Source: Actinobacteria bacterium RBG_16_68_21 (GTDB taxonomy: Bacteria; Actinomycetota; Acidimicrobiia; Spongiisociales; UBA11373). Taken from it: DNA of 42,219 nucleotides. Below the pieces are notes generated by a model. It was not told the DNA's origin. It made no database searches and saw only the letters and a list, made by a program, of their open reading frames with translations. The stretch spans positions 18,680 through 60,898 of the forward strand of contig MELR01000016.1 of the NCBI GenBank assembly GCA_001767695.1, read 5' to 3'. The first letter of the stretch is position 1. Each line of letters opens with the position of its first letter. This document shows, in pieces, positions 1 through 42,219 of this stretch. The position numbers and the translations under genes are program-made.

Positions 1-885
1 GGCGGCATGCCCGTTGTGGCCGGGAGCGATCGAAGGAGCGCCGGGCACCGATGCCCCGGTCACGGTCCACTCCGGGGTCTGCAGGCGGGCCAGGTACCAG
101 TGGGGAGGCATCAATGGGGCGAGGTGGGGGTCGTTGGCCACCATGGGGCGACCGGAGGCGGTCCGGCTACCGGCGAGCGCCCAGTTGTTCGACCCCCCGC
201 CCGGTGAGAGCAGCCCGGATGCGGCGGCGAGGTCGCCGGCGAGCGCGTCGATGGTCCGTCCCGCGGCCTGCCCGGGGCGGTCGGAGACCGGTTGATCGGC
301 CGGGTAGGGAGGGTGGAGGGCGGCCACCGCTTCGGGACCGTCGAGGACGAGCATGCGGAGCCGGGCAAGCTCGATGTCCCAGTTCGAAGCGAGGGCGAAC
401 GCCTGGAAGGCGAGGAACCCGAGAGCATCCGCCGCTTCGAAGGGGGTGGGGTGGCTGCGGAGGAGGACGAACTCATGCGCCCGGGCTCCGCCTCCCCGGT
501 CGACACCGGCGCGCACCCCGGCGGCGAACGCCTCGAAGCAGGTGCGGTGGTCGGGGGAGAGGTGGGCGAGCGACCTCGTCCCATGGCGATGGAAGGCGAT
601 GCGCCTGCTCAACTCGTCGATCTTCAGGCCGTCGGGGCCGATGAGGGCGGCGAGGGTGCCCCTTACCACCCGCACCCGGGTCTCCAACTGGAACGCCCGG
701 TCCTGACCCTGGCAGAAGCCGAGACCGAACCAGGCATCGGCGTCGGATGAGGCTGCGATGTGGGGCACACCGAATCGATCCCGGCGAATCGTGATCTCCG
801 ACCGCGGTCCCGCAACGGTGATCGTCCCGTCGTAGGGGGGCAGCCTGGTGCCGAGGGTCCGCAGCAGGGTTCGCGGCAGGTTCAT
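1..885 (-). CDS. Penicillin acylase family (Ntn-hydrolase) protein, 3' end truncated by window edge
   Basis: Not in the ORF track (no stop in window). Manual translation from ATG 885: MNLPRTLLRTLG...ITIRRDRFGVPHI...GFCQGQDRAFQLE...GGGSNNWALAGSRTASGRPMVANDPHL...WYLARL. These are typical family motifs, including the catalytic Ser of SNNW. Confidence 0.9.
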   Translation of the reverse strand, partial: MNLPRTLLRTLGTRLPPYDGTITVAGPRSEITIRRDRFGVPHIAASSDADAWFGLGFCQGQDRAFQLETRVRVVRGTLAALIGPDGLKIDELSRRIAFHRHGTRSLAHLSPDHRTCFEAFAAGVRAGVDRGGGARAHEFVLLRSHPTPFEAADALGFLAFQAFALASNWDIELARLRMLVLDGPEAVAALHPPYPADQPVSDRPGQAAGRTIDALAGDLAAASGLLSPGGGSNNWALAGSRTASGRPMVANDPHLAPLMPPHWYLARLQTPEWTVTGASVPGAPSIAPGHNGHAA

Positions 886-905
886 ACGGGCGATGCTACG
901 TCCGC

Positions 906-1268
906 TCAAACGGCACGCCACGGCCATGGCCGGGAGCGCAGCTCGATCCGGGCTTCGATCTGGTCCGGCGACACCGGTCCGAATGTGCGGCTATCCACGC
1001 TCCCTGCGGCGGGATTGTCGCCGAGCACCCACAGTCCTGTCGTGCCCGCCGGCGGCGCAACCACCCGCTTGACGACATCGAACCCGGGCCGCAACCGGAA
1101 CACGACCACATTCCCCGGCCGCACCTCTCGCGGGCGGCGCGTCGCCAGCACCCGATCTCCCGGTCGCAGGCTTGGCGCCATGCTCTCCTCGGCGATCTCG
1201 TATCGGCGGAGGCGGAAGGTGAGCGTGGCGACGACCACTCTGATAAGTGCCCGCCAGGTACGCGACAC
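906..1268 (-). CDS. sodX: Nickel superoxide dismutase maturation protease (S26 signal-peptidase-like)
   Basis: C-terminal part of ORF 906..1613: EESMAPSLRPGD (catalytic Ser), VVKRV (Lys), WVLGDN...SVDSRTFGPV. Divergent from sodN. GTG 1268 start is approximate. Confidence 0.85.
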   Translation of the reverse strand: MSRTWRALIRVVVATLTFRLRRYEIAEESMAPSLRPGDRVLATRRPREVRPGNVVVFRLRPGFDVVKRVVAPPAGTTGLWVLGDNPAAGSVDSRTFGPVSPDQIEARIELRSRPWPWRAV

Positions 1269-1352
1269 GCTGGTCGCAGAGGCCTCCGGCTTGGAATGGG
1301 GGCGAGTGTAGGGTGAGCTCTGAGGCGCCAGGAGATGACAGGAGGACGATCG

Positions 1353-1739
1353 ATGGTGTTTCCCAGGCCGCGACGCGTGGCCCACGCCCATTGCGATTTG
1401 ATGTGTGGCGTGTATGACCCGGCCCAGGCACGGATCGAAGCCGAGTCGGTGAAGGCGATCGCGCAGAAGTATCAGGATTCGACGGACGAGGTGTTCCGGC
1501 AGCGCTGTGTGATCATCAAGGAGCAGCGGGCGGAGATGGTCAAGCACCACCTGTGGGTGCTGTGGACCGACTACTTCAAGCCCCCGCACGTCGAGAAGTT
1601 CCCCCAGCTCCACGATCTCTTCTGGCGGGCCGCCAAGAAGGCGGGTGACGCCAAGAAGTCGATGGATCCCGCGGTGGGTGACGAGCTGCTGGCTCTGATC
1701 GCCGAGATCACCGAAATCTTCCAGGCGACCAAGAGTTAG
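1353..1739 (+). CDS. sodN: Nickel-dependent superoxide dismutase precursor
   Basis: Short propeptide, then Ni-hook HCDLMCGVYDPAQARIEAES and KHHLWVLWTDYFKPPH. AGGAGG at 1340-1345 precedes ATG 1353. Confidence 0.95.
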   Translation: MVFPRPRRVAHAHCDLMCGVYDPAQARIEAESVKAIAQKYQDSTDEVFRQRCVIIKEQRAEMVKHHLWVLWTDYFKPPHVEKFPQLHDLFWRAAKKAGDAKKSMDPAVGDELLALIAEITEIFQATKS

Positions 1740-1792
1740 CCGAGCTCGCCGGCACAGCCGACAGACCGTGGCTCGAGCCGGCTCGCTAGAGT

Positions 1793-1890
1793 CGGCAGGT
1801 CTGGGGCGTACACCACAGACCTAGCCGTATTGGCGGAGTAACCGGGGCAACCCGAAAGAGAGAGCGGCGTTCTGGCGCCGTTCTCTCGCG
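1793..1890 (+). ncRNA. Candidate structured small RNA or extended structured sodN 3' UTR (family not recognised)
   Basis: TAGAGT -10-like hexamer at 1787-1792, then three hairpins: cggc-aggtctg...cagacct-a-gccg (~1793-1827), cggg-GCAA-cccg (GNRA loop), and a 12-bp gagagagcggcg/cgccgttctctc stem. Confidence 0.35.
1854..1887 (-). terminator. Probable intrinsic terminator between convergent sodN and murJ (possibly bidirectional)
   Basis: Near-perfect 12-bp inverted repeat GAGAGAGCGGCG-N6-CGCCGTTCTCTC. On the minus strand it is followed by TTTCGGGTT. Confidence 0.55.
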
Positions 1891-1905
1891 TCGGGGACCG
1901 TGGCG

Positions 1906-3450
1906 TCAGGTGCGCCGCAGGTCGCGGCGGAGGGCGGGGAGTCCGAGCGTGACGGCCACCACGACGAGGCCTCCGAACACCACCGCCGCCGCGTTGGCGA
2001 TGAATCCCTCGGCTCCGAGGAGCTCCACGAGCAGCCGCGCACTGCCCCAGCCCAACGCGCCGCCCACGGCGGCGAGCGGCAGCGTGAGGCCGGCGGTGCG
2101 GGCCACCGGGCGCAGCTCGGCGGCGTCGGTGCGGCGGTACCAGGCAACGGCGAGCACCGCGGTGTACAGGGTGATCGAGACGCTCGACGCCAGGGCCAGG
2201 CCATCGACCCCGAGCGCTCGATTGAGGGCCCAGTAGATGGGGACGGCGGCGGCGGTGGTGAGGGTGCCGGCGACCACCGGCGTCCACATCTCCTCGCGGG
2301 CGTAGAAGCCCCTGGCGAGGATCTGCTGGATCCCCCACATCGGCACGCCGAGTGCGAACAGGATCACGGTGCCGGCAGTCATGATCGTGTCGGCCGCGTC
2401 GAATGAGCCGCGCTCGTAGAGGGTCCGCACGATCGGAATGGCGAGCGCGATCAGTCCGGCGGCCGCGGCGAGGCTGAAGGCGATCACGTAACGGATCGCT
2501 CTCCCCACGGCGCGAGCCATCTCGACATGCTTGCCCTCGGCCGCCAGGCGAGCGAGGAACGGATAGGCCGCCACTCCGGCGGCCTGGGCGATGACCCCGA
2601 CGGGTACCAGCATCGTCTGGCGTCCGAAGGTGAGCCAGGAGACCCCGCCGTTCTCGTGGAGGGATCCGAAGGTCCGTCCCAGCTGCTCGTCGAGGACCAC
2701 GAGCGATTGTCCGAGCATCAGCGGGATGGCGAGCGCGAAGTAGCGACGGACCGCGGGATGGCGCCGGATCGGCGCCGTGGGAAGGTGCAGCCCCTGGCGG
2801 TGGGCTCCCCACCACTGGAGGACGAAGATCCCGAGGAAGGCTCCACAGAGCGCTCCCCAGGCGAAGCCTTCGGCGCTCGGGTTGGAGCGGCCCAGACCAC
2901 CGATCAGGCCACCGACGATGATTCCCACGTTGTAGACGATCGGGCCCAGGGTGGGGATGAGGAACTTCTCCCGGGAGAACTGCCATGCGGTGAACAGCTG
3001 ACCGAGGATGAAGAACACCTGGGCGGGGAGCACGATCCGAGTCAGGCGGGCGGCGTTGGCCACCTGCGCATCCGTGAATCCCGGCTCGACAGCCCGGAGC
3101 ACCGATCCCACGAACGGCATGGCGATCAGCACGAGCGCGGTTATTCCGATAGCGAGCGGCCTCGTCACTGCCCAGAAGGCGCGACGGGCATCGTCCTCGT
3201 CGCCGGCGGCAAACCGCCGCGTCAGGATCGGAATGAGGGTGATCGCCATGTAGGCGCCGGCGAGCAGATAGTTGAGGAGGTCGGGGATCAGGAACGCCAC
3301 GAAGTACTCGTCACCGGTGGCCCCCGCCCCGAGGAGCCAGGCGAAGATGATCTGGCGGACCAGGCCGAGGATGCGGGAGGCGAGCACTCCTCCGGCCACG
3401 ATCGCCGCGGCGGTGCCCATACGCCGGTAGAGGGAATGGCCGTCACTCAT
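1906..3450 (-). CDS. murJ: Lipid II flippase MurJ (MviN)
   Basis: SRILGLVRQIIFAWLLGAG...AFLIPDLL, LYERGSFDAADT, RGFYAREEMWTP and many TM segments. ATG 3450 lies 7 nt after TACCTT. Confidence 0.92.
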   Translation of the reverse strand: MSDGHSLYRRMGTAAAIVAGGVLASRILGLVRQIIFAWLLGAGATGDEYFVAFLIPDLLNYLLAGAYMAITLIPILTRRFAAGDEDDARRAFWAVTRPLAIGITALVLIAMPFVGSVLRAVEPGFTDAQVANAARLTRIVLPAQVFFILGQLFTAWQFSREKFLIPTLGPIVYNVGIIVGGLIGGLGRSNPSAEGFAWGALCGAFLGIFVLQWWGAHRQGLHLPTAPIRRHPAVRRYFALAIPLMLGQSLVVLDEQLGRTFGSLHENGGVSWLTFGRQTMLVPVGVIAQAAGVAAYPFLARLAAEGKHVEMARAVGRAIRYVIAFSLAAAAGLIALAIPIVRTLYERGSFDAADTIMTAGTVILFALGVPMWGIQQILARGFYAREEMWTPVVAGTLTTAAAVPIYWALNRALGVDGLALASSVSITLYTAVLAVAWYRRTDAAELRPVARTAGLTLPLAAVGGALGWGSARLLVELLGAEGFIANAAAVVFGGLVVVAVTLGLPALRRDLRRT

Positions 3451-3500
3451 CGCCGCCAAGGTAACGCGATCACCTGGGCAGGCCGGTGATGCTCAATCGA

Positions 3501-3592
3501 GGCAATTGGCAATTCGTAACTCGCAATGCGCAATGCGCAATGCGCAATTGGGGTTGCCGAGGCGCGATCCAGTCTGGCGTCTGGCGTCTACT
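3501..3592. repeat. Two heptamer tandem repeat arrays (cgcaatg-like x7; gtctggc-like x3)
   Basis: ggcaatt ggcaatt cgtaact cgcaatg cgcaatg cgcaatg cgcaatt (3501-3549) and gtctggc gtctggc gtctact (3572-3592). Confidence 0.85.
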
Positions 3593-4340
3593 CGCTCACC
3601 GCGTCGCGGCGACGCAGCAGCGAGGCCAGGGCCGTCACCGTCAGTGCGGCGATCACGACGACCTTGGCGACGGCGCCCCAGGTCCCCGGGTCGAGGCTGC
3701 CCATCACGTCGCCGAGTTGGCGGAGTGACTCCGGGACCATGGCGGTGTAGGCGGTGATCCCGATGCGAAACAGGGAGACGTTGGCGAGCCCGGGGGCGGC
3801 GAACGTGATGCTCGACTCCCAGATGAACACGTAGACCAGGCCGATGAGCACGGCGCGTGATGTCAGGTGGCCGAGAAGCAGGAACACCGCGGTGTACGCC
3901 ATCGTGGAGATCGCCACCCCGATGATCACCGGGAGGAGGGGGCTGTAGTCGCCGGAGCGAACCCCGAGTGCCACCACGGCGACGACGCCCGAGCCGACCA
4001 CGATCGCGGTCGCCGCCAGCCACGAAGCCACCAGCTTGGCGCCGACGATCGACGACCGGGGAATCGGCCGGAGCAGCAGGAACGACAGCGTCCCGTCGCG
4101 CCGCTCGTCACCCATTGCCCCCGATCCGATGACCAGGGAGCAGATGGGCAGCACCATGAGGAACAAGATGGCAAACGGAGCATCGTGGAACTGATTCATC
4201 GCGGCGCGAGCGGTCAGGTTCCGCGAGGAGAGCCACATGACCAGCGCCGGGATCAGCCCCACCAGCCCGAGCGCCAGGATCCGCTTCCCCCCGAGCGCCT
4301 GCCGGAGGCTGACCCGCACGATGGCGAGCACGGCTCTCAT
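3588..4340 (-). CDS. ABC-2 type transporter permease
   Basis: About 6 TM segments and the motif GAMGDERRDGTLSFLLLRPIPRSSIVGAK. ATGA overlap with the upstream ATPase. Confidence 0.88.
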   Translation of the reverse strand: MRAVLAIVRVSLRQALGGKRILALGLVGLIPALVMWLSSRNLTARAAMNQFHDAPFAILFLMVLPICSLVIGSGAMGDERRDGTLSFLLLRPIPRSSIVGAKLVASWLAATAIVVGSGVVAVVALGVRSGDYSPLLPVIIGVAISTMAYTAVFLLLGHLTSRAVLIGLVYVFIWESSITFAAPGLANVSLFRIGITAYTAMVPESLRQLGDVMGSLDPGTWGAVAKVVVIAALTVTALASLLRRRDAVSE

Positions 4341-5272
4341 CGCCGGCGCACCAGATAGCGGAACACGCTCTCCAGCGACTCGTCCTCCGGCTCGAACCCG
4401 GCGAGCCTGCTGTCGAGGTCGCGGGCGATCCGCGGCACCGTGACTCCCAGGGCACCGAGGTCGGAGGTCTCCACATGGAGCACCGCCCCGGTCACCGTCA
4501 CCGACGACACGACGTCGGTCTCCATCAGCATCGCGGCCATACGGCGCCCTTCGCCGGTTTCGATGCGAACCCGGTAGGGGATGTCGGCCATGGCCCTACG
4601 GATGGCGGTGATGTCGCCGGCCGCGGCCAGGCGCCCATCCACAACCGCCAGGACGCGGTCGGCCATCCGTTCCACCTCGGCGAGCACATGGGAGGAGACG
4701 ATCACCGTCTTCCCGGACGCCCCCAAACCGCGGAAGAGATCGATGAGGTGCGCCCGCTGCAGGGGATCGGTGCCGTTGAGCGGCTCATCGAGCACGAGCA
4801 CGTCGGGAGTCGTCACCAGCGCAGCCGCCACCTTGGCGCGCTGGCGCATGCCCTTGCTGTAGCCGGAGATGGGGCGGTCGGCCGCGGCCTGGAGGTCGAC
4901 CGAGGTGATGGCGCCATCCACCGCGGACCTGGGCGCTCCCGCCAGATCGGCCGCATAGCGGACGAAGTCCCGTCCGGTGAGGAACGGGTAGACCGCGTCC
5001 TCCTCGGGGACCAGCACAGTCTTGGCGTACACCGAGGGGTCGCGGCGGGGATCGGCCCCGAGGACGCGGACACTCCCGTCGGACGGCCGCAGCAGCCCGC
5101 AGATCATCCGTAACAGCGTGGTCTTTCCGGCACCGTTTGGGCCGAGGAGGCCGGTGATTCCGCGCCCGAACGAGCACGAGATGTCGGATACCGCGACCTT
5201 CTGACCGAACCATTTGGAGACGGACTCCACCTCGATGATCGGATCGGCGACGATCGCGGGCGACGAGGTCAT
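4337..5272 (-). CDS. ABC transporter ATP-binding protein
   Basis: Walker A GPNGAGKTT, signature YSKGMRQR, Walker B VLVLDEP, SSH. Start MTSSPAIV at 5272 overlaps the permease stop. Confidence 0.93.
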   Translation of the reverse strand: MTSSPAIVADPIIEVESVSKWFGQKVAVSDISCSFGRGITGLLGPNGAGKTTLLRMICGLLRPSDGSVRVLGADPRRDPSVYAKTVLVPEEDAVYPFLTGRDFVRYAADLAGAPRSAVDGAITSVDLQAAADRPISGYSKGMRQRAKVAAALVTTPDVLVLDEPLNGTDPLQRAHLIDLFRGLGASGKTVIVSSHVLAEVERMADRVLAVVDGRLAAAGDITAIRRAMADIPYRVRIETGEGRRMAAMLMETDVVSSVTVTGAVLHVETSDLGALGVTVPRIARDLDSRLAGFEPEDESLESVFRYLVRRR

Positions 5273-6132
5273 GAAGCCTTCTTCTGTCGGACGACGAGCA
5301 ACAGCCCGAACAACGCCGCGAGGGTGAGGATCACGACCAGCGAGACCACGGGCTCGTAGCCGGCCTGCTCCGGAATCCAGGTGCGCGCGCTGTCGCCGAG
5401 GATCCAGTCCTTGACGTATCCGGGCTGCTGGTTCAAGGCCAGGAGCCCGGTGGCGTTGAACCCGGCGTCGACCAGGGCGGCTGCGGCCCCACCCGACACG
5501 ATCGTGACGCCGAGGAAGAGCACTGAAGCAAGCGACCCGCGCTTGGCGGTCGAGGCGATCAGCAGCGCGAGTGGGGCGAACGCCAAGAAGTACACGAACG
5601 AGGCCAGCAACGTCTGCCATAGGGTCGGCCAGTTGTCGGCGACGTACGACCCGAAGCCGGCGACCCAGGCGCGACCGAGGAACAACACGAGATGAGGGAG
5701 CCACAGGAAGCCGACCACCACCGTGGCGAGGGACAGGGTGCGTCCGACCAGGTAGTCGATCGTGGTCAGTGGTCGGGAGGCATACACCGCCAGCGTGCCG
5801 CTCACCCGGTCGGGGATGAGCAGTTCCCCGGCGGCGAGTGCAATGAAGATCAGGGCCATCACCCCGGTGAGCTCGAAGTACTGGGAGTGTCCGAAGAAGG
5901 TCAGTTCGGTGTCGAATTGGCCGGCGACCACACCGATGGCGACGAAGAACAAGGCGGGCATGACCGCGATCGACATGAGGACGATCGGAAAGACCTTGCG
6001 ACGCATCCGGCGCCGCAGGCCGAGAACCCGCCTCAACCCGTCGCGATACAGCGCCCAACGCGCTCCGCCCCGGCCCAACCGTGGCCCCTCATGGGGGCGA
6101 TACCCGAGATCGAAGACGACGCCCTCAGCCAC
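5269..6132 (-). CDS. ABC-2 type transporter permease
   Basis: Multi-TM protein with LLIPDRVSGTLAVYASRPLTTIDYLVGR. GTG 6132 overlaps the ATPase stop. Confidence 0.85.
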   Translation of the reverse strand: MAEGVVFDLGYRPHEGPRLGRGGARWALYRDGLRRVLGLRRRMRRKVFPIVLMSIAVMPALFFVAIGVVAGQFDTELTFFGHSQYFELTGVMALIFIALAAGELLIPDRVSGTLAVYASRPLTTIDYLVGRTLSLATVVVGFLWLPHLVLFLGRAWVAGFGSYVADNWPTLWQTLLASFVYFLAFAPLALLIASTAKRGSLASVLFLGVTIVSGGAAAALVDAGFNATGLLALNQQPGYVKDWILGDSARTWIPEQAGYEPVVSLVVILTLAALFGLLLVVRQKKAS

Positions 6133-7036
6133 CTTGGTCCTCTCCCATGAACACGTCCTCCAGGGTGGTGCGTCTCGCCCCCAACCTCCTGAGGGCGGCC
6201 CCGGTCTCGGCGAGAGCGTCGCGGGCGGCGACGAACGGGTCGCCTCCCTCCAACTTGAGCCGAACCTCGGCTCCGCTGACCTCGACCGATCCACCGCGGC
6301 GCCGCAGCGCCTCCACGACCGGCGTGGGATCGCCGATTATCTCTAATTCGAGTTCGTCCGTGGTGGACAGGTCGGTCATCGGACCGGAGCGGAGGACGTG
6401 ACCACCGTCGAGCATCACCACCCAATCGCAGGTTCGCTCGATGTCGGTGAGCACGTGTGAGGAAATGATCGCGTTGATCCCGAAACCCTCGAGGCGGACG
6501 ATGAGGTCCAGCATCTCCTCCCGGCCCTCGGGATCGAGTCCGGCGGTCGGTTCGTCGAGCAACACGAGCTGCGGGTCGTGGACGATCGCCTGGGCGAGTT
6601 TCGCCCGTTGTTTCATCCCGGTGGAGAATTCCCCGATGTAGCGGAATCTCTCTTCATGCAGCCCGACCAGGCCGAGGACGTCGCTGGCGTGTTGGCGCGC
6701 CGCCCTCGTCGGCAGTCCGCCCAGCTCGGCGGCATAGATGAGGAAGTCGGCGGCCGTCTGATCCGGGGGAAGGCAGTCACCCTCGGGCATCCACCCGACC
6801 TTCGACCGGATGTCGAGCAGCCCGGTGGCCACATTGGTCCCAAGGACCTCGACCGACCCGCTGGCGGCGGGGAGGACCCCGAGGAGGATCTTGAGCAGCG
6901 TGGTCTTCCCGGCGCCGTTGGCGCCCACCAACCCGATACGGCCTGCGGGCACCACGATCGAGATGCCGTCGATTGCCACGATCTCGCCGTAGGCGAATCG
7001 CAGCCCGGTGACGACAACGACGGGGGTGGCGTCCAT
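6125..7036 (-). CDS. ABC transporter ATP-binding protein
   Basis: GANGAGKTT, FSTGMKQR, LVLLDEPTAGLDP, SSH. Confidence 0.93.
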   Translation of the reverse strand: MDATPVVVVTGLRFAYGEIVAIDGISIVVPAGRIGLVGANGAGKTTLLKILLGVLPAASGSVEVLGTNVATGLLDIRSKVGWMPEGDCLPPDQTAADFLIYAAELGGLPTRAARQHASDVLGLVGLHEERFRYIGEFSTGMKQRAKLAQAIVHDPQLVLLDEPTAGLDPEGREEMLDLIVRLEGFGINAIISSHVLTDIERTCDWVVMLDGGHVLRSGPMTDLSTTDELELEIIGDPTPVVEALRRRGGSVEVSGAEVRLKLEGGDPFVAARDALAETGAALRRLGARRTTLEDVFMGEDQGG

Positions 7037-7046
7037 TGGAAGGGGA

Positions 7047-7088
7047 CGTTACCCGTCGCCCGTCGCCCGTCGCCCGTTACCCGTCGCC
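7047..7088. repeat. Heptamer tandem repeat (cgtcgcc/cgttacc x6)
   Basis: cgttacc cgtcgcc cgtcgcc cgtcgcc cgttacc cgtcgcc. Overlaps the 3' end of the HTH gene and the ABC promoter region. Confidence 0.85.
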
Positions 7089-7690
7089 GTCGTCGGCGAT
7101 CTTCGCCACCACCCTCGGATCCTGCCCGTCCGGCGGCTCGGAGACGGGCTCGGCGCTGCAATCGACGCCTCCGGACCATCCACCCGCTCCTTGAGCTGGT
7201 CGCGCTCGGCGCGGATCTCGCCGAGTCGTTCCCTGAGGAACGCGGCCTCGGTCTCGGCCTTGGCGGCGCGTTCCCGGGCCTCGGCGAGACGCAGGCCGGC
7301 GTCGTGGAGGTTGCCCAGCTGGTCCATGAGTCGGTCCCAGGCGTCCCGGGGCACGAGCATCGCCGTGCCGTCGGACGTCGGTCCGGTGGCCCCGGGGCGT
7401 GCCCCCGCCGGCTCATGGGTGGTGCGGGCGAGTCGGTGGGCGATCGACTCGGGAGTCACCATCCACCGGCGACCACGAGCCCCCTGGGCCATCACGGCGT
7501 CGATGAGCCCTTTGCGTGCCCATCCTCCCAGGGTGGCGACGGTGACGCCGAAGCGGTGCTCGGCCTCTCGCAGCGGGATTCGTCCCCCGATCGGGGCCGC
7601 CTCATCGGTCGCCGTCGCATCGGCGCGCGGCCCCCGGCGCAAAGGCGCCTCTGGTCTCTTGTCCCAGATGAGGGCGGAATCGTCTGCCAG
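7049..7690 (-). CDS. MerR/excisionase-like HTH + coiled-coil protein of unknown function
   Basis: IPLREAEHRFGVTVATLGGWARKGLIDAV...GRRWMV (wHTH-like), heptad-rich LAEARERAAKAETEAAFLRERLGEIRAERDQL, C-terminal RIRGWWRR. Start is uncertain: TTG 7642, or in-frame CTG 7690 with a strong SD. Confidence 0.7.
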   Translation of the reverse strand: MADDSALIWDKRPEAPLRRGPRADATATDEAAPIGGRIPLREAEHRFGVTVATLGGWARKGLIDAVMAQGARGRRWMVTPESIAHRLARTTHEPAGARPGATGPTSDGTAMLVPRDAWDRLMDQLGNLHDAGLRLAEARERAAKAETEAAFLRERLGEIRAERDQLKERVDGPEASIAAPSPSPSRRTGRIRGWWRRSPTTATGNGRRATGDG

Positions 7691-7762
7691 GATCGTCCCT
7701 TTCCTTGTCCGTATTCAGGTTAGGCCGGGGCAGGGGGGCCCTTTCGTGGAATAATCCACGGC

Positions 7763-8362
7763 GTGGCCCGTCGCGACCTCCCAACCGAAGACGCCGTGCG
7801 CGCATTGGTGACCCGAGTGGTCGACGCCGTGGCCGTCCCGACGGCCGCTCCCCCGGCGCCTGAGGAGGCGGCCCGACCGGCGCAACCGGGGGGAGAAGGG
7901 GCGATCGCCATCGGCGCCGACCACGGCGGATTCCGGCTGAAAGAGCGGATCGGTTTCCGGCTGCGCGAGTCGGGCCGGGTGGTGGTCGATTGCGGCACCG
8001 ATTCGACGGAAGCCGTCGACTACCCGGACTTCGCCCTGGCCGTCGCCGAGAAGGTGGCCTCGGGGGAATGTTCCACCGGGATCGTCATCGACGGCGCCGG
8101 AATCGGGTCCTCCATGGTCGCCAACAAGGTGCCGGGGGTGAGGGCCGCCCTGTGCTACGACCTCTCGTCGGCTCGCAACAGCCGGGAGCACAACCATGCC
8201 AATGTGCTCACGCTGGGCGCCGGGCTCATCGGTGAAGCGCTGGCGTGGCAGATCGTCGAGGAGTGGCTGGCGACACCCTGGGCCGGGGGCCGCCATGCCG
8301 CTCGCGTTGCCAAGATCGATGCGATCGATCGCCGCCACTCTCATCTCGGGGAGGCGATGTGA
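7763..8362 (+). CDS. rpiB: RpiB/LacAB-family sugar-phosphate isomerase with N-terminal encapsulation peptide (BMC cargo)
   Basis: [43 protein letters not shown]-terminal helix [16 protein letters not shown] plus a Pro/Ala linker. Confidence 0.9.
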
Positions 8363-9216
8363 CCGACCGCGAAGCAATCATCGAGGCCGTCACCCGAGAG
8401 GTGCTCGCCACCCTGGCCGGTGAGACCTGGGACGAGTGTCTTGCCTGTGTCGGGGATTGTGTCGTGCACTCCGCGCAGAAGGTCCGCTCCGTCCTGGCCG
8501 CGGGAGCCAGCCGCGTCTCGTTCAATGGATTCGGTGCTGACGTGCCGTCCGACCTGGCGGGGTTCATCGACCACACCCTTCTCAAGCCGGACGCGACCGC
8601 GAGCGAGATCGATCGGATGTGCGCCGAGGCGGTCGAGTACCAGTTCGCCTCGGTGTGCGTCAACCCGACTTGGGCCAAGCGGGTGGCAGAAGCGCTGAAG
8701 GGATCGGACGTCGTGGCGTGTTGCGTCGTCGGCTTCCCCTTTGGAGCCACACCACCCGAGATCAAGGCAATGGAGGCGCGTCGGGCGATCCGGGACGGGG
8801 CACGTGAGATCGACATGGTGGTCAACATCGGTGCTCTCAAGTCGGGGGACTACGCGACCGTGGAGCGCGACATCGCCGGGGTCGCCGAGGCGTGCCGCGA
8901 GGCGGGAGCGCTGTGCAAGGTGATCCTGGAGACCGTGTTGCTCACCGACGAGGAGAAGGTGATCGCCTCGCGGCTGGCGGTCAAGGCGCACGCCGACTTC
9001 GTCAAGACCTCGACCGGGTTCGCCGGTGGCGGGGCCACCGTGTACGACGTGGCGTTGATCCGCGAGGCGGTGGGTCCCAAGGTCGGGGTGAAGGCGTCCG
9101 GGGGTATACGCAGCGCCGAGGACGCCCGTCAAATGATCGCCGCCGGCGCCACCCGGATCGGTGCCTCGGCCGGAATCCAGATCGTCACGGAAGGAGCGTC
9201 GAGTGGGCAGTATTGA
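8359..9216 (+). CDS. deoC: Deoxyribose-phosphate aldolase (class I) with encapsulation peptide and Cys-rich N-terminal extension
   Basis: [38 protein letters not shown] (Schiff-base Lys), [21 protein letters not shown] overlap with rpiB. Confidence 0.95.
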
Positions 9217-9829
9217 CCTTCGGGGCTATTCGTTCCTCGACAGCCTCCAACCCCAGTACGCCGCATTCCTCGGGACCGTGGCCCAGGGATTCCTGCCCCT
9301 CGCCGGGGATGCTTCGCTGTACGTGGAGATCTCCCCGGGGATCGAGATCAACCGCATGACCGACGTAGCGCTGAAGGCCACCAAGGTGAAGCCGGGCATG
9401 CAGATCGTCGAGCGCTACTTCGGACTCCTCGAGGTCCACTCGCCGTCGCAAGCGGAGGTCCGGGCGGCGGGCGCCGCCATCCTCGCCGAGATCGGCGCGG
9501 CGGAGTCGGAGCGCATCAAGCCGCGGATCGCCTCCAGTCAGATCATTCGCCGGATCGACGATCACCAGGCGCAGCTGATCAATCGCATGCGCCACGGCCA
9601 GATGATCATCCCCGGCCAGACGCTGTACCTCCTCGAGATGGAGCCCGCCTCGTACGCGGCGATTGCCGCCAACGAAGCCGAGAAGGCGGCCAACATCAAT
9701 GTTCTCGAGGTGAGATCGTTCGGTTCCCTCGGCCGGGTCTACCTCGGCGGTGAAGAGCGGGATATCGACGTCGGCTGGAGGGCGGCGGTAGCGGCGCTCG
9801 AGGGTCTCGAAGGGAGAGACGCCGGCTGA
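9203..9829 (+). CDS. BMC shell protein, tandem-domain permuted (BMC-Tdp, CsoS1D/CcmP-like)
   Basis: [85 protein letters not shown] at 9191-9196. Confidence 0.9.
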
Positions 9830-9864
9830 ATCGGGAGTCGGAGAGAAAGGGAGAGCGAAAGCTC

Positions 9865-10164
9865 ATGGCTGAAGCACTCGGAATGATCGAATGCCGCGGG
9901 TTTGCGGCGATGGTTGAGGCCGCCGACGCGATGGTGAAGGCGGCGAAAGTGGAGCTCGTCTCGTACGAGAAGACCGGCGGCGGTTACGTCACCGCGGTGG
10001 TACGCGGCGACGTCGCCGCGGTCAAGGCCGCGATCGACGCCGGCACCCGCGGCGCCGAGAAGGTCGGCGAGGTCGTCTCCACGCACGTCATCGCCCGTCC
10101 GCATGTGAACATCGACCTGGTCCTTCCTCTCGGCCGCGCCGACGAGGCCGCGGCCGAGTCCTGA
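9865..10164 (+). CDS. BMC shell hexamer (BMC-H, PduA/EutM-like)
   Basis: [26 protein letters not shown]...[19 protein letters not shown]...HVIARPH. Confidence 0.97.
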
Positions 10165-10177
10165 GCCCGGCACCGTC

Positions 10178-10465
10178 ATGTTGCTCGGCCGGGTAGCGGG
10201 GACGCTGGTCGCCTCGAACAAGGAGCCCACGATGGAAGGGCTCAAGTTCCTGGTGATCAAACAGCTAGATGTCGACGACGCCGAGACCGGCGGCTACGTG
10301 ATCGCCGCCGACGCGGTCGGGGCCGGCGTCGGCGAGGTCGTCATGTTTGCCACCGGCTCGTCGGCGCGCCAGACCGCGGCCACCCGGGATCGCCCGTGTG
10401 ATGCGGTGGTGATGGCGATCGTCGACACGTGGGAAATCGGCGGTGAGGTGAGATACACCAAGTGA
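10178..10465 (+). CDS. BMC vertex pentamer (BMC-P, EutN/CcmL family)
   Basis: [12 protein letters not shown]...[13 protein letters not shown]...GSSARQ...DAVVMAIVD. Confidence 0.95.
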
Positions 10466-11913
10466 AGCCCTACACCGACGAAGAGGTCCAGGCGATCATC
10501 GCCCGGGTGCGCTCCCGTCTCGGCGGGACGCCCGATCGGGTCCCGATCCACCCGCACATCCCCGTCGAAATCCCCGATGCGGATCTCGGGGAGGGGCTGT
10601 ATCCCACGATCGACGACGCCGTGGATGCCGCCGAGCAGGCGCAACTGAAGTACGAAGGTGCCGGCACCGATGTGCGCGAGGCCGTGATCGCTTCGATCCG
10701 CCGGGTGATGCTCGACAACGCCGAGCACCTGGCGAAGATGGCGCACGAGGAGACCGGCCTCGGTCGTACCGAGGACAAGTTGCGCAAGAACATCCTGGTC
10801 GCCACCCGCACGCCCGGTCCCGAGGATCTGGCTCCCCTCATCGAGACCGGCGACGGCGGCATGATGCTGACGGAGCACGCTCCCTTCGGGCTCATCGGCT
10901 CGATCACGCCGACGACCAATCCCACCGCCACCGTCATCAACAACACGATCGCCATCCTCAGCGGGGGCAACGCGGTCGTCTTCAACGTTCACCCCAATGC
11001 CAAGCGGGTCTCGGCGGAGAATGTTCGCCTCCTCAACCGGGCGGTCATCGCCGCCGGCGGCCCCCCCGATCTGGTCACCGCCATTCCCGATCCGACGATC
11101 GAGAGCGCCCAGGCGCTCATGCATCATCCCAAGGTGAGAGTGCTGTTGGTCACCGGCGGACCCGGCGTGGTCCGGGAGGCTCTCAAGACCGACAAGCGCG
11201 CCATCACTGCCGGCCCCGGGAACCCGCCGGCGGTCGTCGACGAGACCGCCGACATCGAACGTGCCGGTCGGGACATCGTCGCCGGAGCGTCCTTCGACAA
11301 CAACGTGATCTGCACGGATGAGAAGACCGGGATCGCGGTGCGGTCGATCGCCGACGAGTTGATCCGGGCCATGGCGCGACACGGCGCTCATGTGCTCAAG
11401 GAGCACGAACTGCGCAAGGTCGAGCGGGTCATTTTCGAGACGATGGGTCCGCCGGGGAAGCCGGGAATCATCAACCGGGCCTGGATAGGGAAGAACGCAG
11501 CAGAGATCGCTGCCGCCGCCGGGGTCGATGTCGACGGCGATCCGCGCCTGCTGCTCGCCGACGTACCCAACGATCACAACCTGGTGTGGACCGAGCAGAT
11601 GATGCCGGTGTTCCCGATCACCAGGGTCGGCGACGTCGACGCCGCCATCGATCTCGCCATCCGTTCCGAGCACCGATTCCGTCATACCGCGTCGATCCAC
11701 TCGACCAACGTGGCCACGATCACCCGGATGGCGCGCTCGATCAACGTCTCGATCTTCATCGCCAACGGTCCCAACTACGCCGGGCTCGGCCGGGGCGGCG
11801 AGGGGTTCACCTCCTTCTCCATCGCCAGTCCCACCGGCGACGGGATGACCCGGCCGCTCACCTTCACCAGGGAACGGCGCATCGCCGTGGTCGGCGCCCT
11901 GAGGATCATCTGA
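10462..11913 (+). CDS. CoA-acylating aldehyde dehydrogenase (EutE/PduP-like) with encapsulation peptide
   Basis: [51 protein letters not shown] (catalytic Cys), [10 protein letters not shown]-terminal helix [17 protein letters not shown]. Confidence 0.93.
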
Positions 11914-11914
11914 C

Positions 11915-12508
11915 ATGCATCCGGCACTCGCCCTTCTCGAATTCGAATCGGTGGCGGCGGGCATCGTCGCCGGCGACCTCATGGTCAAACGAGGGCCGGT
12001 GGCGGAGCTTCTCGCCGGGACCGTCCATCCCGGGCACTACCTGGTGATGGTGGTGGGCACGGTGGGTGACGTCGAGGAGGCGATCGCCGCCGGGAGGGAG
12101 GCGTCTCCCGCCGCTCTGATCGACGAGGTGTTCCTTCCCGACGTGCATCCCGACGTCATCGGCGCGATCCATGGGACCCGGGTCGCCGGTGCGGGCGAGG
12201 CTCTCGGGGTGATCGAGACGCACACGGTGGCGGCGACCATCGAGGCTGCTGACGCCGGGGTCAAGGGCGCCCACGTCTTTCTGATGGAGGTCAACCTCGC
12301 CGACGGTCTCGGCGGCCGGGCCTACGCCCTCTTCACCGGCGCGGTGCCGGATGTGGCGGCCGCGGTGTCGATCGGAGCCGGTCGGGTGACGCCCGCCAAA
12401 CTGATCGGAGCCGTCGTCATTCCGCAACTGCACGGGGAGATGGGCAACAACCTGCTCGCTGCCCGCCACTTCGGGGTGAGGCTGGGCCGGGGCGATGCAA
12501 CTCGCTGA
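11915..12508 (+). CDS. BMC shell trimer, single-layer PduT-like (BMC-Ts)
   Basis: Two BMC domains: PALALLEFESVAAGIVAGDLMVK and EALGVIETHTVAATIEAADAGVK...GLGGRA. Confidence 0.9.
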   Translation: MHPALALLEFESVAAGIVAGDLMVKRGPVAELLAGTVHPGHYLVMVVGTVGDVEEAIAAGREASPAALIDEVFLPDVHPDVIGAIHGTRVAGAGEALGVIETHTVAATIEAADAGVKGAHVFLMEVNLADGLGGRAYALFTGAVPDVAAAVSIGAGRVTPAKLIGAVVIPQLHGEMGNNLLAARHFGVRLGRGDATR

Positions 12509-12764
12509 GGTGATCGGCACCGTCGTGGCCAGCGTCAAGTACGAGGGGCTCGAGGGCGTCAAGTTCCTCGTCGTGCAGCCCCTCGATCGTGACCGCCAAC
12601 CCGTGGGACGTCCGGTGGTGGCAGCAGATGCGGTGGCGATGGCGGGTCCGGGCGAGCTCGTCTACGTGGTCGGCTCCCGGGAAGCAGCCCTCGCCATGCC
12701 CGAGCCCTTCGTCCCGGTGGATCATGCCATCGTCGGTATCGTCGACGCGGTCGATCGATCGTGA
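12495..12764 (+). CDS. BMC vertex pentamer (BMC-P)
   Basis: AEVIGTVVASVK...AADAVAMAGPGELV...SREAA...PVDHAIVGIVD. Confidence 0.93.
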   Translation: MQLAEVIGTVVASVKYEGLEGVKFLVVQPLDRDRQPVGRPVVAADAVAMAGPGELVYVVGSREAALAMPEPFVPVDHAIVGIVDAVDRS

Positions 12765-13060
12765 AGATCGGGCGGGTGCACGGCACCGTGGTCTCGACCA
12801 TCAATCATCCGATCTACGACCACCGCAGGCTGCTCATGTGCGACATGCTCGATGCCGACGGCGCCGATACCGGCGATTATCTGATCTGCGTCGATTCCGT
12901 CGGCGCCGGCGCCGGGGAGACCGTGCTGATCATCGACGAGGGGAATTCGGCGCGGCAGGTGGTGGGAGACACCACCGCCCCGATCAGAGCCGTCATCGTG
13001 GGGATCGTCGACGAGCTCATCGTCGATGGGACGACCCACCGGGTGGTCGACGGGGCCTGA
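12761..13060 (+). CDS. BMC vertex pentamer (BMC-P)
   Basis: GRVHGTVVSTINH...CVDSVGAGAGETVL...EGNSARQ...PIRAVIVGIVD. GTGA overlap with the previous gene. Confidence 0.93.
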   Translation: MKIGRVHGTVVSTINHPIYDHRRLLMCDMLDADGADTGDYLICVDSVGAGAGETVLIIDEGNSARQVVGDTTAPIRAVIVGIVDELIVDGTTHRVVDGA

Positions 13061-13107
13061 GGTCTCTGCGGCCGGCACTGGGGCGGTTCCTCTCTAGCCT
13101 CCAGTGG

Positions 13108-13491
13108 GTGAGGCGCCTCATCCCGCTGTTCGTCCTGTTGCTCGGGGCCTGCAACTCGGCCGCCCCAACGCCGACCACCGCCCCTCCGGGGCCCACCACG
13201 ACGACGACCATCGTCGGTGACACGTGCGAGCGGCTCGCCCAGGACGCCGCCGACTATCTCGAGGTCGTGGTCCAGGTCCTCAACGAGACACCCACCGACG
13301 TCTTCACCGATCGGTCGCAGTGGCCCGAGGCGTTGGTGGCGCTCACCCAGCAAGGGACCGATCTGGACGCCCGCTCCGACGCGATGCGCTGTGATCCCGC
13401 AGACATGCAGGCGGCGGTGTTCGCCCTGGCCGACATCGATCCGAAGAGCCCGCTCGCCCGGTATCTCGCCGAACTGCTCGGCCTCGGCTAG
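13108..13491 (+). CDS. Putative lipoprotein
   Basis: MRRLIPLFVLLLGAC lipobox, Thr/Pro linker, helical domain with two Cys. GTG 7 nt after TAGCCT. Confidence 0.75.
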   Translation: MRRLIPLFVLLLGACNSAAPTPTTAPPGPTTTTTIVGDTCERLAQDAADYLEVVVQVLNETPTDVFTDRSQWPEALVALTQQGTDLDARSDAMRCDPADMQAAVFALADIDPKSPLARYLAELLGLG

Positions 13492-14186
13492 CCGTCGGTC
13501 GCAAGCAGCTGCGCGGCCGCGCCGTCGAGCAGCCATAGCGGATCACGACTGGCACGGGCGACCACGGCGGCGGGCAGCTCACTCGACCCATCCAGGATCT
13601 CGGCGACGATCGCCGCCTTCGATGCTCCGGCCACGAGGAACACCGTTCGTCGGGCCCGGCCGAGCAGCGCCCGGGTGGCGGTGAGCCTCCAGCCGATTCC
13701 TTCGACGAACGTCGCCACGTAGTCGCGGGTCGTTTCGGTGAGAGCGGTCGACCCCGGGAACAGCGAGGCGGTGTGCCCGTCTTGACCGACACCGAGCAGT
13801 ACCAGGCCGGGCTCGAGGTGGCCCGAAACGCCCCTGGGAAGCAACCTCGCCAACTCGGCCTCATATGCCTCGGCGGCCGCCGCGGGATCGTCCCTCCAGG
13901 GAACCTCATGGAGGGCGGCGGGGACCGCCGCGAACAGCGCCCGCCGTGCCATGCCGGCGTTGCTGTCGGGATGATCGGCCGGCACATGGCGCTCGTCGGT
14001 CATCCAGCCATCGACCTGTCGCCAGGGCACCGGCCGGCGGCGCAGGCTCTCGTAGGAGCGACGCGGCGTCGATCCCCCGGCGAGGCCGACGCTGCGGCGA
14101 CCGTCGCGAACGCTCAACCACCCCGCCACCTCATCGGCGGCAGCCTCGGCGAGCGCCTGCGGCGATGGAAACACTCGTACGGTCAT
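13488..14186 (-). CDS. pgl: 6-phosphogluconolactonase
   Basis: GLAGGSTP, DERHVPADHPDSNAGM, LLGVGQDGHTASLFP, RLTAT, VAGASKA. Confidence 0.92.
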   Translation of the reverse strand: MTVRVFPSPQALAEAAADEVAGWLSVRDGRRSVGLAGGSTPRRSYESLRRRPVPWRQVDGWMTDERHVPADHPDSNAGMARRALFAAVPAALHEVPWRDDPAAAAEAYEAELARLLPRGVSGHLEPGLVLLGVGQDGHTASLFPGSTALTETTRDYVATFVEGIGWRLTATRALLGRARRTVFLVAGASKAAIVAEILDGSSELPAAVVARASRDPLWLLDGAAAQLLATDG

Positions 14187-14312
14187 TGACCGGCTGATCC
14201 TAGGGCGGGGTGCGGTCGCGTCCCGGGGGGATACCCTCGGGATCGTGACAACACCGAGCCAGCGTCGTTCCGATCGCTCCGGGCCTGAGGACAGCGGCGA
14301 GGTCGGCGCGTG

Positions 14313-14975
14313 GTGAGGGTTCCCGGGAAGATCGAGTGGTCCCCGGGCCGGGTCGTGACGACGGCTGTCGCCGGAGGCAGCGATGGCCCGGCGGTCGTGG
14401 TGCTCGCCCACGGGGCCGGCGCGGGGCGAACCCACCCTTTCATGGCGGCTCTGAGTGGGCGGCTGGCCGCCGGAGGCCTGCAAGTGGTGACCTTCGACTA
14501 CCCGTACATGGCGGAGGGACGCCGCGCTCCCGATCGCCTCGAGACGCTGGTTGCTGCCCATCGGGCGGTGATCGCCGCGGTGCCGCACTCGGGGCGCGGG
14601 CTGGTTCTCGCCGGCAAGTCGATGGGTGGCCGGGTCGCCTCGCATCTCACCGACGTTCCCTGCGACGGGTTGGTGTTCTTCGGCTATCCCCTCGTTGCGG
14701 TCGGCAAGACGGCGCCGCGGGACACCAGCCACCTCGGAGGGCGGTCGGTGCCGATGCTCTTCATCCAAGGGGAACGAGATCGGCTGGCTCCGCTCGAGGT
14801 CCTGCGACCCGTCGTCGGGCGATTGCCCCACGCCGATCTGGTGGTGATCTCCGATGCCGATCACTCGTTTCGAGTGCCGAAGCGCTCCGGGCGGACGGAC
14901 GCCGACGTGATCGATCAGCTCGCCACCGCGGTGCTGGCATGGGGGCCTGCCGGGGGCCGGGCGTCTCCGGGATAG
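14313..14975 (+). CDS. Alpha/beta hydrolase (KANL3/Tex30-like)
   Basis: LAHGAGA, FDYPY, GKSMGGR nucleophile elbow, GYPL, QGERD, DADHSF. Start at GTG 14310 or 14313. Confidence 0.88.
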   Translation: MRVPGKIEWSPGRVVTTAVAGGSDGPAVVVLAHGAGAGRTHPFMAALSGRLAAGGLQVVTFDYPYMAEGRRAPDRLETLVAAHRAVIAAVPHSGRGLVLAGKSMGGRVASHLTDVPCDGLVFFGYPLVAVGKTAPRDTSHLGGRSVPMLFIQGERDRLAPLEVLRPVVGRLPHADLVVISDADHSFRVPKRSGRTDADVIDQLATAVLAWGPAGGRASPG

Positions 14976-14982
14976 CAGGCGT

Positions 14983-17493
14983 CTATCGCTCCCCGCGACC
15001 GCGAGCGCGCAGCACGGCCCGATCCCGCTCGTAGGTGAGGAGAGGGAGGGCGTCGGGGATCGCCATCCATCGAATCTCGTCTACTTCGCCATTCGGCACG
15101 AAGTCGCCCTCGATGACGTCCATCTCGAAGTAGTGGACCACCTTGGTGCGATCGGCGCGGTCGGCGTACTCGACGGTACCGACCGCAGCGCCCAGTCGAC
15201 ACCTGTGACCGGTTTCCTCGAGCACCTCGCGAAGCGCACCTTCGGGGGCGGTCTCGCCTTCGTCCAGCTTCCCCTTGGGGAAGGTCCAGTCGTCGTAGCG
15301 GGGCCGGTGCACGAGTAGCACCTCGTCGTTGCCACCTTCGCCGACGCGACCGACGATGCCTCCGGCGGCGACCACCAACTCCGGGACTTCGAGGGCGCGT
15401 CCCGGATCGGGCAGCGCGCCCTGCGCCCTGGCGGAGGCGAGCTCCTGGAAACGGCGCTGGGCGTTGATGCCTCTCCCCGCCGGGACCTTCGACCAGACGT
15501 CGTCGACCAGCTCCCAGGCGAGCCGGTCGTCGGCGAAGCACACGATCAGCAACTCCTCGAGACGGCGCCGCAACCGGGCGGGATAGACCGGGACCAGAGT
15601 CTCCACCCTCCCGTTGAGATTGCGCGGCATCATGTCCGACGATCCGAGGAAGTACTCGGCATCATCGCCCGACCCGAACCGGAACACGCGGGAGTGCTCC
15701 AGGAACCGCCCGACAATCGATCGAACCGTGATGTTGTCCGACATCCCGGCGACGCCGGGACGGAGGCAGCAGATGCCCCGCACGATGAGGTCGACCGCCA
15801 CGCCGGCAGCAGAGGCGGCGTAGAGCTCCTCGATGATCGAAGGATCGACCAGGTGGTCGATCTTCATGGTGATCGCCCCGGCGGAACCCAGCTCGGCCTG
15901 ACCCCTGATCCGCTCGACGATCGCTTCCCGCAGCGAGGCCGGGGCGACGAGGAGCCGGCGGTAGTCGCGCTGGCGGCCGTAGCCGGTGAGTACGTTGAAC
16001 AACTCCGACAGGTCTGCCCCGATCTCCTCATCGGCCGTGAGATAGCCGAGGTCCTCGTAGATGCGGGCGGTCTTCGGGTTGTAGTTGCCGGTGCCGATGT
16101 GGCTGTAACGACGCAGCCCGTCGCCCTCGCGGCGCACGACCAGCGCGAGCTTGGCGTGGGTCTTGAGGCCGGCGACGCCGTACACCACGTGGACCCCGGC
16201 TTCTTCGAGGATCCTCGCCCAGGCGATGTTCGCCTCCTCGTCGAAGCGGGCCTTGAGTTCCACCAGCACCACGACCTGCTTGCCGCTCCGGGCGGCGGCG
16301 ATCAGCGACTGCACGATCGACTGCTCTCCGCCCAGCGCGGGGTCTTCCGGATCCGAGGTGCGGTACAGGGTCTGCTTGATGGCGACGACGTTGGGATCAC
16401 GAGCGGCGCTGGCGATGAACGCCCCGATGGAGTTGGCGAACGACTCGTAGGGCAGGTGGACGAGGATGTCCCGCTGGGCGATCCGGTCGAGGACGCTCTC
16501 GCCGGCCTCGCGTCGGCTCAGGATCGGTTGCGTCGTGGGTGCCCATGGCTCCACCGACAGGTCGGGGCGGTCGATCGTCGTCAGCGACGCCAGCCCGGCG
16601 AGGGCGAGCATGCCGTCGTTGACGTACACGTCACCGGGGCCGATGCGCATCTCCTCCATGAGCAGTTCCGCCACCTCGTCGGGCATCGATCGGTCGATCT
16701 CGAGCCGCACAATCGTGCTGAAGCGGTAGCGGGTGTGGAGCAGCTCTTCCATCGCCTCGAGAAGATCCTCCGCCTCCTCCTCGATTGCCTGCTCGGCGCT
16801 TCTCGTCACCCGGAAGGCATGGCTGCTCACGACCTCCCGGCCGGGGAAGAGGGTCTCCAGTTGAGCGGCGATCAAGTACTCGACAGGGACCAGCACCGCG
16901 CCCGCTCCGCAGGAGAGCAGCCGGGGGAGAAGCGGCGGGACCTTGACCCGGGCGAAGTGGGAATCTCCCGTGGCCGGGTCGCGGACGGTGACGGCGAGGT
17001 TGAGCGACAGGTTCGATATGTAGGGGAAGGGGTGAGAGGGGTCGACGGCCAGCGGGGTGAGCATCGGGTAGATCTCACGTTCGAAGACCGCCTCGAGCTC
17101 CTTGCGATGCTTGAGGCGCAACGAGTCCCAGCCCCCGAGAGACAGGCCGTGGTCGGCGAGGGCCGGTATCAGCTCGTCCCCGAGAAGCCGCGCCATGCGG
17201 CCCTCGATGGCGATACAGCGCTCCCGAATGACGGCGAGCTGATCGGCGGGGCTCATCCCGTCCGGGCCGGTCGCCTCGACCCCGGTGGTCACCTGCTCGC
17301 GCAGGCCGGCGACCCGCACCTGGAAGAATTCGTCGAGGTTCCCGGCCACGATCGCGATGAATCGGATCCGTTCCAGCACGGGGAGGTTGGGGTCGGCCGC
17401 CATCGCCAGGATGCGCTCGAGATAGTCGAGCACGGACAGTTCGCGGTTCGTGTGTCTGGCCGGCAAACTCGGCTCCCCGGACTGGCTGGTCAT
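14983..17493 (-). CDS. ppk1: Polyphosphate kinase 1 with fused C-terminal NUDIX (MutT1-like) domain
   Basis: NRELS, NLDEFFQVRVAGL, HPFPYISNLSLN, IKQTLYR, ELKARFDE, KTHAK, HIGTGNYN, RFLEHSR, then in frame HRPRYDDWTFPKGKLDEGETAPEGALREVLEETG. Confidence 0.93.
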   Translation of the reverse strand: MTSQSGEPSLPARHTNRELSVLDYLERILAMAADPNLPVLERIRFIAIVAGNLDEFFQVRVAGLREQVTTGVEATGPDGMSPADQLAVIRERCIAIEGRMARLLGDELIPALADHGLSLGGWDSLRLKHRKELEAVFEREIYPMLTPLAVDPSHPFPYISNLSLNLAVTVRDPATGDSHFARVKVPPLLPRLLSCGAGAVLVPVEYLIAAQLETLFPGREVVSSHAFRVTRSAEQAIEEEAEDLLEAMEELLHTRYRFSTIVRLEIDRSMPDEVAELLMEEMRIGPGDVYVNDGMLALAGLASLTTIDRPDLSVEPWAPTTQPILSRREAGESVLDRIAQRDILVHLPYESFANSIGAFIASAARDPNVVAIKQTLYRTSDPEDPALGGEQSIVQSLIAAARSGKQVVVLVELKARFDEEANIAWARILEEAGVHVVYGVAGLKTHAKLALVVRREGDGLRRYSHIGTGNYNPKTARIYEDLGYLTADEEIGADLSELFNVLTGYGRQRDYRRLLVAPASLREAIVERIRGQAELGSAGAITMKIDHLVDPSIIEELYAASAAGVAVDLIVRGICCLRPGVAGMSDNITVRSIVGRFLEHSRVFRFGSGDDAEYFLGSSDMMPRNLNGRVETLVPVYPARLRRRLEELLIVCFADDRLAWELVDDVWSKVPAGRGINAQRRFQELASARAQGALPDPGRALEVPELVVAAGGIVGRVGEGGNDEVLLVHRPRYDDWTFPKGKLDEGETAPEGALREVLEETGHRCRLGAAVGTVEYADRADRTKVVHYFEMDVIEGDFVPNGEVDEIRWMAIPDALPLLTYERDRAVLRARGRGER

Positions 17494-17551
17494 GAAATGG
17501 TATCGACGGTCGGCCGGGCCGGATTCAGCTGGGTTGCTGGAAGGCCGGTGG

Positions 17552-18001
17552 CTACTCGGGATCTCGCTCGAGGGCGGCGATCTTCTCGACGCGGCGGACA
17601 TGGCGGTCTTCGCCGGAGAATCTCGCCTCCAGGAAAGCCGCCACGATCTCGTCGACGAGGGCGATCCCGGTGACCCGAGCGCCGAGGGCGAGCACGTTTA
17701 CGTCGTCGTGCTCCACGCACTGGTGGGCGGTGTAGGCGTCGTAGGCCGCAGCGCAGCGCACCCCGTGCACCTTGTTGGCGGCGATGGCCGCGCCTGCTCC
17801 CGAGCCGCAGATCACGATGCCACGCTCGGCGCGGCCCCTGATGACGGCCCGGGCCACCGCAGCCGCGTAATCCGGGTAGTCGACCGGATCGGTGGTATGG
17901 GTACCCAGGTCGGTCACCGCGTGTCCCGCCGCGGCGGCGAATCTGGCAACGTGCTCCTTGAGCTCGTAACCGGCGTGGTCCGCGGCGATGGCGATGCGCA
18001 C
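17552..18001 (-). CDS. rpiB: Ribose-5-phosphate isomerase B (canonical, cytosolic)
   Basis: IAADHAG, VDYPD, ICGSGAG (catalytic Cys), ANKV, EHDDVNVL, RHVRR. No N-terminal extension. Confidence 0.93.
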   Translation of the reverse strand: MRIAIAADHAGYELKEHVARFAAAAGHAVTDLGTHTTDPVDYPDYAAAVARAVIRGRAERGIVICGSGAGAAIAANKVHGVRCAAAYDAYTAHQCVEHDDVNVLALGARVTGIALVDEIVAAFLEARFSGEDRHVRRVEKIAALERDPE

Positions 18002-18069
18002 CCTCGCAGGGTAGTGACCCTTCCTTCCCCGACAGGGGCCGAGTGCCCCGCCTCCCTTACAATCCGGGG

Positions 18070-19323
18070 ATGGCCCAGCTCGTCGTCACCGGAGGTGCTC
18101 GCCTCCGCGGAACGGTGGGAGTCCTCGGGGCGAAGAACGCGGTGCTCAAACATCTGGTGGCCACGCTGCTCGCCCCCGGGATCCATCGGATCGACAACAC
18201 CCCCGACATCGTCGACGTCCGCCTGATGGCGCAGGTGATATCCCACATCGGGGCGAGTTGCCGCTTCGAGGGGACCTCGGTCGAGGTCGAGGTTCCCGAC
18301 GAATTGCTGCCCGAGGCGCCGATCGACCTGGTTCGGCGGATGCGTGCCTCGATTCTGGTGCTCGGGGCCCTCCTCGCCCGATGCGGGGAAGCCCGGGTCG
18401 CCCTCCCCGGAGGCGACGACTTCGGCTCGCGCCCGATCGACATGCATCTCGAGGGGCTGGAGAGCATGGGCGCGGAGTTCGAGCTCGTCCACGGCGTGCT
18501 GCGCGCCATCGCCCCCGGCGGGCTTCACGGCGCCGAGGTGATGCTGGAGTTCCCGAGTGTTGGCGCCACCGAGAACCTGCTGCTCGCCTCGGTCATGGCC
18601 CGGGGGACGACGGTGATCGGCAACGCCGCCCGGGAGCCGGAGATCCAGGATCTTGCCGAGTTTCTCGTGACGATGGGAGCGGTGATCCGGGGCGCCGGCA
18701 CTTCGACGATCGAGATCGACGGCGTTGGCGGGCTCGACCCCGGTCGCCATCGCGCCGTACCCGATCGTCTCGAGGCGGGCACCTACCTGGTCGGGGCGGC
18801 CATCACCGGGGGAGAGGTGACGGTGATCGACTGTGTCCCCGGGCACCTTCGCATGGAGCTGCGCAAGCTCGGAGAGGCCGGATGCTCCTACGAGGTGGGC
18901 AAGGACTGGGTGACCCTCTCCGGTCCGGAGCGACCGCGCCCGGTCGACTTCGCGACGCTGCCCTATCCGGGGTTTCACACCGACATGCACCCGCAGATGG
19001 TCTCCCTGCTCTCCCTGGCGGAGGGCACCTCGGTGATCACGGAGAACATCTACGCAGCGCGGTTTCGCTACATCGGCGAATTGAACCGCCTCGGTGCCGA
19101 CGTCCAGATCGAGGGTCAGCACGTGATCATCCGGGGGGTGACGGCCCTTTCGGGCTGTCCGATCGATGCCTGTGACATCAGGGCGGGAGCGGCGCTCGTG
19201 CTCGCCGGTCTCGCCGCCGACGGCGTGACCACCGTCAACGATGCCGAGCACATCGACCGGGGATACGCCGACTTCCCCGGCAAGTTGGCGGCCCTCGGAG
19301 CGCACATCGAGCGTTTCGATTGA
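18070..19323 (+). CDS. murA: UDP-N-acetylglucosamine 1-carboxyvinyltransferase
   Basis: GAKNA, RMRASILVLG, LPGGDDFGSRPIDMH, SVGATEN, NAAREPE, PYPGFHTD, DIRAGAAL, IDRGY. Confidence 0.96.
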   Translation: MAQLVVTGGARLRGTVGVLGAKNAVLKHLVATLLAPGIHRIDNTPDIVDVRLMAQVISHIGASCRFEGTSVEVEVPDELLPEAPIDLVRRMRASILVLGALLARCGEARVALPGGDDFGSRPIDMHLEGLESMGAEFELVHGVLRAIAPGGLHGAEVMLEFPSVGATENLLLASVMARGTTVIGNAAREPEIQDLAEFLVTMGAVIRGAGTSTIEIDGVGGLDPGRHRAVPDRLEAGTYLVGAAITGGEVTVIDCVPGHLRMELRKLGEAGCSYEVGKDWVTLSGPERPRPVDFATLPYPGFHTDMHPQMVSLLSLAEGTSVITENIYAARFRYIGELNRLGADVQIEGQHVIIRGVTALSGCPIDACDIRAGAALVLAGLAADGVTTVNDAEHIDRGYADFPGKLAALGAHIERFD

Positions 19324-19436
19324 GCCCGGCGGCCCGGTGCTCCCGGCCGGTACCCGTTCCCCGCCGCCGCGGGAGATCCCCCCTCACTCGCCTACTATGC
19401 GGAATGTCTTCCCCGATCGATGGTTGAGAGTCATTG

Positions 19437-19700
19437 ATGTCCGAAGAGACCGCCGCGCTCGCCGAGACGACCGATCAGGTCGATCTCGCCGCGCTCCAAG
19501 AGACCCTCGAGTACATCCGACCGGCCCTGCAGGCCGACGGCGGTGACCTCATCCTGTTGGGGGTCGACGGCGGCACGGTCAACCTGCAGCTGGTCGGGGC
19601 GTGTGGCGGTTGTCCGATGTCCACGATGACCCTCACCGCCGGGATCGAACGCATCCTGCGCGATCGGGTCCCCGGGGTCGACGAGGTCAACGCGGTCTGA
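19437..19700 (+). CDS. NifU C-terminal/NfuA-like Fe-S carrier
   Basis: IRPALQADGGD...LVGACGGCPMSTMTLTAGIE. Confidence 0.9.
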   Translation: MSEETAALAETTDQVDLAALQETLEYIRPALQADGGDLILLGVDGGTVNLQLVGACGGCPMSTMTLTAGIERILRDRVPGVDEVNAV

Positions 19701-19704
19701 GGAT

Positions 19705-19783
19705 CGCTGCCCGCTTCCCGCTGCCCGCTTGCCAAACCCGGTCCTGTGTTGACTCCGTTCTTGCGGGTAGCCGGTAGCCGGCC
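19705..19783. repeat. Two opposed heptamer arrays (cgctgcc-like x4; gccggta-like x3)
   Basis: cgctgcc cgcttcc cgctgcc cgcttgc (19705-19732) and gcgggta gccggta gccggcc (19763-19783). The two arrays are partly complementary. Confidence 0.7.
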
Positions 19784-19805
19784 GCCCCCTCGGTATCCTG
19801 CCGCC

Positions 19806-20735
19806 ATGCCGGCGTTCTCCGACCCCGCAGTCCTTGCCGTGGCGTCGGCGCAAGGAGACCGCCGGGCACTGGCTCGCCTCATCACCACCCTCGAGGAGGG
19901 GAGCCCGGGTCACGAAGAAGCGCTGGCGGTTTCCTTCGCCGCCGTCGGCCCCACGCATCGCATCGGGGTGACCGGGGCTCCCGGTGCCGGCAAGAGCACT
20001 CTCACCGACGTGCTCGTCCGCCTGATCAGGGCCGCCGGCCATCGGGTGGCGGTGCTCGCCGTCGACCCGACGAGTCCGTTCAGCGGGGGCGCGGTACTCG
20101 GGGACCGGGTCCGGATGCAGGATCACGTCCTCGACGACGGGGTGTACGTGCGCTCGATGGCGAGCCGGGGGCATCTCGGAGGCCTTTCTGCGGCCGCTCC
20201 CAAGGCCCTCATCGCTCTCGAGGCGGCGCGGTTCCCGTACGTGATCATCGAGACCGTCGGGGTCGGTCAAGACGAGGTGGAGATCGCCGGGGCTGCCGAC
20301 ACGGTCGTGGTGGTGGTCACCCCCGGCTGGGGGGACGCGGTGCAGGCAGCCAAGGCGGGAATCCTCGAGATCGGTGACGTCTTCGTGGTCAACAAGGCCG
20401 ATAGGCCGGGAGCCTCCGAGGCGGTCGCCGACCTGCGGGCAATGCTCGCCCTCGGCGACCACCCGGCGTGGATGCCGCCGATCATCGAGACCGTCGCTTC
20501 GAGAGGGGTCGGGGTGGACACCCTGTGGGAGGCGATCGGCGATCACCTCGAGGCACTGGGGACCCAAGGGGTCGAGGAGCGCCGCCGGCGGCGGCGCCGC
20601 GGCGAACTGGTGGCGGCCTTCGCCGACATCCTGCGCGCTCGCGCTAGCGAAGCGATCCGGGAGACCGAGGTGGCGGCCGCGGTCGAGGCCGGCGAGATCG
20701 ACCCATGGACCGGGGCGCGATTGCTCGCCGGCTGA
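19806..20735 (+). CDS. meaB: Methylmalonyl-CoA mutase-associated GTPase MeaB/ArgK
   Basis: GVTGAPGAGKST, AVDPTSPFSGGAVLGDRVRM, SRGHLGG, ETVGVGQ, KAGILE, VNKAD. Confidence 0.93.
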   Translation: MPAFSDPAVLAVASAQGDRRALARLITTLEEGSPGHEEALAVSFAAVGPTHRIGVTGAPGAGKSTLTDVLVRLIRAAGHRVAVLAVDPTSPFSGGAVLGDRVRMQDHVLDDGVYVRSMASRGHLGGLSAAAPKALIALEAARFPYVIIETVGVGQDEVEIAGAADTVVVVVTPGWGDAVQAAKAGILEIGDVFVVNKADRPGASEAVADLRAMLALGDHPAWMPPIIETVASRGVGVDTLWEAIGDHLEALGTQGVEERRRRRRRGELVAAFADILRARASEAIRETEVAAAVEAGEIDPWTGARLLAG

Positions 20736-20778
20736 GCGAAGCCACCACAATGGTCCTGCCCACGACCCGGAGGCCCTG

Positions 20779-21549
20779 ATGTCACTCGCTCGGTTCGAGA
20801 TCAACGATGCCGTCGGGGTGATCACCCTCGATCACCCTCCCGTCAATGCTCTCTCTGGAGAACTCATCGCCGATCTGGTGGAAGTGATCGAGCGAGCGGC
20901 CGATCCCGTGGTGCGCGCCGTCGTGGTGACCGGATCCCCCCGCTTCTCCGCCGGGGCGGACATCACCCAGTTCCAGTCCGCGATGCGCGCCGGGCACGGA
21001 GGAGAACGCGTGGGAATCGAGCTGGGCAAGGCCCTCCTTCGCCTCGAGGCCCTGCCCAAGCCGGTGGTGGCGGCGGTTCGGGGGTACGCCCTCGGCGGCG
21101 GGCTCGAGCTGGCGATGGCATGTGATCTGCGCCTGCTCGCCGACGATGCCAAGGTCGGTCAGCCGGAGATCCGCCTGGGAGTCATCCCCGGGGCCGGCGG
21201 CACCCAGCGCCTTCCCCGCCTCGTCGGGATGGGGCGGGCCCGTGACCTGATCTACACAGGCCGGGTGATCGGCGCCGCCGAGGCTCTCGCCTGGGGGCTG
21301 GCCGATCGGGTGGTGCCCGAGGCCGACCTCGCCGACGCGGCGATGGCCCTGGCGGGCGAGCTCGCCGCCGGGGCGACCGCGGCGATCGCCATCGCCAAGA
21401 GGGTCATCACCGGCGGCTACCACCTGGCGCTTGCCGCTGCGCTGGAGTTGGAGGCAAGCGGGTTCACGGAGGTATTCGGCACCGAGGATGCCTCCCGGGG
21501 AGTGGAGGCGTTCCTGGAGAAGCGCCCGCCGGGCTTCACCGGCTGCTGA
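20779..21549 (+). CDS. Enoyl-CoA hydratase/isomerase family protein
   Basis: PPVNALS, FSAGADI, GYALGGGLELAMACD, GQPEIRLGVIPGAGGTQRL. SD GGAGG upstream. Confidence 0.93.
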   Translation: MSLARFEINDAVGVITLDHPPVNALSGELIADLVEVIERAADPVVRAVVVTGSPRFSAGADITQFQSAMRAGHGGERVGIELGKALLRLEALPKPVVAAVRGYALGGGLELAMACDLRLLADDAKVGQPEIRLGVIPGAGGTQRLPRLVGMGRARDLIYTGRVIGAAEALAWGLADRVVPEADLADAAMALAGELAAGATAAIAIAKRVITGGYHLALAAALELEASGFTEVFGTEDASRGVEAFLEKRPPGFTGC

Positions 21550-21973
21550 AACGTCCCGCCAGGCTCCTCAGGTTGCGCCGCCAGACCCAGGCCAGCAGGG
21601 GGCGTGCCACCCACGCCCCCGCGGGCCCACCCAGATACCAGGGGAATCGCAGCCGCTCGGTCCAGGTGAACCGGGTTCCTGGTGGCTCTGGCTCGAGGGT
21701 GAACCGTCCGGTGCCGGTGAACAGCCCCTGGTGGGACACCCCCATGGCCGACGGTTCAACCCACTCGGTGAATTCCATGATGTCGGTCGTGCGGAGCGGG
21801 CCGATTCTCGTCTCGACCTCGATCCTGGTCCCCACACCGCGTCGCAGGGTGCCGAGGAACTCGATGCTCCGGGCGTCCGTCATCCACAGGACGTGGTCTT
21901 CGACTCGCGCCACTTCTCTCCATACGTCCGCCGGTGGCGCCGGGACGTGCACGGAGACGGCGATACCAGTCAC
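21536..21973 (-). CDS. SRPBCC/START-like ligand-binding protein
   Basis: APPADVW...WMTD...GVGTR...FTLEP...TRFTWTE pattern. Confidence 0.8.
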   Translation of the reverse strand: MTGIAVSVHVPAPPADVWREVARVEDHVLWMTDARSIEFLGTLRRGVGTRIEVETRIGPLRTTDIMEFTEWVEPSAMGVSHQGLFTGTGRFTLEPEPPGTRFTWTERLRFPWYLGGPAGAWVARPLLAWVWRRNLRSLAGRFSSR

Positions 21974-21981
21974 CCGGCAAC

Positions 21982-22009
21982 GCTAACCCGTTACCCGTTA
22001 CGCGCTAGC
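21982..22009. repeat. Heptamer tandem repeat (cgttacc-like x4)
   Basis: gctaacc cgttacc cgttacg cgctagc in the divergent promoter region. Same unit as the 7047 array. Confidence 0.6.
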
Positions 22010-22062
22010 CGTCGGGGAGACGCACAGGGTCAGCGGCCACGGCCGGTCGGTACGATCGCCCG

Positions 22063-23190
22063 ATGATCACCAGACGGGCGCGGTTGTGGATCTCCCGGGG
22101 TGTGGCCGCCGCCCTGCTCGGCGGGCTCGTCGTACTCGTCGGGTCGACGTGGTGGTATGCCGGGCGGATCCGTGCCGAACTGGTCGGGGGGACTCCATCG
22201 GGGGGACCTGCCGACGAGGTCGTGGTGGCGGTGGACCGGGACTCGGTGACCCTTCCCCGCGACGCCGCCACCATCCGGCCGGGCATCTGGGGTCTCGAGT
22301 TCGCCGGGGGCCACGCAGAGCTGGGTGAGGTGCTGGCGCTGGGCGACGACGTCGTCACCCGCCGGATCGACCGCATCACCGGGTCGCTCGCCGTCGGTAT
22401 GCCGGTCGCGTTCGATCGCATGGTCTTCGCCGGGGATCCGGCGACCCGGCGGGTTACGTTCGCCGACGTCATCGTCCCCGGGCCGCTGGGTGACTACTCG
22501 GCCTGGCTCGGCGAAGGTGACGGAGACACGTGGCTGATCTTCGTGCACGACCGCGGCGCGGACCGGCGGGAGTCCCTGCGCGTCCTCCCCACCGCGGCGC
22601 TCCTCGGGCTGCCCACCCTGGTGATCACCTATCGCGGCGACGTCGGTGCGCCCCCGGGGGGCGGCGGCATCGGCGTGGGCAGCGCCGAGTGGCCCGACCT
22701 CCAGGATGCGGTCGACTTCGCCATCACCGGAGGAGCCGCGCAGGTGGTGCTGATGGGGTCCGGCGTGGGCGGATCGATCATCGAGCTGTTCATGCGCGAG
22801 TCACGACTCGCCGACCGGGTGGCGGGGATCGTTCTCGACTCGCCGCTTCTCGATGCCGGCGAACGGGTGAGGCGCCGGGCGGCCGCCGACAAGGTCCCCG
22901 GATTCATCCTCAGGTTGTCGCAGGAGGTGGCGGCACTGCGCTTCGGCGTCGAGTGGAGCGATCTCGATCACGTGTCCCATGTCGGCGAGATCGCGGTGCC
23001 CACTCTGATCATCCACGGTGATCAGGACACCCTGTACCCGGTGGAGGTGAGCCGGCAGTACGCCGCGGCCGCCCCGACAATGGTCGATCTGGTCATCGTC
23101 GCCGGGGCAGGGCATGGGGAGGCCTGGAACCTGGATCCGGTGCGGTACGAGCACGAGGTGGCCGGGTTCCTGGAAGCCGTCGCCCCCTGA
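22063..23190 (+). CDS. Membrane-anchored alpha/beta hydrolase-fold protein (nucleophile Ser apparently absent)
   Basis: N-terminal TM/signal, WLIFVHD, ITYRGD, EWPDL, VLMGSGVGG, LDSP, IIHGDQD, GAGHGEAWN. Confidence 0.8.
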   Translation: MITRRARLWISRGVAAALLGGLVVLVGSTWWYAGRIRAELVGGTPSGGPADEVVVAVDRDSVTLPRDAATIRPGIWGLEFAGGHAELGEVLALGDDVVTRRIDRITGSLAVGMPVAFDRMVFAGDPATRRVTFADVIVPGPLGDYSAWLGEGDGDTWLIFVHDRGADRRESLRVLPTAALLGLPTLVITYRGDVGAPPGGGGIGVGSAEWPDLQDAVDFAITGGAAQVVLMGSGVGGSIIELFMRESRLADRVAGIVLDSPLLDAGERVRRRAAADKVPGFILRLSQEVAALRFGVEWSDLDHVSHVGEIAVPTLIIHGDQDTLYPVEVSRQYAAAAPTMVDLVIVAGAGHGEAWNLDPVRYEHEVAGFLEAVAP

Positions 23191-23257
23191 GGGGCGGCGC
23201 CCTTCGGACCTGCCGGCTGAAGTCCGCTCCGTCGTCCGCTCCCGGCATACTGGCGGG

Positions 23258-24393
23258 GTGCTCTACCTCGATCATGCCGCCACCACGCCGATGCGGCCAG
23301 AGGCCCGCGAGGCCATGGCGCCCTACCTCGACGCGGATTTCGGCAATCCCTCGGGTCTTCATGCGCCGAGCCGGCGTGCCAAGGATGCGATCGAGTCCGC
23401 CCGGGAGCGTCTCGCCGCGCTGCTGGGGGCGGCCCATCCGTTGGATGTGGTGTTCACCGGAGGCGGCACCGAGTCGGACAACCTCGGGTTGGCCGGTCCC
23501 TGCTTGGCCGGCTCCGGCCGGGGCGGGGTGGTGATCAGTGCCGTGGAGCATGAGGCGGTCATCGAGACCGCCCGGTTCCTCGGCCGGCTCGGATGCCCGG
23601 TGCGGGTCGTTCCGGTGGACCGCTTCGGCCGGGCCACCCCCGGTGACGTGGCGGCGGCGGTCGACGAGTCCACCCGGGTGGTCTCGGTGATGGCCGCCAA
23701 CAACGAGACCGGGGTGATTCAGCCCGTCGCCGAGATCGCCGCGGCGGCACGGGAGGCGAACCCTGCGGTGCTGGTCCACACCGATGCCGTGCAGGCGATG
23801 GTTTCCCTCCCGGTGAACCTGGGCCTGCTCGGAGTCGACCTGCTCACCGTTGCATCTCACAAGGTGGGGGGCCCGAAGGGAGTGGGTGCCCTGGTGATGC
23901 GCCCCGGCATCGAACTGGAACCCGTCATCCACGGCGGTGGCCAGGAGCTGGGGCGCCGGTCGGGTACCCATGACGTGGCGGGAATCGTGGGCATGGTCGC
24001 CGCCGCCGAGGCCGCGGTCTTCGATCGGGACCGTTTCGGGCGCGATGTCGGCGAGGCCCGCAGTCGCTTCGAGGCGAAGCTCACCGCGGCGGTTCCCGAT
24101 GTGGTGTTCACCATCGGCGCCGGTGCCGATCGGCTCGTACAGCACTCCCATTTCCGTGTCCCCGGGATCTCCGCCGAGACGCTGCTGATTCGCCTCGACG
24201 GTGCGGGAGTGGCCGCCTCGGCGGGATCGGCCTGCCAGAGCGGGGCTCTGGAGATGTCCCACGTCTTGGCGGCGATGGATCTGCCGGCGGAGGAGGCGGC
24301 GGAGTGCGTGCGGATCACTTTCGGTTGGACGACGTCACCGCACGACGGTGACTCCGCTGCGGCCGCGGTGGCAACCGTGGTGGGAGATCTCCG

Positions 24394-24397
<4 letters not shown>
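23258..24397 (+). CDS. iscS: Cysteine desulfurase (IscS/NifS family)
   Basis: YLDHAATTP, GNPS, FTGGGTESDN, NNETG, HTDAVQ, SHKVGGPKG (PLP Lys), SAGSAC. Coupled to mnmA. Confidence 0.92.
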
Positions 24398-27479
<3,082 letters not shown>

Positions 27480-27544
27480 GGTGGGACTATCGGTGGGCGG
27501 CCGCTAGCGTGCCCCGACGGGGAGGCCCCCAGTCCCCGGAGCAG

Positions 27545-28441
27545 ATGAGCCCGTCCGACATGCCGACGCCTGAGCTGTGGCGATCCGTCGTCTGGACCCG
27601 GGGCTCCGGGTGTCGGGACCTCGCCGCGTTGCTGGCCGACGGCGAGGCCGTCCCGGTCGACGACGATCTGCGATCAGCCTGTATCGCCGAACGCGCCCGG
27701 CTGCTCGTCGCCAGAAAGCTCACATCCTTCGATCTGGTGAGTGCCGCGGTTCCCGTCGACTTCGCCGCGGCTGCGGTGGCGGGGGTGGTGGCCGCGGTCG
27801 GGCCAGGGCCGCACTCGGCCCTGGCGGCCCTCGTGGCGCAGCGTCTCGCCGATTCGATCGGAATCCCCGGGTCGCTCGTCTCGGCGTCGCCTGCCCCCGA
27901 CCAGGACGAAGCGGTCGAGGCGACCCTTGCAGAAATCGCCGCCCTGGTGCCCGATCTTCCCGCCAAGATCGTCCGTGCCTCCAGCGCTCGCCTCCTCGTG
28001 GGAACGTTCCCCCCGGGCACGTTGCTGGTGGTGGGGGCGCCCGGAGGGTCCTGGCTGCAACGACAATTCTTCGGGCCCGGGCGCAAGCTCATCGTCGGAT
28101 CTCAGGGAGGTGCGGTGGTGGTGCGTGCCGCCCCGGTGCGCTGTTTCCAGGAGATGCTCGAACCCGACGCGCTGGGAGCGGGCCTGCTGGTTCGCGAGGC
28201 GCGCCGGCTGCTCCAGGGTGATGCCGCCCCCGTGGTGGCCGACGGGCGTCTCGTCGGAGTGGTGCGTCGCTCCGCACTTCTCGAAGCCTTTCCCGAGGAT
28301 TCGATCGGGTCCATAGCCGAGGACCCGGTGTTCGTCTCCGAGGAGGACCCGGTCGAGGCCGCTCTCGAAGTGGCTGCCTTCGTCCGGCCGGTTCCGGTGG
28401 TCGATGGCTCCGGCCGGCTCACCGGAGTGATGCCCGGGTGA
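27545..28441 (+). CDS. Universal-stress-protein-like domain + CBS pair protein
   Basis: VVAAVGPGPHSALA...LLVVGAPGGSWLQRQFFGP...AVVVR (USP-like), then APVVADGRLVGVV and PVVDGSGRLTGV (CBS). Confidence 0.65.
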   Translation: MSPSDMPTPELWRSVVWTRGSGCRDLAALLADGEAVPVDDDLRSACIAERARLLVARKLTSFDLVSAAVPVDFAAAAVAGVVAAVGPGPHSALAALVAQRLADSIGIPGSLVSASPAPDQDEAVEATLAEIAALVPDLPAKIVRASSARLLVGTFPPGTLLVVGAPGGSWLQRQFFGPGRKLIVGSQGGAVVVRAAPVRCFQEMLEPDALGAGLLVREARRLLQGDAAPVVADGRLVGVVRRSALLEAFPEDSIGSIAEDPVFVSEEDPVEAALEVAAFVRPVPVVDGSGRLTGVMPG

Positions 28442-29118
28442 TATCGGAGTTGCCGCTGGGCGACCCGGTGCCGATCGCGGCCGCCCCGGAGCGTCCCGCA
28501 GCGGTACTCGCCGGGCGGGATGTGACGCTGCGGCGGCCCGACCTCGCCGACGGCGCCCCCCTGTTCGCGGCAACCCACGGCGACCTCGCCGCCGAGGCGG
28601 TCTGGGCGTACATGGGGTACGGGCCGTGGCCGACCGAGGAGGCGATGAGCCGCTGGATCGCCGGGTGTGTGGATTCGGTGGACCCCTTCTGGTACGCGGT
28701 GACGGCCACCGCCGACGGCTCGCCGCTGGGCATGGCCGCGATCATGGGTTACGACCCTGCCATGCGTCGCGCCGAGATCGGGCACATCTGGTACATCCCG
28801 GCGGCGCAACGGACCACCGCCAACACCGAGGCCGCCTACCTCATGGTCGGGGAGTGCTTCGCCCGGATGGGTTGCCGCCGGGTGGAGTGGAAATGCGACG
28901 CGCTCAATGAGCGGAGCCGGGCGGCAGCTGTGCGGCTCGGGTTCGTCTTCGAGGGGGTGTTCCGCAACCACATGATCGTCAAGGGCCGCAACCGCGACAC
29001 GGCGTGGTATGCGATGACGCCGGGGGATTGGTCGTCGGCTCGTCCCCGCCTGGAACGGTGGCTCTATGAGGCGCCCCGCCGCGATGGACGTCCCGTCGAG
29101 CCGCTCGGCGCTAGGTGA
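28438..29118 (+). CDS. GNAT acetyltransferase (RimJ/RimL-like)
   Basis: AEIGHIWY, AQRTTANTEA, RRVEWKCDALNERSRAAAVRLGFVFEGVFR, KGRNRDTAWY. Confidence 0.9.
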   Translation: MISELPLGDPVPIAAAPERPAAVLAGRDVTLRRPDLADGAPLFAATHGDLAAEAVWAYMGYGPWPTEEAMSRWIAGCVDSVDPFWYAVTATADGSPLGMAAIMGYDPAMRRAEIGHIWYIPAAQRTTANTEAAYLMVGECFARMGCRRVEWKCDALNERSRAAAVRLGFVFEGVFRNHMIVKGRNRDTAWYAMTPGDWSSARPRLERWLYEAPRRDGRPVEPLGAR

Positions 29119-29518
29119 TGCGGAAAGTCCAGACGAACCCCCCGGGGTCCGGGTTTCCCCCCGCGATCCGGTCCCATCGAATGCTGGCCTGGTGGTCGCC
29201 TGCGGTCCACTCCTCGATGGTCCTGCCCGCGCCGGGATACCACCGCCAGTCGCCGGTGGCTTCGGTGAACGAGACCTCTGCCAGGTCCACGGCCACTCCA
29301 TCCACGATCAGGTCGAGGAGCTGGTAGCCGACGGGGAGATCGATCTCGATTCCCGTCTGGCGGACCACGACGTCGCCGGGGAGGGGGAATACCCCTTCCA
29401 GGGGATCGGGCAGTTCCGCCGGGCCACCACGCGGGAAGAAGAGCACGGCGGCGGCGATCACCGCACCCAGGGTGACGATGAGGACGGCCATGAGGGTGCG
29501 GTACCGATCTCGGCCCAT
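29111..29518 (-). CDS. Hypothetical membrane-anchored protein with beta-rich (Ig-like?) domain
   Basis: MGRDRYRTLMAVLIVTLGAVIAAAVLFFP TM, then GVFPLPGDVV...FVWTFRIT. ATG 6 nt after TACTAT. Fills the gap between GNAT and dapC. Confidence 0.7.
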   Translation of the reverse strand: MGRDRYRTLMAVLIVTLGAVIAAAVLFFPRGGPAELPDPLEGVFPLPGDVVVRQTGIEIDLPVGYQLLDLIVDGVAVDLAEVSFTEATGDWRWYPGAGRTIEEWTAGDHQASIRWDRIAGGNPDPGGFVWTFRIT

Positions 29519-29569
29519 GAGGCGATAGTAGGTGTCGGCGGATTCGGCACTCCCGCTAGCGTTCCCGAC

Positions 29570-30718
29570 ATGCGAACCAATCCCGTGCTCGGCGAGCTGG
29601 GCACCTATCCGATCGCGGAGATCCAGGACACCGTTCGCCGCATGAAGGATGCCGGAGAGCGTCTCATCGACTTCTCCCTCGGCGACCCGCGCGAGCCGAC
29701 GCCGCGGTTCATCCGGGAGGCCGCCGCGGCGGCGATCCCGGAGGTCTCCCAGTACCCGACCGTTGCCGGGCTGGCGTCGCTGCGCAGTGCGATCGCCGGG
29801 TACGTGCAACGCCGGTTCGGGATCGAGGTAGATCCGGCCACGCAGGTGATCCCGACCGCCGGATCCAAAGAGGCGATCTTCAGCACCCCGTTTGCCTTCA
29901 TCGACTCGACTGCTGATCAAGCGGGGGTGTTCGCCACGCCTGGCTATCCGGTGCACGAGCGGGGCATGCGTTTCGCCGGCGCCGACGCCATCGGGATCAA
30001 GCTGCACGGCGACTTCGTGCTGCGCGCCGCCGACATCCCCGCCGAGGTGTGGCCCCGGCTCGCACTGTTGTGGACCTGCAGCCCGCAGAACCCGACCGGG
30101 GCGGTCACTCCTCGGACGGACCTGCGCGCCCTGTACGAGCGATGCCGGGAGCACGGCACTCTGCTGTTGAGCGACGAGGCATATGCCGACCTCTGGGAGG
30201 AGGAGCCACCCACATCGGCGCTCCAGGTGGCGGAGGCGGGCTCCGTCGGCTCCTTGACATATCTGTCGTGCAGCAAGCGTTCGGGGATGACCGGATATCG
30301 CAGCGGGGCGGTCGTCGGCGACGCCGAGGCGATCGCCGCACTCAAGTCAATGAGGTCATCGGCCGGGGTCGGCTCGCCGGAGTTCATCCAACAGGCGGCG
30401 ACCGCGGCGTGGAACGACGACGACCATGCGGAGGAGCGGCGGCAGATCTTCAACGCCAAGCGGGCGGTGCTGCGGTCGCGATTCGACGCCGCCGACATCC
30501 CGGTGGTGGGATCGCGCGCCGGCTTGTACCTCTGGGTGGTGGTCGACGACGACCTCGCCGCCGCCAAACGGTTGCTCGCCGAAGGCGTGGTCGTCTCGCC
30601 GGGGTCGGTATTCGGACCCGGAGGCGAGGGGCACCTTCGCCTGGCGCTCGTCCCGACCCTCGAGGAATGCGCCGAGGCGGCGGAGGTGGTGGCCGGATGC
30701 CTACGTCCCGCGAGCTGA
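29570..30718 (+). CDS. dapC: Class I/II PLP aminotransferase, probable succinyldiaminopimelate transaminase
   Basis: DFSLGDP, GSKEAIF, PGYPVH, SPQNPTG, SDEAY, SCSKRSGMTGYRSG. Directly upstream of dapD-dapE. Confidence 0.82.
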   Translation: MRTNPVLGELGTYPIAEIQDTVRRMKDAGERLIDFSLGDPREPTPRFIREAAAAAIPEVSQYPTVAGLASLRSAIAGYVQRRFGIEVDPATQVIPTAGSKEAIFSTPFAFIDSTADQAGVFATPGYPVHERGMRFAGADAIGIKLHGDFVLRAADIPAEVWPRLALLWTCSPQNPTGAVTPRTDLRALYERCREHGTLLLSDEAYADLWEEEPPTSALQVAEAGSVGSLTYLSCSKRSGMTGYRSGAVVGDAEAIAALKSMRSSAGVGSPEFIQQAATAAWNDDDHAEERRQIFNAKRAVLRSRFDAADIPVVGSRAGLYLWVVVDDDLAAAKRLLAEGVVVSPGSVFGPGGEGHLRLALVPTLEECAEAAEVVAGCLRPAS

Positions 30719-31506
30719 TCGAGGCGGCCTTCGTCGACCTGGACCGGCTCGACAAGGCCCGCGCCGCGATCGAGGAGACCATCGCCGCGCTCGATCGGGG
30801 CGAGATCCGGGTCGCCGAGAAGGTGGACGGCACCTGGGCGGTCAACGAGTGGGTCAAGCAGGCGATCCTGCTCTACTTCCGCCTCGCCGGCCTGGAGACG
30901 TGGCATGCCGGACCGCTCGAGTTCCACGACAAGATCCCCACCAAGCAGGGCCTGGCGGCGGCCGGGGTTCGGGTGGTGCCGCCGGGAACGGTCCGGTACG
31001 GGGCCTTCTGCGAGCCGGGAGTCGTCGTGATGCCCGGCTACATCAACATCGGCGCCTGGGTCGGATCGGGAACCCTGGTGGACACCTGGGCGACCGTGGG
31101 GTCCTGCGCCCAGATCGGACGCGACGTGCACCTCTCCGGCGGGGTGGGGATCGGGGGAGTGCTCGAACCGCCCGGGGCGCTGCCGGTGATCGTCGAGGAC
31201 GGCGCGTTCATCGGCAGCCGGTGCATCCTCGTGGAGGGGGTGCTGGTGGAGGAGGGTGCGGTCCTCGGGGCGAACACCACGATCACCTCGTCCACGCCGA
31301 TCATCGACGTCACCGGACCGGAACCGGTCGAGTACCGGGGGCGGGTGCCGGCCAACTCGGTGGTGATTCCGGGGACCCGGCCCAAGGTGTTCCCCTCGGG
31401 CACGTTCGAGCTGCAGTGCGCCCTCATCGTCGGGCAGCGGTCTGCCTCGACGGACCGCAAGACTTCCCTGAACGAGGCTCTGCGGGTGTTCGGGGTGCAG
31501 GCGTGA
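30697..31506 (+). CDS. dapD: Tetrahydrodipicolinate N-succinyltransferase
   Basis: LDRGEIRVAE, WVKQAILLYF, DKIPTK, NIGAWVGSGTLVDTWATVGSCAQIG, HLSGGVGIGGVLEP. Confidence 0.96.
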   Translation: MPTSRELIEAAFVDLDRLDKARAAIEETIAALDRGEIRVAEKVDGTWAVNEWVKQAILLYFRLAGLETWHAGPLEFHDKIPTKQGLAAAGVRVVPPGTVRYGAFCEPGVVVMPGYINIGAWVGSGTLVDTWATVGSCAQIGRDVHLSGGVGIGGVLEPPGALPVIVEDGAFIGSRCILVEGVLVEEGAVLGANTTITSSTPIIDVTGPEPVEYRGRVPANSVVIPGTRPKVFPSGTFELQCALIVGQRSASTDRKTSLNEALRVFGVQA

Positions 31507-32534
31507 GCCTGGTCGACGACCTCGTCTGGCTGGTGGACATCCCCTCGCCGACCGGAGCCGAGGAGGCGATCCGCGACGCCATCGCCGCCCGGCTCTCCCA
31601 TCTCGAGCCGCGGACGATCGGGAACTCGGTGGTGGTCGGCCGTCGCACCGGCAAGCCCCTCATCGCCGTGTACGGCCACCTGGACACGGTCCCCTCACAG
31701 GGCAACCTGCCGGGCCGGGTCGCCGACGGGCGGGCGTTCGGACTCGGCGCCTCCGACATGAAGGGGGGGCTGGCGGTGATGATCGCCCTCCTCGAGGATC
31801 CCGATGTCGCCGCCGGGACCTTCGACGTGTTGGGGGTGTTCTACGACGGCGAGGAGGGGCCCGCCGAAGGCAACGGGCTGGAGGCGGTCCTCGACCGGTC
31901 ACCCGACCTGCTCGAGGCCGAGCTCTCGATCGTCATGGAACCCACCGACGGCGAGTTGCAGCTTGGCTGTCAGGGTGTCATCAACGCCACGGTCGAGTTC
32001 CACGGCGAGGCCGCCCACAGCGCCCGTCCCTGGCTCGGAGAGAACGCGGTGACCAAGGCCGGTGCCTGGCTGGCGGAGATGCACGGGCGGGGCTGGCGCG
32101 ACGTCGACGTGGCCGGGCTCACCTTCAAGGAGACCTTCGTCGTCACCACCGCCGCCGGGGGAGTCGCCCGGAACGTCATCCCCGCCCGGTTCGCACTCAA
32201 CCTCAACCATCGGTTCCCTCCGGATCGAACCCTGGACGAGGCAGAGGCGATGGTGCGCGAGATGTGCGCCCCCGCCGACCTCGTGGAGATCGTCGACCGC
32301 GCACCGGCCGCTCCGATCCCCGAGGGCAATCCCCACCTGGAGCGGCTGCGCGGCCTGGTCGGCGTGGTGTCGGCCAAGACCGCGTGGACCGACGTCGCCC
32401 GTCTCACCGGGCGCGGCCTGGCCGCGGTCAACTTCGGCCCCGGCGAGGTGGCGCAGGCACATCGTGCCGACGAGAGCGCCCCGATCGAGGGGATGGAGCG
32501 CGCCCTGGGGGTGATGCGGGGGTTCCTGAGCTAG
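31503..32534 (+). CDS. dapE: Succinyl-diaminopimelate desuccinylase (M20)
   Basis: GHLDTVP, GLGASDMKGG, FYDGEE, MEPT, GCQG, AHSARPWLGENA, WTDVARL, NFGPG...AH. Confidence 0.92.
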   Translation: MSLVDDLVWLVDIPSPTGAEEAIRDAIAARLSHLEPRTIGNSVVVGRRTGKPLIAVYGHLDTVPSQGNLPGRVADGRAFGLGASDMKGGLAVMIALLEDPDVAAGTFDVLGVFYDGEEGPAEGNGLEAVLDRSPDLLEAELSIVMEPTDGELQLGCQGVINATVEFHGEAAHSARPWLGENAVTKAGAWLAEMHGRGWRDVDVAGLTFKETFVVTTAAGGVARNVIPARFALNLNHRFPPDRTLDEAEAMVREMCAPADLVEIVDRAPAAPIPEGNPHLERLRGLVGVVSAKTAWTDVARLTGRGLAAVNFGPGEVAQAHRADESAPIEGMERALGVMRGFLS

Positions 32535-32603
32535 TTCGGTCGCTTTCGCCCTCGGGCCGACCGGCCCGGCTCCGGCCACCCGGCGACTCTCTACCATCAG
32601 CAA

Positions 32604-32891
32604 ATGCCCGTTGAGATCGACATCGCCAAGGTGGCGCGCCTCGCCCGGATCGGCCTGACCGAAGAGGAACTCGCCCACTACGGCGAACAGCTCCAGGGAA
32701 TCCTCGAGCACGCCGCCCGGGTACAGGCTCTGGCCACCGACGGCGTCGTCCCCACCGCCCATCCACTGCCGATGGTCAACGCGCTCCGTGCCGACTTGGT
32801 CGAGCCGACCCTCGACCGCGAGGAGGTGCTCGCCCAGGCGCCCGATCGCGAGGGCCCCTACTTCCGCGTTCCCCCGTTCCTGGAGGACTGA
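32604..32891 (+). CDS. gatC: Asp/Glu-tRNA amidotransferase subunit C
   Basis: VARLARIGL...PTAHP...LRAD...QAP...FRVP. First gene of gatCAB. Confidence 0.95.
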   Translation: MPVEIDIAKVARLARIGLTEEELAHYGEQLQGILEHAARVQALATDGVVPTAHPLPMVNALRADLVEPTLDREEVLAQAPDREGPYFRVPPFLED

Positions 32892-34367
32892 GTGGATCCC
32901 GCCGACCTCTCGATTGCCGACGCGGCCGAGCGCCTGCGTGCCGGTGAGGTGACCGCCGTCGAGTTGCTCGCGGCGGTGCAGCGGCGGGCCTCGATGACCG
33001 AGGCGATCCTCCACTGCTATCTGACCATCGACCGCGACGGCGCCGCCGCCGCGGCCGAGGCCGCCGATGCCGCGCTCGCCCGCGGTGAGGACCTCGGGCC
33101 TCTCCACGGCATTCCCATCGCCGTCAAGGACAACATGGTGACCCGGGGTGTGGAGACGACGTGCTCGTCGCGCATACTCTCCGGGTGGGTTCCCCCGTAC
33201 GACGCCACCGCGGTCGAGCGGTTGCGACGCGGCGGCGCGGTGATCTTCGGCAAGACCAACCTCGACGAGTTCGCCATGGGCTCGTCCACGGAGAACTCGG
33301 CATACGGCCCGACCCGCAACCCGTGGAATCCCGATCGCGTGCCGGGCGGGTCGAGCGGCGGCTCGGCGGCGACGGTGGCGGTGGGCTCGGCGTTCGGCGC
33401 TCTCGGCTCCGATACCGGGGGTTCGATCCGCCAGCCGGCGGCGTTGTGCGGTGTCGTCGGCATGAAACCCACCTACGGGTTGGTGAGCCGCTACGGGCTG
33501 ATCGCCTTCGCCTCATCACTGGATCAGATTGGCCCGATCACCCGCACCGTGGCCGACGCGGTCACTTTGTTCGAGGTGGTTGCCGGTCACGATCCATCTG
33601 ACGCCACGTCGTATCGAGGGGAATTCCCCGATCCCCGCGCCGAGTCGGGGCGCGGGGTCGCCGGCCTGAAGATCGGTGTGGTCCGCGAGCTGTCGGGAGA
33701 CGGCATCGATCCCGGAGTCTTGAGCGCCTTCCGCGCCACCCTCGATGCCCTTGCCGCCGCGGGGGCGGAGGTCACCGAAGTGTCGTTGCCGTCGACCGAG
33801 TACGCCTTGAGTGCCTACTACCTGATCGCGCCGGCGGAGTGCTCGGCGAACCTGGCGCGCTTCGACGGCGTGCGCTTCGGCCTGCGGCTTCCCGGCGATT
33901 CGGTCGAACAGCTGATGTCGGCTTCCCGGCGCGATGGTTTCGGTCCCGAGGTCACCCGGCGCATCCTGCTCGGCACGTATGCCCTGTCGGCCGGGTACTA
34001 CGACGCCTTCTACGGACAGGCGCAGAAGGTGCGGACCATGGTGATCGAGGACTTCTCGCGGGCCTACCGCGACGTCGATGTGCTCGTCACCCCCACCAGT
34101 CCGTCCACCGCCTTCGGTGTCGGGGAGAAGACCGCCGATCCGCTGTCGATGTACCTCAGCGACATCTGCACCATTCCGAGCAACCTCTCGGGCGATCCGG
34201 CGATCTCGGTGCCGGTCGGACTCGACGGTGCCGACCTGCCCGTCGGCTTTCAGATCCTGGCGCCGGCACTGCACGAGGCGGTCATGTTCCGGGTGGCGGA
34301 GGAGGTGGAGAGACTCGTCGGGTTCTCTTCCCGCCCGGCGCTGGCCACGTCGGAGGGAGCGGCATGA
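32892..34367 (+). CDS. gatA: Asp/Glu-tRNA amidotransferase subunit A
   Basis: [63 protein letters not shown]. Confidence 0.97.
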
Positions 34368-35806
34368 ATTACGAGGCGGTCATCGGCATCGAGACCCATG
34401 TCGAGCTGCTCACCCACTCGAAGATGTTCTGTGGATGCCCGACCGACTTCGGCGCCGATCCCAACACCAACGTATGCCCGGTGTGTCTCGGCCTTCCCGG
34501 CGCCCTCCCCGTGCCGAACGAGCAGGCGATCCACTGGACGATCGCTCTCGGCATGGCGCTCGAGTGCTCGATAGCGCCCCACTCGGTGTTCCACCGCAAG
34601 AACTACTTCTACGCCGATCTACCCAAGAACTATCAGATCTCCCAGTTCGATCTCCCACTGTGCGTCGGTGGGCATCTCGACGTGGATGGGGGAACGGGGG
34701 AGCGGCGAGTGGGGATCACCCGGGTGCATCTCGAGGAGGACACCGGCAAGAGCACTCATCTCGGGGGAAGCGGCCGGATCCACGACGCCTCGGGTGCCCT
34801 CATCGACTTCAACCGGTCGGGGATCCCGCTCATGGAGGTGGTCACCGAACCGGACATTCGCACCCCGGAGGAGGCCCGGGCCTACGCCCAGGAACTGCGG
34901 GCGATCGTCCTCGCCCTGGGAATCTCCGACGCCCGTCTCGAGGAGGGCAGTCTTCGCTTCGACGCCAATGTCTCGCTTCGGCCGGAGGGGTCGACGACGC
35001 TGGGCACCAAGGTCGAGGTGAAGAACATGAACTCGCTCCGTTCCCTGCAGCGGGCGCTGGCGTTCGAGATCGACCGCCAGAACGGGGTGCTCGCCGCCGG
35101 CGGGACGATCGCTCAGGAGACCCGCCACTGGGACGAGGCCGCCGGCCGCACCGAGTCCGGTCGCGGGAAGGAGGAATCGAGCGACTACCGCTACTTCCCG
35201 GAACCGGATCTGGTGCCGCTGGAAGTCGGTCCGGAGTTGCTCGCGCGGCTTCGCGCCGGCATCCCCGAGCTCCCCGCGGTGCGGCGAGAGCGCTACATGG
35301 CGGCGGGACTCGACGCGACCGCGGCGCGAACCCTGGTGGCGGGAGATCTGTCCGGATTGTTCGACGACGCCGTCGCCGCCGGGGCGGCACCCCGCGCCGT
35401 CGCCAACTGGTTGAGCGGCGAGGTGACTGCTCACCTCAACCGGACCGGCACCGATGCCGCGGATCTCACGCTCGACGGCGCCGGGCTCGCCGAACTGGTG
35501 GAGATGGTCGACAGCGGGGAGGTGTCGGCGACGGCAGCCAAGGACGTCCTCGCCGGGGTGCTCGCCGGCGAGGGGACCCCCCGGAAGGTTGCCGAGCGGC
35601 GCGATCTGCTGCAGATCTCCGACGTGGGAGCGTTGGTGGTTGCGGTCGACGAGGCGCTCGCCGCCCATCAGGACGAGGTCGCCAGGATCCGGGGCGGAGA
35701 TGCCCGGCTGGTCGGGTTTCTGGTCGGGCAGGTGATGAAGGCGACCGGGGGCAGGGCGGATCCGCAGGCGGTCGACCGTCTCATCCGGGAGCGAACCGGA
35801 GCGTGA
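34364..35806 (+). CDS. gatB: Asp/Glu-tRNA amidotransferase subunit B
   Basis: [63 protein letters not shown]. Confidence 0.97.
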
Positions 35807-36474
35807 TCCCGGCGGCGGTCGTATTCGACTGCGATGGGGTGCTCGTCGACTCGGAGCCCCACTCGATCGCCGCCTGGCTCGAGGTGCTCGGCGGCTGGGG
35901 ACACCCGGCGACCGGGGCCGATGTCGCCGGATGCATCGGGCTGGGTTTCGTCCCGACCCACGAAGCGCTGAGTGTGGTGGCCCCGCTCCCGTCTCCCGAC
36001 ATCGTGTGGCCCACGTTGCTCGCCGCCCTCGAGCGTTCTTTCCGGGGCGGCCTGGAGGTCTTCGACGACGCGGTGGCTGTGGTCGACGAGTGTATGGCGC
36101 GCCGGGTGCCGATGGCGGTGGTGTCGGCGAGCCCCCGCGCCCGCCTCGATCTCACTCTCGCCGCCGCCGGGCTGGCCGGGCGGTTCGGCGTCTCCGTCGC
36201 CGGGGACGAGGTTCCGCACCCGAAACCGGCTCCCGACGGCTACCTGGCTGCGGCCGTCGGACTGGGGATGGCGGCCGGGGCCTGCGTGGCGGTGGAGGAC
36301 AGTCCGGCGGGGGTTCGATCCGCCGCTGCCGCCGGCATGCGCGTGGTGGCGGTGGTTCGGCCCGGGGCCGACGGGGAGTCTCTCGAGGCCGCCGGGGCGA
36401 CGGTCGTGGCGCAGCTCACGTCCGAACTGGTGCTCGGATTCGGTGCCGGGCACGGCGAGTCGGGTAGCCGGTAA
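35803..36474 (+). CDS. HAD-superfamily phosphatase
   Basis: VFDCDGVLVDSE (motif I), VVSAS, KPAPDGY, VEDSPAG. GTGA overlap with gatB. Confidence 0.92.
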   Translation: MIPAAVVFDCDGVLVDSEPHSIAAWLEVLGGWGHPATGADVAGCIGLGFVPTHEALSVVAPLPSPDIVWPTLLAALERSFRGGLEVFDDAVAVVDECMARRVPMAVVSASPRARLDLTLAAAGLAGRFGVSVAGDEVPHPKPAPDGYLAAAVGLGMAAGACVAVEDSPAGVRSAAAAGMRVVAVVRPGADGESLEAAGATVVAQLTSELVLGFGAGHGESGSR

Positions 36475-36484
36475 CTTCCTGCTG

Positions 36485-37465
36485 ATGCACTACTTCGTGA
36501 CCGGGGCCACGGGTTTCCTCGGCGGGCACCTCACGGTGCGGCTTCTCGACGTCGGCCACCAGGTCACCGCTCTGGTGACCGACCGCGACGAAGCGCGGGA
36601 GATCGCCGCATACGGGGTGCGTCCCCACGTCGGCAGCGTCGTCGAAAAGGAGACCGTGCGGCGGGGCATGCGAGGCGCCGATGGAGTGTTTCACATCGCC
36701 GGCAGCAGGCTCGGCTTCTTGGATCGAGCAACCGCCGAGGCCGTCAACGTGGATGGCACCCGTAACGTGCTCGAGCTGGTGCGCGAGCTCGGGATCCCCA
36801 AGGTGATCCACACGAGCACGCTCTCGGTGTACTCCGACACGCACGGGGAAGTCGTCGACGAGTCGTACCGTTTCACCGGGAAGCACCTCACCGACTATGA
36901 CCGGATGCGGGCCCGGGCGCATTACGAGGTGGCCCTCCCGATGATGCAGGCGGGCGTGCCCGGGGTCATCCTGCTTCCCGGAGCGATGTACGGCCCTCAC
37001 GACAACAGCGTGATGGCCGGGCTATTGGGTCGATTCCTCCTCGGCCACGTGCACGTGGTCGCCGCCGCCACCGCCTACTGCTGGGCGCACGTCTCCGATG
37101 TCGCCCAGGCTCACGTGCTCGCCATGGAGTTCGGCCGGCCGGGAGAGCAGTACATCGTGGGTGGCGCCCCCCACACCGTGCGGGCAGTACTCGCCGAGGC
37201 AGGGAAGCTCGTCGGCAGGACGCGGTTCCCGGTCCCCGTGCCGTCGTGGCTGGTGCGGCCGATCGCCTCGGTGGTGCGCGCCGGGGCAACGATCGTCCCG
37301 GCGTGGCGGCCCGCTGCGCATCGGCTGCGGGTCGCCACCGGCGTCACGTATCTCGGGGACGACGCCAAGGCGCGCGCCGAACTCGGCTTCGCCCCCCGTC
37401 CTCTGGCGGAGGGGCTTCCCGACGCGGTGGAGTGGCTGCTGCGGGATATGTTCGAGGCGGCTTAG
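36485..37465 (+). CDS. NAD-dependent epimerase/dehydratase (extended/atypical SDR)
   Basis: FVTGATGFLG, VFHIAG, NVDGTRNV, HTST, HVSDVAQAH. Confidence 0.88.
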   Translation: MHYFVTGATGFLGGHLTVRLLDVGHQVTALVTDRDEAREIAAYGVRPHVGSVVEKETVRRGMRGADGVFHIAGSRLGFLDRATAEAVNVDGTRNVLELVRELGIPKVIHTSTLSVYSDTHGEVVDESYRFTGKHLTDYDRMRARAHYEVALPMMQAGVPGVILLPGAMYGPHDNSVMAGLLGRFLLGHVHVVAAATAYCWAHVSDVAQAHVLAMEFGRPGEQYIVGGAPHTVRAVLAEAGKLVGRTRFPVPVPSWLVRPIASVVRAGATIVPAWRPAAHRLRVATGVTYLGDDAKARAELGFAPRPLAEGLPDAVEWLLRDMFEAA

Positions 37466-37545
37466 GCGGCCAGTCGTCGTCGATGGTTGGCCAATTGCGT
37501 ATCGACCGGCCCCACGCGCTAGAAATGCCCGCACAGGAGGTCCAC

Positions 37546-40074
37546 TTGGAAGCCAGCGAGCGCGATCGACTCACCCAGGACGAAGCCAGGGCGCGGGCAG
37601 CGCAGATATCGAACGTCTCGTATCGCCTCGATCTCGATCTTGAGGCGGGGGCGAAGACCTTCCGTGGCGACGTCACCATCGCCTTCGACCACAAGGGCGG
37701 CGGCACGTTTCTGGAGTTCCTCGGCGGAAATGTCGACCGGATGCTCATCAACGGGGAGGTCGTCGAGCCGGTCCGCCACGGATCGCGACTGCTGCTCACC
37801 GCGTCACAACTGGCCGGTCACAACGAGATCCGGGTGGTCTACGAGCGGGCCTACGACCACACCGGTGAGGGCCTCCATCAGTTCATCGATCCGAGCGATG
37901 GCGCCGAGTACCTCTACTCGCAGTTCGAGCCCTATTCGGCTCACCGCCTCATGCCCTGTTTCGACCAGCCCGATCTCAAGGCGACCTACGACATCACCAT
38001 CACCGCGCCGGCGCAGTGGACGGTGGTGACTTCGGCGCCCGAAATCGACCGTGAGGACGTGCCGGGGAGTCGCAACCGGCGGACCTTCGCCACCACGGTC
38101 CCCTTCTCCACCTATCTGCTTTCGGTGGTGGCCGGGGAGTACGCCTCGGTGGGGGACGACCACGAGGGGATCGCCCTGGGGATGCATGCCCGGGCATCAC
38201 TCATGCCCCACCTCGACTCGGCTCATCTGTTTGCTCTGTCCAAGCGACTCCTCGATCACTACGGCACCTTGTTCTCCGAGCCCTATCCCTTCGGCAAGCT
38301 CGACCAGGTCTTCGTCCCCGAGTTCAACTGGGGTGGGATGGAGAACGTGGCGAACATCACCTACACGGACACCGTCATCTTCCGGGATCCGCCGACCGAG
38401 GATCAGCTCTTGCGCCGGGATGAGTACTTCGCGCACGAGATCGCCCACATGTGGTTCGGAGATCTCGTCACGATGCAGTGGTGGAACGACGTCTGGCTCA
38501 ACGAGTCGTTCGCGTCATTCGTCGCCTACCTGGCCCTCGATGCTCTCGGCGGCTATCCGACGATCTGGCAGGACTTCAACTACCGCATGAAGCTCTGGGC
38601 TTACCGGGAGGATCAGCTTCCGACCACCCACCGGATCGCCGACGAAGTACCCAGTACCGACGAGACGTTCCTCAACTTCGACGGGATCTCCTACGGGAAG
38701 GGTGCCGCGGTCCTCCGGCAATTGGTCGCCGCCATCGGGACGGAGGGTTTCCGGGACGGGCTGCGCACCTACTTCCGGCGCCACCGCTTCGGCAATGCGA
38801 CCCTGGCCGACTTCCTGGCCGCCCTCCAGGAAGGCAGCGGTCTCGATCTGGTCAAGTGGGGGGCGCGCTGGCTGACGACAGCGTCGGTGAACACCATCGC
38901 CGCCTCCTGGCGGGAGACGGACGGCGTCGTGGCCGGCCTCGACCTGCGGCAGACCGCCTCCGACGACCATCCGGTCCTCCGTCCCCACCACATCGAGGTG
39001 GCGGTCGTGGACCGCGCCGACCGGATGACGGTGTACCCGGCGATGATCGACGGGGTGACCGCCACGGTCCCCGAGGCGGCCGGTATCGCCGTTCCGGCGT
39101 TTCTCTTCCCCAACTACGGCGATTACGGGTATTTCAAGGTCGCTCTCGACCCGGCGTCGGTCGCCTACGCCGAGTCCCGCCTCGGTGAGGTCGGCGAGCC
39201 GCTGCTCCGCCAGCAGGTGTGGTCGTCGCTGTGGGAGATGGTCAGGGATGCCCAACTCGCCTCTACCCGCTACCTGCGGCTGGTGGCCACCCACCTCCCC
39301 GGGGAGGCCTCGATGCCGGTCGTGCAGATGATCACCGCCACCGTCGCCGGTGCGATCGGACGCTACGTCCCCGAGAGCGAGATCGAGGCCGAGTCCTCCC
39401 GCTTCGTGGCGACGGCGGCGGCAGCGCTGCGATCGGATCCGACCGGTGATCGCGGCGTGCTCTGGGCGCGGGCGCTCATCGCCGCGGTACGGACCGAGGG
39501 GGATGCGCGGACCGCTGCCGGGATCGTCGACGATCCGCCGGACGGCCTGGCCATCGACCAGGACATGAGATGGGCCGTGGCGGTCAAGTGGGCTTCGCTC
39601 GGCCTCGAGGGGGATGTCGCTCGCATCGCCGCCGAGAGGTCACGGGACGACTCCGACCGGGGAGATCGGGCTGTGGCGACCGCGGATGCCTCCCGTCCCG
39701 ACCTCGCCGCCAAGCAGGAGGTGTGGGAGAGGCTCCACAGCAACGGGTACGGGTCACTCGCCCTGGCCCGGGCCGCCGCTTCGGGATTCTGGCGCCGCTC
39801 GCAAGCGGCGATGCTCGAACAGTTCGTCGATCCGTTCTTCGCCGGGCTCCCCGGGGTGTTCGAAGACTGGGAGGCGGAGGCCGCCAGGTCGTACTTCCGG
39901 GCGTTCTTCCCCGACTACCTGATCGACACTGCGACGAGGGACCGCATCGCCGGGTTGCTCGCCGATCCCGGCGTCGGTTCGATGCTGCGGCGGATGCTCA
40001 TCGAGACGGACGACGACATTCGCCGGGCCCTGGCCTGCCGCGGCTTGGTGGAGTCGGTGTCGTTGCAGGCGTGA
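37546..40074 (+). CDS. pepN: Aminopeptidase N (M1 family)
   Basis: YSQFEP, CFDQPDLKA, FVPEFNWGGMEN, HEIAHMWFGDLVTMQWWNDVWLNESFA, FDGISYGKG. TTG 37546 follows AGGAGG; ATG 37525 is an alternative. Confidence 0.95.
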   Translation: MEASERDRLTQDEARARAAQISNVSYRLDLDLEAGAKTFRGDVTIAFDHKGGGTFLEFLGGNVDRMLINGEVVEPVRHGSRLLLTASQLAGHNEIRVVYERAYDHTGEGLHQFIDPSDGAEYLYSQFEPYSAHRLMPCFDQPDLKATYDITITAPAQWTVVTSAPEIDREDVPGSRNRRTFATTVPFSTYLLSVVAGEYASVGDDHEGIALGMHARASLMPHLDSAHLFALSKRLLDHYGTLFSEPYPFGKLDQVFVPEFNWGGMENVANITYTDTVIFRDPPTEDQLLRRDEYFAHEIAHMWFGDLVTMQWWNDVWLNESFASFVAYLALDALGGYPTIWQDFNYRMKLWAYREDQLPTTHRIADEVPSTDETFLNFDGISYGKGAAVLRQLVAAIGTEGFRDGLRTYFRRHRFGNATLADFLAALQEGSGLDLVKWGARWLTTASVNTIAASWRETDGVVAGLDLRQTASDDHPVLRPHHIEVAVVDRADRMTVYPAMIDGVTATVPEAAGIAVPAFLFPNYGDYGYFKVALDPASVAYAESRLGEVGEPLLRQQVWSSLWEMVRDAQLASTRYLRLVATHLPGEASMPVVQMITATVAGAIGRYVPESEIEAESSRFVATAAAALRSDPTGDRGVLWARALIAAVRTEGDARTAAGIVDDPPDGLAIDQDMRWAVAVKWASLGLEGDVARIAAERSRDDSDRGDRAVATADASRPDLAAKQEVWERLHSNGYGSLALARAAASGFWRRSQAAMLEQFVDPFFAGLPGVFEDWEAEAARSYFRAFFPDYLIDTATRDRIAGLLADPGVGSMLRRMLIETDDDIRRALACRGLVESVSLQA

Positions 40075-40145
40075 GGTGGTCTGCGGGGCGGGATCGGCGC
40101 GGCGTCTTCTGGTTCGATCGGACCTGGCGCGTTTAACCTGATCGG

Positions 40146-40370
40146 ATGCTCACGGTCCTGGCGCAGATCCCGGACGACCTTCCGGAGCGGGCCGGCGAGA
40201 TCGCCGATCAGGTGAAGGCCAACCCCGTGCTCCTGGCGATGCTCGTCGGCATCGGCGTGATCACCGCCTTCATCTTCTTCTGGGGAATCATCAAGCAGGC
40301 TTTCAAGGCGGCGATCTTTGGCGGGCTGCTCAGCGCCGCTGCCTGGTACTGGTACTTCAACATCAAGTAG
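40146..40370 (+). CDS. Small membrane protein
   Basis: 74 aa with two hydrophobic segments. ATG 6 nt after TAACCT. Confidence 0.7.
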   Translation: MLTVLAQIPDDLPERAGEIADQVKANPVLLAMLVGIGVITAFIFFWGIIKQAFKAAIFGGLLSAAAWYWYFNIK

Positions 40371-40448
40371 CGGGATCGCGCCGGTAGGTCCAGGAATCCT
40401 CGGAAGCGCGGCCGCCGTTTCCGCTCGGGTCGGCTGCGACGCCGGGAC

Positions 40449-40901
40449 TCACAGCACGTTGAGTATCCAGCCCACTCCCAGTCCGTAGAGCCCGGCGACG
40501 ACGTCGTCGGCGGTGATGCCCAGGCTGCCGGGCAGCCGCTCTGCCGCCGGTACTCCCGGCAAGATCTTGAAGATGTCGGCGGCTCGGGCGATGACAAGGG
40601 CCACGATCCACGGGATCCCGTGCAGTCCGATCAGGGCGACCAGCGTGCCGGCCGTCTCGTCGATGCACACCCAGCCCGGGTCGGCGTGGTCGGCGGCGAA
40701 GGGTGCCGCCGCCCACAATGACGTGGCGATTGCGGTCGCGGCGACCACCGCTCCCAGCCACCACCGGGCATCCACCGCCAGCAGCCCGCCGCCGATGGCC
40801 GCGCCGAGGGCCGCCCCAAAGGTGCCGGCTCCCGAATCGCTCCGCCACAGGCGGCGCGGAATCAGGCCAAGGCCGAACGAGGAGGCGACGATCCGGCGCA
40901 T
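40449..40901 (-). CDS. pgpA: Phosphatidylglycerophosphatase A
   Basis: FGLGL...GTFG, DPGWVCIDETAG, RAADIFK, GITADDVVAG. Confidence 0.9.
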   Translation of the reverse strand: MRRIVASSFGLGLIPRRLWRSDSGAGTFGAALGAAIGGGLLAVDARWWLGAVVAATAIATSLWAAAPFAADHADPGWVCIDETAGTLVALIGLHGIPWIVALVIARAADIFKILPGVPAAERLPGSLGITADDVVAGLYGLGVGWILNVL

Positions 40902-41011
40902 CGGGGCGAGGGTAGGGCCGAATGGCGGCCGACCCACCGTCTTTCGCCACACGACGATCATCGATTGCGGGCGTACCTTCGCCCGATATCGCCTAGGGAA
41001 TGGGAGGGAGC

Positions 41012-41587
41012 ATGGAGCTGAGTTCGCGGGAGACCTGGACGGTGATTCATGGACTCGTCCTCGGTACGGTGTTCTTGCTCGCGTTCGGGGGTGGTCTCGC
41101 CGGCTTGTGGAGCCTGAGACCCGGATTCCTCACCGCGGCGGGGATCAAGGAGCGGATGCGCCGTCTCTACGTGGGGACGTGGGTCATGGGTGTCACCGCG
41201 CTGTTGACGGTGATCACCGGCACCTGGATCGTCTACCCGTGGTACCGGGTGAAGCTGGCCGCGGTCGGTGACAGTGCCTTCGCGGGATGCGCCGGCTTGG
41301 TTGTCCCCGGAGCGACCTGCTCGCCGCGGGACTTCCTCCTGTCTGATGTCTCGGGGCACACCGAGACCTGGCACGAGTTCGGGATGGAGTGGAAGGAGCA
41401 CATCTCCTGGGCCGCCCCCATCCTGGCCATCACCGCGGCGTTCCTCGTGACGTACTACGGCCCCCGGCTGATCAGCCGGAAGTGGCTGCGCATGGCGGTG
41501 ATCGTCATGTTCGTCGCCGCATTCGCCGCAGCCGTCGTAGGAGGGGCCTTCGGTGCGTTCCTCAACAAAGTCGCCCCGATCATCTGA
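41012..41587 (+). CDS. Uncharacterised 4-TM membrane protein with His/Glu-rich motif
   Basis: TVIHGL, VYPWYR, WHEFGMEWKEH, LNKVAP. SD GGGAGG upstream. Confidence 0.8.
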   Translation: MELSSRETWTVIHGLVLGTVFLLAFGGGLAGLWSLRPGFLTAAGIKERMRRLYVGTWVMGVTALLTVITGTWIVYPWYRVKLAAVGDSAFAGCAGLVVPGATCSPRDFLLSDVSGHTETWHEFGMEWKEHISWAAPILAITAAFLVTYYGPRLISRKWLRMAVIVMFVAAFAAAVVGGAFGAFLNKVAPII

Positions 41588-41601
41588 GGAGAGCCATCTA
41601 C

Positions 41602-41985
41602 ATGACAACCATGAAGCATCGAGATGAGGGGATCGCTCCGGAGCTGGCTGCTCTGGGTCTGCCGGACAAGCCCGATGGCCCCGGCGCCGCGGCGATGATC
41701 GCCGCCGGGGTGGGCGTGTTCACCCTCGGCCTCTTGACGACGCTGGCGGAGTTCTGGACCGGACTCAGTGGGTTCCTGGCCGACTTCCAGGGCTCGCGCG
41801 GGGTCGGTGGCCTGGCCGGGAAGAGCACGTTGGCGATCGTCGCCTGGCTGGTGTGCTGGGGGGTCCTGGCGCTGCTCTGGAGGGGAAAGGACTTCGACCT
41901 GAAGCTGGCTTTCCGAATCGGACTGGTGCTGGGAGCGCTCGGAGCGCTCTTGACGTTCCCGCCGTTCTTCACGCTGTTCGCATGA
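41602..41985 (+). CDS. Uncharacterised 3-TM membrane protein
   Basis: PDGPGAAAMIAAGVG, GVGGLAGKS, AWLVCW, LTFPPFF. SD GAGGAG upstream. Confidence 0.78.
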   Translation: MTTMKHRDEGIAPELAALGLPDKPDGPGAAAMIAAGVGVFTLGLLTTLAEFWTGLSGFLADFQGSRGVGGLAGKSTLAIVAWLVCWGVLALLWRGKDFDLKLAFRIGLVLGALGALLTFPPFFTLFA

Positions 41986-42203
41986 GTGAATCGGCGGCAG
42001 ATCGTGGAGCTGCGATCGCCACCGGCGTCGGCGTCGGTCTGATCGTCCTGATGGTCACCTGGCTGGTCGGCAACCGGATCACGGCAGTGCTGGTGGGTCC
42101 GCCCGTCGGGCCTACCGTGGCGATCTGCCTGGCGGTGGTCGCCGGAGCGATCACCACGGTCATCATGAGCCGCCGACTGGTCGCCTCCATGGCAGACCAC
42201 TGA
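41982..42203 (+). CDS. Small 2-TM membrane protein
   Basis: MSESAADRGAAIATGVGVGLIVLMVTWLVGNR.... ATGA overlap with the previous gene. Confidence 0.65.
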   Translation: MSESAADRGAAIATGVGVGLIVLMVTWLVGNRITAVLVGPPVGPTVAICLAVVAGAITTVIMSRRLVASMADH

Positions 42204-42219
42204 GCAAGGCGAGTCGGCC

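Follow-up and report, generated by a model that had tools for sequence, protein, structure and literature searches.

What kind of microcompartment is encoded by a dense run of genes in Actinobacteria bacterium RBG_16_68_21, and what would such an organelle do for its host? The run lies in the window, i.e. the whole stretch of 42,219 nucleotides that was analysed (contig MELR01000016.1, positions 18,680 to 60,898). It consists of nine densely packed genes on the plus strand between positions 7763 and 13060, in the order RpiB-like protein, deoxyribose-5-phosphate aldolase (DERA, DeoC), BMC-Tdp, BMC-H, BMC-P, CoA-acylating aldehyde dehydrogenase (AldDH), BMC-Ts, BMC-P and BMC-P, see Table 1. Pfam and NCBIfam searches confirm the order and the two outer ends given in the preliminary description of this DNA, while two inner gene starts have to be moved. 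The start of deoC is most likely not 8245 but a GTG at 8359, which follows a GGGGAGG Shine-Dalgarno sequence and overlaps the stop codon of rpiB by 4 nt, and that of Tdp is most likely not 9161 but a GTG at 9203, with a GGAAGGAG Shine-Dalgarno sequence. None of the nine reading frames is interrupted, and the catalytic residues are retained. The junctions range from -14 to +35 nt, and such tight or overlapping spacing indicates a single transcription unit. The 14-nt overlap is between deoC and the first shell gene, and a PF01791-type aldolase is thereby encoded together with BMC shell genes. In the 2.03-Mb genome (91.8% complete) there are four BMC-domain matches in total, every one at this locus.

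Table 1. Features of the operon and of its upstream region, in window coordinates.
Feature	Length	Coordinates	Strand	Evidence or remark
Small helix-turn-helix (HTH) protein	197 aa from TTG	7049..7642	-	divergent from operon; candidate regulator
Conserved block CGTGG(G/A)ATAATC		7745..7756	+	ends 6 nt 5' of rpiB GTG
RpiB-like protein	199 aa	7763..8362	+	PF02502 (LacAB_rpiB) 4.2e-53
DERA (DeoC)	285 aa	8359..9216	+	TIGR00126 271 bits (cut-off 117)
BMC-Tdp, CcmP-like double-stacking tandem-domain shell protein	208 aa	9203..9829	+	NF053796 330.5 bits
BMC-H, sole hexamer protein	99 aa	9865..10164	+	PF00936 4.9e-30
BMC-P 1, pentamer vertex protein	95 aa	10178..10465	+	PF03319 (EutN_CcmL) 1.9e-27
CoA-acylating AldDH	483 aa	10462..11913	+	PRK15398 599 bits (cut-off 403)
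BMC-Ts, PduT-like single-layer tandem-domain shell protein	197 aa	11915..12508	+	tandem BMC (Pfam) 2.2e-27
BMC-P 2	89 aa	12495..12764	+	PF03319 7.9e-26
BMC-P 3	99 aa	12761..13060	+	PF03319 1.9e-25

Judged from its sequence, the locus is an operon of the sugar-phosphate-utilising (SPU) class of bacterial microcompartments (BMC), for which catalogues were given by Axen 2014 and Sutter 2021 (seven subtypes, with >280 loci from 26 phyla); the main text of Dwyer 2024 (PMC11585597) describes 206 curated SPU loci. As in other SPU loci, genes for a DERA, an acylating AldDH and an RpiB-type protein adjoin the shell genes. The published marks of the class are also found: an Asp in place of the RpiB catalytic Cys, an N-terminal DERA extension of about 65 residues, three BMC-P paralogues and, a further signature in the main text of Dwyer 2024, an N-terminal AldDH extension. 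Gene content and marks bear out the earlier reading of a complete, compact SPU-type operon, and the chemistry proposed for it, from deoxyribose-5-phosphate (dR5P) to glyceraldehyde-3-phosphate plus acetaldehyde and on to acetyl-CoA, is the published SPU model. The accompanying remark that SPU systems have little experimental characterisation is outdated, as the class was catalogued in 2021 and the DERA and RPI of SPU6 were assayed in 2024. According to the main text of that study both proteins were purified, the DERA was active on dR5P, the RPI had negligible activity and the two formed a complex. We consider it probable that the nine genes are one operon that builds an SPU microcompartment with this chemistry in a small-genome member of the Acidimicrobiia.

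The DERA, the only DeoC-family gene product of the genome, matches Pfam DeoC (2.4e-18) and retains the Asp/Lys/Lys catalytic motifs in the alignment with solved DERAs. In the alignment with solved free DERAs the match begins only at residue 94–109 of the long ORF, leaving the extension ahead of the domain start. For SPU DERAs, the main text of Dwyer 2024 describes about 70 additional N-terminal residues, folded as a helix and two strands, that free DERAs do not have. Among 63 database homologues of the extension, 44 have a DERA of exactly 285 aa and all 63 lie within 277–293 aa. Here the extension contains a helix (~8365–8418) followed by a Cys-rich motif, C27-x2-C30-x3-C34-x2-H37 (8437–8472). 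At least four Cys are present in the extension of 86 of 111 representative microcompartment-type DERAs, so the motif is widespread; in our DERA it is reduced to three Cys and a His, and 22 of 59 relatives have lost it.

The AldDH (Pfam Aldedh 3.5e-35) has as its best PDB match the solved aldehyde dehydrogenase 5jfl (1e-123), which we take to be microcompartment-associated. Its catalytic Cys is kept, the Cys of 'FDNNVIC' being aligned with that of 'FDNNLPC' (X in the 5jfn print). The protein ends level with 5jfl, so that its extra residues are at the N-terminus, with no extension at the C-terminus. They include an encapsulation-peptide-like helix (~10477–10521); a similar N-terminal helix (~7784–7834), followed by a Pro/Ala linker, is seen in the RpiB-like protein. 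By position, conservation and analogy, the N-terminal helices of DERA, AldDH and the RpiB-like protein are putative encapsulation peptides. In a hydrophobic-moment test the three helices did no better than shuffles (0.31–0.54 of the shuffles reached the observed value).

The third enzyme-like protein had been called RpiB in the preliminary description. It scores above the NCBIfam rpiB model (TIGR01120, 151 bits, cut-off 139), but its 'IDGAG' aligns with 'ICGTG' of E. coli RpiB 1nn4, placing an Asp at the catalytic Cys while the His99 position is kept. It can therefore not be assumed to be a functional R5P isomerase. The loop was found in 57 relatives, and every one of them has the Asp. In 55 sequences D110 is invariant, and there are 52 invariant columns, including the His99-equivalent region. 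The same Asp, at the position of E. coli Cys66, is given in the main text of Dwyer 2024 for all SPU RPIs. An ordinary Cys-type RpiB is encoded separately, 4.5 kb downstream of the operon.

It could be argued that the organelle processes another sugar phosphate or aldehyde, i.e. that the Asp-type protein is an active isomerase on an unusual substrate and that DERA cleaves its product or another 2-deoxy sugar phosphate. The many invariant columns, possibly beyond the need of a pure scaffold, and the retention of the separate Cys-type RpiB would fit this, as would the broad specificity of the RpiB family, in which LacA also has an Asp at this position (main text of Dwyer 2024). However, the Asp-bearing SPU6 RPI was nearly inactive on R5P and bound DERA, there is no transketolase or other linking enzyme in the locus, and the DERA lies far over the deoC equivalog cut-off. 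We regard this alternative as unlikely.

Among the shell proteins, BMC-H has as its best natural PDB match 5djb, 'HO-5815' of Haliangium ochraceum (7.5e-43, ~80% identity), and BMC-P 1 matches best the H. ochraceum BMC-P 5v74_A1 (3.4e-33, ~61%), both identities being manual alignment counts; the close resemblance stated in the preliminary description is thus supported. BMC-Tdp just misses the NF053796 cut-off of 340 bits and has a weak Pfam BMC domain (24.1 bits, cut-off 24.5). Its PDB matches are CcmP (4ht5, 2.9e-84; 5lsr, 7.9e-84), 5v76 (2.9e-75), HO-5816 (1e-68) and CsoS1D (1.1e-54), i.e. it is nearer to cyanobacterial CcmP than to HO-5816, and its 'VER' aligns with the CcmP 'IER', so that the Glu-Arg gating pair is kept. 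BMC-Ts is closer to PduT (3vcd, 3e-33) than to H. ochraceum 5dih (1.5e-23). The three BMC-P paralogues are divergent (pairwise identity 28–43%): P2 matches 5v74_A1 best (2.8e-11) and is 38–43% identical to P1 and 28–31% to P3, while P3 matches EutN 2hd3 best (1.2e-16) and is 41% identical to P1. In SPU loci the triplet comprises the grey and orange clades and one other colour clade.

The earlier comparison with the H. ochraceum locus thus stands in part. The core order Tdp-H-P-AldDH-Ts appears to agree, although PduT-like Ts and CcmP-closer Tdp do not. The H. ochraceum order is read from the PDB names HO-5815 and HO-5816 and from the remaining locus tags, for which a literature search found nothing. 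With this likeness, and with a shell that partly resembles the HO set (5v74, 5djb, 5v76, 5dih), one could suppose that the locus encodes an HO-type microcompartment and not an SPU one, the DERA and RpiB genes being mere neighbours. Sutter 2021 places the HO AldDH nearest SPU5/SPU7, and HO and SPU share Tdp types and the BMC-P triplet. However, the main HO locus has an AldDH but neither DERA nor RPI, while here these two genes open the operon. They overlap one another as well as the first of the shell genes (-4 and -14 nt) and are attached in 57 of 80 related loci. Both have microcompartment-specific N-terminal extensions, the RPI has the SPU-specific Asp, the Ts is not HO-like, and the main locus here contains the complete set of three BMC-P genes. 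An HO-type microcompartment of this kind is improbable; moreover, Sutter 2021 suggests that HO may be SPU-like in function, so that the two readings largely converge.

Within the SPU class, by main-text criteria, the locus matches no described subtype cleanly: PduS is missing, and the AldDH extension lies at the N-terminus, not at the C-terminus as in SPU6. SPU6 of Chloroflexi bacterium GWB2_54_36, whose enzymes are the only bench-characterised SPU ones according to the main text of Dwyer 2024, is likewise a small operon that encodes RPI, DERA, AldDH, one BMC-H, one Tdp and three BMC-P but lacks PduS, which is reported in all other SPU subtypes. As described there, SPU6 also has an upstream GntR/UTRA regulator, as do 13 relatives of our locus, which itself has the HTH gene instead. 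SPU6 differs in the C-terminal encapsulation peptide of its AldDH and in a BMC-H of the 'fuchsia/pink' clade, where ours is HO-like and a Ts is additionally present. SPU5 has no RPI, and SPU1, SPU4 and SPU7 have a PTAC but no BMC-Tdp, whereas here both an RPI and a Tdp are present and no PF06130 is found in the genome. By elimination, SPU2 and SPU3 would be closest. A CcmP-like Tdp is stated for them, as seen here in the matches to 4ht5, 5lsr and NF053796, but most of their loci have a PduS homologue, found neither in this locus nor in this genome. The SPU-type microcompartments of Hodarchaeales (PMC12747264) share the DERA and AldDH core, the BMC-P triplet and a proposed substrate of dR5P from DNA, but have MNdh, a CPGK Fe-S Ts, PTAC and a flavoprotein-DERA fusion, none of which occurs here.

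The operon is common among relatives of the host, not rare. The 80 nearest public loci come almost entirely from metagenome-assembled genomes of Acidimicrobiia or other Actinomycetota, and 14 of the 21 rows in the tree clade containing the AldDH are labelled Acidimicrobiia, in agreement with the actinobacterial host suggested before. The identical nine genes in identical order are found in 57 of the 80, an exact match of the kind that, by the preliminary description, would remove the novelty; in 21 the order is truncated solely by contig ends and in 2 it is kept with a fragmented Ts match. With AldDH identity of 63–91% across these loci, the kept order argues for selection on the whole unit. 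With BMC-P vertex-protein genes as the marker, a survey of the class gives hits in 79 of 401 genomes (this genome counted). In the host's own family 11 of the 12 other genomes have them, and among genomes sampled from seven related Acidimicrobiia families the count is 72 of 104. A literature search found no paper on microcompartments in Acidimicrobiia. A reading of the operon as a relic, silent or in decay, whose organelle is no longer built is very improbable, for although the reduced or lost Cys motif and the missing PduS and Ts Fe-S Cys could be read as decay, the frames and catalytic residues are intact and order, sequence and BMC-P genes are conserved across the relatives just counted.

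How the operon is controlled can be suggested from its upstream region. The divergent HTH protein is a candidate operon regulator: Pfam HTH_17 gives 21.3 bits, under the cut-off of 27, NCBIfam gives no match, and ESM Atlas features match HTH_17 clusters at 0.93, as a lead only. An ORF homologous to it is present in 19 related loci, at a median of 68 nt 5' of rpiB. Of 12 upstream regions aligned from close relatives, 11 keep the block CGTGG(G/A)ATAATC. No Shine-Dalgarno sequence precedes the rpiB GTG at 7763, and a sigma-70 consensus scan of the upstream region found no full promoter. The block may be an extended -10-like element and the transcript leaderless.

The known cofactor-recycling partners of such organelles, PduL, PduS/MNdh and the BMC-Ts Fe-S Cys, are all missing from the genome. 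PduL (PF06130, phosphotransacylase) was not found in it, and neither was PduS/MNdh: there is no RnfC_N, and the single Complex1_51K protein, flanked by NuoE and NuoG, is NuoF. Five other operon-carrying genomes were searched for PduL and RnfC_N, and neither was found in any of the five. PTAC and alcohol dehydrogenase genes, known from the SPU class, are absent at the locus. In BMC-Ts, 'TVHPG' occupies the site of the 'CPGK' motif of Fe-S-binding Ts proteins (preprint PMC12747264); among the 80 relatives the site is His in 47, Gln in 30, Cys in none and unmatched in 3. For nucleoside supply, contig 7 groups a pyrimidine-nucleoside phosphorylase, a purine-nucleoside phosphorylase family gene and UPRTase. 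DeoB-type phosphopentomutase, for the step from deoxyribose-1-phosphate to dR5P, was not found in the 91.8%-complete genome.

For shell assembly, encapsulation, substrate and cofactor route we infer the following. BMC-H, the gated Tdp, the Ts and the three BMC-P paralogues would form an icosahedral shell around DERA, AldDH and the RpiB-like protein, each carried in by its N-terminal targeting helix. Most likely the organelle breaks down deoxyribose phosphate from DNA: dR5P, most likely nucleoside-derived via the nucleoside phosphorylases, would enter and be cleaved by DERA to glyceraldehyde-3-phosphate, which exits, and acetaldehyde, which would be held inside and oxidised by AldDH to acetyl-CoA with NAD+ and CoA. 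The RpiB-like protein is, by analogy with SPU6, more likely a DERA-binding packaging partner than an R5P isomerase. As there is no phosphotransacylase, PduS/MNdh or Fe-S-type Ts, NAD(H) and CoA/acetyl-CoA would have to exchange with the cytosol, most plausibly via the gated Tdp pore.

It can be speculated, quite tentatively, that the extension of microcompartment DERAs does more than targeting and holds a conserved four-Cys site (CxxCxxxCxxxC or C...CxxCxxC) with a metal or Fe-S cluster as its ligand. Certain lineages would have this site between the aldolase and a flavoprotein or RPI domain fused to it, suggesting a redox or electron-relay role. This Acidimicrobiia lineage could in that case represent a naturally 'stripped' variant, the site being Cys3-His here and deleted in some relatives, lost along with PduS/MNdh and the Ts Fe-S Cys, which would leave a minimal aerobic metabolosome exchanging NAD(H) and CoA via the Tdp pore. 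The Cys-rich motif goes unmentioned in the main texts consulted, and offers a specific and inexpensive hypothesis for the entire class.

The self-contained 5.3-kb unit of cargo and shell is a convenient natural test unit, with a main shell protein ~80% identical to that of the best-studied synthetic shell system. With all known cofactor-recycling modules missing, it is also a clean case for how NAD+ and CoA reach an enclosed AldDH. As soil, sediment and water commonly harbour Acidimicrobiia, scavenging of deoxyribose and DNA by this organelle may be a widespread trait.

The nine-gene microcompartment operon claimed in the preliminary description is real and that first reading was largely correct, as Pfam and NCBIfam find all nine genes on the plus strand within window 7763-13060, see the table. 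The locus nevertheless belongs to the known class of sugar-phosphate-utilising (SPU) microcompartments, which is partly characterised and common in this lineage. According to the available text of the cited papers, the name SPU dates from 2014 (PMC4207490), the class comprised more than 280 loci from 26 phyla in seven subtypes in 2021 (PMC8217296), and a partial characterisation followed in 2024 (PMC11585597). Judged by the criteria in the main texts, SPU1, SPU4 and SPU7 are ruled out as they have PTAC and no double-stacking tandem-domain shell protein (Tdp), SPU5 as it is without RPI, and SPU6 as its aldehyde dehydrogenase (AldDH) peptide is C-terminal. Going by the main-text descriptions only, the CcmP-like Tdp is common to SPU2, SPU3 and this locus, whereas the PduS typical of SPU2 and SPU3 is absent here.

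Features of the operon and its flanks (window coordinates)
Feature	Position	Strand	Evidence and remarks
Small HTH protein gene	7049-7642	-	Divergent from operon; HTH_17 21.3 bits and Atlas leads, weak HTH evidence
Gene 1, RpiB-family protein		+	Pfam/NCBIfam
Gene 2, deoxyribose-phosphate aldolase (DERA)		+	TIGR00126, 271 bits
Gene 3, CcmP-like tandem BMC protein (Tdp)		+	NF053796 330.5 bits against a cut-off of 340; Pfam BMC 24.1 bits
Gene 4, BMC-H		+	Single copy
Gene 5, BMC-P (BMC-P1)		+	
Gene 6, EutE/PduP-type acylating AldDH		+	PRK15398, 599 bits
Gene 7, PduT-like tandem BMC protein (BMC-Ts)		+	
Genes 8 and 9, two further BMC-P (P2, P3)		+	
Long ORF with 6-phosphogluconolactonase domain	13488-14864	-	Domain in residues 234-444 only
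Abhydrolase_11 gene	14289-14972	+	175 bits; overlaps N-terminal half of the long minus-strand ORF
Polyphosphate kinase 1 with fused C-terminal NUDIX	14983-17601	-	872-aa ORF; four PPK domains, NUDIX 2e-19
Second RpiB	17555-18085	-	'ICGSG' with catalytic Cys; PRK05571 187.5 bits, TIGR01120 150 bits

Two of the genes most likely do not begin at the longest-ORF start. For deoC the start is most likely GTG 8359, which follows a GGGGAGG Shine-Dalgarno sequence and makes the gene overlap the rpiB stop by 4 nt, and for the Tdp gene GTG 9203. With these revised starts the gene junctions are, in order, -4, -14, +35, +13, -4, +1, -14 and -4 nt, a spacing that points to a single translationally coupled unit. 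The DERA is then 285 aa long. When its N-terminal 70 residues are compared with database proteins, 44 of the 63 homologues have this length, and the homologues, where a source is named, are deoxyribose-phosphate aldolases from Acidimicrobiia or Actinomycetota MAGs. GC content is 0.67-0.70 over 6-16 kb, i.e., the composition of the operon is uniform with its flanks. All four BMC-domain matches of the genome (2.03 Mb, 35 contigs, 91.8% complete) lie inside the operon. Three plus-strand ORFs without family matches are read as overprinted or spurious frames: 7008-7754 and 6578-7723, where the conserved gene is on the minus strand, and 13217-13684, which has no tblastn match across 80 related loci.

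An AldDH scan of public contigs matched at least 600 stretches, at least 576 of them encoding relatives. The best 80 of these have 63-91% identity, and nearly all are MAGs named Acidimicrobiia, Actinomycetota, Nitriliruptoraceae or Gaiellaceae, with a few labelled Chloroflexi/Chloroflexia, Acidobacteriota, Verrucomicrobiota or Gammaproteobacteria. By tblastn of the window's proteins, 57 of the best 80 loci contain the nine genes in identical order, 21 show an unbroken section of it that is cut off by a contig end, and in two the order is kept, with the Ts match in fragments. The BMC-Ts match is in two or three pieces in L040 and L042, which a frameshift, an inserted segment or high divergence could explain. 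L005, from an Acidimicrobiia MAG, is the closest locus, and there the flanking genes for an ABC ATPase (88%), polyphosphate kinase (81%) and 6-phosphogluconolactonase (69%) are shared with the window as well. In the AldDH tree, the window groups in a starred clade, where 14 of the 21 rows carry an Acidimicrobiia label.

BMC-P genes are present in 79 of 401 sampled genomes of the window's class (including the window's own genome, G000, and the unpublished G254). They occur in 11/12 genomes of its own family, in 23/25, 8/9, 3/3, 5/5, 2/2 and 20/48 of six related families, and in only six genomes of the class sample outside those seven. Of the 401 genomes in the phylum sample, 18 match the AldDH at E <=1e-100, seven of them at >=65% identity (including G000 and the unpublished G488). 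The operon is thus a trait found throughout one lineage, an Acidimicrobiia order, and has a scattered distribution outside it. The same nine-gene operon is seen in L052, L077 and L078 (labelled Chloroflexi/Chloroflexia), L064, L069, L073 and L079 (Acidobacteriota), L041 (Verrucomicrobiota) and L027 (Gammaproteobacteria). The AldDHs of loci with other-phylum labels nest among actinobacterial rows in the tree, and the labels could reflect horizontal transfer, mis-binning or mislabelled records. Twenty DNA sequencing runs hold part of the stretch and five, soil and sediment metagenomes from five studies, hold at least half its words; one of these is possibly the source. The run search listed no RNA sequencing run holding it.

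The proposed resemblance of BMC-H and the first BMC-P to the Haliangium ochraceum (HO) shell proved right. BMC-H is closest to HO-5815 (5djb, 7.5e-43; ~80% identity, 74/92 positions, counted from the alignment) and BMC-P1 to the 5v74 pentamer (3.4e-33; ~61% identity, 58/95 positions). Tdp, however, is nearer to cyanobacterial CcmP (2.9e-84) than to 5v76 (2.9e-75) or HO-5816 (1e-68), and the single-layer tandem protein Ts is nearer to PduT (3e-33) than to 5dih (1.5e-23). P2 and P3 are distant from every solved pentamer, and the three BMC-P paralogues are divergent (28-43% identity). By sequence, the shell overall is a mosaic. A literature search with H. ochraceum locus tags gave no match.

There are three known ways of recycling cofactors within metabolosomes: PTAC, alcohol dehydrogenase, and MNdh together with an Fe-S-binding Ts. 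In the genome (91.8% complete), neither a PduL-type phosphotransacylase nor an RnfC_N domain was found, and both are also not found in five of five other operon-carrying genomes. The sole genome match to classical Pta is below threshold, the only Complex1_51K in the genome is NuoF, situated between NuoE and NuoG, and no convincing Fe-ADH was found in the genome, the only match being a weak one (38.6 bits) on another contig. The motif of Fe-S-binding Ts proteins is 'CPGK' in the available text of a preprint (PMC12747264), while the Ts here reads 'TVHPG', with His where those proteins have Cys. At this position 80 relatives have His in 47, Gln in 30 and Cys in none, the remaining three being unmatched by the regular expression (unmatched rows in such residue counts are 3/80 for Ts, 7/80 for AldDH and 18/71 for Tdp). 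With PduL, RnfC_N and a convincing Fe-ADH not found and the Ts cysteine absent, none of the three routes is encoded.

Tdp keeps a Glu-Arg pair, its 'VER' aligning with 'IER' of CcmP, where we take the pair to be the pore gate. SPU loci without PTAC typically encode Tdp, and an exit of acetyl-CoA through a large gated pore has been proposed in the text of Dwyer 2024 (PMC11585597). Applied by analogy to this locus, the most economical reading would be that acetyl-CoA leaves the organelle by the same path, via the pore of Tdp.

In the RpiB-like protein, 'IDGAG' aligns with 'ICGTG' of E. coli RpiB (1nn4), placing Asp at the catalytic Cys66, with the His99 position kept. The Asp is present in 57/57 relatives with the loop located, and as D110 it is invariant in the 55-sequence alignment, which omits L022 (low-complexity insert) and L064 (doubtful start). 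Dwyer et al. 2024 (PMC11585597, main text) describe the Cys to Asp substitution in 'all SPU RPIs' and negligible R5P isomerase activity of the SPU6 RPI. The second, Cys-type RpiB is encoded 4.5 kb beyond the operon's end and has a downstream homologue in ten related loci; the cell thus keeps a normal isomerase outside the organelle, beside the Asp-type copy. DERA keeps its Asp, Schiff-base Lys and second Lys motifs, and the Cys of 'FDNNVIC' in AldDH aligns with the matching Cys of 5jfl (printed X in 5jfn).

All three enzymes have N-terminal residues that free homologues lack. The RpiB-like extension (~47 residues) consists of a conserved helix, (P)(S/T)ExE(V/I)RxLVxRVV, and behind it a Pro/Ala linker of low conservation; that of DERA (~65 residues) starts [13 protein letters not shown] and that of AldDH (~45 residues) [15 protein letters not shown]. 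These agree with the encapsulation peptides and the ~70-residue DERA extension described in the text of Dwyer 2024 (PMC11585597). As the three N-terminal helices did no better than shuffles in a hydrophobic-moment test, it is from position and analogy that we infer that they may serve in encapsulation. Searched in the ESM Atlas, DERA residues 1-72 scored 0.76-0.79 at best, with no model among the matches, which makes this search uninformative.

Between its helix and barrel, the window's DERA contains C27-x2-C30-x3-C34-x2-H37. Among 59 close relatives (DERA rows lacking either an upstream stop or a start codon are not in the alignments, which keeps 59 of the loci), the extension has at least three Cys in 37 and at most two in 22, several by segment deletion, and the pattern C..C...C..[HSG][SCN] fits 33. 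A profile of the extension alone, searched against 1.84 billion representatives, matched 168 proteins at E <=1e-3. Of these, 150 were listed, 111 of them with an xDH(T/S) motif and at least 50 residues before it. Among these 111 listed matches, the 70 residues preceding the motif contain at least four Cys in 86, three in eight and at most two in 17, with CxxCxxxCxxxC in 26 and CxxCxxC in 24. The matches include a 309-aa DERA named from Longilinea sp., a member of the Anaerolineae, as well as RPI-DERA fusions (P0122, P0126) and fusions with an N-terminal Flavoprotein domain (PF02441; P0130, P0132, P0140), and the Cys-rich segment sits between the fused flavoprotein or RpiB domain and DERA.

The obvious hypothesis is that the motif is a putative metal or Fe-S site. 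The motif has eroded in this lineage, in parallel with PduS and the Ts cysteine being lost. Cysteines, metals or Fe-S tied to the DERA extension are unmentioned in the main texts of Dwyer 2024 (PMC11585597) and Sutter 2021 (PMC8217296), and 'cysteine' occurs zero times in that of the Hodarchaeales preprint (PMC12747264), although figures or supplements may show the feature. A further literature search gave no title or abstract pointing to a report of such a motif.

The microcompartment DERA is the genome's sole DeoC-family gene. On contig 7 of the genome (114-118 kb; L086:6362-9805), a pyrimidine-nucleoside phosphorylase, a PNP/UDP-family phosphorylase and a UPRTase are adjacent, a cluster that is a possible supply route for deoxyribose-1-phosphate; a DeoB-type phosphopentomutase was not found in the genome (91.8% complete). 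Two GAPDH-like ORFs and ETF genes are located near these phosphorylases.

Upstream, the gene of the small HTH protein has a homologue just before the operon in 19 related loci, while 13 other loci have a GntR/UTRA gene in the upstream position and six a MarR-like gene on the operon strand. A block CGTGG(G/A)ATAATC, kept in 11 of 12 close relatives, ends 6-8 nt 5' of the rpiB GTG, before which there is no Shine-Dalgarno sequence, and we infer from sequence alone that the block may be an extended -10-like element of a leaderless transcript. A scan of 7000-13800 for sigma-70 promoters and terminators gave none of either, and Rfam has no match anywhere in the window. Short inverted repeats are seen close to the operon start. 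Further upstream, 3588-7036 on the minus strand holds two ABC-2-type transporter pairs (ATPase and permease) with no evident tie to nucleoside uptake; the ATPase nearest the operon is conserved upstream in 23 related loci.

Downstream, polyphosphate kinase 1 homologues are found in 15 related loci. Since the 6-phosphogluconolactonase domain is limited to part of its long ORF, which the Abhydrolase_11 gene overlaps, the enzyme is probably ~230-250 aa and the ORF overcalled. Some relatives (L007, L011, L014, L024, L042, L053, L066, L079, L083 and others) have one or two small ORFs directly after the last BMC-P, with a signal peptide and a lipobox-like 'AACGDD'; these are absent from the window and have no family match.

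The locus is of interest for three reasons: its design is minimal and cofactor-free, it is prevalent in Acidimicrobiia, and its DERA has the Cys motif.
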